From Candidatus Pacearchaeota archaeon (GTDB lineage: Archaea; Nanobdellota; Nanobdellia; Pacearchaeales; GW2011-AR1): a stretch of 64,000 nt of DNA. Positions within the stretch are counted from its first letter, which is position 1; every line of letters starts with the position of its first letter. The notes beneath the pieces are model-generated. The model was given only the letters and a program-made list of their open reading frames with translations. It made no database searches and was not told the origin of the DNA. Shown in pieces: positions 1 through 64,000 of the stretch. The DNA lies in NCBI GenBank assembly GCA_017609175.1, contig JAFCEJ010000003.1, forward strand, positions 13,374 through 77,373. Reading direction: 5' to 3'. The position numbers were made by a program, and so were the translations under genes.

Positions 1-1122
1 ACATTAAAAAATAATTTAAGATATATTGAAAAAGTAAAATCTCAAATCAATAATTTTTCTGATTTTTATAGAGAGAGTTTAAACTCGGTCATTAATTTAG
101 ATGATTTAGAAAAAAAATTAAAAGATATTGAAAAAAATTATTCTAGTGCTGCGGGTGCTGAGGAATATATGGAGATTATGGATGAATTGCTCGGATTGAA
201 AATCCCAAAATCTGTTATTGTTCATAGTGCAATTGATTCTACAACATTTTATCCAGACGAATCTAACATAGACTTGGAAATCCTAAAAGAAATCGGTGGG
301 GGAGATTATAACGAAGAAAGGGAAAGTAAGTATATTAAAGCGGTTAATAATTGGTTCATTGAAAATTTAGATTTAAAAATTTCTTATGATGAAATAATTG
401 TAAGATATGAAAAAAATGAACCTGTTTTAAAGATATTTGAATTAGAGATAAATGAAAAAGAGGATTTAAATGAATATTATATTGTTTTAAAAGAACTTGA
501 TAATCTAAAATTTAAAAAAGACTATTCTGAAAAATCAGAATCTGGTTATATTTATATTCCGGGTGACGAAGGAAAAATTGTTTTTTCAACCACAGAAGAT
601 ATCGAAGTAATTAATCTTCCTGTTTTTATTTCTCCGCCACTAACAAAATTAAAAATTCCAAAAGCTCCTAAATGTAATCTTGATGGAATATGTGACAAGG
701 AGAAAGGTGAAAGTTGGAAGAATTGTAAAGACTGCAGTTATTCAAAAATAATCGCAGTGGTAATGATTTCATTGCTCTTAATTGGAATTTTAATATATAT
801 TGCAATGCAGGAATGGTATAAGAAAAAATATGAAAATTATTTGTTCAAAAATAGAAATTCGTTATATAATCTTGTGCAATATATCCACCATGCAAAAACA
901 AATGGAATAGAAGAAAAAAAGATTAAATCAAATTTAAAAAAAGCTGGTTGGAGTGGTGAGCAGATTAGGTATGCCTTAAGAAAATATGAGGGAAAAAGAA
1001 CAGGAATGATTGAAATCCCGAATCTATTTTCAAGATTAAAAAAACCCAAAGAAAAATCTCCTGAAAAAAAGAATATGATAAGAATCCCAAAATCAAGGGA
1101 GGGTGTTAGAAGATTAGAATAA
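1..1122 (+). CDS. membrane-anchored surface protein, 5'-truncated by window edge (track ORF 169..1122 is its C-terminal part)
   Basis: Frame 1 is open from nt 1. Cys motif CNLDGICDKEKGESWKNCKDCS is followed by one TM helix (IIAVVMISLLLIGILIYIAM) and a basic tail containing AGWSGEQIRYALRKY. Confidence 0.5.
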   Translation, partial: TLKNNLRYIEKVKSQINNFSDFYRESLNSVINLDDLEKKLKDIEKNYSSAAGAEEYMEIMDELLGLKIPKSVIVHSAIDSTTFYPDESNIDLEILKEIGGGDYNEERESKYIKAVNNWFIENLDLKISYDEIIVRYEKNEPVLKIFELEINEKEDLNEYYIVLKELDNLKFKKDYSEKSESGYIYIPGDEGKIVFSTTEDIEVINLPVFISPPLTKLKIPKAPKCNLDGICDKEKGESWKNCKDCSYSKIIAVVMISLLLIGILIYIAMQEWYKKKYENYLFKNRNSLYNLVQYIHHAKTNGIEEKKIKSNLKKAGWSGEQIRYALRKYEGKRTGMIEIPNLFSRLKKPKEKSPEKKNMIRIPKSREGVRRLE

Positions 1123-1189
1123 ATATATACATCTTTATAACATAACACATCACAGAAAGTTTAATAAATGATTTTGATGATTTTGTAAT

Positions 1190-1834
1190 ATGGTGAAAAT
1201 TTTTAAGAATTTTTTTAAGAGAATTTTCTCAAACATGTTTAAAGGTAAAAAAGATATTAAACTAGGTTTTTATGGACCACCAAACGCAGGAAAGACGAGT
1301 TTGGCAAATAGAATCTGTAAGGATTTTACAGGAGAAGAAATAGGTAAAATAAGCAAAATCCCCCATGAAACAAGAAATGTTCAATTTAAGGAAAAAGTAG
1401 AAATAGAGTATAAAGGGAAAAAGATGACTTTTAAAATTGTTGATACTCCAGGAATTGCGACAAAAATAGATTATGAAGATTTTCTAAAATACAAACTGAA
1501 AAAGAAAGAGGCAAAAAAAAGAGCAAAAGAAGCGACGCAAGGAATTGTTGAATCAATAAAATGGCTTGATGATATGGATGTGGTTGTTGTTATCTTAGAT
1601 GCTACTGAAAACCCGTATAACCAAGTTAATATTACAATTATTGGAAATTTAGTTGCAAGAAAAATTCCTGTACTAATTGCTGCAAATAAAATTGATTTAA
1701 AAAAAGCTGATGTGAAAAAAATTGAGGCTGCGTTTCCAGAATATGATGTGGTAGGCATAAGTGCAAAAAAAGGGAAAAATTTAGAGGAATTCTATGAATC
1801 AATCTTCAGATTAAGCAAAAAAGTAAAAAGATAA
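1190..1834 (+). CDS. small GTP-binding protein (archaeal HSR1/Era-like)
   Basis: G1 GPPNAGKTS, G3 DTPG, G4 NKID. First gene of the conserved archaeal GTPase/DUF2073/Zn-ribbon trio. Confidence 0.8.
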   Translation: MVKIFKNFFKRIFSNMFKGKKDIKLGFYGPPNAGKTSLANRICKDFTGEEIGKISKIPHETRNVQFKEKVEIEYKGKKMTFKIVDTPGIATKIDYEDFLKYKLKKKEAKKRAKEATQGIVESIKWLDDMDVVVVILDATENPYNQVNITIIGNLVARKIPVLIAANKIDLKKADVKKIEAAFPEYDVVGISAKKGKNLEEFYESIFRLSKKVKR

Positions 1835-1874
1835 AAGCTTTTTAAATTAAAAAATATTAATACAATCATAAAAG

Positions 1875-2285
1875 ATGGTGAGGAAAAAAAAGAAAACTTT
1901 GGGAAAGATTAAAGGGTTTTCAATCCAGTTTTTGCCTTATTCTGAAATAAGGAATCTGGATAGCAATGAAAGAATTAAAAAAATTTTAGGAATTATTTTA
2001 GGAAATAATATTCTAATTTTACAAGGAAAATTAAAGCCAGAAGAAGAAACGCGATTGATTGGAGATACTATGGCGATGATTGGGCACGTTAAAAATTTTA
2101 AAGGGATTGAGTTGGCAGTAATATTAGGAAATGGAGGAAACGGCCTTTATAGTAAATTTAAATACGGGCTTGCAAATGTTTTAACCGGTGGAGACATTAA
2201 TGCAATAACAATAATAGGGCCTGCAACAGTTGTAAAAGAAATGAAAAAGAATCCTAAGAAAATTGAATTGTTATTGAATAAATAA
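1875..2285 (+). CDS. DUF2073-like conserved archaeal protein
   Basis: IQFLPYSEI...ILILQGKLKPEEETRLIGDTM resembles the DUF2073 family from memory. Position after the GTPase fits. Confidence 0.55.
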   Translation: MVRKKKKTLGKIKGFSIQFLPYSEIRNLDSNERIKKILGIILGNNILILQGKLKPEEETRLIGDTMAMIGHVKNFKGIELAVILGNGGNGLYSKFKYGLANVLTGGDINAITIIGPATVVKEMKKNPKKIELLLNK

Positions 2286-2287
2286 AA

Positions 2288-2470
2288 CTATTTTAATTTC
2301 TTAAGTTCCTCTTCAAGTATTTCCTTAAATCCCTGAGATTCTTCACTTTTCTTTTCTAATTTTCCTGTTCTGGTTTTATTCTTTTCAGGAAGAGTTTGAT
2401 AGTCTCTCCTATGAGAATAAATAGAATATATTTTCTGTATCCTTTCTAATAAATAATGGATTATTTTCAT
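2288..2470 (-). CDS. small hypothetical protein (60 aa)
   Basis: ORF only. Charged C-terminus, convergent with flanking genes. Confidence 0.2.
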   Translation of the reverse strand: MKIIHYLLERIQKIYSIYSHRRDYQTLPEKNKTRTGKLEKKSEESQGFKEILEEELKKLK

Positions 2471-2553
2471 TTAGCTTCAATATCGTTTATTACCTTTAAA
2501 TAATTATTTGAAAGAACCAATAATTTTATTAACTTTCTTTTTTTTTATGTAAC

Positions 2554-2967
2554 ATGCCACATCAATGTGTTCATTGTAAAAGAATTATTCCTGCTGGAAG
2601 CAGAGAATTATTAGAGGGATGCAATAAATGTGGCGGACACTTTTTTTTCTATATTAAAGAAGAACAATTGGAAAAAATAAAAGAAAAACCAATTGAAATC
2701 CCTTCTGAACAGAAAAAACAAATTGAACAGGATGTTCGGGAAATGGCGGGGATTAAAGAAGAAGATGCTCCTGTTATTTTGGATTTAGAATCTGTTAGAG
2801 CAGTTGGCCCTGGAAAATTTGAAATTGATATTGTAAATTTGTTTAATAAAAAAAGGCCTTTAATATATAAACTTGAAGAGGGGAAATATATAATTGATTT
2901 GGCTTCTACCTTAGAAAGAGATGTGAAAGAATTGAAAGAAGAAAGTGAGAGGAAGGAAAAAGATTGA
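2554..2967 (+). CDS. Zn-ribbon protein (DUF2072-like)
   Basis: N-terminal CVHC...CNKCGG ribbon followed by FFFYIKEE. Trio context. Confidence 0.6.
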   Translation: MPHQCVHCKRIIPAGSRELLEGCNKCGGHFFFYIKEEQLEKIKEKPIEIPSEQKKQIEQDVREMAGIKEEDAPVILDLESVRAVGPGKFEIDIVNLFNKKRPLIYKLEEGKYIIDLASTLERDVKELKEESERKEKD

Positions 2968-3032
2968 ACTTAACTGTTTTAAAAAAAGACATACATCACT
3001 AATTTTATAAAGATCTCCAGATAAGAAATATT

Positions 3033-4334
3033 ATGGCAAACAAAATGAATTCTGTCTTGGCAGAAGTTTTAGAGAAAATCAGGCCTGAAAAAGAAGAATT
3101 AGAAAGTGCTGAAAAAATTTTGAAAAAATTTATAGATCAATTTAATTCTCAAGCCAAAAAACTAAAAATAAATGCAGAAAGTTTTGTTGGTGGAAGTTTT
3201 GCGAAAAAAACAGTGATAAAAAAAGATTATTATGATATTGATATTTTTGTAAAATTTGAAAAATATTATAATGAAGAAAAAATATCTGAATTTACAAAAA
3301 AGATTTTGAAAAAATTTGTTAAAGATTTCAAAACAGTTCATGGTTCGCGAGATTATTTTCAAATTCAGACAGGACCAAAGTTCTTTATTGAAGTAATTCC
3401 TGTAATAAAAATTAACAAACCAAAAGAAGCACAGAATATAACTGATTTATCCTATTCGCATGTAAAGTATATCAATAAAAAAGCAAAAGGAAAGATTATT
3501 GACGAGATTTTGTTGGCAAAAGCATTTTGTTATGCTAACAGATGTTATGGTGCAGAGTCATATATCAATGGGTTCTCTGGATATAGTTTGGAATTATTAA
3601 TTTGTTATTACAAAAGCTTTTTGAAGTTTATTAAAGCAATTGCGAGGAGCAAAAAAGGAGAGAAAATAATAATAGACATTGAAAAACACTATAAAAATAA
3701 AAATGAAATTTTAATGGATGTAAATAGCTCTAAACTTCAGTCTCCCATTATTTTAATTGATCCCACATACAAACAGAGAAACGCTGCAGCAGCATTATCT
3801 GAAGAAACTTTTGAAAGATTTAAGAACGCCTGTAAAAAATTTTTGAAAAATCCAAATAAAAAAGCATTTGAAATCCAAAAAACAGATTTGAAAAAAATAA
3901 AAAAAGATGCGAAGAAAAATAAGAATGAATTTATTTTATTGGAGGCAACAACAGGAAAGCAGGAAGGGGACATTGCGGGCAGTAAGTTGTTAAAATTTTA
4001 TAGTCATTTGACAGAAGAAATAAACAAATTTTTTATTGTCAAAAAGAGAGGATTTAATTATAATGGGAAAAAATCTGCAAGATGTTTTTTTGTGGTTAAA
4101 AGTAAAAAAGAAATTATTTTGTCAGGACCTTTTAGTGGACAAAAAGAAAATGTAAAAAAGTTTAAAAAAACGCATAAAAAAACTTTTGTAAAAAACAAAA
4201 AAATTTATGCTCGTGAAAAAATTAATTTTAATTTAAAAGAATTTATTGAAATATGGAAAAAGAAAAATTCTAAAAAAATGAAAGAAATGAGCATAAAAAA
4301 ATTAGAAATTGTTAATCTTATTGAAAATATTTAA
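3033..4334 (+). CDS. cca: CCA-adding tRNA nucleotidyltransferase (archaeal class I)
   Basis: Nucleotidyltransferase motif GGSFAKKT...DIDIFV. About 430 aa, the size of archaeal CCA enzymes. Confidence 0.65.
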   Translation: MANKMNSVLAEVLEKIRPEKEELESAEKILKKFIDQFNSQAKKLKINAESFVGGSFAKKTVIKKDYYDIDIFVKFEKYYNEEKISEFTKKILKKFVKDFKTVHGSRDYFQIQTGPKFFIEVIPVIKINKPKEAQNITDLSYSHVKYINKKAKGKIIDEILLAKAFCYANRCYGAESYINGFSGYSLELLICYYKSFLKFIKAIARSKKGEKIIIDIEKHYKNKNEILMDVNSSKLQSPIILIDPTYKQRNAAAALSEETFERFKNACKKFLKNPNKKAFEIQKTDLKKIKKDAKKNKNEFILLEATTGKQEGDIAGSKLLKFYSHLTEEINKFFIVKKRGFNYNGKKSARCFFVVKSKKEIILSGPFSGQKENVKKFKKTHKKTFVKNKKIYAREKINFNLKEFIEIWKKKNSKKMKEMSIKKLEIVNLIENI

Positions 4335-4537
4335 TCATTCATTCTTTTCCATGGGGTTTTTGTCATTTCACCCTTACGAGAACCACCATAAAAACAATAT
4401 AATTTTTCAGGGATTACCAATCCTTCAACCTCTCTTTGATAAATCTCACAATTACTTTCAGTTAAATCCATTAAAAATTCCCAGCCTTTTCCAAATTTAG
4501 CTTCAATTATTTTTTGATTTGTTTTTTGATTTATCAT
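4331..4537 (-). CDS. hypothetical protein (68 aa)
   Basis: ATG at 4537 overlaps the upstream stop (ATGA). The track start at 4567 is probably too long. Confidence 0.35.
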   Translation of the reverse strand: MINQKTNQKIIEAKFGKGWEFLMDLTESNCEIYQREVEGLVIPEKLYCFYGGSRKGEMTKTPWKRMND

Positions 4538-4842
4538 TTTTGTTTTTTTGGGGAATAATTCCAGCACTGGCCAAGAATATCAGTATAATGAAGCTTACAA
4601 TCACTGAAATCGCTTGAACGTCTTAAATTTAAGAAGTTTAAAAGATTCAAAAAAGTTTTGTTTTTAGCAGGGCTATAATTAGCACAAGTAGGACAATATT
4701 TTTCCTGGAATTCTTTTTGTAATTCTGCTATCCCATCAAGGACGTCTGAAAACTTATTCGTCAATTCTTCTGCAGAAACTCCCCTTTCACTCATCTCTAA
4801 TGCCCTTATTTTTCTCTTATCTAGTTTTGGAAGATTATCCAT
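4534..4842 (-). CDS. hypothetical protein with CPTC motif
   Basis: ORF coupled to the downstream gene. No recognised family. Confidence 0.4.
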   Translation of the reverse strand: MDNLPKLDKRKIRALEMSERGVSAEELTNKFSDVLDGIAELQKEFQEKYCPTCANYSPAKNKTFLNLLNFLNLRRSSDFSDCKLHYTDILGQCWNYSPKKQK

Positions 4843-4868
4843 TTTATTTTATGTATTTTTTATTTAAA

Positions 4869-5648
4869 TTATTCAGCTTTCATAGCTTTTTCAAAAAGAT
4901 TTGAAAAAGATTCTGCAAAAAATGGCGAATTAAGCCAAATTGCAATTTCTTCTTCATCAGTATTCTTTGAAACATAGAACAAAATTTCTTTTTTATCTAC
5001 AATAAAAAATTTTGCTTCAACATTTATTTTTTTGAATTTTACACCTAATTTTTTGCTTAAGTCATTGATTAAATTTTCATTTCCAGATAATGCTCCTTTA
5101 ATCTTTATTTTTGATTGCTTTAATCTTGTAAAAGTTTGGAGAAACAATCTTAATTTTGAACTTATGTCTTTCGCATCAGTACAGATTATAACTTCTTTTT
5201 CTGCATTTTGGAGTATTTCTCTTATTTGATTTGAAATATTTGATTTTCCTTTTAATGATGCAGAAATATTTTCTCTTTTTGCAGGAACTATTCCACCTTT
5301 ATATAATTCTTCCAGTTTTGCAAACTCATTGGTTTGCCTTATTTTTGAAAGACCCTCAATTTTTTCACTTGCGCTTTTCATAACATTTTTCTTTAATTTT
5401 TCGATTATCATTCTTGGCTTTACTCCAATATATTTTACAGGCTTTCCGATTTTGATTATTGCAAATCCTTTTTTCTCTAAACTCTCAAGCACATCATAGG
5501 TTCTTGAACGAGGCACACCAGACAAGGTTGCAACTTCTCCTGCAGAAGCAATTCCTTTAGAAAGCAAAGCTAACCAAACTTTAGTTTCATAAATATTAAG
5601 ACCAAAATAATCTTTCACTTTTGTTATAAGCTCTTGTTTGATTAACAT
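4869..5648 (-). CDS. TrmB-family transcriptional regulator
   Basis: N-terminal wHTH: YETKVWLALLSKGIASAGEVATLSGVPRSRTYDVLESLEKKGF. Confidence 0.8.
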   Translation of the reverse strand: MLIKQELITKVKDYFGLNIYETKVWLALLSKGIASAGEVATLSGVPRSRTYDVLESLEKKGFAIIKIGKPVKYIGVKPRMIIEKLKKNVMKSASEKIEGLSKIRQTNEFAKLEELYKGGIVPAKRENISASLKGKSNISNQIREILQNAEKEVIICTDAKDISSKLRLFLQTFTRLKQSKIKIKGALSGNENLINDLSKKLGVKFKKINVEAKFFIVDKKEILFYVSKNTDEEEIAIWLNSPFFAESFSNLFEKAMKAE

Positions 5649-5654
5649 TTTTAT

Positions 5655-6017
5655 TTATCCAAAAAGATATCCTTTAGAATTCCAATGAGAAGTTAATTGG
5701 TTAGGTTTATTGTGTTCTTCTGTTTTATTTAGTCTAAATAAATTATTATTAATCGTTCTAGCAAAAGATACTAAATCCACAAAAGAGATATTTTCTCTTT
5801 TTTCTAAATCAGAAATAGATTTTTCTATTAAACTAAAATATTTTGAGGGAATTGGTTTATTTTGGTGATTATATGATTTAAGTATGGTTAAATATCTTTC
5901 TAACTCTTCTTCTGCTGAAAGTTCTCTCCAAGGATTAAGATTTCCTATCAGAGGTTTCACTAAACCTAATTCTGTTTCTAATTGGTTCATTGATTTTATA
6001 GATTCCATGAGGTTCAA
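5655..6017 (-). CDS. hypothetical protein
   Basis: ORF only. Confidence 0.35.
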   Translation of the reverse strand: MNLMESIKSMNQLETELGLVKPLIGNLNPWRELSAEEELERYLTILKSYNHQNKPIPSKYFSLIEKSISDLEKRENISFVDLVSFARTINNNLFRLNKTEEHNKPNQLTSHWNSKGYLFG

Positions 6018-6083
6018 TACAGATTTTGATTTATAAACTTTTCTATTTGTTACTTTTGTAAAGTGGGAACATAATGAAAAGAT

Positions 6084-6992
6084 TTACAATAAGAAATAAC
6101 TCAAAATCATTCCTGCGAAAATTCCTGCTGTAATAAATGGCATTGCAGGATAAAATTTCTTTTTTTCAGAACGTATAAGCAAGTATGTAAGTCCTAATGT
6201 TGCCCCAATAACCACAAATAATGCAGGATAGAATCCAAATAGTTTTAACATAACACCAGAAGTAATAATTGGAAAAATAACATCCCCGCCACCGAGAATT
6301 GCAACATTAATTCTTATTCTTTTCTTTTTTAATTCTGATTCAGTTAATGTCGCTTTCATTTGTTTTATCTTTGCTTTCATTTTCTTTGAGGCATATGGAA
6401 CAAAAAATCCTGAGAAAACATTTAATTTTTTAATCTGATATTTTGCCATATTCTGCATAAATCCAGAATGCCAAACAGCCCAGATATCATAAAGAGAAAT
6501 CATAATTAAAAGTGCAATGATTGTCCACAGATTTAAAAGCGGGACGAAAACTGCGGCGATTCCAGGATAAATTAAAAGTTCTGTAAAATTATGGACAAGA
6601 AAATTTTGTTTGTAAATTTTTATATAAGCGAGAGGTAATGCTATAACAAATGCTATCAATGAAGCATATTGGAATTTTGTCAATACAACATTAAAAGAAA
6701 GCCCTAATGCAATTGCAACAACTATAAAAAACCAGAGTTTCAAAATAAATTCAATATTAAATTTAGATAAAAGAAACATTATGAAAATTGCTATAATAAA
6801 TGCCATTACTATAAATGGGAAAAGTGCGAAATATTCTTGGTCTGTTTCAATCTCGGGAGTTTGCATGCCATAGGGGAGTTCATGTTCATCAACAAGATAA
6901 TGGTTCACAACATAAAGTCCGATAAACTGCGTTATGACAAACATTGCTAGAATAATTATTGTTATTTTTGGATTATGCTTAATTTTAATCAC
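6084..6992 (-). CDS. presenilin/signal-peptide-peptidase-like intramembrane aspartyl protease (A22 family)
   Basis: Polytopic membrane protein with YD (SLYDIWAVW), GxGD (LGGGDVIFP) and PAL (YPALF) motifs in the expected order. Confidence 0.75.
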   Translation of the reverse strand: MIKIKHNPKITIIILAMFVITQFIGLYVVNHYLVDEHELPYGMQTPEIETDQEYFALFPFIVMAFIIAIFIMFLLSKFNIEFILKLWFFIVVAIALGLSFNVVLTKFQYASLIAFVIALPLAYIKIYKQNFLVHNFTELLIYPGIAAVFVPLLNLWTIIALLIMISLYDIWAVWHSGFMQNMAKYQIKKLNVFSGFFVPYASKKMKAKIKQMKATLTESELKKKRIRINVAILGGGDVIFPIITSGVMLKLFGFYPALFVVIGATLGLTYLLIRSEKKKFYPAMPFITAGIFAGMILSYFLL

Positions 6993-7046
6993 CCCACATT
7001 AAATAGAAAAAATGGTTTATAAAAGTTAGTCAAAAATTTATAAAAA

Positions 7047-8933
7047 TTATTTTAACCTTAATGTTTCTAGAGACCTTGGAACATTTGTTTCAACCCTTTG
7101 TGTTTTGTAAAGTGTCGACGCTAAATCAAGTGACTTTGAAACTTCACCATGATTAATGATAATTCTTTTTGGTTTTGGTTTGATTCTGCCAAAAAAATTC
7201 ATTAGCTCACCCCTGCCAGAATGTGCTGTCAATCCAGGTATTGTATAAACCTGTAAATTAATTTTAATTGTTTCTTCTTTTCCATCAACAATCATTTTTG
7301 TTTCTTTTAATCCTTCCTGCACTTGTCGTCCTAATGAACCAACACCCTGATAACAAACAAAAATTATTGAATTATTTGGATTTGATGCGAATTCTCTAAA
7401 ATATTCCACTGATGCTCCTCCAACAAGCATACCTGAAGTTGCCAGAACAACGCAGGGACCTCCTTCAATAACTTCTTTTCTCTCAGCAGGAGAACCAACT
7501 CTTGAAAATATCTCTGAAACAAAAGGATTTTTATCCTGAAAGATTTGGTTTCTTACATTTGCGCTTAAAAAATCAGGATAAGCTGTATGAATCGCGTTAA
7601 TATCCCAAATCATACCATCGATATAAATTGGAACTTTTTTCATTTTTCCTGTTCGCATTGCTTCTTCTAAAATTAACATTGTTTCCTGTGCCCTGCCCAA
7701 CCCCAATTCAGGGATTAAAACTTTTCCTTTTTTCTCAATTGTTTTATTCACTAATTCAATTAGTTTTTCTTCTGATTCTCGCCTTGGCGGAAGGACATCC
7801 TGTTTTGCACCATAAGTTGATTCAGTGATTACTGTTTCAAGCCGTGGAAAATTTATAACTGCTGCATCCAATAATCTAGATTTTCCATATTTAAAGTCTC
7901 CAGTATATAACAAATTATGAAGCCCGTTTCCTATGTTTAAATGAACCATTGCAGAACCGAGTGTGTGTCCTGAATTATAGAACGTTATTCTTATATCTGG
8001 TGTAATATCTGTAACTTCATTATAATCTAAGCAAATAGAATGTTTTACCATTTCTTTTATATCTGATGAGCTAAAAAGTGGCTGGGCTGCTTGCTTATAT
8101 GCGACACCGATAAAATCTAATGCTAATAATGCTGCGATATCCCTTGTTGGAGTTGTCATATAGACAGGACCCTTGTAACCCATTTTATATAAGTATGGCA
8201 ATAATCCTACATGGTCAAGGTGTGCGTGGCTGATTATAACTGCATCTATTTTACCTATATCAAATTCAGGAATATCAAATGAGGGGAATTTATCAGAATT
8301 ATTATGAGCAGCAACATCTATTCCACAATCCAATAAAATTTTTGAGATTGGTGTTTGGAGCAATATACAGCTTCTTCCGACTTGTCTTGCTCCACCTAAG
8401 AAAGTTAATCTTATCCATTCATTTACTTTTTCAGGATTCCAGCCAGAGTAAATTTTCTGTCCAATTTTATTTAGAAATCTTCTTCTGTAATTATTGTTTG
8501 CATAAAGAACTTCCCGAATGTTTTCTGTAATTTGTGATTTTATTGCAGGACTTCGTTGAATTTGAGGCATCCATAGTGTTTCTCTTCTTATTTGCTCCAT
8601 TAAAGAACCCTGTTTCCCAATAACTAAGCCAGGTTTTTTTGCTTCAATTATTACAATACTTCTATGAGTATCAAAAATTATGTTTGTTATTTCTGCTTCT
8701 TCTGGAACAATTTCTCTTATTTGTTTTTCAACCTTTTCCTTATCCGGAAGAATCTTTTGGTCTGCTCTTAATTCAATTCTCTTTTTTATTTTGTTAACTA
8801 TTTCTCTTATTTTTCCATTATCATCCTTGAAGAATTTTTCATTATCTGTATAGAGAACTATGTTTGCACCTTCAAAACCTGCTTCAGTAATCTGACCCCT
8901 AAGATCATCTAGAATTGTTTTTAGAATATCCAT
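7047..8933 (-). CDS. archaeal CPSF1 beta-CASP ribonuclease with N-terminal KH domains
   Basis: 628 aa. HAHLDHVG metallo-beta-lactamase motif, KH-like N-terminus (VIGKQG). Confidence 0.9.
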   Translation of the reverse strand: MDILKTILDDLRGQITEAGFEGANIVLYTDNEKFFKDDNGKIREIVNKIKKRIELRADQKILPDKEKVEKQIREIVPEEAEITNIIFDTHRSIVIIEAKKPGLVIGKQGSLMEQIRRETLWMPQIQRSPAIKSQITENIREVLYANNNYRRRFLNKIGQKIYSGWNPEKVNEWIRLTFLGGARQVGRSCILLQTPISKILLDCGIDVAAHNNSDKFPSFDIPEFDIGKIDAVIISHAHLDHVGLLPYLYKMGYKGPVYMTTPTRDIAALLALDFIGVAYKQAAQPLFSSSDIKEMVKHSICLDYNEVTDITPDIRITFYNSGHTLGSAMVHLNIGNGLHNLLYTGDFKYGKSRLLDAAVINFPRLETVITESTYGAKQDVLPPRRESEEKLIELVNKTIEKKGKVLIPELGLGRAQETMLILEEAMRTGKMKKVPIYIDGMIWDINAIHTAYPDFLSANVRNQIFQDKNPFVSEIFSRVGSPAERKEVIEGGPCVVLATSGMLVGGASVEYFREFASNPNNSIIFVCYQGVGSLGRQVQEGLKETKMIVDGKEETIKINLQVYTIPGLTAHSGRGELMNFFGRIKPKPKRIIINHGEVSKSLDLASTLYKTQRVETNVPRSLETLRLK

Positions 8934-8950
8934 TGTATCTGGTTCTATTT

Positions 8951-9589
8951 TTAAATTTCTTGTTCAAATTCCTTTTTTATTCCTTCTTTTGTAATTGAGA
9001 ATACATCTATCCCATAACCAGAACCGATATCCCGTTGCGTTGAAGATTTTAAAGCTTCGATTGCAAGTTCAACTCCTTGTTTAACGGTCATGTCTGGTTT
9101 ATATTGTCTTTCTAAAAGCCCTAGAACAAAAGGCATACCAGAACCAAAATTTGCATCATAATCTTCTACTTCTGTAATACTTCCTGCCGGTTCAATTGAA
9201 TATAATTTTACAGACCCGTCCTCATCTATTCCCCCTACTAAAGAACCAACAATGCTTGGAATTGGTGACATCTGCCGTATCTGAGAATAAGTTATTGTTG
9301 CTATTAAATTTGCAGATTGTTTTACTGTTGGTCTTGACTTTGAACGAAGCTCTTTTAATCTTAATTCTGCTGCGATTAATTTTTTTAGTCTCTGTATATC
9401 TGCAACTCCACCTGTTCCTGCAAAAAGCAAATAATCATTTATTTTTGCTACTTTTTTGGATTTTTTGCTCATAACAATGTTACCTGCTGTGCTTTGCCTA
9501 TCCGCAGCTATGACAATTCCGTCCTTGCAAACAATTCCAATTATACTTGTCCCTGATTTAAGGATTGAATTTTTTAGTTCTTGTTCCAT
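8951..9589 (-). CDS. psmB: proteasome beta subunit
   Basis: Propeptide followed by GTSIIGIVCKDGIVIAADRQ. Ntn-hydrolase layout. Confidence 0.9.
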   Translation of the reverse strand: MEQELKNSILKSGTSIIGIVCKDGIVIAADRQSTAGNIVMSKKSKKVAKINDYLLFAGTGGVADIQRLKKLIAAELRLKELRSKSRPTVKQSANLIATITYSQIRQMSPIPSIVGSLVGGIDEDGSVKLYSIEPAGSITEVEDYDANFGSGMPFVLGLLERQYKPDMTVKQGVELAIEALKSSTQRDIGSGYGIDVFSITKEGIKKEFEQEI

Positions 9590-9784
9590 TTTATTAATAA
9601 TAGAATAAAGCGTTAATTTTTCAGAATTTTTATAAGATTAGAGGGATGAGGTATTTTATAAAGGTTTTGGTTTTTGAACTTATGAAAAATACAAACCCTT
9701 AAATACCCTTTTCTTCTGGTTTAATCATGTTAGATAAATTTAGAAGGAGTAAGGTTTCTATTAATTAATATTCAGGAGGATAAA

Positions 9785-10087
9785 ATGGAAGTTAGTGAAT
9801 CTAAGATATATGTTGGGAATTTATCATTTAGTGTGAGTCAAGACCAGCTTAGAGAACTTTTTTCTGAGTTTGGAGAGATAACCGAAGTGACACTAATTAC
9901 TGATAAATTTTCTGGCAGGTCTAAGGGATTTGGTTTTATCGTTTTTGCAAAGAAAGAAGACGCAGAAAAAGCAATTGCAAAAATGAATGAAAAAGAAATT
10001 GAAGGAAGAGAACTTAAAGTGTCTAAAGCAAAACCAGTAGATCCAGACAGACCAAGAGGAAGAGATTTTAATAGAAGAAGATTTTGA
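9785..10087 (+). CDS. RNA-recognition-motif (RRM) RNA-binding protein
   Basis: RNP2 IYVGNL and RNP1 KGFGFIVF. SD caggagg lies 7 nt upstream. R-rich tail. Confidence 0.85.
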   Translation: MEVSESKIYVGNLSFSVSQDQLRELFSEFGEITEVTLITDKFSGRSKGFGFIVFAKKEDAEKAIAKMNEKEIEGRELKVSKAKPVDPDRPRGRDFNRRRF

Positions 10088-10179
10088 AATAGAAATAAAT
10101 TTTTATTTATTGTATTTTTTAGCTAGAAGTTAAAATTTATATTCGTAAAATTTATAATAAGTATTGGTGATTATTTCAT

Positions 10180-10320
10180 ATGAAAAACAATAAAATTGTA
10201 ATTTTTTCGGTAATTGCTTTTGGTTTTCTTGTTTTAACTTTTTTAGTTGATTGGCTTTTTATAGTTGGAGCATTAATTTTATTATACTTAAATCAAAGAG
10301 AATTAATGAAAAAAAGGTAA
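10180..10320 (+). CDS. small membrane ORF (46 aa)
   Basis: Read by hand: MKNNKIVIFSVIAFGFLVLTFLVDWLFIVGALILLYLNQRELMKKR. Below the track cut-off. Confidence 0.25.
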   Translation: MKNNKIVIFSVIAFGFLVLTFLVDWLFIVGALILLYLNQRELMKKR

Positions 10321-10415
10321 TTTTTATTATGAATATTTATGCAAAACGAAACATTTAAATAGTATTATGAATATATATTCATAATTAAATCAGCCAAAAG
10401 GCAAGGAGGATTAAA

Positions 10416-10688
10416 ATGCCTAGAGGAGATGGAACAGGTCCAAATGGAATGGGACCAATGACCGGAAGAGGAATGGGATATTGTGCAGGTTTTGCAGTCC
10501 CAGGTTTTATGAATGGTGGTTTTGGAAGAAGAAGGGGATTTGCATGGAGAGCAAGAGCTATGCCATTACAACAAATTCAGCCAGTAATGACAGAAAAACA
10601 AGAAAAACAATATCTTGAACAAGAATTAGAAATCTTAAAACAAGAAATGAAAGAAATAGAAAAAAGATTAAAAGAAATTAAAGGATGA
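10416..10688 (+). CDS. DUF5320-family protein
   Basis: MPRGDGTGPNGMGPMTGRGMGYCAG N-terminus plus C-terminal coiled coil. SD aaggagg. Confidence 0.7.
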   Translation: MPRGDGTGPNGMGPMTGRGMGYCAGFAVPGFMNGGFGRRRGFAWRARAMPLQQIQPVMTEKQEKQYLEQELEILKQEMKEIEKRLKEIKG

Positions 10689-11755
10689 AAGAAAAAGTAG
10701 CAGGACTTTCGGTATTTGCAAACCTCGTCTTAGCGACAGGAAAAATTTTAGTTGGAACTTTAGCAAATTCTGCATCAGTTTTAGCAGAAGGAATTCATTC
10801 TGGGATGGATGTTTTATCTTCAGGAATAAGTTTAATTGGAATAAAAATTGCAAAAAAGCCCGTGGACAAAAAACATCCTTATGGACATTATAAATTTGAA
10901 GTCTTAGCAGGATTATTAATTACAATAATATTATTTATAACAGGAGCAGGAATTATTTATGAAGCGTATCAGAGATTTTTATCTCCTTCTGAAATTAAAT
11001 TAGGATATCTTGCATTAGGAGTTATGCTTTTTTCTGCAGCAGTAAATGAAATAATGGCAAGATTAAAAATTTATTATGGAAAAAAAGAAAATTCAATTAG
11101 CTTACTTTCAGATGGCGTGCATTCAAGAGTTGATGTCTGGGCATCAGTTGCAGTTTTAAGTGGATTAATTTTAACAAAATATTGGAATTATGCAGATCCG
11201 TTGCTTGCATTATTAATAGGATTATATATAATAAAAGAATCATTTGAATTAGGCAAAGAAGCAACTGACTCGCTATTGGATGTTTCGGCTGGGGAAGAAG
11301 TCGAAGAGCAGATTAAGAAAATAGCAGAAAAACAAAATCTTAAAATATCAGAATTAAGAACCCAGAAAAAAGGTTCGGCAATCACAGCAAATTTGAAAAT
11401 TAAATTGCCTAGCAAATTAAGTGTTGAAGAAGCCACTAAAATATCTAACAGACTAAGAAAAAGATTAATAGATGAGATTGACCGCCTTGAATATGTCGCA
11501 ATACAAATAGAAAGCCATGACGTTTCAAATAGTTACTTTAAACCAACAGAAATGATTTCTAAGCTGGGATTTGGTAGAGGATTTGGTTGGCAAAGAAAAG
11601 GAAGATTCAAAAAGAGTATTGAAAAAGCTCAGGGAAAAGGACCAGAAGGATTTTGCATCTGCCCGAAATGTGGTTATAAACAAAAACATAAGAGAGGTGT
11701 TCCATGTTCAACAATTAAATGCCCTGTATGTGGAGAGAAATTAGAGAGAGAATGA
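10685..11755 (+). CDS. cation diffusion facilitator (CDF) metal transporter with extra C-terminal Zn-ribbon module
   Basis: Six TM helices with HSGMD/HSRVD metal-site motifs and a cytoplasmic CTD. Tail: GPEGFCICPKCGYKQKHKRGVPCSTIKCPVCGEKLERE. Confidence 0.85.
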   Translation: MKEKVAGLSVFANLVLATGKILVGTLANSASVLAEGIHSGMDVLSSGISLIGIKIAKKPVDKKHPYGHYKFEVLAGLLITIILFITGAGIIYEAYQRFLSPSEIKLGYLALGVMLFSAAVNEIMARLKIYYGKKENSISLLSDGVHSRVDVWASVAVLSGLILTKYWNYADPLLALLIGLYIIKESFELGKEATDSLLDVSAGEEVEEQIKKIAEKQNLKISELRTQKKGSAITANLKIKLPSKLSVEEATKISNRLRKRLIDEIDRLEYVAIQIESHDVSNSYFKPTEMISKLGFGRGFGWQRKGRFKKSIEKAQGKGPEGFCICPKCGYKQKHKRGVPCSTIKCPVCGEKLERE

Positions 11756-12174
11756 ATTCTAAAATTAAACAATCAATAATTAAATCTATTAAATCGCTGT
11801 GGAAATCCCTACCTTTAATTTTAGGAACAGTTATGTTAGTAAGTTTAATTTCGGTATTAATCCCAAAATCATTTTATACATCCTTATTTAGTAAAAACCC
11901 CCTATTTGACCCTATTTTAGGAGGTTTAGTTGGAAGTATTTCTGCAGGAAATCCTATAACGAGTTATATCTTTGGTGGAGAAATGTTAAAACAAGGTGTG
12001 AGCTTATTAGCAGTCACTTCATTTTTAGTCGCCTGGGTTACTGTAGGAATTGTTCAGCTTCCAGCAGAGTCTGCAATTTTAGGTAAAAAATTTGCATTAT
12101 TAAGAAATTTCACAGCATTTATTTTGTCCATCATTGTTGCAATGATCACAATATTAATTTTAGGAGCATTTTAA
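11752..12174 (+). CDS. integral membrane protein, putative permease half 1
   Basis: ATGA overlap with the CDF stop. Four predicted TM helices. Family call uncertain. Confidence 0.45.
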   Translation: MNSKIKQSIIKSIKSLWKSLPLILGTVMLVSLISVLIPKSFYTSLFSKNPLFDPILGGLVGSISAGNPITSYIFGGEMLKQGVSLLAVTSFLVAWVTVGIVQLPAESAILGKKFALLRNFTAFILSIIVAMITILILGAF

Positions 12175-12175
12175 A

Positions 12176-12688
12176 ATGAATTTAAAAAACAAATTAAGAC
12201 AAATCTCAAAATCATGGTATTTTTTAATATCTGTAATAGTAGTTTATTTGTTATTATTCGTTTTCAAACAGGAATCTTTTTTCTCAAGCTTGGATTTTTT
12301 TTATAAAATAATCTTAAAGATAATTCCAGTTTTTATTCTTGTTTTTATTTTAATGACTTTAACAAATTACTTTATAACTCCTCAATTTGTAATGAAACAT
12401 TTGGGAGAAAAAGGAATAAAAAAATGGTTTTTTGTAATAATTGGTGGAATATTATCTTCAGGACCAATTTATATGTGGTATCCTTTATTAGCAGACCTTA
12501 AAGATAAAGGATTAAACTACGGGCTTATTGGATGTTTCTTATATAACCGTGCAATAAAAATTCCTTTAATTCCTATTGCAGTTTTTTATTTTGGGTGGAA
12601 ATATATCTTAATCTTAAGTGTTGTAATGATTTTTATGTCGGTTATCCAAGGTATATTAATAAATAAATTAATTCAAATCAAAAAATGA
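12176..12688 (+). CDS. integral membrane protein, putative permease half 2
   Basis: Starts 1 nt after the upstream stop. Polytopic. Confidence 0.45.
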   Translation: MNLKNKLRQISKSWYFLISVIVVYLLLFVFKQESFFSSLDFFYKIILKIIPVFILVFILMTLTNYFITPQFVMKHLGEKGIKKWFFVIIGGILSSGPIYMWYPLLADLKDKGLNYGLIGCFLYNRAIKIPLIPIAVFYFGWKYILILSVVMIFMSVIQGILINKLIQIKK

Positions 12689-12987
12689 AAATAGCTATAG
12701 CTTCAGAAGGAAAATCATCAGATTCAGAAATAAGTTTAAGAGGTGGGAGAGCTCCATATTATTTAATTTTTGAAAATAAAAAATTAATTAAAATTCTTAA
12801 AAACCCTTTTGCTGTTGGCGGGGGAGGAGCTGGTTGGAGTGTTGCTTATATGTTAGCAAAAGAAAATGTCAATTTAGTTATTGCAGGAAAAATTGGGTCA
12901 AATATGCAACTTGCTCTGAAAGAGAAAGATATAAATTTTAAAGAAGATAAAGGTATTATAAAGGAAAAAATAAAAGGAATTCAATAA
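12685..12987 (+). CDS. NifX/NifB-like (dinitrogenase FeMo-cofactor-binding domain) small protein
   Basis: MKIAIAS...GRAPYYLIF...GGGGAG...VIAGKIG pattern of PF02579-type proteins. Confidence 0.65.
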   Translation: MKIAIASEGKSSDSEISLRGGRAPYYLIFENKKLIKILKNPFAVGGGGAGWSVAYMLAKENVNLVIAGKIGSNMQLALKEKDINFKEDKGIIKEKIKGIQ

Positions 12988-12988
12988 A

Positions 12989-13459
12989 ATGGTAAGACCC
13001 CGAAGAATAAGAAGAATTTTTTTTCAGCCAGATGTAACTTACTTTAAACCAGCAGGAATTCCAATGAATAATCTGCAAGAAACTATTTTGAGTTTTGATG
13101 AATTAGAAGCGATAAGATTAATAGATTCTGAAGGAATGGAGCAGAGCAAAGCTGGGAAAAAAATGAAAATAAGTCAATCAACTTTGTCGAGATTGCTTAA
13201 AACAGCAAGAAAAAAATTAGCAGACGCCATAATTACTGGCAGAGCTATTAAAATTCATGGAGGTAATTTTAAAATGGCAATTCCAGTAGGAAGAGGTTTA
13301 GGAGCAGGTAGAAGAGCAGGAAGACGAATGGGTTCTGCTGCAGGACCAGGAGGATTTTGTGTATGTCCTAACTGCGGTTACAAAGAACAGCATGAAATTG
13401 GAATACCTTGCTATCAAAAAAAGTGCCCTAAATGTGGAAGCCTGATGACAAGAGAATAG
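12989..13459 (+). CDS. DUF134 (UPF0251) putative DNA-binding protein with C-terminal Zn-ribbon module
   Basis: RPRRIRRIFFQPDVTYFKPAGIP and an sigma-like HTH (MKISQSTLSRLLKTARKKLA). Tail: GPGGFCVCPNCGYKEQHEIGIPCYQKKCPKCGSLMTRE. Confidence 0.75.
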   Translation: MVRPRRIRRIFFQPDVTYFKPAGIPMNNLQETILSFDELEAIRLIDSEGMEQSKAGKKMKISQSTLSRLLKTARKKLADAIITGRAIKIHGGNFKMAIPVGRGLGAGRRAGRRMGSAAGPGGFCVCPNCGYKEQHEIGIPCYQKKCPKCGSLMTRE

Positions 13460-13541
13460 CATAGGCGATTAAAAGAAGTTCGCTAATTTTTGTTTCCCGC
13501 TTCCCAAAAACTTTAAAACTCTTAATTTCCTTATTTTAAAG

Positions 13542-15764
13542 ATGGAAAAGAAGGTGATAAGAGTATCTGTCTTCTTAATTGTTCTATTGTTAATTATGCC
13601 TATTGCTTTTGCACAAAAAATGAGTGATGAAGATGAGAAAAAAGTAATCTCAATTACAAAAATAATAAAATCAATTGCAGGAAAAATTACTGGTTCTACA
13701 ATTACAGGTTATACTGCAGAAGAAGGGAAAACTACAACAGAGCCAGAAACCCAAGAAGAGCAAACTGAAACAGAAGTAAGTGAAGAAGAATCAGAAGAAC
13801 CTCAGGAAAGTGTTGAGGAGCAACCAGAAGAAACTGCAACAAAGTCAGAAGGAGCTACAGAGGAATCAGAAAGAGTTGAAGAAGAAAAAGAATATTTTGG
13901 CGAAGAAGAAATTCCAGAAGGATGTCATAAAATAACAACAGAAAGCGGAATGTTTCAGATAGAGTGTAGTTTTGATAAAGAAGGTTTTGAAGATTTTGAT
14001 TTAAAAGAGGAAATGGAAAATTGCGACGGTAAATTTGAAATGATTGAAGGCAAGCCTGTTTGTATTAAAAAAGGCAGGGTAGGTTTTGGAAGCACAGAAT
14101 GTCCAACACAAGAAGAATTAGACAATATTGCAACAAAATGCGAAGGAAAGGTTGAATATTTTACAGATGAATCAGGATGTTCTGCTGTAATGTGCATTAA
14201 TGAAAAGTTCAAAAAAGAATTTGATAATAGATTAAGAAAAAAATATGATAATGAACTACAAAGACAGGCAATTGAATGTAAAAAAGATGGTGGGAAATTT
14301 GTTCTTATTAAAGGGGAACCTAAATGCATCAAGGGAGTTCAGGAAACAATAATGATTAAAAGGGATTTAGGAACAATAACTGAGAAAGATATTAAGAATG
14401 CTGGCTCTAAATTAGATATGTTAGAAAGCAAATTAGAGGCAATAACTTCAAAATTAGAAGGAAAGCAAGGAGAAGTTTTTGATGAAGCTACTAAAAGATT
14501 AAAAGCTATTCAGAAAAAAATTGAAGATATTAAAACAAAATTAGCAACAGATTCTAATTTAACAAAAGAAGAAAGAATAGAAATTATTGCTGAAATGAAA
14601 GCTATTCAAAAAACTCTTTCTGATGTTACAATAGGAATTGTTAATGGAAAGATGCCCACTGAAGAAGATATTCATGAGGAAATGTTTGAACAGTTTGAAG
14701 AATTTTACGGAGGACCGTTCAAAAGCAAAGAAGAATTAGAGCAATGGGCTAAAAAGGAAAGAGATACTTTAGAAATTGTAAGAAATTGCGATAAATATGA
14801 AAGTGTTGAATCATTTGCCCCGCCAGACCCCGAGGGGATGGTTGTTAAAGTTGAACTTCAAGCAATAGATGGTGGAAGATGTCAAATGAAAATCCATACT
14901 GCAAAAGGAGGCATCGCAACATATTTAATTCCTCCGGAAATTTATACAACTTTTAGAGGACCTGAAGATTTGATAAAAGAAAACATTCCTTGTACAGGTG
15001 CTTGTGAATTTATGGAAAAGATGATGACAGAACCTCACGGACCGGGGGAAAATCCGGAAGCAGAAGCATGTATGGAAGAATGCATAAGAAAGGATTGTGA
15101 TAATGGTTTATTTGAATGTATGCTTGAGAACAAAGAAAAATGTGAAAAGGAATGTGGTTTTGGAAAAAGGGAAATGGAAGGTCCTCCTGGCATGGAAAAT
15201 ATGGGGGAAGAAGAACGTTGTATTATGGAATGCGTAGGGCCTGATGTGATGTGTAAGTCTGGACCAGAAGGAGAAGAAAATCCTAAATGTAAAGAATGTG
15301 CTGAAAAGTGTGCTAAAGAATTTTATAAAGGACCTTGTTTAAATGATGAACAACTAAAAGAAAAGGAAAAAGAGTGTGAATCAAAATGCGAACATTGTTA
15401 TGGTAAGCCAATAATGGGAGATTCTGGAGATGGTCGTGAATGTATAATAGGGATGGAGTGTAAAGATGCTTCAAGTGAATTTGGGGATGAGGCGGGGGAA
15501 GGTCCTGCAAACTTTGAAGAAGGACATGGACCTGGAGAAGAATTTGGCCCACCAGAAGAAGAAATTGCACCTATGACAGGAGAAGTTGTGAGTGGTGAAA
15601 ACCAAGGATTTTTTTCAAAAATAGTAAACTGGTTTAAATCTTTATTTGGAGGAGATAAAAGCTCAAAATCAGAAATTAGCAGCGGGGATAGTGTTGATGA
15701 TATTACAGAAGATTTAAGTAAGATTCAAAAAGATTTGGGTGATGTAAGTGAAAATATTGGATAA
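13542..15764 (+). CDS. secreted/anchored acidic, Cys-rich coiled-coil protein
   Basis: N-terminal signal/anchor VSVFLIVLLLIMPIAFA, E-rich linker, internal Cys repeats, coiled-coil centre, dense Cys C-terminal third. Confidence 0.6.
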   Translation: MEKKVIRVSVFLIVLLLIMPIAFAQKMSDEDEKKVISITKIIKSIAGKITGSTITGYTAEEGKTTTEPETQEEQTETEVSEEESEEPQESVEEQPEETATKSEGATEESERVEEEKEYFGEEEIPEGCHKITTESGMFQIECSFDKEGFEDFDLKEEMENCDGKFEMIEGKPVCIKKGRVGFGSTECPTQEELDNIATKCEGKVEYFTDESGCSAVMCINEKFKKEFDNRLRKKYDNELQRQAIECKKDGGKFVLIKGEPKCIKGVQETIMIKRDLGTITEKDIKNAGSKLDMLESKLEAITSKLEGKQGEVFDEATKRLKAIQKKIEDIKTKLATDSNLTKEERIEIIAEMKAIQKTLSDVTIGIVNGKMPTEEDIHEEMFEQFEEFYGGPFKSKEELEQWAKKERDTLEIVRNCDKYESVESFAPPDPEGMVVKVELQAIDGGRCQMKIHTAKGGIATYLIPPEIYTTFRGPEDLIKENIPCTGACEFMEKMMTEPHGPGENPEAEACMEECIRKDCDNGLFECMLENKEKCEKECGFGKREMEGPPGMENMGEEERCIMECVGPDVMCKSGPEGEENPKCKECAEKCAKEFYKGPCLNDEQLKEKEKECESKCEHCYGKPIMGDSGDGRECIIGMECKDASSEFGDEAGEGPANFEEGHGPGEEFGPPEEEIAPMTGEVVSGENQGFFSKIVNWFKSLFGGDKSSKSEISSGDSVDDITEDLSKIQKDLGDVSENIG

Positions 15765-15773
15765 TCAATCAAT

Positions 15774-17822
15774 TTATTTTTCTATTCTGCTTTCTCCAGC
15801 TTCTTTTTTAAATTTAATCACATTTTCAACAAAGCTTTCTATTTTTTGTTCGTGACTAACAAGGATAAGTTGTGTTGCATTTAGTTGTTGTAAAACATCA
15901 CGCATTTTATCCAATTGTTGCTCGCTAAAGCCATCTGTTGGCTCATCCAAAATTACTAAATTCTTTGTTTTAATTTTACTAAGGAAAGAATTTATAACTT
16001 GGTTTAATGCAAGCCGATATGCAAGGGCGATTGCAGTTCTCTCCCCTCCTGAAAGATAAGCATAATCAATTTCATAATCATGTTGTTCGATTATTGGTGT
16101 AAATTCATCATCGAGCCGAGTGTTAAAAGAATCTGAAACAAGCATACAAAACCATTCATTAAAAAGTTCTGAAAATTCTTTTTTCAATTTTATCATTACA
16201 TTTTTCTCAATATAAGATATCAATGAACTAAAATTTTTAGTGAGCCAATCTTCTAATTTAGTAAGATAATCCAGTTGTTTCTTAATTTCCTGAATTTTGT
16301 TTATTTTTTCTTTTAATTCATTAATTTGTTTTGAAAAAACATCTATCTCTTTTTTCAATTCTGCAATTTTTATTTCGGTTTGCTTCTCTTGTTTTAGTGC
16401 CTCTTCAAGTTCATGGTTTTTTTGCTCAAAGAGAATTTCAAATTTTTCTAGTTCTTCCACAGATTTATTGAGTGCCTGATTATGAGTTATTAAAAGTTCT
16501 ATATCTTTCTGGAGAAGGGCGTTAGATTTTTCAAATTCATCTATTCTATTCTGTTTTTCCTGAATCGATTGAAGTTTTATTTTTAGGATTTTTAAATCAT
16601 TTAATTTTTTTTCTTTTTCTAAAATTTCTGAATTTATTTTTTTAATTTGATTTGAAATTTCTTTTTCCTGGCTTTCTAGCTCCTGCAGTTTATTTTTGTT
16701 CCGTCCTAATTCTGTGTGAATTTTATTTAAAACGTTAGCTCGATAAACAGGATCAACTTGTTGTAAACAGGTAGGGCATACCTCTAAATTTGATATTTTT
16801 TCTTCAAGCTTCAAATTCTCCTCATTTTTTAAATGAAGTGAATTTATCTGGGAGGTGGTATTTATTAATTGGTCATTTAATTTTTCTTTTTGTTTTCTTT
16901 TTTCATTTATCTCTTCCTCTGTTTGCTGTATTAGATTCTCGTCAAAAACCATAGTCTTTAATTCTTGTATTTGATTTTTTATCTGCTCAATCAATCTATT
17001 ATTATTTTCAATAGTTTCTTTTTTGTTTGCGAGCATAATTTTTGTTTTTTCTATTTCTTTTTCTAAATTCCTTTTTTCCTCTATTTTTTTATTAATTTCC
17101 TCTTTCTCTTCCTGAATTTTTTTTCTAATTTCTGTTTTTGAAAAAAATTCTTTTTCAACAGATGCTAAATTGTAATGTTTTGTTTCAAGTTCTTCTTCTT
17201 TTTCAATCAAATTTAACTTATCTTGCTCCAAGGATTCTGTCATCCCTTCTTTTCTTCTTTTTTCTTCGCGCAATTTTGAAGCAAGTATAGAAGTATTTTC
17301 CAGAATTCGTTTATATTTATCAATTCCAAAAACATGGCGCAGAGTATTAATCCTTGTTGCAGGGTCTTGAAGGATAATTTGTTTCATTTCTTCCTGAGGT
17401 GTATAAACTGTAAATTTATAGAGCAAATTTTGTTTTTTTGAAAATTCATTTGGGTAATTTAATAATTCTAAAACTTTATTTTTTAATTCAGTTACAGAAA
17501 TTTCACTTTTTTCACCATCTATGGTAATCGCACAATAATCCTGTGAAACGGTTTTTCCTCTTTTCAAAGTTCTCTCAATTATAATTTGTTTTCCTTCAAC
17601 TTCAAATTCCAAAATTATCCCCCCTTGTTTTTCTCCATTTCTTAATAATGAAGCCCCCCGCTGACCTGGCTGAAGCCCAAACAAGGCAAATTCAATCCCC
17701 AATAGCACAGAAGTTTTTCCAGAACCGATATCTCCTGATAAAAGAGTTGAACCCTTTGGAAATTCTATTTCTGTTTCTTTATAGCTTCGGATATTAGTTA
17801 GCTTTATTTTTTTTAAGAACAT
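15774..17822 (-). CDS. rad50: Rad50 ATPase (short coiled coil)
   Basis: Walker A GDIGSGKTS, zinc hook CPTC (about 16765-16782), signature LSGGE, Walker B LVILDEPT. ATG at 17822 lies 1 nt after the mre11 stop. The track's 31-aa N-terminal extension is rejected. Confidence 0.9.
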   Translation of the reverse strand: MFLKKIKLTNIRSYKETEIEFPKGSTLLSGDIGSGKTSVLLGIEFALFGLQPGQRGASLLRNGEKQGGIILEFEVEGKQIIIERTLKRGKTVSQDYCAITIDGEKSEISVTELKNKVLELLNYPNEFSKKQNLLYKFTVYTPQEEMKQIILQDPATRINTLRHVFGIDKYKRILENTSILASKLREEKRRKEGMTESLEQDKLNLIEKEEELETKHYNLASVEKEFFSKTEIRKKIQEEKEEINKKIEEKRNLEKEIEKTKIMLANKKETIENNNRLIEQIKNQIQELKTMVFDENLIQQTEEEINEKRKQKEKLNDQLINTTSQINSLHLKNEENLKLEEKISNLEVCPTCLQQVDPVYRANVLNKIHTELGRNKNKLQELESQEKEISNQIKKINSEILEKEKKLNDLKILKIKLQSIQEKQNRIDEFEKSNALLQKDIELLITHNQALNKSVEELEKFEILFEQKNHELEEALKQEKQTEIKIAELKKEIDVFSKQINELKEKINKIQEIKKQLDYLTKLEDWLTKNFSSLISYIEKNVMIKLKKEFSELFNEWFCMLVSDSFNTRLDDEFTPIIEQHDYEIDYAYLSGGERTAIALAYRLALNQVINSFLSKIKTKNLVILDEPTDGFSEQQLDKMRDVLQQLNATQLILVSHEQKIESFVENVIKFKKEAGESRIEK

Positions 17823-17823
17823 T

Positions 17824-18984
17824 TTAAAATCCCAAAATCTTTTTAGTTGCATCGAGCAGTCTGTTTTCAAAAATAACTGCCTTTTCATCTTCCTGTTTTT
17901 CAAGACTGAGAACATTCATTAATTGCGGGATTAATTCATTAAAATTAGATGGGTTTTCGTTTGAATAGTTTTCAATCACCTCACTTTCAATATTTTCTGT
18001 ATCTTTTACTTCTATTTCCAATTCAACTTCTTTTGTTTTCAAATCATGAGTGTTTTTGAGCATAAAATAAGCTTTTTTTTGTTTTAGTATTTCTTCTATT
18101 TGAATAAATTTTATATCAGAATGTTTTCCGTTTTCCAACTCTCCTTTTAGTCTCAATAAAACTATTTTATCTTCAACATCTCTTTTCTTTATCTCTCCTA
18201 TAATTTTTTCTGTAGCTGTTATAGCGTTGGTTATCTCTATTGTTATTACCTCTACATCTTTTAGCTTAAGCTCAATTTTTTTTAAGGGAGTTTGTGATTC
18301 AGTATCTACAATATAAAAAGTTCCAAATCTTAAATCTTCAAGTTCTTGAAAATTATTTGGGAAAATTGGTCCAGGATAAACAAAGTTTTCATATTGAAAA
18401 TCTATATGCAAATGTCCTAGAGCATAATAATCTGCTTTAGGAAGTTTGTCTGCTTCAATAGCATCGATAGGCAAATTTCCTTTTGCTTTGTCAAGAGTTG
18501 TATGAAACATGAAAATTTTGAACATTCCGGGGGCATCATTTAATTTTATTTTTCTCAAATCATTTATTTCTAAACCAGATTTTTTTCCAGGATAACCATA
18601 AATTGCAACTCCCTTATATAATGTTGGATTAAGAATTATATTTTCTTCTGTTTGTTCCCAATTCTCTACATTTTTACAAAAACCCGCTTTTTCTAAAACA
18701 TCTAAAAATGTTTTTCCTGAAACCGAATAATCATGCGAACCTGCGATTATAAAACATGGGATATTTGAATCTTTTAGTTTTTTAAATTCTGCAAAAGCTT
18801 CTTTGAGAATTTCAATTGGCGGATAAGCGGAATCAAATAAATCGCCGGCAATTAAAACAAATTCTACTTTTTCAGAAATGCATGTTTCAATAGCTTTTTT
18901 AAAAGATTTTAGGTTTAAGTCCTGAAGCGGCTGCTGTTTCCATCCTCCTAAATGAACATCAGAAATGTGAGCAAACTTTGTCAT
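17824..18984 (-). CDS. mre11: Mre11 nuclease
   Basis: Phosphoesterase motifs HISDVHLG, GDLFD, GSHD, GHLH. ATG at 18984 is preceded by gaggt. The track start at 18999 is a TTG. Confidence 0.9.
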   Translation of the reverse strand: MTKFAHISDVHLGGWKQQPLQDLNLKSFKKAIETCISEKVEFVLIAGDLFDSAYPPIEILKEAFAEFKKLKDSNIPCFIIAGSHDYSVSGKTFLDVLEKAGFCKNVENWEQTEENIILNPTLYKGVAIYGYPGKKSGLEINDLRKIKLNDAPGMFKIFMFHTTLDKAKGNLPIDAIEADKLPKADYYALGHLHIDFQYENFVYPGPIFPNNFQELEDLRFGTFYIVDTESQTPLKKIELKLKDVEVITIEITNAITATEKIIGEIKKRDVEDKIVLLRLKGELENGKHSDIKFIQIEEILKQKKAYFMLKNTHDLKTKEVELEIEVKDTENIESEVIENYSNENPSNFNELIPQLMNVLSLEKQEDEKAVIFENRLLDATKKILGF

Positions 18985-19127
18985 TTTAATTAACCTCAAA
19001 ATTTCACACCCATCTTAATAAAAAGGTATAGAGTGAATTTAACAGTCTTGTAACTAAAAGTTGATAGGAGATATATAAAATTGATTATATTTTAGTATAT
19101 GATATTGGAATAAGTATTCAATAAATC

Positions 19128-19667
19128 TTATTTTAGGCTAAGCTCCCAGATAGACAACTCTTCATAAAATAATTTTTCATTGCCGAGAAATTTTTTATTA
19201 TATCCGAATTCTTCAAAATTTATCTTGGGGGTTAATGAACTGACAAGCAAGAAAATTTTTCCATTTTTATTAAGGTGATTTTTTGCTTGTTGCAGGAACC
19301 GGATTATAATTTCGTCGCCTTTTTTTCCTCCTGCTGTATCTGGTTTTTTGTCAAACTGGTGTTCAGGCAAATAAGGGGGATTAAAAACAATTATATCAAA
19401 AATACCCCCTATTTTTTCAAATAAATCTGACTGAATGCAGTGGAACCCCAACATATTACAATGACTAACTGCTTTTGGGTTTATATCGCATGAGAAAATA
19501 TTTTCTCGTTTTATTCCTAAATTTAGTGCAGTTTCAAGATGAATACCACTCCCTGCCCCGATTTCCAAAAAAGTTAAATCAGGATTTTCTTCTAATAATT
19601 GGGGCATTTCTCTTTTCAAAATCTCTGTTAAAAAATAAGAGTCTTCTGCGGGCTTGTAAATTTCCAT
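19128..19667 (-). CDS. HemK/Mtq2-like N5-glutamine (NPPY) methyltransferase
   Basis: SAM motif LEIGAGSG and FNPPY. 179 aa. Confidence 0.75.
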   Translation of the reverse strand: MEIYKPAEDSYFLTEILKREMPQLLEENPDLTFLEIGAGSGIHLETALNLGIKRENIFSCDINPKAVSHCNMLGFHCIQSDLFEKIGGIFDIIVFNPPYLPEHQFDKKPDTAGGKKGDEIIIRFLQQAKNHLNKNGKIFLLVSSLTPKINFEEFGYNKKFLGNEKLFYEELSIWELSLK

Positions 19668-19701
19668 AAAAAAAGAAGGTGTTTAAAATATATTAAATTA
19701 T

Positions 19702-20148
19702 CTAACCAGAAAAAATTGAGATTATCTGGTCTTTAAAAATAAATATGGCTATCAAAGTTCCTAATAAAAGAGATAATGCAATTATGAGGGTTATTATAAG
19801 AATTTTATTTCTTTTGTTTGTTTTTTCTTTGTCTGGCTTTTTTTCTGCATTTTCATGTTCAGAAGATTGTGGTTGCTGAATCGGTTGTTGTGTGGTTTGT
19901 TGTGATTGATTTATCTGATGAACTGGTTGTTGAACTTGTTGTGATTTTTGGATTTGTTGAGATTGCTCTTGTGAAGGAGTTTGTTGAATAGTTTGTGTAG
20001 GTTGTTCTGTTGATTGCAAAGCCCTTGCAGCTTCATCAACTTCTTCTCTAGGATAACCTGCATTATAAAGAGTTTGTATTGCAGATTCAAGGGAATTCCC
20101 CCTAGAAAGTGCAGACTTTAATGCCCCTAAAATATCTGCTCGCACCAT
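19702..20148 (-). CDS. tail-anchored Q-rich low-complexity protein
   Basis: N-terminal helical module (LYNAGYPREEVDEAARAL), Q/T/P-rich linker, C-terminal TM ILIITLIIALSLLLGTLIAIFIF. Confidence 0.5.
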   Translation of the reverse strand: MVRADILGALKSALSRGNSLESAIQTLYNAGYPREEVDEAARALQSTEQPTQTIQQTPSQEQSQQIQKSQQVQQPVHQINQSQQTTQQPIQQPQSSEHENAEKKPDKEKTNKRNKILIITLIIALSLLLGTLIAIFIFKDQIISIFSG

Positions 20149-20150
20149 TT

Positions 20151-21491
20151 TTATAACCTCATTTTTTGACCATCCTGCATTAGATGGATTTCTTTTCCTG
20201 GACGATAACCCATTTCCCGTGCAAGTTCAATCATAGGAGTTAATTGTTGAATTGTTCCGTGTGCAGGAATTATAATCTCTGGATTTATTATGGAAAGTAA
20301 ATCTCTTAAATCTTCCCTTCCTGCATGCCCTGAAACATGAACATCATCAAAAATTCTTACTCCAAACTTTTTTAATCTTTTGTCCATTTGCCCTTTTTGT
20401 GCGATATTGACCGGGGTTGGAATTGTCTTTGATGAAAAAACAATATTATCATTTCTTTTAAATTCAAAAGGAAGCTGCTTTCTTGATAATCTTTCCATAA
20501 CGCTTCCTGGTTCTCCCTGATGTCCGGTACAAACGACAAGAGATTTACTCCTTTGTTTGTTAATTTTTCTCAAAGTTGATTCTACTTGTTTTTTATAACT
20601 CACAAGAAAGATTTTGTTTTTGAACGGACACATATTTATATCAATTGCTGCTGAAACATATTTTTTTAAACTTCTTCCAATAAAATAAACATTTCTATCC
20701 AATTTTTTTGCAAAATCTACTATACTCTTTAATCGTGCAATATGAGATGAAAAAGTTGTAACAAAAATTGCTGATTTTTCATTTTGTGTTGTAAGCAAAA
20801 CTTCTTCTAATAGCGCTTTTGCCACTTTTTCGCTAGGTGTTTTTCTTTCTGAACCAGAATAAAGTGAATCTATAATTAAAGCCCTTACACCTTGTTTTGC
20901 AATTCTTTTTAAAGCATCGTAATTTGGTGGCAAGCCAAGAATTGGAGTATTGTCTAACTTGAAATCATTTGCATAGAGTATAACACCTTTTGGTGTATGA
21001 AGAGCAATCATAGAAGTTTGAAGAGTTGAATGGGTAATATTTATGAAATCTACCTTGTAAGATTTTTTTCCTTTGATGATATATGATGAATTTGGGCTAA
21101 CAGATTTTATTTGATTTGGGAGTTTTATCCTATCGTCTTCTAAAATTTTTTTTAGAACAGTTACTGTAAATGGTGTTCCCACAATTGGAGCATTATACCG
21201 ATGGGCGATATAAGGCAAAGCTCCTAAATGATCTAAGTGTGCATGTCCTATAAGAAGTGCTCTAACCTTACCTCTTAAATTTAATTTATCTAAAAGTTCA
21301 TCATTAGGAAGAGCGCCAATACTTCTCATTTTCTTTTCAGAATAAGTTTTTTGTTCAGTTTCTTGTTCTTGTTGTTCAACAACTGCAGGCAGATACAAAC
21401 CAGCGTCAAAGACAATTACATCGCTACCAAGATTCACAGCAGTCATATTTTTCCCGACTTCATTAAATCCACCAATAGTATATAACTCCAT
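20151..21491 (-). CDS. rnj: archaeal RNase J (beta-CASP)
   Basis: GHAHLDHLGALPY. About 446 aa. C-terminal HVSGH motif. Confidence 0.85.
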   Translation of the reverse strand: MELYTIGGFNEVGKNMTAVNLGSDVIVFDAGLYLPAVVEQQEQETEQKTYSEKKMRSIGALPNDELLDKLNLRGKVRALLIGHAHLDHLGALPYIAHRYNAPIVGTPFTVTVLKKILEDDRIKLPNQIKSVSPNSSYIIKGKKSYKVDFINITHSTLQTSMIALHTPKGVILYANDFKLDNTPILGLPPNYDALKRIAKQGVRALIIDSLYSGSERKTPSEKVAKALLEEVLLTTQNEKSAIFVTTFSSHIARLKSIVDFAKKLDRNVYFIGRSLKKYVSAAIDINMCPFKNKIFLVSYKKQVESTLRKINKQRSKSLVVCTGHQGEPGSVMERLSRKQLPFEFKRNDNIVFSSKTIPTPVNIAQKGQMDKRLKKFGVRIFDDVHVSGHAGREDLRDLLSIINPEIIIPAHGTIQQLTPMIELAREMGYRPGKEIHLMQDGQKMRL

Positions 21492-21612
21492 TTTAAGATA
21501 TTTAACCTCTTTTATAATGATGAATAATAATTGTAGTTTAAATATTTTTGGAGTTAATTAATTTAGGTTGTAAAGGTGATAAATATAAAAAGCCAAGTTA
21601 ATTCTTTAATTT

Positions 21613-21891
21613 ATGAAATCGCTTAAGCCATCAATGAGAGAAAAGAAGAGATATCTTTTAGTTAGAGGCAAAAATCCCAGGCAAAACATTGAAAAGGCAA
21701 TTTTGGAATTCATCGGAGTTTTGGGGATGTCAAAAACCTGTTTGAATTTTATAAAGATTAATTCAAATTCTGCAATCATATCTATAAATAGGGAAATGGT
21801 TGACCCTGTTCGGGCAAGTTTATGTGTTTATCCTGAAAAAATGACTGTTGAAAAAGTGAGCGGAACTCTAAAAGGATTAAAGAAGAAATAA
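21613..21891 (+). CDS. rnp2: RNase P protein component 2 (Pop5/Rpp14), short form
   Basis: LKPSMREKKRYLLV, VRASL, SGT motifs. Sits at the head of the exosome superoperon as in other archaea. Confidence 0.7.
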   Translation: MKSLKPSMREKKRYLLVRGKNPRQNIEKAILEFIGVLGMSKTCLNFIKINSNSAIISINREMVDPVRASLCVYPEKMTVEKVSGTLKGLKKK

Positions 21892-22066
21892 CCCAGATTA
21901 AAAATAAGTTAACCGAAACCCTTAAAAACTGCTAATTCTTGAAAATTTTGGAAGGGAGAAGAAGTAATTAAGTTTATTATAAACTTCTTACAAAATACGA
22001 TGGATAAAAAATTAAAAATTAAATTAAGGATTTTAAGCATCCAATTTAATAGAATTAAGGAATAAA

Positions 22067-22834
22067 ATGGATATGCCGATAGATATGCAACACCAAGTCA
22101 TGGGATATGACAGAGCTGCAACTATGTTTTCTCCTGAAGGACATTTGCTTCAGGTTGAATATGCAGAAAAAGCAGTAAGACTCGGAAGTGCAAGTATTGG
22201 AATGGTTTGTTCTGATGGAGTTTTTATTTTAGCAGATAGAAGAATTGATGACAAATTAATAACTATAAAATCTGTAAATAAAATTTATGAAATTGATGAG
22301 CACATTATTGTGAGCGTTGCAGGTATTGTTTCTGATGCAAGAATACTTGTTGAGAAAGCACAAGTATTATCTCAACAGCACAGAGTAACTTATGATTCTC
22401 CAATTGAGCCAGAATTAGTAATAAAAGAAATTGCAAATATAAAACAACAATTTACTCAATATGGTGGGGCAAGACCATTTGGAGTGTCAATAATGCTTGC
22501 GGGAATAAATGGCGATAAACCAGAACTTTACACGAGTGATGTAACTGGAAATTATTTTGGATATAATGCTAATGCAATTGGTGAAAACGACGATAAAATA
22601 AAAGAAAAATTAAGAGAACAATACAAGAAAGAATTAACAATTAAACAAGGAGTCAAAATTGCGTTAAAAATCTTTGAAGAAATCCGAGGTAAAAAATTTA
22701 ATATGGATAAATTTGAATTATGTTATATTGAAAATAAGAATAGTAAATTAAAGAGGTTAGAAGCTGGAGAAATCAAAAATTTCTTGACTTCAAAACCTAA
22801 GAATTCTCGGGGAGAGGGAGCTAACAAAGCATAA
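22067..22834 (+). CDS. psmA: proteasome alpha subunit
   Basis: YDRAATMFSPEGHLLQVEYA. Confidence 0.95.
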   Translation: MDMPIDMQHQVMGYDRAATMFSPEGHLLQVEYAEKAVRLGSASIGMVCSDGVFILADRRIDDKLITIKSVNKIYEIDEHIIVSVAGIVSDARILVEKAQVLSQQHRVTYDSPIEPELVIKEIANIKQQFTQYGGARPFGVSIMLAGINGDKPELYTSDVTGNYFGYNANAIGENDDKIKEKLREQYKKELTIKQGVKIALKIFEEIRGKKFNMDKFELCYIENKNSKLKRLEAGEIKNFLTSKPKNSRGEGANKA

Positions 22835-22835
22835 A

Positions 22836-23510
22836 ATGACACAAACAACTGCACGAATTAAAAAAGGTGGAAAACATTTTGAGATTTTGGTTGATTTAGA
22901 TAAAGCTTTAGCTTTCAAAAAAAATGGAGAACCAAATGACTTTTTAGAAATTGACATAATTTTTAGTGATGCAAAAAAAGGAGATAAAGCATCTAGTTCT
23001 GATTTGCAGGAAGTTTTTGGGACACAAGATGTTTATGAAATTGCTAAAAAAATTGTGAAGGAAGGCGAGGTTTTACTCACTCAAGAATATCGAGATGCAG
23101 AACAAGAAAAAAAGTTCAAACAAATTGTTGATTTTTTATCCAGAAATGCTATTGATCCTCAAACAAAAAATCCGCATACTCCTGAAAGAATCAAAAGTGC
23201 TCTTGAACAGGCGCATATCAATATAAAAAATGTTCCGATTGAAAAACAGATTAATGAAATAATTGAGAGCATTAGTTCTATTCTGCCCCTAAAAATTGAG
23301 ACAAAAAAAATTAAAATAACTGTTCCTGCAATACATACTGGAAAGGTTTATGGAATAATAAATGAATATAAAGAAAAAGAAAACTGGCTTGATAATGGAG
23401 ATTTAGAAGTTATTGTAAATGTTCCTTCAGGAATAATAATTGATTTTTATGATAAATTAAATTCAGTGACACATGGTTCTGCGATAACAGAAGAGGTCAA
23501 GGAAGAATGA
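22836..23510 (+). CDS. sdo1: SBDS/Sdo1 ribosome maturation protein
   Basis: ARIKKGGKHFEILVD N-terminal FYSH domain. Superoperon position. Confidence 0.85.
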   Translation: MTQTTARIKKGGKHFEILVDLDKALAFKKNGEPNDFLEIDIIFSDAKKGDKASSSDLQEVFGTQDVYEIAKKIVKEGEVLLTQEYRDAEQEKKFKQIVDFLSRNAIDPQTKNPHTPERIKSALEQAHINIKNVPIEKQINEIIESISSILPLKIETKKIKITVPAIHTGKVYGIINEYKEKENWLDNGDLEVIVNVPSGIIIDFYDKLNSVTHGSAITEEVKEE

Positions 23511-23659
23511 ATATAAACAAAATATTAGTACTTGCAGCATTAGAAGCAAGAGACAATATATTCGGTGATAAAATTATAAGAATAACGATGAGGGACAGTA
23601 ATAATCAAAATTGGATAAGAAAAAAAGTTCTTATCACCCTCATTATAGGGAAAGAATAA
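23507..23659 (+). CDS. small ORF (50 aa), hypothetical
   Basis: ATGA overlap with the SBDS stop. Hand translation: MNINKILVLAALEARDNIFGDKIIRITMRDSNNQNWIRKKVLITLIIGKE. Confidence 0.25.
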   Translation: MNINKILVLAALEARDNIFGDKIIRITMRDSNNQNWIRKKVLITLIIGKE

Positions 23660-23708
23660 TTAATAATCAATCAATATATAATTTAAAAAGGAAAAACATG
23701 ACACGAAG

Positions 23709-24416
23709 ATGAGTGAAAATCAAAGAAAAATCGTAATTCCAGGGGAAGTTATTGTAAGTGGAGAGGATTATCTACCTGGTGAAGGAACAGAAAAAAGAGG
23801 CGAGAATATTGTTGCAATAAGATATGGTTTGGCCGAAGAGCAAAATAAATTAATAAAAGTCATTCCATTGTCAGGAGTTTATGAACCAAGAAGAGGAAAT
23901 GTTGTTATAGGACGAGTTGAAAATTTGACATTTAATGGATGGATTATTGATATTGGTTCTGCTGTAAATGGGTTTTTACCGATTTTAGAAGTTCCAAAAT
24001 ATATTAATAAAAATGATTTGGCAGAAATTATGGATATTGGAGATATGGTTATTGCAAAAGTCTGGAGTGTTAAAAGAAAAGGAATTGACTTGAGTTTGAA
24101 ATCAAGAGGATTAGGAAAGGTAGAAGAAGGAATAATTATTAAAATAAATTCGAAAAGAGTTCCAAGAGTAATTGGAAAAGAAGGGAGTATGGTTTCAATG
24201 ATAAAAGAAAAAACAAATTGCAATATCACCGTCGGGCAAAATGGACTCATATGGATAAAAGGAGATAGGATTGAAGATGAGCTTTTAGCAAAAAAAGCAA
24301 TTTTATTTGTTGCTGAAAAATCATATGTTAATGGTTTAACTGATAAGGTAAAAGAATGGTTTGAAGAAATTTCATTAGAAGATGGAAAAACAGTAAAAAA
24401 AGGAGGGAAAAAATAA
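23709..24416 (+). CDS. rrp4: exosome RNA-binding subunit Rrp4 (S1 + KH)
   Basis: VIPGE, S1 domain GRVENLTFNGWIIDIG, KH domain VIGKEGSM. Confidence 0.9.
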   Translation: MSENQRKIVIPGEVIVSGEDYLPGEGTEKRGENIVAIRYGLAEEQNKLIKVIPLSGVYEPRRGNVVIGRVENLTFNGWIIDIGSAVNGFLPILEVPKYINKNDLAEIMDIGDMVIAKVWSVKRKGIDLSLKSRGLGKVEEGIIIKINSKRVPRVIGKEGSMVSMIKEKTNCNITVGQNGLIWIKGDRIEDELLAKKAILFVAEKSYVNGLTDKVKEWFEEISLEDGKTVKKGGKK

Positions 24417-24417
24417 G

Positions 24418-25128
24418 ATGGTAAAAGAATTCAAAAGACCGGATGGAAGAAAAGTTGATGAAATTCGTGAGATGAAGGCGAAAGTTGGAGTTGTGCCAAA
24501 TGCCGACGGAAGTGCTATGTTTCAATTTGGAGAAACAATCGCAATTGCTGCTGTTTATGGACCAAAAGAAATGCACCCACAACACGAACAAGACCCTGAA
24601 AAGGGTGTTTTAAGATGCACTTATAATATGATGAGTTTTTCTGTTGCAGATAGAATCCGTCCAGGACCAAGCAGGAGAAGTCAGGAAATCAGCAAAATTA
24701 CTGAATGGGCACTAAGTCCTGTTGTAATGCTTGAAAATTTTCCAAATACTGTTGTTGATGTTCATATTTATATTTTACAAGCAAATGCCTCTACACGGTG
24801 TGCAGGAATAAATGCTGCAGCAATGGCATTAGCGCATGCAGGAGTGCCAATGAAAGATTTAGTAACAAGTGTTTCAATCGGGAAATTAAACAAAACATTA
24901 GTTGTTGATTTAAATAAGGATGAGGAAGATTGGGAAGAGGGCGAGGGTGCAACAGATATTCCAATTACAATGACCTCAACAGGAGAAAAAATAACGCATA
25001 TTCAATTAGATGGAAAAATTTCAGTAAAACAATTAAAAGAAAGTATTGAACTTGCGCGAAAAGCGTCAAAGAAAATTTATGAGGTTCAAAAATCAGCTTT
25101 GAAAAATTCAATGGAGGAAGAACAATGA
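24418..25128 (+). CDS. rrp41: exosome RNase PH subunit Rrp41
   Basis: RPDGRKVDEIREMK, ADGSA. Confidence 0.9.
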   Translation: MVKEFKRPDGRKVDEIREMKAKVGVVPNADGSAMFQFGETIAIAAVYGPKEMHPQHEQDPEKGVLRCTYNMMSFSVADRIRPGPSRRSQEISKITEWALSPVVMLENFPNTVVDVHIYILQANASTRCAGINAAAMALAHAGVPMKDLVTSVSIGKLNKTLVVDLNKDEEDWEEGEGATDIPITMTSTGEKITHIQLDGKISVKQLKESIELARKASKKIYEVQKSALKNSMEEEQ

Positions 25129-25922
25129 GAACAAATCGTTTAACAAAACAAAGAATTAAAGAATTTTTAAAAGAAGGAAAAAGATTTGATGGAAGAGAAC
25201 TTGATGAATTTAGAGAGATTTATATTGAAACAGGAGTTTCAAAAAAAGCAGAGGGTTCTGCGAGAGTTAGATTAGGAAAAACAGAAGTTATTGTCGGTGT
25301 AAAAATGAATATTGGGGAACCATATCCTGATTCTCCTGATGAAGGAAATATGATGGTCACAGCAGAATTAACTCCTATGAGTTCTAATAGATTTGAATCA
25401 GGACCACCAAGAATTGAAGCAATTGAATTAGCAAGAGTAATTGATAGAGGGATTAGAGAAAGCAAAGTTATAGATTTTAAAAAGTTGTGCATTAAAAAAG
25501 GAGAAAAAGTATGGACAATTTTCATTGATATTTATTCAATAAATGACGACGGTAATTTACTTGATGCTGCAGGATTTGGAGCATTAGCAGCATTAAAAAA
25601 TGCTAAAATTCCAAAGTATGATGATAAAGAAGAAAAAGTATTATATGGGGAATGGACAAATAAAAACATTCCCTTGAATTTTATCCCGCTTTCATGTACT
25701 ATCCACAAAATTGATAATCAGTTTATTGTTGACCCAAATAAAGAGGAAGAAGATGCGAGTGAAGCAAGGATAACAATTGCAATTTCAGGGGACGGAACAA
25801 TTCATGCCATGCAAAAAGGAAATTCAAAAGAATTAAAAATAGAAGAATTTAATGAAATATTAGATTTAGCTGAGAAAAATTATAAAAAATTGTTTCCAAA
25901 AATAGAGAAGTTTTTAAAATAA
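25125..25922 (+). CDS. rrp42: exosome RNase PH subunit Rrp42
   Basis: RFDGRELDEFREI, AEGSARV. ATGA overlap with rrp41. Confidence 0.9.
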   Translation: MRTNRLTKQRIKEFLKEGKRFDGRELDEFREIYIETGVSKKAEGSARVRLGKTEVIVGVKMNIGEPYPDSPDEGNMMVTAELTPMSSNRFESGPPRIEAIELARVIDRGIRESKVIDFKKLCIKKGEKVWTIFIDIYSINDDGNLLDAAGFGALAALKNAKIPKYDDKEEKVLYGEWTNKNIPLNFIPLSCTIHKIDNQFIVDPNKEEEDASEARITIAISGDGTIHAMQKGNSKELKIEEFNEILDLAEKNYKKLFPKIEKFLK

Positions 25923-25925
25923 AAA

Positions 25926-26300
25926 ATGAATAAAGAAAATTTTTCAAAATATGAAATTGCAAGGATTTTGGGAGCAAGGGCTTTGCAAATTGCAATGAAT
26001 GCTCCGCTTCTAATAAAAATCACTCCAGAAGACTTAGAGAAAATAAAATATGATGCTTTAAAAATTGCAGAAATTGAATTTGAATCAGGAATTTTACCGA
26101 TTTCTGTTAAAAGACCTTTCCCAGAAAAAAAAGAAAGTGAATTGAAAAAAGCAAAAGAAAAAAAATTAAGTGACAAAGAAAAAGAAGAGATAGAAAAAGA
26201 AGAAGAGGAAGAAATTGTAAAAGAAGGTGAGATTATGGAACTCGCTAGACCAGAAGATGAAATTGAAGAAGAGGGCGTAGAAGAAGGAATTGAAGAGTGA
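25926..26300 (+). CDS. rpoK: RNA polymerase subunit K (Rpb6) with acidic C-terminal extension
   Basis: SKYEIARILGARALQIAMNAP core. The last ~60 aa are K/E-rich. Confidence 0.85.
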   Translation: MNKENFSKYEIARILGARALQIAMNAPLLIKITPEDLEKIKYDALKIAEIEFESGILPISVKRPFPEKKESELKKAKEKKLSDKEKEEIEKEEEEEIVKEGEIMELARPEDEIEEEGVEEGIEE

Positions 26301-26335
26301 GTTAATTATATAAAATAATATTTCTTTAATTGTTT

Positions 26336-27502
26336 ATGAGAATAAAACAAGTATCAGCTCGTGCGATTTTGGATTCCCGGAAAGAAAAAACAATTTTAGT
26401 TTCTATAAAAACAGATATCGGCAGTTTTTCTGCATCGTCTCCAACAGGAAAATCAACCGGAAAATATGAAGCAAAATCTTACAAGCAAAATCTTGAAGGA
26501 GATATTAAAAAAATAAGAGAATTTTCAGAATATTTTTCAGGAGATGAATTTACTTGTTTTGATTGTTTGGAGAAAATAGAAGAAATTGTAGAAAAAAATG
26601 TTGGGGCAAATACTCTTTTTGCTTTGGAAAGTGCGATTTTGAAAGCAATCGCCAAAGAACAGGAAAAAGAAGTTTGGCAATTGATAAATCCTAATGCACA
26701 AAAAATGCCTCGTCTCGTCGGGAATTGTATTGGTGGAGGAAAGCATTCACTAATAGAAAAAAAACCAGATTTTCAAGAATTTCTTTTAATTCCAAATTTA
26801 AAATCAGTTAAACAATCCTTTGAATTAAATAAAAAAGCAAAGGCAGAAGCAGAAGAAATTTTAAAAAAATTTGACAATGATTTTAAAGCAAAGAAAAATG
26901 ATGAAAATGCGTGGATGACGTCATTAAATGAAAAGATTGTTTTAGATATTTTATATAGGTTAAAACAAAAATTTAAAATAGCAATCGGGGTCGATGTTGC
27001 AGCATCTTCATTTTATAAAAGAAAAAAATATCATTATTTAAATCCGAAATTAGACAGAGATAGTGAAGAACAATTTGGTTATATTTCTAATTTAATTAAG
27101 AATTTTGGATTACTATATATTGAAGATGCATTCGGTGAAGAGGATTTTGAAAGTTTTGCTAAATTATTGAAGAGATTTCCAGACAGATTAATTGTTGGTG
27201 ATGATTTAACTGTTACAAACCCGAAAAGATTAAAAAAAGCTATTGAAAAAAAGGCGATTAATGGGATTATCGTAAAGCCAAATCAAATTGGTTCGTTGTT
27301 AGAGGTCAAAAAAGTTTGTGAACTGGCGAGAAAAAATAAAATAAAAATTGTTTTCTCTCATCGGAGTGGTGAGACAGAAGAAAACATTTTGGCGGATTTG
27401 GCTTTTGGTTTTGAGGCTGATTTTTTCAAATGCGGAATTGATGGAAAAGAAAGAGAAATTAAGTTAAAAAGACTAATTGAAATTGAAAAAAGGTTAATGT
27501 AG
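26336..27502 (+). CDS. eno: enolase (divergent, short)
   Basis: ARAILDSRKEKT, IVKPNQIGS, SHRSGETEE. The track start at 26330 is a TTG. Confidence 0.8.
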   Translation: MRIKQVSARAILDSRKEKTILVSIKTDIGSFSASSPTGKSTGKYEAKSYKQNLEGDIKKIREFSEYFSGDEFTCFDCLEKIEEIVEKNVGANTLFALESAILKAIAKEQEKEVWQLINPNAQKMPRLVGNCIGGGKHSLIEKKPDFQEFLLIPNLKSVKQSFELNKKAKAEAEEILKKFDNDFKAKKNDENAWMTSLNEKIVLDILYRLKQKFKIAIGVDVAASSFYKRKKYHYLNPKLDRDSEEQFGYISNLIKNFGLLYIEDAFGEEDFESFAKLLKRFPDRLIVGDDLTVTNPKRLKKAIEKKAINGIIVKPNQIGSLLEVKKVCELARKNKIKIVFSHRSGETEENILADLAFGFEADFFKCGIDGKEREIKLKRLIEIEKRLM

Positions 27503-27563
27503 GAAAATTTCGTTTATTTTTCGTAAGAGGAAGTTTTAAAAATCAATTTTTCTGTGAATTGCT

Positions 27564-28442
27564 ATGATTAAAGACAAAGAAAAAACAAAAGAAGAAAAAT
27601 TAATTGAAAAAGAAGAAGAGAAAACCGGTGTTTCAGAAGATATCGCAAAAAAAGAAGCAGAGTTGGATGTAGAGCAAGAAGTTCCAGAAGACAAATTAAA
27701 AGGAAAAGACCTGGAAGAAGCAGCTGAAAAAGAATCTACAGAAAAAACTATTGAAGAAAAAAAGAAAGCACTATTAGAAAAAGCTGCAAAATTAAAAGAG
27801 AAAATTGATGTTGCAAAAACAGAGGAATTAAAAGAAAAAGTTAAGGGGAAAAAGAAAGGAGAACCATTGCTTCCTTTAGATGATTATATTAAAGCAGGTA
27901 TCTATCTTGGAACAAAAGTTGTAACACCAGATATGAGGCCTTTTGTTTATAGGCGGAGGGCAGACGGACTTGCTATTTTCAACACAGACATTATTGATGA
28001 AAAGTTAAAAGAAGGTATAGAATTTTTAACAAAATTTGATGCAAAAGATATAATCGTTGTTTGCAAAAGGCAATCTGGATGGAAAGCTGTTAATAAATTT
28101 TCAGAATTAACAGGTATTAGGGCTTTTACAAAAAAATATCCTGCAGGAATTTTGACGAATATAACATTACCGGATTTTTTTGAAAATGAATTGACAATCA
28201 TTTGTGATTCTTGGCTTGACAAAAATGCTTTAGCAGATACCCTAAAAGTTCATAAAAAAGTTTTGATGATTTGTGATACAAATAATTTTGCAAAAGGAGC
28301 TGACCAAATTATTATTGGAAATAATAAAAGTGCAAAAAGTTTGGGATTAATTTTTTATCTTTTAACAAAAGAATATTGCAAGGCAAAAGGAATTGAAGCA
28401 GACATCCCGGACTTAGAGTGGTGGATGAGTGAAGCAGATTAA
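27564..28442 (+). CDS. rps2: ribosomal protein uS2 with ~93-aa K/E-rich N-terminal extension
   Basis: LLPLDDYIKAGIYLGTKVVTPDMRPFVYRRRADGLAIFN core. rpoK-eno-rps2 order is conserved in archaea. Confidence 0.9.
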   Translation: MIKDKEKTKEEKLIEKEEEKTGVSEDIAKKEAELDVEQEVPEDKLKGKDLEEAAEKESTEKTIEEKKKALLEKAAKLKEKIDVAKTEELKEKVKGKKKGEPLLPLDDYIKAGIYLGTKVVTPDMRPFVYRRRADGLAIFNTDIIDEKLKEGIEFLTKFDAKDIIVVCKRQSGWKAVNKFSELTGIRAFTKKYPAGILTNITLPDFFENELTIICDSWLDKNALADTLKVHKKVLMICDTNNFAKGADQIIIGNNKSAKSLGLIFYLLTKEYCKAKGIEADIPDLEWWMSEAD

Positions 28443-28885
28443 ACCTTAAAAAACAACCAGCTATTTTTTGCATAATCTGTCTTGATTAAAACATAATCGC
28501 CCTTGAGTTTTTTGCCGTGTAATTTAAATTCAATTTTTTTAGAAGTTTTTTCAATTAATTCGTAAGTTCCCTTATCCCAAATTTTTACATCTCCTGCCCC
28601 ATAATTTCCTTCTGGAATTATTCCTTGAAAATTTGCATAATTTAGTGGGTGGTCTTCAACCTGAATTGCAAGTCGTTTTATTCCTTTTATCGTTGGTGGT
28701 TGTTTTGGAATAGCCCAGGACTTTAAAACACCATTAATTTCTAATCTTAAATCCCAATGAAGATGCGAAGCATGATGTTCATGAATTAAATAGATTAATT
28801 TTTTTGATTTTGATTTAGAACTCTTTGGTTTTGGTTCTGGAGTTTTTGAGAAGTTCCTCTTTTTTTTATATTGGGTTATTGTCAT
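28439..28885 (-). CDS. stand-alone LigD-type 3'-phosphoesterase domain protein
   Basis: HHASHLHWDLRLE, GDYVLIK. 148 aa. Confidence 0.75.
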   Translation of the reverse strand: MTITQYKKKRNFSKTPEPKPKSSKSKSKKLIYLIHEHHASHLHWDLRLEINGVLKSWAIPKQPPTIKGIKRLAIQVEDHPLNYANFQGIIPEGNYGAGDVKIWDKGTYELIEKTSKKIEFKLHGKKLKGDYVLIKTDYAKNSWLFFKV

Positions 28886-28953
28886 TATTCTATAAAAGAA
28901 TTAGAATATAAAAATTGCTCGTTAATATTGATTATAAAATATTTAGCAAAAAA

Positions 28954-28961
28954 TTTATAAA
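28954..28961 (+). promoter_or_regulatory. candidate TATA box (tttataaa, A-rich BRE upstream) of the rRNA operon
   Basis: Lies about 27 nt upstream of the first nucleotide of the 16S processing helix (28988). Confidence 0.4.
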
Positions 28962-29144
28962 CTCAGTATCTTAATCATCTTTAACTAAGATGAGTGCCTT
29001 AACAATTTATTTTAGTAGTAAGGTATGAGGTATGTAAAAGCAATCATCTAGTTGTAATTCTCAGCCAATAGTAGGAGTAGTGTGAAGTGTTCTTGAAACT
29101 TACATCAAGAATGCGGAATTTAATAGTGAGTTAATTAAATTTTA

Positions 29145-30420
29145 AATCCAGTTGATCCTGCTGGCGGCTGCGGCTCTCTGATTTGTCTTAGACATGCAAG
29201 TTTTTACTCTTAGAAATAAGAGTAAAGCGAACTGCTCAGTAACACGTAGTTAATCTACCCTAAGGTCAGGGATAAGCTCGGGAAACTGAGTGTAACACCT
29301 GATAAAAAATATACTCTGGAATGGTATATATTTGAAACTCGAGCCTTAGGATGAGACTGCGGCTGATTAGGTTGTTGGCGGGGTAAATGCCCACCAAGCC
29401 GATGATCAGTAAGGGCTCTTAGCGGAGAGGCCCTGAGAGGGAATCTGAGACACTATTCCCAGCCCTACGGGGTGCAGCAGTTAAGAATCTTCTGCAATGC
29501 GCGAAAGCGTGACAGAGTGAATCAGAGTGCTTTTCTATCGAAAAGCTTTTGTATGGTGTAAAAAGCCATACGAATAAGGACTGGGTAAGACTAGTGCCAG
29601 CCGCCGCGGTAATACTAGCGGTCCAAGTCGCAGCCATCTTTATTGGGTCTAAAACATCCGTAGCTTGCTTGATAAGTTTTTTGTGAAATCCCATATCTCA
29701 AGTATGGGGCGAGCAAAAAGTACTATCAAGCTAGAGACTGGAAGACGTAAGGAGTACAATCAAGGTAGCGGTAAAATGTTTTAATCTTGGTTGGACTAAC
29801 AATAGCGAAGGCACCTTACGAGGACAGTTCTGACAGTAAGGGATGAAGGCCAGGGGCGCAAAACGGATTAGATACCCGTGTAGTCCTGGCAGTAAACACT
29901 GCACACTAAACATCAGTACCTCCTCGAGAGGTATTGGTGCTGAAGGGAAGCCGAAGAGTGTGCTACCTGGGAAGTATAGTCGCAAGGCCGAAACTTAAAG
30001 GAATTGGCGGGGAGACACTACAACGGGTGACGCGTGCGGTTCAATTAGATTCTACACTCGCCTTGGTAACAAGGATGAAAGTGTGGGCTACGTTAGGTGA
30101 GTACAGTCCAAATCCCCTGGGCGACACGCGCGCGTCAATGCTGGATACAAAGAGATGCGACTCTGAAAAGAGAAGCTAATCCCATAAAGTCCAGCCCAGT
30201 TCAGATTGAGGTTTGCAACCCAACCTCATGACGATGGAATCCGTAGTAATCGTTCGTTAGCAGCGAACGGTGAATATGTCCCTGTCTCTTGCACACACTG
30301 CCCGTCAAACCAACCGAGTTATGTTAGGGTGAAACTCTTTTGAGGAGAACTTTAGCATGACAAGGTAGGTTAAGTCGTCACAAGGTATCTGTAGGGGAAC
30401 CTGCAGATGGATCACCTCCT
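29145..30420 (+). rRNA. rrs: 16S rRNA, only ~1276 nt (internal ~190-nt segment absent)
   Basis: 5' aatccagttgatcctgc; gtgccagccgccgcggtaatac (29594); ggattagatacccg (29866); aaacttaaaggaattggcgggg (29991); cttgcacacactgcccgtca (30288); 3' ggatcacctcct. Confidence 0.9.
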
Positions 30421-30556
30421 AATTATTAAACGAATTACAACTGGTGCTTTTACATACAACTCATCTTTTGTTATTTAAAACAAAAGAGAGAAATTATAAT
30501 CAAATGAATAGAATAAAACATAAATCTTAAAAACTACAAGCCCGAATAAAAAATAA

Positions 30557-30627
30557 GGGCCTGTAGTCCAACGGTAGAATACCTCCCTTGCACGGAGGAG
30601 ATCCGCGTTCGACTCGCGGCAGGTCCA
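30557..30627 (+). tRNA. tRNA-Ala(UGC) in 16S-23S spacer
   Basis: Hand-folded cloverleaf: acceptor GGGCCTG/CAGGTCC with G3:U70, anticodon loop CTTGCAC, T arm CCGCG-TTCGACT-CGCGG. No encoded CCA. Confidence 0.85.
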
Positions 30628-30702
30628 TTTATATTTGATTTTTGAACCAAATAATATTTATTAAAATAAAATATCAAAAAATTAAAATGGAAAATTTAAA
30701 AG

Positions 30703-30963
30703 ATGGTCGCAAGAATAGAATTAGAAATCATAATAGATGGAACTATACTAAAAGAAGCATTGATCTCAAAAATCGGAGATGGATTAGTTGAAGTTAAAGG
30801 AGATATAATTCCTTCTGGATATTATCTTGGGATAACAACCGATGAAGTAGAAAAAATGATTTCAAAAAGAATAATAAAAGATTATAATGGAAAAAGTCGA
30901 AGAGTAAAGAGAAGGATTTATCAAACACAAGACTTAAAAACCCTTAACTCAAACTTATATTAA
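30703..30963 (+). CDS. hypothetical 86-aa ORF inside the rRNA spacer
   Basis: Uninterrupted ORF in AT-rich spacer with a balanced amino-acid composition. No obvious SD. Confidence 0.35.
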   Translation: MVARIELEIIIDGTILKEALISKIGDGLVEVKGDIIPSGYYLGITTDEVEKMISKRIIKDYNGKSRRVKRRIYQTQDLKTLNSNLY

Positions 30964-31128
30964 ATAAATATACGACAAATTAAAATCGTAATAAATAATT
31001 CATTCAATATTCATACTCAATTAGAGAACGGTTCAATAATCAAGTTATTGGATCGTAATGAGAAATTCATTTTCAATGAAATAAGCAGTGGAAAACAATG
31101 TCAGAAGTGACCTTATTTCTTAAAATTC

Positions 31129-33921
<2,793 letters not shown>

Positions 33922-34019
33922 GAATTTTAAGAAATAAGGACTTCTGGTAAAGAACCTGTGTTCTCAGTTTTCCACTGCTTGTTTTTTGATTATAATTCTT
34001 ATCATTTTAGATTATTACG

Positions 34020-34175
34020 ATGGAAAAAAGAAAAGAATGGAATAATGGGAGAGTCACAAAAGACAGACTTGTAAATTTAATTAAAGAGTTATTTAATGAT
34101 AAGGAACACATTCCTTCAGAGGTTCATATCGAGTATGATGGGGAGCAATACAAAATCAGATATAAATGGGACTAA
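34020..34175 (+). CDS. small ORF (51 aa), hypothetical
   Basis: Hand translation: MEKRKEWNNGRVTKDRLVNLIKELFNDKEHIPSEVHIEYDGEQYKIRYKWD. Confidence 0.25.
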   Translation: MEKRKEWNNGRVTKDRLVNLIKELFNDKEHIPSEVHIEYDGEQYKIRYKWD

Positions 34176-34471
34176 TCTACTGGAAAATAAGCCTCAAAAT
34201 TATTTAATAATGCCACAAAAGATTCTATTTCTTTTTGGAAAATATCAAGAAGATATTCTGAAAGATATGTAGGTTCGGTTTCATAAAGACGATATAAATC
34301 TAAAAATACAAGATAAGAACCAAAATAAAGATTATATAACCTATCTGAAAATTCCTTTTTCCAATAAGGGTTAGAAGATAAGTGATAATATCTTTCTAAT
34401 TCTTTAATTTCTCTTTGTTGAGCATTCAAAGTATCATTAAGTTCTAAGAATTTTTGTTCCCTGAGATTCAT
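34172..34471 (-). CDS. hypothetical protein
   Basis: ORF only. Confidence 0.35.
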   Translation of the reverse strand: MNLREQKFLELNDTLNAQQREIKELERYYHLSSNPYWKKEFSDRLYNLYFGSYLVFLDLYRLYETEPTYLSEYLLDIFQKEIESFVALLNNFEAYFPVD

Positions 34472-34551
34472 AAATTAAAAACGATTATGGAGTTTAAAAA
34501 AATTTATCTGTTAAACATAAGTTTTTTAAAGATTTAATTATGCTTATTTTT

Positions 34552-34920
34552 GTAAGTCGGGTAGTTAACTTCGGAATTCAGGCATTAAATTGTCAAGAAA
34601 TCGTTAGATGATTTCTGAATTCTGAGGAAGGTCCGCCCACCGCTTTAAGGTTGCTTTCCGAAAGGAAAGATGCTGTGAGGCATGGCTCTGTCACAGAAAC
34701 GACACAGCTTGCTTAGAGTAATGAACTTTGCAGGGAACTGTGAAAAGCAAGATTTGATGAAACGGGCATCCCAACTGGTGCAAGGCTTTAAGCCGCATAG
34801 TTGAATGTTAACACGTTCCGTTCCGTAAGGAACCAAGGTTCCTTGACGTTCAACCTCCTTTAAGGATGGTTCAGAACGGATGGCGGAGGAACGACAGAAG
34901 GCGGCCTATTCCCGACTTAC
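34552..34920 (+). ncRNA. rnpB: RNase P RNA
   Basis: P1 gtaagtcggg / cccgacttac closes the molecule. CR-I-like gaggaaggtccgccc, atgaaacgggcatccc, CR-V-like acgacagaaggcggcctat. Locally GC-rich. Confidence 0.8.
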
Positions 34921-34986
34921 TTTTTCTATTTTTTAAGTTGGGAAAATATAATTAAAATTTGGAGTAGAATAAATTTTAAGATAAAA

Positions 34987-35098
34987 TGGGACAGCGGGGA
35001 GTCGAACCCCGGACACCTAGATATCTGAGCATTTATTTGGTTAATGAAATTATAATTTAACTCTTCAGTCTAGTGCTCTCCCGCTGAGCTACTGCCCC
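34987..35098 (-). tRNA. tRNA-Phe(GAA) with 40-nt intron at canonical 37/38 position
   Basis: Hand fold: GGGGCAG-TA-GCTC-AGCGGGA-GAGC-A-CTAGA-CTGAAG[intron 35062..35023]A-TCTAG-GTGTC-CGGGG-TTCGACT-CCCCG-CTGTCCC-A. ttttataaa lies about 30 nt upstream. Confidence 0.85.
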
Positions 35099-35157
35099 TT
35101 GAAAAATTAAGTTAGAAAACATTTATAAAACTAATTGAATTAAAAAAAATATAAAAG

Positions 35158-35406
35158 ATGGTGAAAAAAAACAACGAAGGTTTGGGAATATCGGGATTTA
35201 CATTAGGTGTTCTTAGTATTATTTTTGCAGGATATATTGGATTATTTATTTCTATAATAGGATTTATATTTTGTTTAGTCCAACAAAAAAAGAACAAAAC
35301 AACTCTTGGAAAAGCAGGATTAATTCTCAATGCAGTTGGATTTATTCTTAGTTTGATTATAATATTTTATCTTGCTCCGATGATGCAAGGAATGTTGGTG
35401 CAATAA
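35158..35406 (+). CDS. small two-TM membrane protein (DUF4190-like)
   Basis: Two hydrophobic helices separated by QQKKNKTTLGK. Confidence 0.45.
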   Translation: MVKKNNEGLGISGFTLGVLSIIFAGYIGLFISIIGFIFCLVQQKKNKTTLGKAGLILNAVGFILSLIIIFYLAPMMQGMLVQ

Positions 35407-35407
35407 A

Positions 35408-35959
35408 ATGAAAAATAAAAAAGCTGCGATGGAGATGAGTGTTGGAACAATTGTAACTATAGTTTTACTTATGAGTGTTTTAGTTCTTGGAGTTGTTTTG
35501 GTACAAAAAATTTTCAAAAGCGCAACATCTAGTATTGATGATATTGACCAATCTGTAAAAAATGAAATTAGCAAATTATTTTCTCAGGACGAATCAAAAA
35601 GGATAGTCATTTATCCTTCCTCAAGAAAAATAAGTATTAAAAAGGGGGAGCAGGGGCAGGGATTTGCGTTTTCAATAAGAAATGTTGGAAAAGAAGCAGA
35701 TAGTTTTACATATGAAATTGCTGCAGAAGAAACCGGTTGTAAAGAACTAAATGTTGAAGAAGCAGATAATTTTATTGAATTGGGAAGGTCTGGTGAAATC
35801 AAAATTCCCGCTGGACAGATTATGGAAAATCCAAAACTTGTAACATTTAATATCCCAGGAGATGCTCCGCCTTGCCCTGTAAGTTATCTCATAAATGTGG
35901 AAAAAGGCGGAGAAATATATACTTCTGTTAGCATAATCCTAAATATTAAAGGAGAATAA
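35408..35959 (+). CDS. type-IV-pilin-like protein (class III signal peptide)
   Basis: N-terminus MKNKKAAMEMSVGTIVTIVLLMSVLVLGVVLV. Starts 1 nt after the upstream stop. Confidence 0.5.
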   Translation: MKNKKAAMEMSVGTIVTIVLLMSVLVLGVVLVQKIFKSATSSIDDIDQSVKNEISKLFSQDESKRIVIYPSSRKISIKKGEQGQGFAFSIRNVGKEADSFTYEIAAEETGCKELNVEEADNFIELGRSGEIKIPAGQIMENPKLVTFNIPGDAPPCPVSYLINVEKGGEIYTSVSIILNIKGE

Positions 35960-35995
35960 TTAAAAGTTTAAAAATTCCTGTTTCTTCTAATAATT

Positions 35996-37363
35996 ATGCC
36001 ATTAAAAATTTATAATACTATGTCTAGAAAGAAAGAGGTCTTTAAACCTGTAAAAGAAGGGCAAGCAGGGATGTATGTTTGCGGACCGACGATTTATGAC
36101 TATGTTCATATTGGAAATTTGAGGGCTTATGTTTTTGCTGATATTTTAAGAAGAATTCTGAAAATAAATGGGTATAAGGTAAAAGAAGTTATGAATTTGA
36201 CAGATGTTGATGATAAGACAATTAAAAATAGCCAGAAAGCTGGAATGAAGTTAAAAGAATTTACAAAAAAATATGAAAAAGGTTTTTTAGAAAATATAAA
36301 AGATATGAATATTGAAAAACCAGAAGTTATGCCAAAGGCAACAGAACATATTAAAGAAATGGTTGCACTTATAAAAAAACTTTTGAAAAAAGGATTCGCT
36401 TATAAAACTGACGACGGAATTTATTATTCTATTAGAAAATTTAAAGATTATGGAAAATTGTCAAAAATAAAGAAGGAAAATTTAAAAGCTGGTGCTAGTG
36501 AGCGAGTTTTGAAAGATGAATATGATAAAGAACATGTAAATGATTTTGCTTTATGGAAATTTTGGGATGAAAACGATGGTGATGTTTTTTGGGAAACTGA
36601 ATTGGGAAAGGGTCGTCCTGGATGGCATATTGAATGTTCTGCGATGTCAACGAAATATTTAGGGAAACAGTTTGATATTCATACAGGAGGTGTTGATTTA
36701 ATTTTTCCACATCATGAAAATGAAATTGCGCAAAGTGAAGCTGGTTTTGAAAAAAAACCGTGGGTGAAATACTGGCTACACAACGAATGGGTTTTGGTTG
36801 ATGGCAAAAAAATGAGTAAAAGTTTGGGAAATTATTACAAATTAAAAGATATAACAGACAGGGGATATTCGCCGATGGATTTGAGGTATTTTTATTTATC
36901 AGGACATTATAGAAAACCTTTAAATTTCACTTTCACGAATTTGGAAGCTGCAAAGAACACTTATCAAAGATTAAAAAACATAATTTCTGAGATAAAAAAA
37001 AGTAAAGAAAAGAAAAATAAAAAAAATATTAATGCTGCTTACAAACAATTTTTAGAAATTTTAAATGATGATTTAAATGTTCCAAAAGCCTTATCGTTTA
37101 TGTGGGAAATTTTAAGAGAAAACAAATTGAATGATGCTGAGAAGTATGAACTTGTTTTAAAATTTGACAAAGTTTTTGGACTAAAATTAGATAAAGAAGA
37201 AAAAATTAAGATTCCTGCAGAAGTTAAAAAATTCGTTGCTGAAAGAGAAAAAGCGAGAAAGGAAAAAAATTGGAAACTTGCTGACGAATTAAGAGAAAAA
37301 ATTAAAAATGCGGGATATTATGTTGATGATACGGGGGAAGGATGGAAGATTAGGAAATTATAG
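35996..37363 (+). CDS. cysS: cysteinyl-tRNA synthetase
   Basis: HIGN and KMSKS motifs, WHIECS. Confidence 0.95.
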   Translation: MPLKIYNTMSRKKEVFKPVKEGQAGMYVCGPTIYDYVHIGNLRAYVFADILRRILKINGYKVKEVMNLTDVDDKTIKNSQKAGMKLKEFTKKYEKGFLENIKDMNIEKPEVMPKATEHIKEMVALIKKLLKKGFAYKTDDGIYYSIRKFKDYGKLSKIKKENLKAGASERVLKDEYDKEHVNDFALWKFWDENDGDVFWETELGKGRPGWHIECSAMSTKYLGKQFDIHTGGVDLIFPHHENEIAQSEAGFEKKPWVKYWLHNEWVLVDGKKMSKSLGNYYKLKDITDRGYSPMDLRYFYLSGHYRKPLNFTFTNLEAAKNTYQRLKNIISEIKKSKEKKNKKNINAAYKQFLEILNDDLNVPKALSFMWEILRENKLNDAEKYELVLKFDKVFGLKLDKEEKIKIPAEVKKFVAEREKARKEKNWKLADELREKIKNAGYYVDDTGEGWKIRKL

Positions 37364-37364
37364 A

Positions 37365-37538
37365 ATGTTAGAACTTAAATTTACAATAGAAGAGATGAAG
37401 AAATTAATTGAACAAGGTGATGCTGAATTTTTAAACAAGGACGAAAATCTTGCATTAGTATATCAAAACCTTTATAGAAAAGAAAATGGATTTTATTATA
37501 ATGTTTTACAAAGAATAAGAATGAGTAAAGGAAAATAA
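37365..37538 (+). CDS. small hypothetical protein (57 aa)
   Basis: ATG directly after the cysS stop. The track start at 37308 overlaps cysS. Confidence 0.3.
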   Translation: MLELKFTIEEMKKLIEQGDAEFLNKDENLALVYQNLYRKENGFYYNVLQRIRMSKGK

Positions 37539-37550
37539 AAGAGGTTGGAA

Positions 37551-38801
37551 ATGAAAAAATTAGATTTTGTAGATTTGAAGTATAAGCCAAAAGAAGATTT
37601 AGTTTGTTTGTTTAAAGTTTTTCCTAGGGGGAAATCTGTAGCAAAGGCGGCAAATATTGTAGCACTTGAATCAAGTATTGGAACGTGGACAAAAATTCCT
37701 AAGCAGGATTACGTTGAAAAGTTAAAAGCAAAAGTTTTTTCTATTAAAGGCAATAAAGTTAAAATCGCTTACCCAAAAGAATTGTTTGAGTCAGATAATG
37801 TTCCGAACATTTTATCTTCTATTGCAGGAAATATTTTTGGGATGAAGATTGTGAAGGCTTTAAGGTTGGAAGATGTTAGTTTTCCGAAAACGATTTTGAA
37901 AAGTTTTAAGGGACCAAAATATGGAATTGAAGGAATTAGAAAAATGATGAAAGTAAAATCACGGCCACTCATTGGAACTATTATAAAACCGAAGCTTGGA
38001 CTAAAAACAGAAGACCATGCAGAATCTGCTTATGAATCTTGGAAGGGTGGATGTGATATTGTAAAGGATGATGAGAATTTGGCCTCGCAAAAATTTAATC
38101 AATTTGAAAAACGGCTTGTAAAAACCTTGGAAGTAGCAGATTTGGCACAGAGCGAAACAGGTGAGAAAAAAGCTTATCTTGTAAATGTTACTGCAGAAAC
38201 TAAAAAAATGATTAAGAGAGCAGAATTAGTTGAAAGACAAGGCGGTAAATATGTTATGTTAGATATTTTAACAGCAGGTTGGGGTGCTTTACAAACTTTA
38301 AGAGAAGCAAATTTCAAAATGGCAATTCATGCACATAGGGCAATGCATGCTGCTTTTGACAGAAATCCAAATCATGGAATAAGTATGATGGTAATTGCAG
38401 ATTTTGCGCGATTAATTGGGGTTGATCAAATACATATTGGAACAGGAATTGGAAAACTTGAAGGAAATATAAGGGAGATTAAAGAGATTAAAGAAGATAT
38501 TGAACAAAAAAAAGTCAAAGAGACAAAAAATAGATTAGAGCAGAAATGGTTTGACATTAAACCAGTTTTAGGAGTTTCTTCAGGAGGTTTGCACCCAAGA
38601 CACGTTCCTTTTTTAATTAAACATCTTGGAAAGGATTTAGTAATTCAGGCAGGGGGAGGAATTCATGGACATCCTTATGGAAGCCGAGCCGGTGCAATTG
38701 CAATGCGTCAAGCAGTTGATGCTACAATGAAAAAAATTTCTTTAGAAAAATATGCGCAGACACATGTTGAGTTGGAAAGGGCTTTAGAAAAGTGGAGATA
38801 G
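37551..38801 (+). CDS. rbcL: RuBisCO large subunit, form III-like
   Basis: GTIIKPKLGL, VKDDENL (carbamylated-Lys box), HAHRAMHAA, GGGIHGHP. ATG at 37551 follows gaggt. Confidence 0.85.
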   Translation: MKKLDFVDLKYKPKEDLVCLFKVFPRGKSVAKAANIVALESSIGTWTKIPKQDYVEKLKAKVFSIKGNKVKIAYPKELFESDNVPNILSSIAGNIFGMKIVKALRLEDVSFPKTILKSFKGPKYGIEGIRKMMKVKSRPLIGTIIKPKLGLKTEDHAESAYESWKGGCDIVKDDENLASQKFNQFEKRLVKTLEVADLAQSETGEKKAYLVNVTAETKKMIKRAELVERQGGKYVMLDILTAGWGALQTLREANFKMAIHAHRAMHAAFDRNPNHGISMMVIADFARLIGVDQIHIGTGIGKLEGNIREIKEIKEDIEQKKVKETKNRLEQKWFDIKPVLGVSSGGLHPRHVPFLIKHLGKDLVIQAGGGIHGHPYGSRAGAIAMRQAVDATMKKISLEKYAQTHVELERALEKWR

Positions 38802-38806
38802 CTAAA

Positions 38807-39262
38807 ATGAAAAAGAGATATCGTAAGTCTGTTTTTGTTGTAGTATATTGCAAAACAAAAAAAGGAATTGAGTATCTTATTTTAAAGCGAAAGCTTCATT
38901 GGAGGGGGTGGGAATTCCCAAAAGGGGGTGTAGAAGGATTAAAAGAAAAAATATTTACAAAAAAAGCTATTAAAAGAGAGGTCAAAGAAGAAACAGGATT
39001 AGAAGCAATACAAATAAAAAATATGCATGTTTCTGGAAAATATAACTATAAAAAAATGCTCAAAGACCGGCCAGGAATCATTGGGCAAAAATATAGACTT
39101 TATGCAGCAGAAGTAAAAAAAGGAAAAGTAAATTTAAATAAAAATCATGATGCAGAGCATTCTGATTATAAATGGGTGTCATTTGATAAAGCAATTAAAA
39201 AATTAACATGGCCTAATCAGAGAAAGTGTTTGAAAATTGTGAATAGTTGGTTAAAGAAATAA
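38807..39262 (+). CDS. NUDIX hydrolase
   Basis: Nudix box GWEFPKGGVEGLKEKIFTKKAIKREVKEETGL. Confidence 0.8.
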   Translation: MKKRYRKSVFVVVYCKTKKGIEYLILKRKLHWRGWEFPKGGVEGLKEKIFTKKAIKREVKEETGLEAIQIKNMHVSGKYNYKKMLKDRPGIIGQKYRLYAAEVKKGKVNLNKNHDAEHSDYKWVSFDKAIKKLTWPNQRKCLKIVNSWLKK

Positions 39263-39294
39263 AATCTTAAAAATAAACATTTCTTCTAAAAGCA

Positions 39295-39663
39295 ATGAGA
39301 GTCAATTTAAAGAGGTATTTTCTTTATCTTTGTAGGTGGCAATTAAGCACGCCAATTCTTGCAATTGCTTTAATCTGGCTTTCCTCTTTAAACAAATGGG
39401 TTGCTACAATAATTGCAAATTTCATCGGGGGATTAATATTTTTTTGGGTAGATAGATTTGTTTTTACGTCAAAATCCTTAGCTGCACAATGGGAGGTGAG
39501 AGATAATATAAAGTGTTCTGATTGTGGAAAAATAGCAAGAGGGTATAGATTAGTAAAAACACCAAATTACGATAAGACCAGTGATAAAGCTCCAAAATTC
39601 AGGTGCGAGGAATGCTCTCAAAAAAAGGCAGAAGAATTAAGAAAAAGAGGGATAATAGTTTAA
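39295..39663 (+). CDS. membrane protein with C-terminal Zn ribbon
   Basis: Two TM helices followed by CSDCGK...CEECS. Confidence 0.4.
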   Translation: MRVNLKRYFLYLCRWQLSTPILAIALIWLSSLNKWVATIIANFIGGLIFFWVDRFVFTSKSLAAQWEVRDNIKCSDCGKIARGYRLVKTPNYDKTSDKAPKFRCEECSQKKAEELRKRGIIV

Positions 39664-39774
39664 TCTTGAAAAAGTTTTTAATATATCACAACATTCTTTA
39701 ATAACCTTAAAGATATTTTATCAGGGTTAAATCAAAAGGAGGTAAAAAATCAGAGAAAAAATATCAAAAATAAA

Positions 39775-40143
39775 ATGAAATTCAGAGAATTTGAAACAAG
39801 TTCAGGTAAAAAAGTTTTGGCCGGCAAAAATGCAAAAAATAATGAGGAGCTTGTTGCACAAGTTGGAAAAAACGAAGATGTTTTTCATACTGCAAAGCCG
39901 GGCAGTCCTTTTGTAAACATTAAAGCTTCAAGGACAAATAAGAAAGATAGAAAAGAAGCTGCAATTTTTTGTGCGCGTTATAGTCAAGATTGGAGAGACA
40001 ATAAATCAGATGTTGAAGTGCATTGGTTTAAAGGAAAGGACATTTACAAAAGAAAAGGAATGAAACTCGGAACTTTTGGTGTTAGAAATTTCAAAATCAT
40101 TAGAGTTAAGAAAGAAGAAATTGAAAGATTCAAAAAAATTTAA
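39775..40143 (+). CDS. NFACT-R/DUF814-domain protein
   Basis: VFHTAKPGSPFVNIK core. 122 aa. Confidence 0.55.
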   Translation: MKFREFETSSGKKVLAGKNAKNNEELVAQVGKNEDVFHTAKPGSPFVNIKASRTNKKDRKEAAIFCARYSQDWRDNKSDVEVHWFKGKDIYKRKGMKLGTFGVRNFKIIRVKKEEIERFKKI

Positions 40144-40754
40144 GGCCCCATTGGAACATAAATAAACTTTCCTAAAAGAGCGCTACTTATCCAAACTATA
40201 AGAAAAACTATCCAAACGATTCCTGAAATTTTTAACATTGTTTTTTCTTTTGTAAATAATCCAAGAATATGAGGAAAGACCATCCATATAAACCAAAAAC
40301 CCATATGAAAATACATCCACAAATTAAGCGGTTCCATGCCATGAGACCTAAATCCTTCTATGTCGTTTTGATATGCTACTGAAGAAGATGGAACAAATGC
40401 AGGAAAGATTATTGAAGGAATTATAAAAAAAAGCAAAACTACAATAAAGATTGTATATGAGATTATTTTGTTAAGTTTCCATTTTTTAAATAAAAAATAC
40501 CATAAATAAAAGAAAAGAGTAATAGGAATAAAATAAGCAAAAAAAGCAAGAAGATAACAATGTTGCCAGTTTTGTATAAGGGGGATAAACCAATGCCAAA
40601 AATTTCGTGTGAATAATTCGCCTGGGACAATTCTCCATCCAATAATAAGACTTTCTATAAAATCCCCAAGAGGATGCCAAGCAATATACATTAAAAAAGT
40701 TGCAAATGCTACAGGGTATAGTCTTTCTTTAGGAAATTTTAATTTTTCTAACAT
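40140..40754 (-). CDS. polytopic membrane protein, hypothetical
   Basis: ATG at 40754 (MLEKLKF...). Aromatic-rich TM helices. Confidence 0.45.
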   Translation of the reverse strand: MLEKLKFPKERLYPVAFATFLMYIAWHPLGDFIESLIIGWRIVPGELFTRNFWHWFIPLIQNWQHCYLLAFFAYFIPITLFFYLWYFLFKKWKLNKIISYTIFIVVLLFFIIPSIIFPAFVPSSSVAYQNDIEGFRSHGMEPLNLWMYFHMGFWFIWMVFPHILGLFTKEKTMLKISGIVWIVFLIVWISSALLGKFIYVPMGP

Positions 40755-40810
40755 AATACACCTTTTTATATAATAAAAGAATTTATAATATATAAAATTT
40801 ATCAAAGAGT

Positions 40811-41059
40811 ATGCCTGAAATACAAAGACAAATTCAATTAGGAAAACAAGGAATTACAGAGAATTTTATTTCTACTTTAAAGAACCATTTTAAAAAATGC
40901 AAAACAGTAAGAATTTCTGTTTTAAAAAGCGCTGGGCATGAGAAACAAAAAGTTAATGAATATTCTAAAAGAATTATAGAAGAATTAGGGAAAAATTATG
41001 TATCTCGGGTTATTGGTTTTACAATTGTAGTAAGGAAATTCCGGAAAGATGTTCGATAG
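40811..41059 (+). CDS. YhbY/CRS1 (CRM-domain) RNA-binding protein
   Basis: LGKQGITENFISTLKNHFKKCKTVRISVLKS. Confidence 0.7.
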   Translation: MPEIQRQIQLGKQGITENFISTLKNHFKKCKTVRISVLKSAGHEKQKVNEYSKRIIEELGKNYVSRVIGFTIVVRKFRKDVR

Positions 41060-41190
41060 TTTTATAAACTAATTTTTCACATTAATCTTAGACTAAACAG
41101 CTTATTGGCTGGTCTAATTCCGCAAGGAATGGTCAATTAGACAATTTAAGCATTCAAATCTTTTTGGTTGAATGTTAAACGAATTTGAAG

Positions 41191-41604
41191 ATGTCAGAAG
41201 TATTAAAAGCAAATGCACAAGAATATAATCTGAAATTAGCTGAAGCCTTAAAAAAGATTCCAGAATTTAAGGCTCCTGAATGGGTTGATTTTGTTAAATC
41301 AGGCCCTTCAAAAGAAAGGCCAATTAATGAGCCGGACTTTTGGTATAAAAGAGCTGCGAGCATTTTAAGACAAATTTATAAGAACAAAGTCGTAGGGGTG
41401 AATCGATTAAGAACAAAATATGGTAGTAGAAAAAATCGCGGAAGCAAACCAGAAAAATTTATGAAGGCGAGTGGAAAAATAATCCGGACAATATTACAAC
41501 AAGCAGATAAAGCTGGTTTTACAGAAATTGAAAAAGTAAAAGGAAAAAGAAGTGGGAGAAAACTCACTGAAAAAGGAATTAAATTCTTGGAGAGTATTAA
41601 ATAA
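41191..41604 (+). CDS. rps19e: ribosomal protein eS19
   Basis: PEWVDFVKSGPSKERPINEPDFWYKRAASILRQIY. Confidence 0.9.
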   Translation: MSEVLKANAQEYNLKLAEALKKIPEFKAPEWVDFVKSGPSKERPINEPDFWYKRAASILRQIYKNKVVGVNRLRTKYGSRKNRGSKPEKFMKASGKIIRTILQQADKAGFTEIEKVKGKRSGRKLTEKGIKFLESIK

Positions 41605-41807
41605 TGGGAATAAAGAATCCAGAAAAGAAGGCTAAACTTGCAAAATTAGGAAGAAGGACTAGATGGGCTCCTGTTTGGGTAGTTCTTAAAAAATTTGGGG
41701 TTGGAAAAAGAGTTCATCCTTCTGCAACAACAAAACAAAAACGTTCGTGGCGAAGAACTAAACTCCATATTAAACCGCGAAAAATAAGAAAATCGCATTT
41801 AGGATAA
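41604..41807 (+). CDS. rpl39e: ribosomal protein eL39
   Basis: Highly basic. RRTRWAPVWVVLKK. TAATG overlap with rps19e. Confidence 0.8.
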   Translation: MGIKNPEKKAKLAKLGRRTRWAPVWVVLKKFGVGKRVHPSATTKQKRSWRRTKLHIKPRKIRKSHLG

Positions 41808-41808
41808 A

Positions 41809-42378
41809 ATGGCTGATAAAAAAACTAAAACGACGGATAAACTTGAAAGGGAATATGTAATTCCTCTTAGAAGAGAGTGGAAAAAAGTCCCGCGATACCG
41901 AAGAGCTGAAAAAGCGATTAAAGCAATAAAAGAATTTTTGGTCAGGCATATGAAAGTTCGAGATAGAGATTTAAATAAAATCAAAATTGACAAATATTTG
42001 AATGAAGAAGTTTGGTTTAAAGGAATCAAAAAACCCCCAGCGAAGATTAAAATCAAAGCGATTAAAGAAAAAGATATTGTTAGAGCAGAGCTTGTGGATT
42101 ATCCTGAAAAAATTAAGTTTAAGAAATTAAGAGAAGAAAAGATTTTGAAAGAGGGAGAAGAAAAAGCAAAGAAAAAGAAACAAAAGGAATCTGTTGGAGA
42201 GAAGAAGGAAGAGACAACCGAAACAACTGAGAAAAAGAAAGAGGAAGAAGAGAAAAAAGCAGCTGTCATAGAAGCGGGCGAAGAAATTCAAAAACAAACT
42301 GCAAAAAAAGTCAAGCATGAAACAGGCGGAAAAACAAAACAGCCAAAACATCAAAAGAGGGTGGCCTTAGCAAAATAA
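41809..42378 (+). CDS. rpl31e: ribosomal protein eL31 with ~85-aa K/E-rich C-terminal extension
   Basis: EREYVIPLRREWKKVPRYRRAEKAIKAIKEFLVRHMK. Confidence 0.85.
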   Translation: MADKKTKTTDKLEREYVIPLRREWKKVPRYRRAEKAIKAIKEFLVRHMKVRDRDLNKIKIDKYLNEEVWFKGIKKPPAKIKIKAIKEKDIVRAELVDYPEKIKFKKLREEKILKEGEEKAKKKKQKESVGEKKEETTETTEKKKEEEEKKAAVIEAGEEIQKQTAKKVKHETGGKTKQPKHQKRVALAK

Positions 42379-42408
42379 ATTTTTATAGTCTAATTACAAT
42401 TTAGTTTG

Positions 42409-42945
42409 ATGGAGATTCGCAAATTAAAAAAAGAATTTTTTTCTAGAGATGCTGAAATTGTAGCGAGAGAATTATTAGGAAAGATTTTAGTTAGAAAAAC
42501 CAAGGACGGAGAAGAAAAAAATGCAAGAATCGTTGAAACTGAAGCATATTACGGACCAGAAGACCCTGCTTCCCGTGCTTGTAAAAATGGGGATTTAAAA
42601 AAGACTATGGAAAGTGAACCTGGAACAATCTTAGTCTATGGTGTTCATAATAATTGGTTAATAAATTTTGTAACAGGAAAAAAAGGAAAAGCAGAAGCTG
42701 TTTTATTAAGAGCATTAGAACCAATTAATTTTGAAGATAGGTGTTGTGGTCCGGGATTGCTAACTAAATCATTAAACATAGATAAAAAATTCCACAATAA
42801 AAATTTGTGGGAAAGTGAGTTATATATTTTAGATGATAAATTTATTGGAGAGGTAGTTGAAAGTTTTAGGATTGGCATAAAAAAAGATTTGCCAAAAAAA
42901 TTGAGATTTTATATCAAAGACAATAAGCATGTGAGCAGGAAATGA
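42409..42945 (+). CDS. DNA-3-methyladenine glycosylase (MPG/AAG family)
   Basis: FFSRDAEIVARELLGKILV...ARIVETEAYYGPEDPASRA. Confidence 0.8.
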   Translation: MEIRKLKKEFFSRDAEIVARELLGKILVRKTKDGEEKNARIVETEAYYGPEDPASRACKNGDLKKTMESEPGTILVYGVHNNWLINFVTGKKGKAEAVLLRALEPINFEDRCCGPGLLTKSLNIDKKFHNKNLWESELYILDDKFIGEVVESFRIGIKKDLPKKLRFYIKDNKHVSRK

Positions 42946-43024
42946 AGTAGAAAACTTTAGTGGTTCAAAATATTTGATAAAATAAGATAGAAATATTTAT
43001 AAAAGAGTAGGTTATACCAACCCT

Positions 43025-43243
43025 ATGGAAGGCGAATCAAGAAATGTTGATGAAATAATTGAAGCATTTCGAGAGTCTGACCCATTGGCTGGACTTTATT
43101 TTGTTCCAGATGAAGAGGGAAAAATGCATATTGATTATGTGTTAGAAGAAGAGAATAGGACAAGGGATGCTGATGGAGTGGTTAGAGCCATTCGAAAGTC
43201 TGACCCATTAGTGGGATTTTATCAACATTCTTCTGAATATTAG
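43025..43243 (+). CDS. small hypothetical protein with internal duplication
   Basis: VDEIIEAFRESDPLAGLYF and ADGVVRAIRKSDPLVGFYQ. Confidence 0.4.
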   Translation: MEGESRNVDEIIEAFRESDPLAGLYFVPDEEGKMHIDYVLEEENRTRDADGVVRAIRKSDPLVGFYQHSSEY

Positions 43244-43289
43244 ATAATACGATGTTGGTAGGGGTATTTTATATCAATCCAATAAATCG

Positions 43290-43694
43290 TTAAATACTTT
43301 TAATAGTGTCTGCATATTTAACCCACTTATCAAAAAGTGTCATCAGAATATAAAATTGTTTTGGGGTATCTATGTTATGTGAAGCATATTTGATTGTCTT
43401 TAAAGATTCTTTCTCACTAAGTAAATCCCCAATAGATTGGTCATCTATGGATAGCCAAACACCATTTTGACCAATATAAAATTGAGTTATAAAAAAAGAA
43501 TCTTTGTAAAAAGTATATGGGTTTAACCAATTAGTTTTCAATATTTTTAATTCCTCATTTGCTAATTCATTCATCCTTGTTTGTTTTTCGATTGGAATTC
43601 GAGATCGAATCATATCTCTTGCAAAACCCGTATCCAAATAAACTTCAAAATCATATCTCCCACACAAACAGGGAGTCCAAATTGTTTTTTCCAT
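43290..43694 (-). CDS. hypothetical protein
   Basis: ATG at 43694. The track start at 43721 is a TTG. Confidence 0.4.
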   Translation of the reverse strand: MEKTIWTPCLCGRYDFEVYLDTGFARDMIRSRIPIEKQTRMNELANEELKILKTNWLNPYTFYKDSFFITQFYIGQNGVWLSIDDQSIGDLLSEKESLKTIKYASHNIDTPKQFYILMTLFDKWVKYADTIKSI

Positions 43695-43717
43695 AATAAT
43701 AAATAAGTCACTTATTC

Positions 43718-44254
43718 TCAATTAGAATAATCTGTCTTGATTCCCAAATCTTTTTTTGCTCTTGCTAAATTAATCCCCATTTCTTTTTCTTGTGATTCTA
43801 AAATATTTTCAAGTAATCTCTCTCCAATATTTCTCGCATCCTTAATTAATTCTGAAGAAGCTTTTACTCTTTCACCAGAATGAAAGATCTCGATAGTATC
43901 TCCCAAAGGAAAGGAATTATAATCTATTTCAACTAATGTTTCTCCTGTCTGATATGAAAAGAAATCTCGTTTTAGGCAACCAGAAGGAAGAGGAGTTAAA
44001 GGAATTTTTACGAGATATTTTTTTCCATCAAGATTAACATTTCTTTTGAAAATCATTTCGGTATTTAAATCATCTTTAGAAGTAAAATATGCCTCCTGAT
44101 TAGAATATACCCTCTTAAACAAGGACAAATCATGATCTTTTTTATCTACATAATGAGAAATTATTCCTGTGGGAAGAATAAAAAATAGGAATGAAAACAG
44201 TAATGCATCTATAATGCCAACATCAGTCTGAGATGATTTTGTAGTTGAATTCAT
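43718..44254 (-). CDS. N-terminally anchored hypothetical protein
   Basis: TM IIDALLFSFLFFILPTGII followed by a soluble domain. Confidence 0.4.
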   Translation of the reverse strand: MNSTTKSSQTDVGIIDALLFSFLFFILPTGIISHYVDKKDHDLSLFKRVYSNQEAYFTSKDDLNTEMIFKRNVNLDGKKYLVKIPLTPLPSGCLKRDFFSYQTGETLVEIDYNSFPLGDTIEIFHSGERVKASSELIKDARNIGERLLENILESQEKEMGINLARAKKDLGIKTDYSN

Positions 44255-44331
44255 ACCTTCTTGCAGGCAAGTTAATTTAAAAATTTTTATATAGGCTAAA
44301 GAATATTATAAAAAATATTTGATACGAAAAA

Positions 44332-45177
44332 ATGAAAACAGAAAAACCAATCCAAGAACTTCTTGAATTCTCAATTCTAAATATTGACAAGCCTTCGGGC
44401 CCAACATCATTTAACATTTCTGATTTTATAAGGAAAACTCTCGGATTACGAAAGACGTCTCATTTTGGAACTCTTGACCCAAAAGTTACAGGAGTTTTGC
44501 CAATTGCCCTAAATCGTGCATGCAAACTGACAGGATTTTTTATTAAACATGATAAAGAATATGTTGGAATTATGAGACTCCATAAAGATGTTGAATTGTC
44601 AAAAATAAAGAAAATAATTAAAGAAAAATTTTTGGGAAAGATTAAACAGACTCCTCCAGTAAAATCAAGAGTGAAAAGAATAGAAAGGGAAAGGGAAATT
44701 AAGAAATTTGAATTACTTGAAAAAGATGGGAAAGATATTTTATTCCATGTGGAATGTGAGGGGGGGACTTACATCAGAAAGTTGATTGATGATTTAGGAA
44801 AGGAGCTTGGAAGTGGTGCGCATATGCTCGAATTGAGGAGAACTAGGGCAGGAATTTTTTCTGAAAATGATAAAGAATTTGTTAATCTTTATGAATTAGA
44901 AAAAAGTGTCGGAGATGAAGAAAAGTTGAGAAAAATCTTAATTCCTGCTGAAGAAGCCTTGAGAGAAATTTTTCCGGTTGTAGAGGTTAAAGAAAAATCT
45001 GTAAAAAAATTATTAACTGGCAAACCCCTTTTTGAGGACGATTTAATTAAAAAAGAAAAATTTGATAAAGAGGAATTTATTGTGTTTAGTAAAGAAAAGT
45101 TCATTGGAGTTTATAAAAAAACAAACAAAGGCAAGATTATCGGAAAGCCAGAATTTGTTTTGCAACCTGTAAAATGA
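44332..45177 (+). CDS. cbf5: pseudouridine synthase Cbf5/TruB (H/ACA RNP catalytic subunit)
   Basis: LNIDKPSGPTSF...HFGTLDPKVTGVLPI (catalytic Asp). C-terminal PUA-like region. Confidence 0.85.
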   Translation: MKTEKPIQELLEFSILNIDKPSGPTSFNISDFIRKTLGLRKTSHFGTLDPKVTGVLPIALNRACKLTGFFIKHDKEYVGIMRLHKDVELSKIKKIIKEKFLGKIKQTPPVKSRVKRIEREREIKKFELLEKDGKDILFHVECEGGTYIRKLIDDLGKELGSGAHMLELRRTRAGIFSENDKEFVNLYELEKSVGDEEKLRKILIPAEEALREIFPVVEVKEKSVKKLLTGKPLFEDDLIKKEKFDKEEFIVFSKEKFIGVYKKTNKGKIIGKPEFVLQPVK

Positions 45178-45761
45178 GACACTTTATTTATTTTTCAAGA
45201 CACGCGGCGACGTCTGGGAAAGCACTTTCAGGAGATTTGATGAAAGCTGGAAGAATGGATATTGCAATTCATGTTTTAATTGCAAGTTTCTTTTTGTCGT
45301 ATGATGTTCGGAAAGATGTTAAACTTCATTTAATTTTTTACGGAATGCCCGACCCACCAAAGCATATTGAGATTCAAGTTAAGCCTGAATTAGAAATAAG
45401 CAAGAAAGACGTTGCGGGGTTAATCAAAAAAATTCTGTATAAGTATAAAGATGGGGAGAAAAAAGAGGTTCTTCCAGGATGTTTTATTGAGAAAAAAAGT
45501 TTTTTGAAAGTGGTTGAAGAATTAGAAAATGAGGGAAAAAAAATTTTTATTTTGGATAAAAAAGGCGAGGATATTCGTAAAATTGAAACAAATGAGATGA
45601 AAAATGCTGTTTTTATCCTTGGGGACCATGACGGTTTGCCTCAAAAAGAGCTTAGAAGATTAAAGAAAACTGCAAAGCTTGTGAATATTGGACCTAAAAT
45701 ATATTTTGCTTCACAGGTTGTGGCTATTTTGAATAATGAGTTGGATAGGAGAGAAATTTGA
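45174..45761 (+). CDS. trmY: tRNA (pseudouridine54-N1)-methyltransferase TrmY (SPOUT)
   Basis: Collinear with remembered MJ1640-type sequences: GRMDIAIHVLIASFFLSYDVRKDV...FILGDHDG. ATGA overlap with cbf5. Confidence 0.75.
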   Translation: MRHFIYFSRHAATSGKALSGDLMKAGRMDIAIHVLIASFFLSYDVRKDVKLHLIFYGMPDPPKHIEIQVKPELEISKKDVAGLIKKILYKYKDGEKKEVLPGCFIEKKSFLKVVEELENEGKKIFILDKKGEDIRKIETNEMKNAVFILGDHDGLPQKELRRLKKTAKLVNIGPKIYFASQVVAILNNELDRREI

Positions 45762-45855
45762 TTTTTAGTGTGACGGTCGAACCACGAAATTTCTAAACCG
45801 AAGAGTTAAGAAATAAGTTATGATAAAATTTATAAAAAATAAACAATTTCTTAAA

Positions 45856-46148
45856 ATGAAGATGTTTAAAAAAGACTTAAACCGAAATATGGAGTAGGAG
45901 ATTTTGTTATTTATAATCCTACAAGAGAATTTGGTAATGAAGAAGATCGATTATTTCATATTCATTCTGTTAGATTTGGTACTTGTGGAGACTCATCTCA
46001 AAAACAATTTTGGTATGATGGTAATTCTTCTAAAATAAGAGAATATGATAGTAAAGGTATACCTTTTATTCCATCGTATCTTACTTCAACAATTAATGTT
46101 TCAGAAGATAAATTAAAAGGATTAAAACATTTAGTATTAAAAAAATAA
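45856..46148 (+). pseudogene. frame-disrupted ORF (ATG frame stops after 13 codons; a 97-codon protein-like frame with no in-frame start codon continues)
   Basis: MKMFKKDLNRNME* in frame A. Frame -1 reads ...LKRLKPKYGVGDFVIYNPTREFGNEEDRLFHIHSVRFGTCGDSSQKQFWYDG...LVLKK*. The shift point is plausibly the A6 run at 45868-45873. Confidence 0.4.
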
Positions 46149-46361
46149 GCCCCTTTCTCGATTGAAACCAACATCAAGCTTAAGAGAAGTTCCGAACGAA
46201 GTGAGGACGAGCTGAAACCTAAAGTTTCCTCGTGAGTTGAGATTTCGTTCTCGTCATTGTGAGTTGTGTAGTTTTTTATTTTCATTTTGTTATTTTGAAA
46301 AGAGCCGACAAGTTTTAATACTTGCCGACCCTCTTACCTTTACAATGGAGGTAAGTATGAA

Positions 46362-46547
46362 ATGAATAAACGAGCTCAATTTTCAAGCATTCGTTGGTCT
46401 GGAGGTTCTGTTTCTGGACTTGTTGTAATTGCTGGTTTAATAGTTTATTTTATCGGAGACAAAAGTTTAGGAACTATGTTAATGATTTTAGGGTTAGCTG
46501 CTGCTTTTTTCATGAGTCCTGTTGGAAGGTCTGTTCTTCGTGTATAG
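46362..46547 (+). CDS. small two-TM membrane protein (61 aa)
   Basis: ggaggt SD upstream. GLVVIAGLIVYFIG / LGTMLMILGLAAAFFM helices. Confidence 0.4.
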   Translation: MNKRAQFSSIRWSGGSVSGLVVIAGLIVYFIGDKSLGTMLMILGLAAAFFMSPVGRSVLRV

Positions 46548-46612
46548 AGGAAAAAAGCTTCCCCAAACATACCTAAAATCAAGCTGATTATAGCAATTAC
46601 AATTTCTTTCAT
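46445..46612 (-). CDS. small membrane ORF (55 aa), antisense to 46362..46547
   Basis: Hand translation: MKEIVIAIISLILGMFGEAFFLYTRRTDLPTGLMKKAAANPKIINIVPKLLSPIK. aaaggaggt lies 4 nt upstream of the ATG. Confidence 0.3.
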   Translation of the reverse strand: MKEIVIAIISLILGMFGEAFFLYTRRTDLPTGLMKKAAANPKIINIVPKLLSPIK

Positions 46613-46870
46613 CTGAACCTCCTTTCATTTAATTGTGAAAATAAAAAATTCAATTTAACTTTTGTTGAATTAAGCAACTCACGAGTAGGACGAGAATTGC
46701 TGAAAGCAACACGGGTGGGTTTTGTTTTATTTTTCATTTTTTGGGTGGGGGAGGAGGTGGTGCCGACGACCAATAAATAAGAGAGATTGCCCGCCCGCTT
46801 TTTTGCTTCTTTTTTGATAATATTCTTTAGAATAATAAAATTATTAAACAAGTAGTTTTTACTTAAAAAA

Positions 46871-47272
46871 ATGAGAAAATTTTATGTAGATATCCCTTAC
46901 TGTCCTTGTGGATGGGGAGCAGCGATGCATGCTCATGATGTAGTAGATGCAGAAAATGCTCTTGAAGCTGTTTTAAAAAGTCACTATGCAAGATTGGAAG
47001 AAGGTGCTCAAGCAGTTCCTGTGCCAGAAGAGATGCAAGAAAAAGATAAAGAAGATATTCTGAGATATTACAAAGAACTTCATGAAAAATATGGTGACCA
47101 AGAATTTTATAAAAAAGTTATGAGAGGTATGCTCCCTAGGGCAAAACAAGACGCTATTCCAGAATCTGAACGAATATTTAGAAAAAATAATGATACAAAG
47201 CCAGAATGGTATTTGGAAAAACAGAGAAGAGAATTTGAAAAAAATATAGAGCGAATGAGAAGATTAAGATAG
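46871..47272 (+). CDS. hypothetical protein
   Basis: ORF with noticeably higher GC than its neighbours. No recognised motif. Confidence 0.45.
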   Translation: MRKFYVDIPYCPCGWGAAMHAHDVVDAENALEAVLKSHYARLEEGAQAVPVPEEMQEKDKEDILRYYKELHEKYGDQEFYKKVMRGMLPRAKQDAIPESERIFRKNNDTKPEWYLEKQRREFEKNIERMRRLR

Positions 47273-47551
47273 ATTTCAAAATCTTTGATTTTTGACTATC
47301 TGTCCTGTAAGGATGGCGCGCGTTTCTCCTATTGGTCGGGAGAAAAAATATTATTTCCTATTTTTACTCTAACTTTTAAGGCGTCTCGAATTACAGATAA
47401 CATATGCGATTAAGAGAAGTTCGCTGTAGGTGAATTTGTGCAGAGCAACCTGCAAGACGTCACTAAGAGCATATAAGTAAGCGTCTATTTTAAGTCTTAA
47501 ATCTTGCAAGCATCAATAAAAATATAAAAAGCCCTCTGAATTATATTTAAT

Positions 47552-47827
47552 ATGAAAAAATCAGTCCGTCTTTATATCACAGGCACAGTGCAAGGAATTT
47601 TTTTTAGAGCATTCATAAAAGAAAATGCTGAAAGATATAATGTTAAAGGTTTTGTGAGAAATTTGGAGGATGGACGGGTTGAAGTTTTTCTTGAGGGGGA
47701 TGCTGATGCTGTGAATAAAATGATTGAACTTTGCAAAAAAGGTCCAAAACATTCGCAAATTAAAAAGGTTGAGATAAAGGATGAAAGATTTCAGGATTTC
47801 AAAACGTTTAAAATATTGCATATCTAA
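47552..47827 (+). CDS. acyP: acylphosphatase
   Basis: VRLYITGTVQGIFFRAF...KGFVRNLEDGRVEV. Confidence 0.9.
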   Translation: MKKSVRLYITGTVQGIFFRAFIKENAERYNVKGFVRNLEDGRVEVFLEGDADAVNKMIELCKKGPKHSQIKKVEIKDERFQDFKTFKILHI

Positions 47828-47835
47828 TAGAAAGT

Positions 47836-49326
47836 ATGGGAAAAGAAAAATTTTTTTGGGCAGATTATATTGCAGATAGGATAATAAAAGAGAAGGGAAA
47901 CAAGAAAGAATATGTTTGTGCTTCTGGAATCACTCCGTCTGGAACAATACATATTGGAAATTTTAGAGAAGTAATAACGACCGATTTGGTAGTAAGAGCA
48001 TTAAAAGATAGAGGGAAAAAAGTGAGATTTATTTATTCTTGGGATGATTATGATAGATTCAGAAAGGTTCCAAAAAATATTAAAAAAGAATATGAAAAAT
48101 ACATTGGAATGCCTTTAAGTGAGATTCCGTCCCCGTTTGGTGATGGAAGTTATGCAGAACATTTTGAAAAAGAATTTGAGAATTCTTTAAAAAAAGTTGG
48201 AATTGAACCAGAGTTTATCAGACAAAGTATAATGAATAAAAAATGCAAATATGCAAAATTAATAAAATTGGCTATTGAAAAAAGAGAAGAAATTATGGAG
48301 GTGCTCAATAAATATAGAAAAGAGCCTTTAAGTAAAAATTGGTTTCCTTTGACAGTTTATTGTGAAAAGTGTAAGAAAGATTCCACAAAAGTTTTGGAGG
48401 CTAATGAATATATCGTTGAATATGAATGTGAATGTGGTTATAAAGGAAAAGTAGATTTTTCTAAGAAAGGAACTGTAAAAGCTCCTTGGAGAGTGGACTG
48501 GCCATTAAGATGGAAATATGAAAAAGTTGATTTTGAGCCAGGGGGAATTGATCATAGCACTCCTGGAGGCTCATTTACAACTGGGAAAGAAATTGTAAAA
48601 AAAGTTTTTGATTACGAAGCTCCAATGTACCAGTTATATGAATGGGTTAGAATCAAAGGAGGAACAGAATTTTCAAGTTCAAAAGGAAATGTAACTACAT
48701 TAAACGATGTTGAAGAAGTTTATGAGCCAGAAGTTTTAAGATATTTATTCGTCGGCACACGGCCAAATAAAGGATTTCAAATTAGTTTTGATAATGACGT
48801 TATAAAAATCTATGAAGATTTTGACGCTCTTGAAAAAAAATATTATGACAAAAAAGCAAATGCACAAGAAAAAAGAATATATGAATTATCTCGATTGAAA
48901 GTCAGTAAAAAGAAACCTGCTCGGATTGGGTTTAGACATTTAATTACAATTGTTCAATCTGGGAAAATGAAAGAATTAAAGGGGGAAGTGAAGCAGAGAG
49001 CGGAAAAAGTTAAGAATTGGTTGGAAAAGTATGCTGGTGAAGATATGAAATTTGAGGTCCAAGAAAAAGTAAAAGTTAAATTGAATAAAAAAGAAAAAGA
49101 AGCCCTGATAAACCTTAGAGAAGTTTTAAAAGAAAAGGATTATGATGAAAAAGAACTTTTTAACAAATTTTATGAAATTTGCAAAAATGTTGATATAAGC
49201 AACAAAGATTTTTTTGAAGTAGCTTATAGGGTTATTATTAATAAGAAAAAAGGACCTCGTTTGGCTGGTTTAATTTTAGATATTGGTAAAGATAAAATAA
49301 TTAAACTATTAAATCAGATAGAATAA
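47836..49326 (+). CDS. lysK: lysyl-tRNA synthetase, class I
   Basis: FWADYIA, GITPSGTIHIGNFRE, FSSSKGN. Confidence 0.9.
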   Translation: MGKEKFFWADYIADRIIKEKGNKKEYVCASGITPSGTIHIGNFREVITTDLVVRALKDRGKKVRFIYSWDDYDRFRKVPKNIKKEYEKYIGMPLSEIPSPFGDGSYAEHFEKEFENSLKKVGIEPEFIRQSIMNKKCKYAKLIKLAIEKREEIMEVLNKYRKEPLSKNWFPLTVYCEKCKKDSTKVLEANEYIVEYECECGYKGKVDFSKKGTVKAPWRVDWPLRWKYEKVDFEPGGIDHSTPGGSFTTGKEIVKKVFDYEAPMYQLYEWVRIKGGTEFSSSKGNVTTLNDVEEVYEPEVLRYLFVGTRPNKGFQISFDNDVIKIYEDFDALEKKYYDKKANAQEKRIYELSRLKVSKKKPARIGFRHLITIVQSGKMKELKGEVKQRAEKVKNWLEKYAGEDMKFEVQEKVKVKLNKKEKEALINLREVLKEKDYDEKELFNKFYEICKNVDISNKDFFEVAYRVIINKKKGPRLAGLILDIGKDKIIKLLNQIE

Positions 49327-49327
49327 T

Positions 49328-49522
49328 ATGGCAAGCGGAGGACTTATTGTAAAATCAAACATCAAAAAAGTTGTAAAGGAATTGGATAAGGAAAATGCAG
49401 TACCAAATGTTGCTGAAGAAGTTGGAAGAGGACTTGAAGAAGTTGTTAGAGAAATTTTAAGAAAAGCGATAGCTCGGGCAAAGGCAAATCAGCGACGAAC
49501 ATTGCAAGCGAGAGATTTATAA
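49328..49522 (+). CDS. histone-fold protein (DUF1931-like)
   Basis: LIVKSNIKKVVKE...RAKANQRRTLQARDL resembles the DUF1931/histone fold from memory. Confidence 0.45.
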   Translation: MASGGLIVKSNIKKVVKELDKENAVPNVAEEVGRGLEEVVREILRKAIARAKANQRRTLQARDL

Positions 49523-49590
49523 TTTTTTGAATGGAGGTAAAGAGATTATTTGATTTTGGATATTTAAAGATATAAAAAAGGTATTCAAAA

Positions 49591-49980
49591 ATGCCAAAAA
49601 ATAAAACAAAAGGTTCAAAGGTTGAGAGAGAATTATTTCAAATTTTTATTGATAATAATTATAGAGTTGTGCGGGTTGCTGGAAGTGGAACAATGGAAAA
49701 TGCTGACTGTGACCTGATTGCGGGCAAAAAAGGAAGAAAATATTGTATAGAGGTTAAATCGAGTAAAAAGCCTATGAAATATATTTCAAAAAAGCAAATT
49801 GAAAGTTTTATTATTTTTTCAGAGATTTTTAAATTAACTCCGGTAATTGCTTTGCGATTTAATAGGGAGGGTTGGCTTTTTGTCAGACCGCAAGATTTAA
49901 GAGATTCTGGAAAAAATTGGGTGATAACACTTGAAGAAGCTAGGAAAAAAGGGAAAAAATTCGCGCAGTTTTTTGGATAA
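49591..49980 (+). CDS. hjc: Holliday junction resolvase Hjc
   Basis: KGSKVERELFQ...VRVAGSG...CDLIAGKKGRKYCIEVKSSK. Confidence 0.85.
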   Translation: MPKNKTKGSKVERELFQIFIDNNYRVVRVAGSGTMENADCDLIAGKKGRKYCIEVKSSKKPMKYISKKQIESFIIFSEIFKLTPVIALRFNREGWLFVRPQDLRDSGKNWVITLEEARKKGKKFAQFFG

Positions 49981-49998
49981 TTTCCTAATTAAAAGCAT

Positions 49999-50214
49999 CT
50001 AAATCAATATAAGATTGAGAAATATCTTTCCAGAAGAATCTAATAAGTATCTTACTTTTACAGTTCTTCCTTTTTTTATATTATATTTTCCTTTAAGTAT
50101 TATTTTTACAAGGTTCCCTTCTTTGGATAAAACTTCTATCTCGATAAGCCCTCTTCCATACAAATTTGTATCTTTTGTATTTTGAATTTTATCTATGATT
50201 AATTTTGATTCCAT
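49999..50214 (-). CDS. hypothetical protein (71 aa)
   Basis: ORF only. Confidence 0.3.
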   Translation of the reverse strand: MESKLIIDKIQNTKDTNLYGRGLIEIEVLSKEGNLVKIILKGKYNIKKGRTVKVRYLLDSSGKIFLNLILI

Positions 50215-50288
50215 ATTAATTTCTCGAATAAATCATTAATAAAAATTAATATAATAAAAGATAAATATGGTTATTTTCTTAAAATTTT

Positions 50289-50966
50289 ATGAAAAGGATT
50301 GTATTTTTATTGTTTGTTTTGTTTTTTATTTCAAACGTTTGGGGAATAAGAATAAATGAAATTGAAATAAATCCTATTGATGGAAGTGCTGGAAAGGAAT
50401 GGATTGAATTATATAATGAAGGAGAAGATTTAGATATTTCTGAATGGGAAATTTATGATGGGATAACAAAACCTAAAAAAATCTACACAATTCCTCCTGG
50501 AACAATAATCAAAGAAAAAGACTATTATGTTATTGAATTAAGCAAAGCCGTTTTGAATAATAATGGTGATTTTGTAATATTGTATAACGCTGGTGGGGAA
50601 GAAATTGACAGAAGTGAAATGCTAAAAGAAACTTCATGGGATAGCAAAACATGGCAATTATGTGGAAATTGGAAATTTATAGAAGCAACAAAAAACAAAG
50701 AGAATAATTGTGATAATGGGGAAGACAAAAAAGAAAACAAAGAATATGATAATCTCAAAAATGAAGAAATAAAAGAATATAAAAAAGAAGAAATAAAAAC
50801 GACTAAAAGTGTTATTAATTTAACTCCGAAAGATATAAAAACAAATGAAAACATCTCAAATTCAAATAAAACAAAATATGCAAAATATGGTCTTGTAATT
50901 TTTTGCATTTTATTGCTTGTTTTGTTTGTTTTAAAATTCACCAAACAAAATGATAAACTTGAATAA
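50289..50966 (+). CDS. lamin-tail-domain (LTD) surface protein, C-terminally anchored
   Basis: Signal peptide, IRINEIEINP...KEWIELYNEGEDLDISEWEI...GDFVILYN, C-terminal TM GLVIFCILLLVLFVL. Confidence 0.75.
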   Translation: MKRIVFLLFVLFFISNVWGIRINEIEINPIDGSAGKEWIELYNEGEDLDISEWEIYDGITKPKKIYTIPPGTIIKEKDYYVIELSKAVLNNNGDFVILYNAGGEEIDRSEMLKETSWDSKTWQLCGNWKFIEATKNKENNCDNGEDKKENKEYDNLKNEEIKEYKKEEIKTTKSVINLTPKDIKTNENISNSNKTKYAKYGLVIFCILLLVLFVLKFTKQNDKLE

Positions 50967-51468
50967 CTCAGAAGAAACAAAAGGTATCAAAGCGTTATTA
51001 ATACTCGAAATTATAGGAAGGCCTGCAGAACATTTAACAAAGACTTTGAATGATATAATTGAACAGATGGATAAAGAACCAAGAGTAAGTGTACAAGAGA
51101 AAAAAATTGCTGAACCAAAAGAGATTAAAGACCATAAAAATTTTTATTCGAGTTTTGCAGAAGTCGAAGTTGAAGTTGAGGAGATTTTAGATTTAGTTAT
51201 TCTTTGTTTTAAATATATGCCTGCACATATTGAAATTGTGAATCCTGAATTAATTGCTATCACAAACAATTCATGGAGCGACATTTTAAGTGAATTAATG
51301 AGAAGATTACATGGCTATGACGAAATTGCAAGAGTGTTGCAGAACGAAAAAACAATTCTTGAAAATAAATTGAGAGAAGTTTTAGGAAACATTGAAAAAG
51401 GGAAATCAGAAAAAAATATCAAGAAAGAACAGAGTGTTAAAAAAAAGAAAGAGACAAAGAAAAAATAA
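50950..51468 (+). CDS. hypothetical protein with K-rich tail
   Basis: ORF only. Overlaps the upstream gene by 17 nt. Confidence 0.4.
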   Translation: MINLNNSEETKGIKALLILEIIGRPAEHLTKTLNDIIEQMDKEPRVSVQEKKIAEPKEIKDHKNFYSSFAEVEVEVEEILDLVILCFKYMPAHIEIVNPELIAITNNSWSDILSELMRRLHGYDEIARVLQNEKTILENKLREVLGNIEKGKSEKNIKKEQSVKKKKETKKK

Positions 51469-52461
51469 TTATCTTCTCATTGCAATATTTAATAAATCAA
51501 ATGGCTTTTTTGTTCCTTTATATTTTGCAAAGAGAACAATTAAAATAAGAATTACCAAAATAATTATTCCCCATCCAAAAATTTTCCAGGGAGGGGTTTT
51601 TGGTTTTTCCTTACAAGTTCCTAGACAACATTTTTCATCGAGAGCGTATTCAAATTCTCCCACACATATTTCATTTTGAGAACAAATTTCTCCTTTCATT
51701 TCAAAGCAGGTCTTTATTGCTTGCGGAGAAGGTTCTTCTTTTTTGTTTTCTGTGGGTTTTTCAATGTTTTGTGTTTCTTCATCTTGATTTTTTTCGTCTT
51801 TTTTTCCATCAATAGAATCTTGTGGATTGAGAAAAATATAAACAGGGACTTCATAAGTCAGATTATCTGTACTTAATTTTATTATTTGCAACCCAGATTC
51901 AAAATTAACGATATTAAAATCTATTTTTTTTGTTTCTCCAGGATTAAGAACTATTTGCTCATCCGAACCGCCAAATAAAGAAGAGAAAAATCCCCCAGAT
52001 TGTTCTGTTTCTATTTTTATTTCAATTTCAGAATTTTGCAGGTTTTTTAATTCTATAAAGAAATCATCTTTTGCCATAACAAAACCGGGATTAATATTAA
52101 AATCTGCTATTTGTTCGGAAATTGAAAAATTCTTTTTTATTTCTTCGTCTGTAGATTGTCCATTTTCAATATGTCTCACATTTTCTATGGCGATGGAATA
52201 ATTTTTTTTATTCTCTGTCTTTGGAAGAATCGCATAAATATAAACGCTATCATTTATTTTTGCGAGGTCATATTCAATCGGAACCCTAACATGCCCCCTA
52301 TAAAAGAAGATATTTTCATTGAGAATTGGCTGTAAAAAGTCTCCTGAAACTTTTGCAATTAACGTTTCTTGGGAATTAAACTCTGTTTTCATACTTATAT
52401 TAACAGATGAAATGAAAGGTAAAAAAAAGATTAAGAAAAAAATAAAAAATATTTTTTTCAT
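51469..52461 (-). CDS. surface protein with Cys-knot stalk and C-terminal TM anchor
   Basis: Signal peptide IFFIFFLIFFLPFISS. Stalk CFEMKGEICSQNEICVGEFEYALDEKCCLGTCKEKP followed by a TM helix. Confidence 0.6.
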   Translation of the reverse strand: MKKIFFIFFLIFFLPFISSVNISMKTEFNSQETLIAKVSGDFLQPILNENIFFYRGHVRVPIEYDLAKINDSVYIYAILPKTENKKNYSIAIENVRHIENGQSTDEEIKKNFSISEQIADFNINPGFVMAKDDFFIELKNLQNSEIEIKIETEQSGGFFSSLFGGSDEQIVLNPGETKKIDFNIVNFESGLQIIKLSTDNLTYEVPVYIFLNPQDSIDGKKDEKNQDEETQNIEKPTENKKEEPSPQAIKTCFEMKGEICSQNEICVGEFEYALDEKCCLGTCKEKPKTPPWKIFGWGIIILVILILIVLFAKYKGTKKPFDLLNIAMRR

Positions 52462-52462
52462 T

Positions 52463-54031
52463 TTAACTTCCGATTTCTTTTAATTTTTTTAGAATATCTG
52501 AAAATTCTTTTTCTTTTGGACTTTTCGGTTTTGGCATAATTGGGCGTCTTGATTGCGTTGGCTGACGGCCCGAAGGCAAAATTCTTCTTGGTCTTATTCT
52601 TGGTCCTGGTGTTGCAGGAGGAAGAAATCCTGGTGGAGCGGGTCCCTGCGAAGAACTCGGAGCACCACCTCCCCTACCAAAACCATGTTTTAACCTAAAC
52701 CAATAAGGACGTATCCTGTCTCTAAAAATTATTCCAATTATTGTCAAAATAATTAAAAAAACTAAGACCCAAATATACCAATAACTTTTTTTCTCATCTT
52801 TTTCAGAATCTTTATCTGAATCACTTTCACTATCATCTGGAATTGGTTTTTCTTTGCAAGTTCCTAGACAACACCTTCCGTCACTTGAATCAACTGTCTT
52901 TCCATCACATTCTTCTCCATAAGAGCAAAGCTCCCCGTTTAACTCATCACAAGATTCCAAATCTTCGTCTGATGGTTCTGGAACTGAAACTTCTTCTGGC
53001 CATACAGAATATAAAATAAACGCTGTTTCTGTAACTCCCCGCCAACAACCGTCTTCATTCTGAACATCTAATAACCATTTAATAGCATCTGATTTTTGCG
53101 GGGAATCATCATTTTGTAATGCATATAATGCAAGTGCAGTATCATAATACTTATTGTCAGATTCTTCCCAATAATGATCAGTAGGGGTTTGTTTTAATAG
53201 CAAATTATCATAATAATCCTCGTTTTCTGTTAATAGATATAAGAAAGCTTCTGGGAGATATTTTTTATTTTCATCCATCATTGAAACGAGATAAGGCAAA
53301 TAGTAATTGATATTATAACCTTTTTTATTTAATGCCAGTGCAGCCCACAAAGTTGATTCATAATCACAAGAGTCATCTTTTTTAAAACATAAAGAATTAA
53401 CTTTTTCTTCTGTTGTTCCATCAGCTGATGCAGAATGTATCTCTGAAAGATAAATTGTTGAGGAATCTTTTTTCTTGTATAAAAGATTTGTAAAAAATTG
53501 TTTATCGCAAGATATTGAAAATTTCTCGTCAAAGCAACTTGGTGAAATCTCCAACCAATAACCTCCTTGTGCTAAAGTTAAACAACTTCCTGCTCTTGCA
53601 TTTATTTTTTTATTCTCATCAATCTCAATTGTGTGTTCTGTGCTATAAGAGATTTTACAGGTTGTCGGCTCAGAACTTTCAATTTGTAAATACCAAGTAA
53701 GTTCTGAAGGGGGTTGGGTTTGAGATTGTAACCAATCCTCTACTTTTCCTGTATCAAAACCGACCCTATCTAATGCCAAAATTGCTTGAGCAGTTGTTTT
53801 TGCATCTTTCTTTAATATAGAAACTACCTCGCTTTTACATTTAGAAACAGCCAACAAGGAAAAAACCTGTTCTTCTATTGAGAGTTCTGAACATTTCTTT
53901 TCATTTATCTTATTTCTCAAACAAGTATAAGCATCATTTACTTTTTCAGACTCAGTTTCTGCAAAAGCAAAGGAAATTGAAATTAAAAGAAATACAACTA
54001 AAATTCCGAATACAAACCTGCCTTTATTCAT
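52463..54031 (-). CDS. surface protein with terpenoid-cyclase/prenyltransferase-like (QW) repeats, Cys stalk, TM anchor and P/R-rich tail
   Basis: AIKWLLDVQNEDGCW, TALALYALQ and WAALALNKKG repeats. Stalk CDELNGELCSYGEECDGKTVDSSDGRCCLGTCKEKP followed by TM YIWVLVFLIILTIIGIIF. Confidence 0.6.
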   Translation of the reverse strand: MNKGRFVFGILVVFLLISISFAFAETESEKVNDAYTCLRNKINEKKCSELSIEEQVFSLLAVSKCKSEVVSILKKDAKTTAQAILALDRVGFDTGKVEDWLQSQTQPPSELTWYLQIESSEPTTCKISYSTEHTIEIDENKKINARAGSCLTLAQGGYWLEISPSCFDEKFSISCDKQFFTNLLYKKKDSSTIYLSEIHSASADGTTEEKVNSLCFKKDDSCDYESTLWAALALNKKGYNINYYLPYLVSMMDENKKYLPEAFLYLLTENEDYYDNLLLKQTPTDHYWEESDNKYYDTALALYALQNDDSPQKSDAIKWLLDVQNEDGCWRGVTETAFILYSVWPEEVSVPEPSDEDLESCDELNGELCSYGEECDGKTVDSSDGRCCLGTCKEKPIPDDSESDSDKDSEKDEKKSYWYIWVLVFLIILTIIGIIFRDRIRPYWFRLKHGFGRGGGAPSSSQGPAPPGFLPPATPGPRIRPRRILPSGRQPTQSRRPIMPKPKSPKEKEFSDILKKLKEIGS

Positions 54032-54042
54032 AATGAATATAA

Positions 54043-55326
54043 TTACTTGTTATTTTTAAACTTTTTAGTTTTTTTGTGGGGGAGGGTAGATTTTCTTATA
54101 ACATAATTAACAGGGTTTTTTACTAATTTACAAAAATCATCAGGAATGCAAACCCCAATTCCTTTATAATATTCGTTACAATTGGGGGGCATTATAGGTT
54201 TTTTTCTGTAGGTCCAATTTAGCTGGGACGCAATATATCCTTGCCTCAACGGAGGATTATTTTTTTTGTTCCAATCTTCAATCCTTTTTTCCAATTCTTC
54301 TCTTTCCATACCCACAGAACGAAATAAATTTATCAGAATAAACAATGCCCTTTTTTTCCCATCAACCATCCCGTTTAATATTTTTTTAATGCATGGCGGG
54401 AAATTTTGCTCAGAAAGTTTGTCAAGTTTTATCGGTTTGAATTCTGATTCAAATCTCTTTTCTTTTTGCTCTTTATTTATTTCCCTATACCAATCTAATG
54501 CCTGCATCAACAACTCTCTTGCTTCTCCTTCTTCTGCATCAGGCATAAAGTTTTTAGGTTTTGCTTTTAGAGGGTCTGCATCAGTTAATTGAAATTCTGA
54601 AATTTTATTTTTGTCTATAACGACGCTGGCAAGTGCTGTTTTTTCATGGAGAGAATAAGGCATCCTAAATAAATGCCTTGATGAAACCAGAATAATATCG
54701 GGCATAACTTGTTTTGGAACTTCAAAATCCTTTACATATTTATTTGGTCTTTCTAAATCAGTTATTTTTTCAATTAATTGGGGTTTTACTTTTTCAATAA
54801 TATACTGGATGATTATTCTTGGCCATTCGGGGAACATCTCAGAAGTTTTGGATTCGTAGACTTTTTTTGGAAAGGCTTTGAAAGGAACTATTATATGGAA
54901 TCCCTTGCTACCTGAAAATTTTATTCCGATATTTTTGACACCATGAAATCTCAGAAGATTTATTATCAGTTCTGCTGAAATCTTTGAATAATCAATATAT
55001 TTACTATCGATATCTATTAACAAATCCCATCCAATCCTAAGTTCATTTAATTGTTTTTCATTTAAATCTGTAGAAAGTTTTAAGGGGTCTTCCCAGAGTT
55101 CTTCAGAACAATGAAAGGAAGTTGCACCTTTTTTTACCATTGCAAGAATATCTCCGGGATATTGCAGAGAATCTGGCCGTTTTCCAAAGCCTTCAAAATA
55201 TCTTGGAGAAATCTCTCTGTTTTTTGAAAAATCAAAAATCGTTTTTTGAATATCTGGTCTTGAATAATATAGTTGGGTAATTTTTCTAATTCTTTGCTCT
55301 CGATAAGACAAGGGTTTTTGATCCAT
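54043..55326 (-). CDS. priS: DNA primase, fused PriS catalytic domain + PriL-like Fe-S C-terminal domain
   Basis: PriS motifs WDLLIDIDSK, FSGSKGFH, RMPYSLH. C-terminal FPPCIKKIL ... PPNCNEYYKGIGVCIPDDFC supplies four Cys. Confidence 0.75.
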   Translation of the reverse strand: MDQKPLSYREQRIRKITQLYYSRPDIQKTIFDFSKNREISPRYFEGFGKRPDSLQYPGDILAMVKKGATSFHCSEELWEDPLKLSTDLNEKQLNELRIGWDLLIDIDSKYIDYSKISAELIINLLRFHGVKNIGIKFSGSKGFHIIVPFKAFPKKVYESKTSEMFPEWPRIIIQYIIEKVKPQLIEKITDLERPNKYVKDFEVPKQVMPDIILVSSRHLFRMPYSLHEKTALASVVIDKNKISEFQLTDADPLKAKPKNFMPDAEEGEARELLMQALDWYREINKEQKEKRFESEFKPIKLDKLSEQNFPPCIKKILNGMVDGKKRALFILINLFRSVGMEREELEKRIEDWNKKNNPPLRQGYIASQLNWTYRKKPIMPPNCNEYYKGIGVCIPDDFCKLVKNPVNYVIRKSTLPHKKTKKFKNNK

Positions 55327-55411
55327 AGTGCAGGAAAGGGTGCGATGTTTAAATAATTAGCCTATGCTTTATTATAATAATACTTAAAAACAAAATTCTT
55401 TTTTTAAAAGG

Positions 55412-56137
55412 ATGCTTGTAAAATTAGATAAGCCAGTACTATTGGCAAAAGCAGTTGAAATTATTTCTGAATTAGTAACAGAAGTAAGAATGAAATTTAG
55501 CGAGTTTGGACTTAGTATTGTTGCGATTGATCCTGCAAATGTTGCGATGGTAGGATTTAGGTTGCCAAAAAGTATTTTTTCGCAGTTTGAGGCAGGAGAA
55601 GAGGTTTTAGGAATTAATTTAGATAATTTAAAACAGGTTTTGAAAAGATGTGGTTCTGGGAGTTCTTTAATTTTAGAGAAAAAAGAAAACTTGCTAAGCA
55701 TTCAGATTCAAGATAGAATAAAAAGAAATTTTACATTGAACTTAATTGATATTGAATCAGAAGAAAAAGAACTTCCGGACTTAGAATATAGTTCAAAAAT
55801 TGAAATGGATTCAGTTGATTTGATTGCTTCTGTTGAAGATTGTGCAGTTGTCGCTGATGCGTGTTCTTTCATAATCCAAGATGGAAAATTTATAATAGAA
55901 GCAAAGGGTTTAAATTCTGCGCGGTCAGAATTTTCAGGAGACGAGGCAAAAATTGAGGCAGAAAACTGCAAAGCCAAATATAGTTTAGAATATATGCAGA
56001 AATTTATGAAAGGCGCAAAATTATGCGATAAATCAATTTTACAGTTTGCAAACGACCATCCATTAAAACTTGAGTTTAGAACAGGAGAAATGGATTTAAT
56101 TTTTATTCTTGCACCAAGAGTTGAAACAGAAGATTAG
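55412..56137 (+). CDS. pcn: PCNA sliding clamp
   Basis: 241 aa. KFSEFGLSIVAIDPANVAMVGFRL. Two-domain clamp pattern. Confidence 0.85.
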   Translation: MLVKLDKPVLLAKAVEIISELVTEVRMKFSEFGLSIVAIDPANVAMVGFRLPKSIFSQFEAGEEVLGINLDNLKQVLKRCGSGSSLILEKKENLLSIQIQDRIKRNFTLNLIDIESEEKELPDLEYSSKIEMDSVDLIASVEDCAVVADACSFIIQDGKFIIEAKGLNSARSEFSGDEAKIEAENCKAKYSLEYMQKFMKGAKLCDKSILQFANDHPLKLEFRTGEMDLIFILAPRVETED

Positions 56138-56209
56138 CGAGAATCAATAGAAATAAATAAATATTAATTTCATAGAAGAATTTTTAAAGAATTTTATCTT
56201 CTAAAAAAC

Positions 56210-56983
56210 ATGAAAAGGGGTATGAGCAAAAGAGGACAAATTACTATTTTTATTGTTGTAGCAGTGATAATTGTTGCTCTTGCAGGAATAATCTATTTAG
56301 TTTATCCAAAAATCACTCATCCAAATGTTGTTTCAACAACTCCGACAGAATATATTCAAGATTGTATGGAAAATGAGATTAAAGAAGTTGCCGAAGAAAT
56401 TTCTATGCATGGGGGGGATTTAGAACCAGAATTCTATGCAGAATATTTTGAAGATGGAAAAAAATACACTGTAGAGTATTTATGTTATACCAAAGAATAT
56501 TACAAACAATGTGTTATGCAACAACCACTGTTGAAATCACATATTGAATCTGAAATAAAAGAAGCTATTAAAAATAAAGCCACAAAATGTTTTAATAATT
56601 TAGAAGAATCATATAAGAAAAAAGGATATGAAGTTAGTTTGACCCGTAATGATTATAGTGTTGAATTATTGCCGAATAAAATTTTCGTTGTTTTTGATTA
56701 TCCTTTAACCTTAACAAAAGGTGGTTCTGACAAATATACCAAATTTGAAGTTGATGTAAAAAGTAATTTGTATAGGTTGGTTACAATAGCTCACAAAATT
56801 TTAAAATGGGAGGCACAATACGGCGATTCAGATATTTCAATGTACATGGATACTAACTATTGGCTAAAAGCAGAAAAGAAAAAGAAAACAGATGGAACTA
56901 AAATTTATATTTTGACAGATAAAGAAAGTAATGAAAGGTTTATGTTCGCGTCACGAAGTGTTGCTTGGCCTCCAGGTTATTAA
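56210..56983 (+). CDS. pilin-like (class III signal) protein 1
   Basis: MKRGMSKRGQITIFIVVAVIIVALAGIIYL. Confidence 0.55.
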   Translation: MKRGMSKRGQITIFIVVAVIIVALAGIIYLVYPKITHPNVVSTTPTEYIQDCMENEIKEVAEEISMHGGDLEPEFYAEYFEDGKKYTVEYLCYTKEYYKQCVMQQPLLKSHIESEIKEAIKNKATKCFNNLEESYKKKGYEVSLTRNDYSVELLPNKIFVVFDYPLTLTKGGSDKYTKFEVDVKSNLYRLVTIAHKILKWEAQYGDSDISMYMDTNYWLKAEKKKKTDGTKIYILTDKESNERFMFASRSVAWPPGY

Positions 56984-56988
56984 ATAAA

Positions 56989-58470
56989 ATGAACAGAAGA
57001 AAAGCATTAATGGTCGGAATGATTTTTTTATTGGTTATTATTTTAATTGGTTTTGTTTCTGCAAGTTATTGTTGTGAAAAGACTAAAAAAGGTGCATGGT
57101 GCCAACCTGTAGATAGTAAAAAAGAGTGTGCAGAGGGATTTAAAATAGCTCAAACAGGATGTGAATCAACAAGTTATTGTAAATTCGGAACATGTATTAA
57201 TTTTAAAGAAGGAACCTGTGACCCAAATACAGCTCAAAAAACTTGTGAGGCAAATGGAGGGACATGGGATGAAAGAGACATAACCGAAATACCTCAATGC
57301 AAAGAAGGTTGTTGTGTCTTAGGGTCAAAAAGCATTTTTGACACATTAACAAGATGTAAAAAATTGTCTGCAGATCAAGGATTTGAAACAGATTTCAGGC
57401 GAAATATTCGAACTGAAAAAGAGTGTAGTTCGCTTAGTGGATTAGAAACCAAAGGAGCATGTGTTTTTAAAGAAGATTTGAAAAGGACATGCAAATTCAT
57501 AACAAAAAAAGAATGTATGAAGATAGGAGAATCAAGGAATGTTTCTTTTTATGAAAAGATATTATGCTCTTCTGAAAAACTTGGAACAGACTGCGGACCT
57601 TCTAAAAAAACAACATGCCATGATGGAAAAGTTTATTTTGTAGATACTTGCGGGAATTTGGCAAACATATATGACGCTGACAGACAAGATGATGCATATT
57701 ATTGGACGTATGTAATAGATATCAAAGATGTTAAATGTGATGATGGAAAAGGGAACATAAACTCCAAAACCTGTGGTCTATGTGATTATCATGCAGGAAG
57801 CACTTGCGGGGCTAAAAGGCTTGGAGAAAATCCAAAATATGGTGATTATATTTGCAGAGATTTAAGTTGCGAATATAAGGGAAAAAGATACAAACATAAA
57901 GAAAGATGGTGTGCAAAATCAGAAGACGGAAATAAGGGCACTGAAAAAAATCTGCCTGGAAGCGAACATTTTGTTTTAGAATGTAGGGATGGGGAAGTAA
58001 GAGTTGTAGACGAATGTAGAGACTGGAGAAATATGATTTGTGTTGAAGAAAAAGTTGATGGGAAGATGAATGCTATATGCACTACAAATAAATGGCAAGA
58101 TTGCACTGAGCAAGACAATAAAAAAGATTGCTTAAATGAAAATGTTAGAGATTGTGTATGGGTAGAAGATGAATTTAAAACATCGTGGTCAAATCTGAAA
58201 TGTGTTCCAAAATATGCGCCGGCATTTGATTTCTGGGAAGGAGAAAAATCAGGGATTTATTGTTCTAAAGGAACAGTCACGTGCGAAGTTACTTATGAAA
58301 AAAAGATTGGTGGAAAATGGGAATGTGTTCATAATTGCTATTGTTTAGAAAAAAAATGGCTGAATAGAATGAATACAATATGTAATGCTTTGGGAGATTG
58401 TGGAGTTGGTGTAAATTATATTGGAAAAAAAGGATGGTATGAATTAAATGATTTATTACATAAAAAATAA
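56989..58470 (+). CDS. secreted/anchored Cys-rich protein (~43 Cys in 493 aa)
   Basis: MNRRKALMVGMIFLLVIILIGFVSA followed by dense Cys throughout. Confidence 0.6.
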   Translation: MNRRKALMVGMIFLLVIILIGFVSASYCCEKTKKGAWCQPVDSKKECAEGFKIAQTGCESTSYCKFGTCINFKEGTCDPNTAQKTCEANGGTWDERDITEIPQCKEGCCVLGSKSIFDTLTRCKKLSADQGFETDFRRNIRTEKECSSLSGLETKGACVFKEDLKRTCKFITKKECMKIGESRNVSFYEKILCSSEKLGTDCGPSKKTTCHDGKVYFVDTCGNLANIYDADRQDDAYYWTYVIDIKDVKCDDGKGNINSKTCGLCDYHAGSTCGAKRLGENPKYGDYICRDLSCEYKGKRYKHKERWCAKSEDGNKGTEKNLPGSEHFVLECRDGEVRVVDECRDWRNMICVEEKVDGKMNAICTTNKWQDCTEQDNKKDCLNENVRDCVWVEDEFKTSWSNLKCVPKYAPAFDFWEGEKSGIYCSKGTVTCEVTYEKKIGGKWECVHNCYCLEKKWLNRMNTICNALGDCGVGVNYIGKKGWYELNDLLHKK

Positions 58471-58471
58471 A

Positions 58472-60535
58472 ATGCGTTTTAGTAAAAAAGGAAAAATTGC
58501 GATAGGAGAAATTTTAATCTTAATAATTGCAACTTTTGCATTTGCGTGGATGGTTGGAGGAAGTATTGGATTTGTGAAGGGGGGAGAAGACTATGATGGC
58601 CTTGAAAATTATTATGATAACGCTATGCCTTCTCCTCGGGAGGATGATGGTTCTACCAATCAGGAAAAAAAGGAGGTAATTGAAGGTGTTGCAAAAACAT
58701 GGTCTCTTAAGGAAATATCTTCAATAGTTAAACACCCTATTATGATAAATTTTGCGTATGCTTCAGCGGTTTATTTGGCAGTTGAAATGGTTGGAGGATT
58801 AGCGGATTTAGAAAAAGACCAAGTTGATGCAGCTTCAAAATCTGCATTTGTTGGAACATTTATGGGAAGAGCTATTGGACAGGGGATTTATCGGGCTGGG
58901 GAAAAGGCTGGAGAAAAAGAAGCAACTGGGTGGATAGTAAAAAGTGTTCCTAAAGCTAAAAAATTTTTTACATTGGGAGAAAAACTAACAACATCTACTT
59001 CTGTGGCAGTATTTTGGGGAACAGTAATTGCAGTAGGAATTTTTTTAGCGACATACAAAAACAAAAAAACAAAAATAGTTACTTTTGAATGTAAATCATG
59101 GCAAGCACCGAGTGGAGGAAAAGATTGTGAAAAATGCAATGAAAATGAATTATTCCCCTGCTCAGAATATCAATGTCGTGCTTTGGGACAAGGTTGTGAA
59201 TTAGTTGATGGCAAATGTATCTGGAAAAATAAAAAAGATGCAAAATATCCTATAATAACTTTAGACAAAAACGCATTAAACGAAGGGTATGAGTATGTTG
59301 GAATAAATGAAAGAGGAGCAAGAATTGTCAAAAAGGGTTCTGAAACTGGTTGTGTAGATTGGTCTACCCCTTTAAGCTTTGGAATAAATACAGATGAATC
59401 TGCAATTTGTAAAATAGATTATGAAAGAAAAGAAAAATTTGAAGAAATGGAATATACATTTCCTGGAAAAGGTTATCATCATGTTATCCAACTGCCAACA
59501 GGTCTTTTAAAAGTAAATTCGTCAACAGAAAGTCCAATAATTAACAAAGAAGGAGATTATGAGTTTTACATTAGATGCCAAGATGGAAATGGAAATTCAA
59601 ATACTGCAAATTTTGTAATTAAATTCTGTGTTGAAGCAGGACCAGATTTAGAAACACCAATAATTGTTACAACAAGTATAAGAGAAGGGGGATATTTCAA
59701 ATATGGATTAAAAGAGATTAAAGACTTTAAAATCGGTGTAAATGAACCAGCAGAATGTAAATGGAGCAGACAAGATAAGTCGTATGAAGATATGGAAAAC
59801 ACAATGGATTGCTCAACAGAAGAAACTGAAATAAATCTTCAGATGTTATATGAATGTTCAACAACATTAAATGGTTTAGAGGATGGAAAAGAAAATAAAT
59901 TCTATTTCAAATGTAAGGACAAAAATGGAAATATAAATAAAGAATCTTATGAATTCATATTAAAAGGAACAGAAGGAAAATTAAATATTGATTCTGTATC
60001 TCCAGAAGAAGGGGTTGTAAGGGGTTCAACAAAACCTGTTAAAGTTGAACTTGAAGTTGAAACTTCTTCAGGAGCAGAGGAAGGAAAAGCATATTGCTAT
60101 TATGGTGAAACAGAAGATTATGAATCTGGGTTATTTAGTGAAACTAACTCTTATCATCACAAGCAAGAATTACGATTAGACCCAGGAGATTACAAATTTT
60201 ATATTTGGTGCATTGATAACGGAGGAAATGAAGCAAAAACCACTGTAAGTTTCAAAGTAGAATCAGATGATGAAGCGCCGATAGTCGTAAGAGCATATAA
60301 AGATGGATATGATTTAAAGATAATTACAAATGAAGAAGCAGAATGTGTTTATGGCACAAAAGACTGTAACTACTTTTTCAAAGATGGAACATTAATGGAT
60401 ACTATTGATGATAGGGAGCATTATATTGATATAGAAGAGAACAAAGATTTAACATATTATATTAAATGTAAGGATAATTATGGTAACGAGCCATCGTCAG
60501 GATGCAGTATTGTTATAAAACCTACTAGTTTTTAA
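58472..60535 (+). CDS. large pilin-like/adhesin-like protein with four tandem beta-type repeats
   Basis: MRFSKKGKIAIGEILILIIATFAFAW, two further hydrophobic helices, a Cys cluster, then 4 repeats ending (Y/F)(Y/F)(I/F)xCxDxxGN. Confidence 0.6.
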   Translation: MRFSKKGKIAIGEILILIIATFAFAWMVGGSIGFVKGGEDYDGLENYYDNAMPSPREDDGSTNQEKKEVIEGVAKTWSLKEISSIVKHPIMINFAYASAVYLAVEMVGGLADLEKDQVDAASKSAFVGTFMGRAIGQGIYRAGEKAGEKEATGWIVKSVPKAKKFFTLGEKLTTSTSVAVFWGTVIAVGIFLATYKNKKTKIVTFECKSWQAPSGGKDCEKCNENELFPCSEYQCRALGQGCELVDGKCIWKNKKDAKYPIITLDKNALNEGYEYVGINERGARIVKKGSETGCVDWSTPLSFGINTDESAICKIDYERKEKFEEMEYTFPGKGYHHVIQLPTGLLKVNSSTESPIINKEGDYEFYIRCQDGNGNSNTANFVIKFCVEAGPDLETPIIVTTSIREGGYFKYGLKEIKDFKIGVNEPAECKWSRQDKSYEDMENTMDCSTEETEINLQMLYECSTTLNGLEDGKENKFYFKCKDKNGNINKESYEFILKGTEGKLNIDSVSPEEGVVRGSTKPVKVELEVETSSGAEEGKAYCYYGETEDYESGLFSETNSYHHKQELRLDPGDYKFYIWCIDNGGNEAKTTVSFKVESDDEAPIVVRAYKDGYDLKIITNEEAECVYGTKDCNYFFKDGTLMDTIDDREHYIDIEENKDLTYYIKCKDNYGNEPSSGCSIVIKPTSF

Positions 60536-60570
60536 AAAAAGTTTATAAGGAATGAACATCTCATTATTCT

Positions 60571-60990
60571 ATGACGATAGATGAAAAAAGAGGGCAGATT
60601 AAACTATCTTTTGGTATGATTTTTTCAATTATTCTTATAATTATCTTTCTTATTTTTGCTTTTTATGGCATCAAAATGATTCTTAATTTTCAAAAAGAGG
60701 CAAATATTGGAAAGTTTGTAAATGATTTGCAAAATGATGTTAACAAAATGTGGCAAAATTCTGGTTCACAGATTAAAACATATATCTTGCCAAAAAATAT
60801 TGAAGAGGTTTGTTTCAACGAAGATTCTAAAATTTATTTCAAACCATTTGGAACAGGCGGAGAATTTGATTATATGGAAATAAAACACTTGGATGTTAAG
60901 GAACCTTTTTGCATAAAGAATAATGGTAAAATCAAAATCAGAATTAAAAGAGATGAGGATGTTTTAGTAACTATTGAAGAATCTGAATAA
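60571..60990 (+). CDS. pilin-like (class III signal) protein
   Basis: EKRGQIKLSFGMIFSIILIIIFLIFAFYGI. Confidence 0.55.
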   Translation: MTIDEKRGQIKLSFGMIFSIILIIIFLIFAFYGIKMILNFQKEANIGKFVNDLQNDVNKMWQNSGSQIKTYILPKNIEEVCFNEDSKIYFKPFGTGGEFDYMEIKHLDVKEPFCIKNNGKIKIRIKRDEDVLVTIEESE

Positions 60991-60991
60991 A

Positions 60992-61924
60992 ATGAGAACA
61001 ACGGCTTGGAATAAAAGAGGTTATTTGCAGATTCCTTTTTCATGGATTTTTGCAATTATTATTGGAACTTTTATTTTATTTTTAGCGATTTTTTTTGTGA
61101 CAAAAATGATGAGTTCTGAACAAACACAACTTGATGCAACAACCGCCAAACAAATTAGTATCCTTATGAATCCGCTTGAAACTGGTTTTGAATCAGAAAA
61201 AACAACAACAATGATTTTGCCGTCAGGAACAAGAATAATTAATCGATGCAATAATATAGGTGTATTTGGAACTCAGAAGATAAAAGTTTCTCAGAAAATT
61301 TTTAATAAATGGACAGAAACAGATACTGAAATTAGTTCGCATAACAAGTATATTTTTTCAGACAAGTTTGTTGAAGGAAAAAAATTTTATTTATCATCAA
61401 TGGTTTTTGAATATCCTTTCAAGGTTGCTGATTTAATTTTTTTGACCTCAAAAGAGTATTGTTTTTTAGACGTGCCAGAAGAAATTAAAAATAAAATCCC
61501 GAATCAAGAGAATATTAAAACTGAAAAAGAAAAATGTTCCGAAGAAAGTGTTAAGGTTTGTTTTGATTATGGCTCTGATTGTGATATTGAAGTTAATTAC
61601 CCCATGAAATATGTTGAAAAAGAAGGAGAGAAATTATATTTCACAGGCAATTTGATATATGGTGCTATTTTTGCAGATAAAGAAATTTATGAATGTCAAA
61701 TTAAAAGATTAATGCAAAGAGTAGAGCAATTAGCTTCACTGTATGAAGAAAAATCATCTTTCCTTTCTCAAAAAAACTGTGATTCTGGGTTAGATTTAGA
61801 CTTACTGCAACTAGAAAACTCAGCAAAAAATTTTGAATCTTCAAAAGATTTTGACTTTATGGACCCACTTGTTGAAACAATTGAGAATAAAAACGAATTT
61901 GGAGGTAATTGCCAATTATGGTAA
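60992..61924 (+). CDS. pilin-like (class III signal) protein
   Basis: MRTTAWNKRGYLQIPFSWIFAIIIGTFILFLAIFFV. Confidence 0.5.
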   Translation: MRTTAWNKRGYLQIPFSWIFAIIIGTFILFLAIFFVTKMMSSEQTQLDATTAKQISILMNPLETGFESEKTTTMILPSGTRIINRCNNIGVFGTQKIKVSQKIFNKWTETDTEISSHNKYIFSDKFVEGKKFYLSSMVFEYPFKVADLIFLTSKEYCFLDVPEEIKNKIPNQENIKTEKEKCSEESVKVCFDYGSDCDIEVNYPMKYVEKEGEKLYFTGNLIYGAIFADKEIYECQIKRLMQRVEQLASLYEEKSSFLSQKNCDSGLDLDLLQLENSAKNFESSKDFDFMDPLVETIENKNEFGGNCQLW

Positions 61925-62436
61925 TGAAAAAAGCACAATTAAAAATCCAGCAAATGGCATTTATGTTAATAGCAGTTACACTGCTTTTCGCATTCGTAGG
62001 ATTGTTTATTATTGGAATTAAGTTTTCTGGATTAAAACAAACAGCTACAAGCCTTGAGGAAGAAAATGCGATGTTATTAGTTTCAAAACTGGCAAATTCT
62101 CCAGAATTTTCATGTGGTAAGGTATTTTCATTTGGAAAAACAAATTGCATTGATGCTGACAAAGTAATGATGCTAAAAGATAATGAGAATTATAAAGGAT
62201 TTTGGGGGGTAAATGAAATTAAAATTAAGAAAATTTATCCGCAAAATAATGAAAATATTGAATGTACTATGGAAAATTACCCTAATTGTAATATAATAAC
62301 AGTTTATTCTGATAATTCTGAGAATAGAAATTATAAACAGAATTTTGTAAGTTTATGTAGAAAAGAAATGGTTGAGAATAGTATTTATGATAAATGTGAA
62401 CTGGCTAAATTAATGGTTAGTTATGAAGCAAAATGA
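61918..62436 (+). CDS. pilin-like (class III signal) protein
   Basis: MVMKKAQLKIQQMAFMLIAVTLLFAFVGLFIIG. Start overlaps the upstream stop. Confidence 0.5.
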   Translation: MVMKKAQLKIQQMAFMLIAVTLLFAFVGLFIIGIKFSGLKQTATSLEEENAMLLVSKLANSPEFSCGKVFSFGKTNCIDADKVMMLKDNENYKGFWGVNEIKIKKIYPQNNENIECTMENYPNCNIITVYSDNSENRNYKQNFVSLCRKEMVENSIYDKCELAKLMVSYEAK

Positions 62437-62885
62437 ATAAGATAAAAAAGAAAGGGCAAGAAGAAATGGTTGGATTTGCACTAATAATCATAATAGTTGC
62501 TGTATCTCTGCTGATATTTCTAAGTTTTTATTTAAGAAAACCGTCTGAGGAAAATTTAATTGAAAGTTATGAAGTAAAAAGTTTTATTCAATCAGCTCTT
62601 CAATATACCATAGAATATGAATCAGAGTATATATCTATAAGAAAATTAATTAAAAAATGTGGTAATTATGATGAGGGATGTGAAGAGTTACAAAGTGAAT
62701 TAGAGAACATGATGGAAAAGGCTTGGACAGTAAAAGATGGGGGTGTTATAAAAGGCTATAATTTAGAAATTGTCTTAAAGGATAAAGAAATATTAAAAAT
62801 CGAAAAGGGCGATAAAACCCCTAATTATAAAAGTTCATATCAAGAATTAGACAACATAGAAATAAGAATAAAGATTTATTATTAA
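62433..62885 (+). CDS. pilin-like (class III signal) protein
   Basis: KKKGQEEMVGFALIIIIVAVSLLIFL. ATGA overlap with the upstream gene. Confidence 0.55.
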   Translation: MNKIKKKGQEEMVGFALIIIIVAVSLLIFLSFYLRKPSEENLIESYEVKSFIQSALQYTIEYESEYISIRKLIKKCGNYDEGCEELQSELENMMEKAWTVKDGGVIKGYNLEIVLKDKEILKIEKGDKTPNYKSSYQELDNIEIRIKIYY

Positions 62886-63235
62886 ACTTTTAAATGAATT
62901 GTTATTGAATCTACAACAATTTCTGGTCGATATCTTTTCCTATTTTTTGTTTTTTCTTCGATTAAATCAATAAAGCCAAATCTTTCTAATAATTTGATGT
63001 CATCATTTACAGATTTAAATCCCCTTCCAAGTTTTTTGGCTAAATCATAAATAGATTTTGGTTTTTGGGTCTTGATTACATATAAAATACGCGCTTTTTC
63101 GTTGCTAAGAAGCTGTCTCAGAGCAAAAATTCCTGAAAAGTCATAATCTTTTTTTCCTCTACCAAATATGCTAAAGGCTCCTTTTGATTCTGTTATTGTT
63201 ATTTCTCTTATTTTTGTCTTTTCTTTTTTTCCCAT
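62882..63235 (-). CDS. winged-helix DNA-binding protein (putative transcriptional regulator)
   Basis: ARILYVIKTQKPKSIYDLAKKLGRGFKSVNDDIKLLERFGFI is HTH-like. Confidence 0.5.
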   Translation of the reverse strand: MGKKEKTKIREITITESKGAFSIFGRGKKDYDFSGIFALRQLLSNEKARILYVIKTQKPKSIYDLAKKLGRGFKSVNDDIKLLERFGFIDLIEEKTKNRKRYRPEIVVDSITIHLKV

Positions 63236-63649
63236 TGTTTACTAGATTAGTCTATTAAATATTTTATAATAATGTAGATTTTATCCATTTATATATTTAT
63301 CATATATTTTACAATTATATATTATTTTAACATATATATTCTTTTTAATTACTATATATTAATAAATGTTTTGTTTGTCCAAAAATTAGGGATTGTATTA
63401 ATACCTTAGTGACAGCACAATATTTATAAATAAAACTAAGAAAAAGGGGGTTTTTAGAGAAAATTACAAAAAATGGGATAGTAAGCTTTTTAAAAGAAGA
63501 TAGGTTTTTTAGACTACCGGTAAAGGTATTCTAATAGGGAAATTAGAATACTATTGTCTAAATGAGATGATTTTCCCTATGTCATCAAATGAGGACAATC
63601 CAGGTTGTCATAGACAACTCCTAATGTAGTGAAAGGAGGTTAAAAAGAA

Positions 63650-64000
63650 ATGTTTAATTTCAAAAAAATATCAGCAGTTTTGACTAGTGTAGTTATGCTT
63701 GGTTCTACTATGGGTATTGCTGCAGCTGCTAATTATCCATCACCTTTTATAAGCGGTGGAACAGCTAATGTAGCAGTTGTTTATGGTTCAAGTTCACCAA
63801 ATGGTGTTGACCAAATCCCAGCTATAAGTATCCAAGCAGATTTGCAATCTAAGATGCCTTCAACTACAACAGGAACAACTGCAACTGCTAGTGGAGGAGA
63901 TAGTGTGCAAATTACAAGAGGCTCTGAAAAATTGAATTTAGGAGACGGAATCGCAACAGTATGGGGAACATCATTAACAGATAGTGATCTTCCTACATTG
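63650..64000 (+). CDS. secreted S-layer-like surface protein, N-terminal fragment (runs off window)
   Basis: SD aaaggaggt. Signal peptide MFNFKKISAVLTSVVMLGSTMGIAAAA followed by NYPSPFISGGTANVAVVYG, then a T/S-rich stretch. No stop before nt 64000. Confidence 0.55.
   Translation, partial: MFNFKKISAVLTSVVMLGSTMGIAAAANYPSPFISGGTANVAVVYGSSSPNGVDQIPAISIQADLQSKMPSTTTGTTATASGGDSVQITRGSEKLNLGDGIATVWGTSLTDSDLPTL

Follow-up and report, generated by a model that had tools for sequence, protein, structure and literature searches.

Small-subunit (SSU) ribosomal RNAs of naturally reduced size are known from the microsporidia, in which they measure ~1.2-1.3 kb, and from the mitochondria of animals and kinetoplastids (the 12S/9S rRNAs). 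In these molecules peripheral helices have been lost whole at many sites, h34 is kept, and the reductions are clade-wide. A second group is formed by the split rRNA genes, which include the organellar rRNAs encoded in pieces and the bacterial IVS-processed rRNAs; here a piece is absent from its normal position, and the known fragmentation sites lie in variable loops. A third phenomenon is of technical origin. Local assembly errors, in which the consensus has no read support, are a documented, routine defect of the scaffolds of metagenome-assembled genomes (MAGs), and 13 of them were counted in one 1.13-Mb scaffold (Chen et al. 2020, Genome Res 30:315; PMC7111523).

The 64-kb stretch of DNA analysed in this study (the window) contains one archaeal rRNA operon on the + strand, and no second one. 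As assembled, its archaeal SSU (16S) rRNA gene extends from 29145 to 30420 (+) and matches the Rfam model SSU_rRNA_archaea (RF01959) with an Infernal score of 1116.6 bits, far above the gathering score of 50. The match is end to end, as it covers model positions 1-1478, yet the gene is only 1276 nt long, in agreement with the ~1276 nt given in the initial annotation, and a complete head domain with h31-h40 paired is not found in it. In a close-up of the covariance-model alignment, a check that had been proposed when the gap was first noticed, there is a single head-domain gap, in which model positions ~940-1157 (218 positions) are represented by 32 nt. Global alignment with the full-length SSU gene of a related archaeon (locus L011 of GCA_030649905.1; 1448 nt) gave 90.8% identity and exactly one gap of at least 3 nt, which is 168 nt long and follows SSU position 913, corresponding to window position 30057. 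The junction at 30057/30058 (+) reads ...GATTCTACAC / TCGCCTTGG... and is clean, without Ns, and the boundaries in the multiple alignment (...GATTCTACAC / TCGCCTTGGTAACAAGG...) agree with it. Measured against the closest relatives, the missing block thus amounts to 168 nt, and against the Rfam model to ~186 nt. The loss of head-domain sequence reported in the initial annotation is therefore real as far as the assembled sequence is concerned, but its size, put there at ~190 nt, is to be corrected to 168 nt in a lineage whose head is already compact. If the short gene were true, it would specify an unprecedented small-subunit head without part of the decoding site, and the claim therefore had to be checked. 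Our analysis indicates that the gap is most probably a local assembly or contig-joining error in the rRNA operon and not a biological feature.

The rest of the operon has a conventional appearance. The spacer tRNA-Ala(UGC) at 30557-30627 (+) was found intact by Rfam and by a second tRNA search, and Rfam places the LSU (23S) rRNA gene, 2813 nt in length, at 31119-33931 (+) and an RNase P RNA at 34560-34912 (+). As the LSU genes of two relatives measure 2819 and 2855 nt (the latter minus its intron), the length of the 23S gene is normal for the lineage, and only the 16S gene of the window is anomalous; the earlier impression that the 23S gene, the spacer tRNA and the processing helices are intact was correct. 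The surrounding genome has ~30% G+C, and the window encodes archaeal exosome subunits, Rpo6, enolase, uS2, a LigD phosphoesterase-domain protein, CysRS, a RuBisCO large-subunit homologue, and a NUDIX protein. The nearest named homologues of the CysRS (64-76% identity) carry the labels Nanoarchaeota, Candidatus Nanoarchaeia or Pacearchaeota archaeon, which identifies the organism as a DPANN archaeon. Like a canonical DPANN archaeal SSU gene (RF01959), the gene of the window agrees with those of its relatives in its other helices (91% SSU identity), as do its tRNA-Ala, its 23S gene and its synteny, and with the 168-nt block restored it would be ~1444 nt long, similar to the relatives' genes.

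Transfer of the consensus structure of the intact L011 gene to the window through the multiple alignment allowed us to assign the helices around the gap. Unlike a canonical archaeal SSU gene, the gene as assembled is without the whole of h33, h35-h37 and h39, and it has one strand each of four further helices cut away, namely the 3' strand of h31 and the 5' strands of h32, h34 and h38. The structure lines of the covariance model place the 5' strand and loop of h31 at 30043-30057 (+), its 3' strand being lost at the junction. The hairpin that follows, TCGCCTTGG TAA CAAGGATG (30058-30077, +), is a retained h40, as the same sequence aligns as h40 in L011; the covariance model had misplaced it as the 5' strand of h32, with 3 non-canonical pairs. 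Downstream of it lie orphan strands: the 3' strand of h38 (30083-30086, +), assigned from the L011 structure via the alignment and now without its partner, the 3' strand of h34 (30091-30109, +), the helix that is part of the decoding site, which is conserved in sequence and whose partner is also deleted, and the 3' strand of h32, CCCCTGG (30114-30120, +), which is complementary to CCAGGAG in the 37-nt tail of the independent contig described below. In the initial annotation the missing block was taken to hold the 5' strand of h34 and h35-h40, with the 3' strand of h34 retained. This is right for both strands of h34, for h35-h37 and for h39, but h40 and the 3' strand of h38 are kept, and the listing omitted the 3' strand of h31, the 5' strand of h32 and all of h33, while of h38 it is the 5' strand that is gone.

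The sequences flanking the gap are well conserved. Over the first 75 nt past the junction, which include the orphan strands, identity to the relatives is 92-96%, and the gene is 90.6% identical to that of L011 ahead of the junction (5') and 91.5% identical past it (3'). Conserved orphan strands without extra substitutions fit neither the pattern of an evolved reduction nor that of a decayed pseudogene. The latter, which had been one of the explanations offered at the outset, finds no support, as the two sides of the junction are equally conserved and the 168-nt gap is the only one of its kind in the gene.

The anatomy of the gap also bears on the reading that would be of greatest biological interest, i.e., that a natural population exists in which the 16S gene of the sole rRNA operon is without h33-h39 and the 5' strand of h34. 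Such a gene would either specify an evolved, functional SSU rRNA with a drastically reduced head, or be a fragmented gene whose 168-nt piece is supplied in trans. That the operon is otherwise intact (processing stems, tRNA-Ala, 23S, RNase P) would be in keeping with a functional gene, DPANN archaea are known for reduced genomes and for unusual rRNA and tRNA gene arrangements, and the overall length of 1276 nt is similar to that of microsporidian SSU rRNA. However, whereas natural reductions trim whole helices, the gap in the window is a single contiguous block that halves helices and leaves conserved orphan strands behind; in an evolved reduction a helix would go as a unit and a loop would cap its stump, but h31, h32, h34 and h38 have each lost one strand only. 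In addition, uS2, which binds h35-h37, is still encoded intact beside the operon.

Comparison with related genomes speaks against the same reading. Using the CysRS homologues as an entry point, we reached loci whose gene order matches that of the window, with the conserved order LigD_N, rRNA operon, RNase P, CysRS, RuBisCO, NUDIX and NFACT. They comprise L011, with an SSU gene of 1448 nt and the block at 2720-2887; L012 (JGI 3300037067), with an SSU gene of 1444 nt and the block at 1231-1398; L013 (ENA ERZ27247363), whose SSU gene of 1444 nt is identical to that of L012 and which is an independent assembly of the same organism as L012; and L010 (ENA ERZ27249449), a contig that starts within the SSU gene, covers model positions 802-1478 and has the block at 118-285. 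A further locus, L014, is without an rRNA operon beside CysRS. In all four loci with the gene (L010, L011, L012 and L013), the distance from GATTCYACAC to TTGCCTTGG is exactly 168 nt. The gap is therefore shared by none of the relatives, including three related species (L010, L011 and L012/L013) at ~91% SSU identity, and a reduction common to the group is not observed.

The missing segment was also sought elsewhere. With 3 mismatches allowed, the conserved box GCATGGCYGYCGTCAGCTCGTG is absent across the whole 64-kb window, and the sole 1-mismatch match of GCAACGAGCG in the window sits in the 23S gene, a number at chance expectation; the earlier statement that both conserved boxes are missing from the window thus holds. 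A search of the window with all Rfam families revealed no second SSU fragment at E<=1, and blastn comparison of the relatives' 168-nt block with the window gave chance matches only (E>=0.35). Therefore, a missing segment encoded elsewhere was not found within the 64-kb window. In this respect the gene differs from split rRNA genes, which it resembles in that a piece is absent from its normal position; its breakpoints do not lie in variable loops either. We also scanned 185,579 species genomes (GTDB) and the JGI metagenome contig collection; the pattern used could match an SSU gene only if its h31 anchor and ACACGCG lay 58-88 nt apart. The scan gave three matches, none of which (0/3) is an rRNA, and hence no other SSU gene with this compact spacing was found in these collections; as the window's own contig lies outside them, this negative result is no test of other assemblies of the organism.

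Further evidence comes from independent assemblies. An exact-protein look-up with uS2 (27564-28442) led to two JGI contigs from other samples. The first, L004, is the end of the 43-kb JGI contig Ga0366835_1001166 (sample 3300033150), and it is 100% identical to window positions 17564-30057, i.e., over 12,494 nt with 0 mismatches and 0 gaps. Exactly at the junction the two assemblies disagree: the final 37 nt of L004 past 30057, which run to the physical end of the contig (CGTGAACCTCACCAGGAGCGACAGCAGAATGAAGGTC), have no match to the window, and blastn of this tail against the window returned only chance-level matches. The tail is the canonical continuation of the gene, as it completes h31 with the 3' strand, supplies the 5' strand of h32 and enters h33, and it is identical to the start of the relatives' block at 37/37 positions in L010, 36/37 in L011 and 36/37 in L012. 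The strands of h32 read ...GGAG on the 5' side (L004 tail) and CCCC... on the 3' side (window), and ...GGAC and GCCC..., respectively, in L011; a G-C pair formed between the L004 tail and the window is thus C-G in L011, which means that both sides of h32 have changed together.

As L004 reads into the missing block and the relatives all have it, the gap is most probably an assembly error rather than a sign of a reduced ribosome. Of the explanations listed in the initial annotation, assembly collapse is the one that the data favor, since L004 diverges into canonical sequence exactly at 30057/30058, whereas a reduced or fragmented SSU rRNA finds no support: helices are cut through, the relatives do not share the gap, and in the same strain the 5' part of the gene runs without a break into the first 37 nt of the block. 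Contiguity of this kind is also unlike a split gene, and with all the evidence taken together, we regard a functional reduced head or a piece supplied in trans as scarcely credible.

The opposite assignment of the error has to be weighed as well, namely that the window is correct and that the 37-nt tail is artificial, the contig having been extended chimerically with 16S reads from a co-occurring relative. At contig ends, assemblers sometimes attach sequence of a closely related population. The tail does sit at a contig end in a conserved gene, a classic site for chimeras, and it is 37/37 identical to the relative L010. The sequence just upstream tells a different story. Within its last 127 nt, L004 differs from L010 at -71 and -5 (counted from the junction), with G and T where L010 has A and C, respectively, and it differs from L011 at -33, -22, -5 and +17, while L012 shares the T at -5 with L004 but differs inside the tail. 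As the end of L004 differs from L010, L011 and L012, the tail stems from this organism or a very close strain and not from the sampled relatives. Moreover, even a foreign tail would leave the orphan conserved strands and the uniform 168-nt block of the relatives as evidence against a functional short gene. A chimeric tail on L004 is thus very unlikely.

Other records of the organism suggest that the operon is a difficult site for assemblers. Not only does L004 stop 37 nt past the junction, but the second JGI contig, L005 (sample 3300033141; 99.76% identical), ends at window position 29689, inside the 16S gene, and the assembly is therefore ambiguous at this site. The proteins S2 and LigD_N, encoded upstream of the operon, are listed on one contig of 20-50 kb and one of 2-5 kb. 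Proteins encoded downstream (39295-39663, NFACT-R at 39775-40143, and 62433-62885) are listed on a contig of 50-200 kb on which S2 and LigD_N are not, which makes a start within the operon or shortly past it probable for this contig. Proteins from the two flanks of the operon have only one listed contig in common, which belongs to the 0.2-1 Mb class. It is probably the 216-kb contig reported for CysRS and S2, and the probable source of the window, as the longest contig on record for both proteins, in NCBI and JGI sources, has 216,429 nt; the exact CysRS sequence is recorded from 2 contigs. A cluster look-up returned no further assemblies of this species in the collection, and a literature search on the JGI sample identifiers found nothing. 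It appears, then, that the other assemblies break at the rRNA operon and that the sole assembly that bridges it carries the gap.

The anomaly shares several features with the local assembly errors described for MAGs (PMC7111523): it lies in a conserved rRNA operon in which independent assemblies terminate, the consensus at its junction is contradicted by another assembly, and its surroundings are normal. It is unlike them in that those errors are defined by the absence of supporting reads, whereas here we infer the lack of read support, and a clean loss of 168 nt without Ns is less common than the usual gap or chimera. Most probably, the gap arose in computation rather than by a deletion in the DNA. 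The organism would then be a low-GC DPANN archaeon (Nanoarchaeota/Pacearchaeota-like) whose 16S rRNA gene is ordinary and of full length (~1444 nt), and the assembler, or a scaffolding or joining step, would have bridged the operon where other assemblies break, dropping the stretch from the h31 loop to h40. Scaffolders are known to close small estimated gaps, and on this basis the bridging may have occurred by a spurious short-overlap merge of two contig ends.

Two observations do not sit easily with an assembly error. First, a k-mer-graph assembler requires a shared k-mer to collapse 168 nt, and inspection of the relatives' sequences at both breakpoints for direct repeats or microhomology showed no long repeat that could explain a collapse. 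The only similarity between the breakpoints in the relatives is a weak CAAT..AGATT, which does not predict the observed junction. Second, only one independent contig (L004) crosses the junction, and it does so by 37 nt only and at a contig end. The first of these observations, together with the clean junction without Ns and the intact state of the rest of the gene, which would fit a very young event, is what could be said for a real and very recent 168-nt deletion. Such an allele, perhaps microhomology-mediated, would exist in the population or a sub-population beside the full-length allele, and it would be non-functional, either as a variant without a future or as one member of a duplicated pair of operons. 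However, the same strain, with flanks identical over 12.5 kb, carries the full-length continuation in L004, and a second operon is absent from the 64-kb window. DPANN genomes normally carry a single rRNA operon, so that the loss of a head segment that includes one strand of h34 would be lethal. We therefore consider a recent deletion unlikely, and an error in the assembly remains our preferred explanation of the gap.

It follows that the 16S sequence of the window is unfit, as it is, for phylogeny, for primer or probe design and for database entries, and that it will fail length and quality filters. The contig deserves a flag for a local mis-join at 30057/30058, and no conclusion on ribosome reduction in DPANN archaea is to be drawn from this gene.

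Several other features of the lineage came to light in the course of this analysis. In the SSU genes of the relatives, the supposedly universal boxes of the head domain are divergent, with GCATGGCCGACGTCAGCCTGTGC and GGTAACAGGCAAGACCC in the blocks of L010 (118-285), L011 (2720-2887) and L012 (1231-1398), and the region from h33 to h39 is short (168 nt). Even with intact genes of this lineage, mismatches would be expected for standard primers and probes that target the 1050-1100 region. In GCA_030649905.1, a group I intron (RF00028, 77 bits; L011 6068-6312) interrupts the 23S gene (4203-7302); it is absent from the 23S gene of the window.

The RNase P RNA of the window (34560-34912, +) has 353 nt in comparison with the 288-nt archaeal model, with insertions of ~74 unaligned nt (34816-34889) ahead of the 3' strand of P1 and of 41 nt near the 5' end. 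As the RNase P RNAs of the relatives range from 315 to 377 nt, the size of this RNA is variable in the lineage. A tRNA gene at 34987-35098 (-), detected by Rfam with 55 bits and missed by ARAGORN, spans 112 nt against a 71-nt model and thus probably contains an intron; at the syntenic position in L010 (5211-5325) there is a tRNA match of 115 nt.

Upstream of the operon, the uS2 gene (27564-28442, +) encodes a protein of 292 aa in which the Pfam Ribosomal_S2 match is weak (39.7 bits) and begins at residue 109. This suggests that the protein has an N-terminal extension of ~100 residues or a divergent N-terminus. Directly upstream of the 16S gene is a stand-alone gene for a LigD 3'-phosphoesterase domain (28439-28885, -; 148 aa), which shares 4 nt with the end of the uS2 gene and is found at the same place in L011. 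The rRNA operon and the RNase P RNA are directly followed by a cluster of genes for CysRS, the RuBisCO large-subunit homologue, a NUDIX hydrolase and NFACT-R (35996-40143, +). The cluster is kept in all relatives examined (L010, L011, L012 and L014), among them L014, in which the rRNA operon is located elsewhere.

Follow-up and report, generated by a model that had tools for sequence, protein, structure and literature searches.

A conserved cluster of putative type-IV-pilin-like genes beside an S-layer gene in Pacearchaeota and Woesearchaeota

Do seven consecutive genes in a 64-kb stretch of a Candidatus Pacearchaeota genome (hereafter the window) encode type-IV-pilin-like proteins, as was originally predicted from the sequence alone? 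The cluster belongs to a lineage that some authors report to be without pilus genes; one preprint describes T4P components as missing from DPANN genomes. The genome has a low GC content (~30%). All seven predicted ORFs, here designated G1-G7, were present on the + strand at 56210-62885, abutting or overlapping; their coordinates and sizes were checked, and the six N-termini quoted in the original prediction read as given. The features of the locus are listed below (the arrow marks the predicted cleavage position).

35408..35959, +, stand-alone G4 paralogue, 183 aa, KKA↓AMEMSVGTIVTIV..., detected with the G4 family HMM
56181..56189, +, TATA-like box TTTTTAAAG, 21-29 nt 5' of the G1 ATG, read from the sequence
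56210..56983, +, G1, 257 aa, class III-like N-terminus KRG↓QITIF..., floppy linker, alpha/beta globular domain with 4 conserved Cys
56989..58470, +, G2, 493 aa with 43 Cys, secreted and Cys-rich, lacking the pilin-like motif, signal peptide or anchor of the ordinary Sec type
58472..60535, +, G3, 687 aa, K-K-G↓K-I-A-I-G-E pilin-like N-terminal helix, variable linker
60542..60549, +, TATA-like box TTTATAAG, 22-29 nt 5' of the G4 ATG, read from the sequence
60571..60990, +, G4, 139 aa, small pilin-like protein, KRG↓QIKLSFGMIFSIILII
60992..61924, +, G5, 310 aa, larger pilin-like protein, KRG↓YLQIPFSW..., invariant Cys
61918..62436, +, G6, 172 aa, small pilin-like protein, KKA↓QLKIQQMAF..., 6 invariant Cys
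62433..62885, +, G7, 150 aa, small pilin-like protein, KKG↓QEEMVGF...
62882..63235, -, winged-helix (wHTH) regulator of the HVO_A0114 family (PF25212, E 2.3e-15)
63650..64000, +, 5' part of an S-layer-like gene with a signal peptide and GGAGG 11 nt upstream, running off the window

The gene junctions were also as predicted. The stop codons of G1 (56983), G2 (58470) and G4 (60990) are followed by the start codons of G2 (56989), G3 (58472) and G5 (60992), respectively; G5 and G6 meet in ATGGTAATG at 61918, and the G7 start overlaps the G6 stop in ATGA at 62433. The sole real gap within the cluster (35 nt) separates G3 from G4. That the genes form one transcript, as proposed, is uncertain in view of the TATA-like box before G4 and the looseness of the G3-G4 junction in relatives. 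Across about 50 genomes, the median gaps were 1 nt (G4-G5), -7 nt (G5-G6) and -4 nt (G6-G7); the G3-G4 gap in relatives had a median of 153 nt and exceeded 300 nt in 22 of 57 cases. Downstream of G3, the whole G4-G7 set was missing from 11 of 46 loci and G4 alone from a twelfth. The cluster probably comprises two units, G1-G3 and G4-G7, rather than one. The TTTATAAG box is a candidate internal promoter for G4-G7. More tentatively, in a genome of 30% GC, the TTTTTAAAG box could be the promoter of a leaderless or short-leader G1-G3 transcript; its spacing to the ATG was judged against that usual for archaeal promoters.

The N-termini of G1 and G3-G7 share the form N-K-[KR]-[G/A/S]↓Q (or K/Y) followed by a hydrophobic helix of ~20 aa; G2, with its ordinary signal peptide, is the sole exception among the seven. 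The motif [KR]x0-1[GAS]Q, scored directly before the N-terminal helix in a sample of 80 fetched related loci, was present in 209 of 239 proteins (G1, 65/79; G4, 41/57; G6, 53/53; G7, 50/50), in none of 48 G2 proteins and in 10 of 224 other N-terminal-helix proteins of the same loci. The N-terminal pattern is far beyond chance. It was kept over 50-54 orthologues per family, with K/R at -2 and G/A/S at -1, and the glutamine at +1 was invariant in three families (G1, G6 and G7). In G4-G7, conservation of the first 25 residues of the predicted mature N-terminus was 0.73-0.79 versus 0.54-0.61 for the globular part, and better conservation of the N-terminal helix than of the globular part is a known trait of pilins. 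G4, G5, G6 and the 35408 ORF have N-terminal similarity in common. Charged residues occupy +2/+3 in G4, G6 and G7, and by the FlaFind rule G1 alone would presumably pass. The experimentally defined cleavage sites of EppA are KGQI, KGQV, KGQL and RAQI, and its substrates need Q at +1 (PMC4371748). The site comparison showed the cluster site to be the same in form as the EppA sites of Methanococcus Epd pilins. Both this EppA-like form and the cross-genome conservation backed the proposed class III (prepilin-like) reading. Among the curated families of Pfam and NCBIfam, no pilin or class III signal entry matched the window proteins, none of the 50-54 homologues each of G1, G6 and G7 had a Pfam or NCBIfam pilin match, and profile searches of PDB sequences with the cluster proteins returned nothing significant.

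The AlphaFold2 (AF2) model of G1 (pLDDT 90) has a helix at 8-35, low confidence at 34-40 and a confident alpha/beta head; a flexible break follows the membrane helix, in place of an uninterrupted alpha1. Its Q10 was invariant in 54/54 and 120/120 homologues. G1 was without match in Foldseek, PDB and Pfam (Foldseek of the AF2 model against PDB gave no pilin; best E 0.01, TM <0.2), and of its 771 homologues two bear automatic JGI labels that are evidently spurious, the others being unnamed or 'hypothetical'. In G3, for which gene callers place the start at 58448 (695 aa), the linker is followed by a glycine-rich hydrophobic region (~aa 95-196), a Cys-rich module and ~4 Ig-like repeats; it matches Pfam Y_Y_Y and DUF4625 (E ~1e-8) and has more than 220 homologues. 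G2 and G3 form one fused protein in a paralogue: G2 aligns to residues 58-533 of this 1232-aa fusion at locus L002 (E 9e-67) and residues 109-685 of G3 to its C-terminal half (E 9e-84), which suggests that G2 is the partner of G3. The sizes of the predicted giant pilin-like members were borne out, but G3 does not fit a simple giant pilin: it is the split form of a G2-G3 fusion and itself has extra hydrophobic or membrane segments absent from any classical pilin.

The LSFGMIFSIILI segment of G4 is nearly invariant (conservation of +1 to +25, 0.77 versus 0.54 for the remainder), and the G4 profile gave a sub-threshold match (E 0.34) to the alpha1 helix of the type IV pilin PilE1 (8pfb_G); G5 cross-matched the G4 HMM (E 7e-7). 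The AF2 model of G6 (pLDDT 88.6) is pilin-like, with a single 56-residue helix at 4-59 followed by a 4-stranded sheet, and Foldseek of this model against PDB found no pilin (best E 0.3, TM <0.2). Q+1 and K+3 of G6 were invariant in 51/51; one of its 1540 homologues, X0VXT6, is labelled 'PilX N-terminal domain-containing' in UniRef. In G7, Q+1, E+3, G+6 and F+7 were invariant in 50/50, and E+2/E+3 are conserved. The 35408 ORF matched the G4 family HMM over residues 2-75 (E 4.5e-8) and nothing in Pfam or NCBIfam; it makes an eighth pilin-like gene, whose product is a candidate unlinked pilin.

The cluster is strongly conserved in relatives, whereas the original prediction would have been refuted by a cluster conserved in none. 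A relative of G3 was found in at least 553 species-representative Pacearchaeota/Woesearchaeota genomes, and over the 80 loci the order was PCNA-(G1'-G3')-G1-G2-G3-G4-G5-G6-G7-antisense wHTH-S-layer gene. Both predicted neighbours were recovered. The wHTH gene, present in 45 loci, is convergent with G7 by a 4-nt overlap (median G7-wHTH gap, -4 nt) and divergent from the S-layer gene. The S-layer-like ORF has an ortholog of ~818 aa in 43 loci, with a weak S_layer_C match in the L002 homologue; the cluster adjoins these two neighbours in 43-45 loci. Two further bitopic proteins follow, with a pacearchaeosortase in 24 loci. At least 553 related species genomes have the cluster beside an S-layer gene, which makes it probable that the lineage has here a core surface structure.

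As predicted, no secretion ATPase, platform or A24/prepilin peptidase was found in the 64-kb window, where the only P-loop motifs belong to a GTPase (1274) and Rad50 (17735); none was found within 10 kb of the cluster in the 80 relatives either. The one GxGD protease of the window (6084-6992, -) was considered as prepilin peptidase and rejected as a presenilin-type PSH. In archaea, pilin genes often lie apart from the operon for the ATPase and platform, archaeal T4P systems recurrently feature S-layer-like proteins as well as such unlinked pilins, and cognate pilins were never identified for a nanoarchaeal T4P ATPase clade (Makarova et al. 2016, PMC4858521). By this comparison, the absence of machinery from view is usual among archaea.

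Three other accounts were weighed. An accident of an AT-rich, K/I-rich genome, behind either the ORFs or their common N-terminal pattern, has a negligible probability: a GC content of ~30% makes TATA-like strings more frequent and raises the content of K, I, F and N, but homologues number from hundreds to over 1500 for each ORF (E down to 1e-170), gene order is kept in dozens of genomes, as are the Cys patterns, and the AF2 models are confident. Conservation refutes such an origin. It is possible, if rather unlikely, that the helices are uncleaved signal-anchors, of type II, holding permanently in the membrane a heteromeric envelope complex that tethers, organises or helps assemble the adjacent S-layer, with K-G-Q serving topology or helix packing rather than proteolysis. 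The constant S-layer neighbour, the two bitopic proteins and the pacearchaeosortase suit this account, as do the anchor, floppy linker and globular head of G1, the extra membrane segments of G3, the lack of any matched pilin family or fold, T4P machinery nearby in 0/80 genomes and the preprint on DPANN. However, it gives no reason for an invariant Q after K/R and a small residue in four or five otherwise unrelated families, nor for the motif being missing from G2 and from 96% of the remaining anchored proteins in these loci. Within a protein, conservation is usually lowest in the anchor helix, whereas here the N-terminal helices are the best conserved. Processed pilin-like N-termini might alternatively only oligomerise and park large globular proteins (G1, and G3 with G2) at the surface with no extended pilus, as in the Sulfolobus bindosome or the many large Haloferax proteins with class III signals, which we regard as improbable. 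The large heads of G1, G3 and G5 agree with this, class III signals on large proteins, substrate-binding ones among them, have precedents in the literature, and a small, abundant, duplicated major pilin is not evident within the cluster. Nevertheless, small G4, G6 and G7 with larger G5 resemble a minor-pilin priming set in their near-invariant helices and tight coupling, the stand-alone G4 paralogue could supply the major subunit, and Pfam and NCBIfam detected no solute-binding or enzymatic domain in the cluster proteins.

With moderate confidence, we favour the explanation that the cluster encodes new type-IV-pilin-like (class III signal) envelope families specific to Pacearchaeota/Woesearchaeota-type DPANN archaea, and the original prediction is partly supported. 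G1 and G3-G7 would each be inserted N-in/C-out via the N-terminal helix, as judged from the conserved, mostly even-numbered Cys of their C-terminal domains. A prepilin-type GxGD peptidase encoded elsewhere would, judging by the EppA-like form of the site, cut after G/A/S and expose Q. The highly conserved helices of the tightly coupled G4-G7 sub-operon may then bundle into a minor-pilin-like core that nucleates or forms a short fibre or pseudopilus. G1, with its novel alpha/beta head, and the G2+G3 pair, a Cys-rich and a multi-Ig module with a likely role in adhesion, would sit on this core or next to it, at the S-layer. The ATPase and platform for assembly would be unlinked, as is common in archaea, and the 35408 paralogue may supply another pilin, perhaps the major subunit. 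What we infer from these features is a role in a surface fibre or pseudopilus, and a link to episymbiosis, also proposed originally, would be a further such step.

Among known systems, the Epd pili of Methanococcus maripaludis (archaeal TFF 'system 1', reported in some DPANN) share with the cluster the K/R-G/A↓Q-[I/V/L] site with its conserved +1 glutamine (PMC4371748) and a run of distinct pilin-like genes accompanied by large adhesin-like proteins. The major Epd pilin that is known is encoded away from its locus, to which the stand-alone 35408 paralogue is a parallel. In contrast, the Epd locus holds an ATPase, two platform genes and EppA, none of which occurs in the window or within 10 kb in the 80 relatives; the cluster proteins are without the +5 glutamate, and sequence or profile similarity to Epd and class III signal families as described was not detected. 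G4-G7 also resemble the sets of minor pilins that bacteria use in type IV pili and type II secretion (FimU-PilVWX, GspHIJK, ComGD-GG) in being four consecutive, coupled pilin-like genes, one about twice the size, with helices better conserved than heads; the PilX label and the weak PilE1 alignment point the same way. Significant homology to these sets is lacking, however, and they have F/M at +1 and E at +5, whereas the cluster is of archaeal type (Q at +1), without a neighbouring major pilin or machinery genes and in an archaeal S-layer context. G1, G3 and G5 combine a pilin-type N-terminus with a big extracellular globular domain, as do large archaeal class III signal proteins (the sugar-binding proteins of the Sulfolobus bindosome and large FlaFind-positive Haloferax proteins), but they have no solute-binding domain, and small pilin-like proteins accompany them in a fixed array of genes. 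Finally, pilin-like genes accompany an S-layer gene and multi-Ig proteins here as they do the S-layer-like or adhesin accessories of archaeal T4P/archaellum loci (Makarova et al. 2016; 2026 TFF preprint); the difference is that the S-layer neighbour here seems to be the principal S-layer gene, accompanied by a regulator of its own, and that the multi-Ig protein G3 itself carries a pilin-like N-terminus and a membrane hairpin.

The seven adjacent forward-strand ORFs (here G1 to G7) were located exactly where the original prediction had placed them, and the antisense winged-helix gene and probable S-layer gene that it expected downstream were also identified. The features were as follows:

56210-56983, + strand, G1, 257 aa
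56989-58470, + strand, G2, 493 aa, ordinary signal peptide
58472-60535, + strand, G3, 687 aa (695 aa if started at 58448)
60571-60990, + strand, G4, 139 aa
60992-61924, + strand, G5, 310 aa
61918-62436, + strand, G6, 172 aa
62433-62885, + strand, G7, 150 aa
62882-63235, antisense to the cluster, winged-helix (wHTH) gene of the HVO_A0114 family
from 63650, S-layer-like ORF with a strong GGAGG

The successive spacings from G1 to G7 were 5, 1, 35, 1, −7 and −4 nt (negative values denote overlap). Genes for PCNA and primase stood immediately upstream of the cluster, and the window (GC content approximately 30%) also contained an archaeal rRNA operon and RNase P RNA. The 16S rRNA match at 29145-30420 (+) covered the full model in just 1276 nt, which is shorter than usual. 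A tRNA reported by Rfam over 112 nt at 34987-35098 (−) was absent from the ARAGORN output and therefore probably contains an intron. Literature searches for this cluster, HVO_A0114 and pacearchaeosortase returned nothing specific.

All six genes claimed to share a pilin-like start (G1 and G3 to G7) could be read in that way: a short basic stretch, G/A, then Q/K/Y and a hydrophobic helix, which spanned approximately 20-25 aa in each. Alignment of 21-54 orthologues per family yielded one logo common to the families, N-K-[K/R]-[G/A/S] before the putative cut and Q after it. Position −1 was occupied by G47/A7 in G1, G38/A12/S2 in G4, G44/A9 in G5, A29/G19/S3 in G6, A24/G21/S5 in G7 and G14/S3/A1 in G3, and K/R predominated at −2 and −3 across the families, so that the basic N-region, K/R at −2 and G/A/S at −1 of class III signals were all present. 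Every orthologue of G1 (54/54, and 120/120 in another set), G6 (51/51) and G7 (50/50) had glutamine at +1, as did 41/52 G4 sequences; these four families carry the conserved Q+1 expected of EppA substrates, in contrast to G5 (Y/A/F) and G3 (variable). Further into the helix, K+3 was invariant in G6, and G7 had E+2 in 48/50 sequences and an invariant E+3, while +5 was F in G1, S in G4 and G5, Q in G6 and V in G7. The sequence of G1 was hydrophobic from +2 on; G4, G6 and G7 had K or E at +2/+3 and a hydrophobic run starting from +4 to +7. Under the FlaFind rule, G1 alone would pass. In G4-G7 the mean majority frequency reached 0.73-0.79 over the first 25 residues past the putative cut versus 0.54-0.61 over the rest, and LSFGMIFSIILI is an example of a near-invariant segment of these N-terminal helices.

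The motif was specific to these families: of 224 further proteins with an N-terminal helix encoded in the same loci, 10 carried it, and of 48 G2 sequences none did. G2 was rejected as a pilin, as all 48 of its 48 orthologues had an ordinary signal peptide. The M. maripaludis Epd pilins are processed at RAQI, KGQV, KGQV, KGQL and KGQI, and EppA needs glutamine at +1 (review PMC4371748). The likeness of the window sites (KRGQI, KRGQI, KKAQL and KKGQE) to these is the strongest single argument that the junction may be a prepilin-type cleavage site. In one relative (locus L002, 12186-14872), three paralogues homologous to G4, G6 and G7 carried an extra N-terminal leader, MKNK(K)GQIPARG..TWGKNAQ, in which a further K-G-Q motif precedes the conserved one; the arrangement resembles a product of gene conversion or a duplication of the cleavage site. 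Among 11 other N-terminal-helix ORFs of the window, one resembled the motif:

35408-35959, + strand, G4 paralogue, 183 aa, pilin-like start MKNKKA/AMEMSVGTIVTIV... (slash, putative cut), matched by the G4 HMM over residues 2-75 (E 4.5e-8)

Its product had a beta-rich C-terminal half and could be an unlinked (major?) pilin. The gene lies directly upstream of an ORF read by eye as cysteinyl-tRNA synthetase.

The class III reading was supported in part: the shared, conserved N-terminal motif and the layout of G6 agree with it, and a match to a curated pilin profile or a PDB entry was lacking. From 120-sequence alignments, AlphaFold2 built models of G1 and G6 that were confident. The G6 model (pLDDT 88.6) had a single helix at residues 4-59 followed by a small four-stranded sheet, which fits the pilin 'lollipop' layout. 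In the G1 model (pLDDT 90) a membrane helix (residues 8-35) leads through a linker of low confidence (34-40) into a compact alpha/beta domain, and as modelled G1 is more aptly called a globular protein with an anchor. Foldseek searches of PDB with both models gave no significant match and no pilin for G6 (best E 0.32), a weak test for pilins given the small head of G6 and the lack of the N-terminal helix in most solved pilins. The G1 and G3-G7 profiles matched nothing among PDB sequences below E 0.26, the best relevant match being a sub-threshold one of the G4 profile to the alpha1 helix of pilin PilE1 (E 0.34). No pilin, archaellin or class III signal family was detected at E 0.1 by Pfam and NCBIfam in the seven window proteins or by Pfam in 54 G1, 51 G6 and 50 G7 homologues; the searches yielded merely transmembrane-helix-family noise and faint DUF7288/DUF7289 matches in 1-3 G7 homologues. 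G1, G2 and G4-G7 belonged to no Pfam or NCBIfam family, and one G6 homologue is named 'PilX N-terminal domain-containing' in UniRef. In profile-profile comparisons of G4, G5, G6 and G7 the likeness was confined to the N-terminus (G4 versus G6, 74% probability), and the heads were unrelated. Conserved cysteines, mostly even in number, were present in the C-terminal domains of every family, which fits an extracellular location of these domains.

The claim of giant pilin-like members required revision for G3, which does have a pilin-like N-terminal helix. In relatives, paralogues of G1 and G3 (G1' and G3', lacking in the window) lie upstream of the cluster. The 1232-aa G3' of L002 aligned with G2 over residues 58-533 (E 9e-67) and with G3 residues 109-685 over residues 630-1230 (E 9e-84), from which it follows that G2 and G3 represent one protein in split form. 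Unsplit, this protein has a cysteine-rich module that is secreted, then a glycine-rich hydrophobic segment, a further Cys-rich module and approximately four Ig-like repeats (Y_Y_Y/DUF4625/Big_13-like). Once split off, G3 gains a pilin-like N-terminal helix of its own; to call it a giant pilin is therefore too simple.

Homologues of the cluster proteins were numerous: more than 220 for G3 at E <1e-3 in the protein collection, with a G3 relative encoded in at least 553 GTDB species-representative genomes, 771 for G1 and 1540 for G6. Almost all G1 and G6 homologues were unnamed or 'hypothetical' and lacked a Pfam domain, and those cluster-protein homologues that carried names came nearly all from Nanoarchaeota, Pacearchaeota or Woesearchaeota MAGs, which marks the window as DNA of a DPANN archaeon from this group. 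We fetched 80 loci of relatives, called their ORFs and assigned these by phmmer, HMMs and all-against-all BLAST. The most frequent full order among them was PCNA - G1' - G3' - G1 - G2 - G3 - G4 - G5 - G6 - G7 - wHTH(−), and several genomes had the short form without G1'-G3', as in the window. The recurrence of this order settles the doubt that the cluster might be conserved in no relative. Beyond the wHTH gene, downstream of the cluster, came the S-layer gene (43 loci), genes for two more bitopic proteins (in 34 and in 32 loci) and one for a pacearchaeosortase (24 loci; assigned by NF033505, 225 bits), and the region around the cluster is a cell-envelope island.

The pacearchaeosortase, found approximately 10.5 kb downstream of G3 in locus L026 (10630-11166, −) and in 23 others, stands after the S-layer gene and the two conserved bitopic proteins; the window stops before that point. 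Its conserved position suggests that a C-terminal sorting signal is present in the S-layer protein or its neighbours. A conserved downstream protein of approximately 225-245 aa (L002 19457-20185, L026 9456-10160, L033 7933-8607 and others) had a long cytoplasmic N-region, after which K-G-Q-I and then 6-8 polar residues preceded a membrane helix; its K-G-Q motif is atypically placed. Elsewhere in the window, two adjacent genes at 51469-52461 (−) and 52463-54031 (−) encode secreted proteins without family matches, in which a C-terminal cysteine motif (C..G..C.....C.G...CCLGTCKEKP) is followed by a membrane anchor; the latter product also has a proline-rich cytoplasmic tail. The 740-aa secreted product of 13542-15764 (+) is very acidic, rich in cysteine and coiled-coil in its middle part; it matched no family significantly and is a further unannotated envelope protein.

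The cluster had been described as a single transcript with coupled translation. In approximately 50 genomes the median gaps were 1 nt for G4-G5, −7 nt for G5-G6, −4 nt for G6-G7 and −4 nt between G7 and the wHTH gene. The G3-G4 gap had a median of 153 nt and exceeded 300 nt in 22/57 cases. Where enough flank was available, G4-G7 were all missing downstream of G3 in 11/46 loci, and a twelfth locus, L027, lacked G4 alone. In the window, the start codons of G1 and G4 were each preceded by a TATA-like box, at a distance of 21-29 and 22-29 nt, respectively. Inserted genes were also encountered, acetyl/methyltransferase and radical SAM genes in the L004 cluster among them. From the loose G3-G4 junction, the loci without G4-G7, the insertions and the separate TATA-like boxes, G1-G3 and G4-G7 may tentatively be regarded as two units. 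Tight coupling within each unit was borne out, and two units appear a likelier reading than a single transcript. Two HepT/MNT (nucleotidyltransferase) toxin-antitoxin pairs occupied the G1-G2 and G2-G3 gaps of L002 (7297-7918 and 9377-10008), junctions at which the cluster thus puts up with foreign genes. The G2-G3 gap of two divergent relatives held a gene for a GT4 glycosyltransferase (Glycos_transf_4, E 1e-28 to 1e-30; L063 4647-5660, L084 8038-9042), which hints at a link of the cluster to glycosylation; these 8-TM proteins had been considered as prepilin peptidases and were rejected on this assignment.

The claim that no assembly machinery was in view held for the 64-kb window, in which no secretion ATPase, platform or prepilin peptidase was detected: the sole P-loop motifs belonged to a GTPase and Rad50, and the sole GxGD membrane protease was the following:

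6084-6992, − strand, presenilin-type intramembrane aspartyl protease PSH (Pfam SPP, E 8e-12; NCBIfam IMP_arch_presen; YD and GGGD motifs)

This ORF was accordingly rejected as a prepilin peptidase. A PSH homologue also occurred approximately 2 kb from G3 in locus L073. Within ±10 kb of the cluster in the 80 relatives there was no secretion-ATPase signature, and the polytopic proteins comprised a glycosyltransferase, exchangers, PSH and the sortase. Archaeal pilin genes are commonly unlinked from their machinery (Makarova et al. 2016, PMC4858521), so the missing linkage is ordinary, and the same authors did not find cognate pilins for one nanoarchaeal T4P ATPase clade. The literature on T4P machinery in these lineages is split: a groundwater preprint reports T4P components to be missing in DPANN, and Pacearchaeota to be unusually firmly attached to hosts, a comparative study annotated FlaI/J/K in Woesearchaeota, and a 2026 preprint describes Epd-like 'system 1' loci in some DPANN.

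On balance, the cluster probably encodes new families of type-IV-pilin-like proteins with class III signals and an EppA-type site. A helix-bundle core, like that of minor pilins, would be built from G4-G7, with G1 and G2+G3 as its large-headed, probably adhesive partners, and the S-layer would be the place at or through which they all act; we infer each of the steps of cleavage, fibre formation and adhesion. The main rival, a permanently anchored S-layer-associated complex, would account for the missing machinery but leaves the invariant small-residue-Q junction unexplained, and we regard it as rather unlikely. A bindosome-like assembly, in which the proteins would be cleaved and non-filamentous, is likewise a less likely alternative.

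A bolder extension of the pilin-like reading, which we consider quite unlikely, would make the cluster the structural core of a surface organelle that defines the Pacearchaeota/Woesearchaeota, either as the 'missing' DPANN pilins or as proteins of pilin descent that work without the machinery, in an envelope scaffold or an organelle of host contact. In the machinery-independent variant another GxGD protease, e.g., the PSH encoded in the window, would perform the processing, and a fixed S-layer-spanning scaffold would present the cysteine-rich multi-Ig adhesin of G2/G3 for host attachment. If the genomes are without machinery, pilin-type N-termini would have been reused outside a type IV filament system.

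The gene set is near-universal in the lineage, unannotated, equipped with EppA-type pilin signals and situated beside an S-layer gene. For Pacearchaeota and Woesearchaeota, abundant archaea that depend on hosts and are uncultivated, the cluster supplies concrete candidates for the surface fibre or adhesin of attachment. The families are profile-ready and offer better annotation of thousands of MAG proteins, as well as targets for proteomics and cryo-ET.

Among known systems, the Epd (system 1) pilins have Q+1 in common with G1, G4, G6 and G7; however, the Epd glutamate at +5 is missing here, and EppA, the two platform genes and the ATPase of the Epd locus have no counterpart in or near the cluster. 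The bacterial minor-pilin tip complexes (GspHIJK and PilVWX-FimU) are alike in gene arrangement and in the sub-threshold alpha1 alignment only: the heads gave no Pfam, PDB or Foldseek match, and their N-terminus, G before F/M with E5, was not encountered here. Archaeal pilin-like gene clusters are already known, often unlinked from machinery and often near S-layer-like genes. What is new is a set of six or seven undescribed families and a cluster that is conserved in, and characteristic of, a large lineage of uncultivated archaea.
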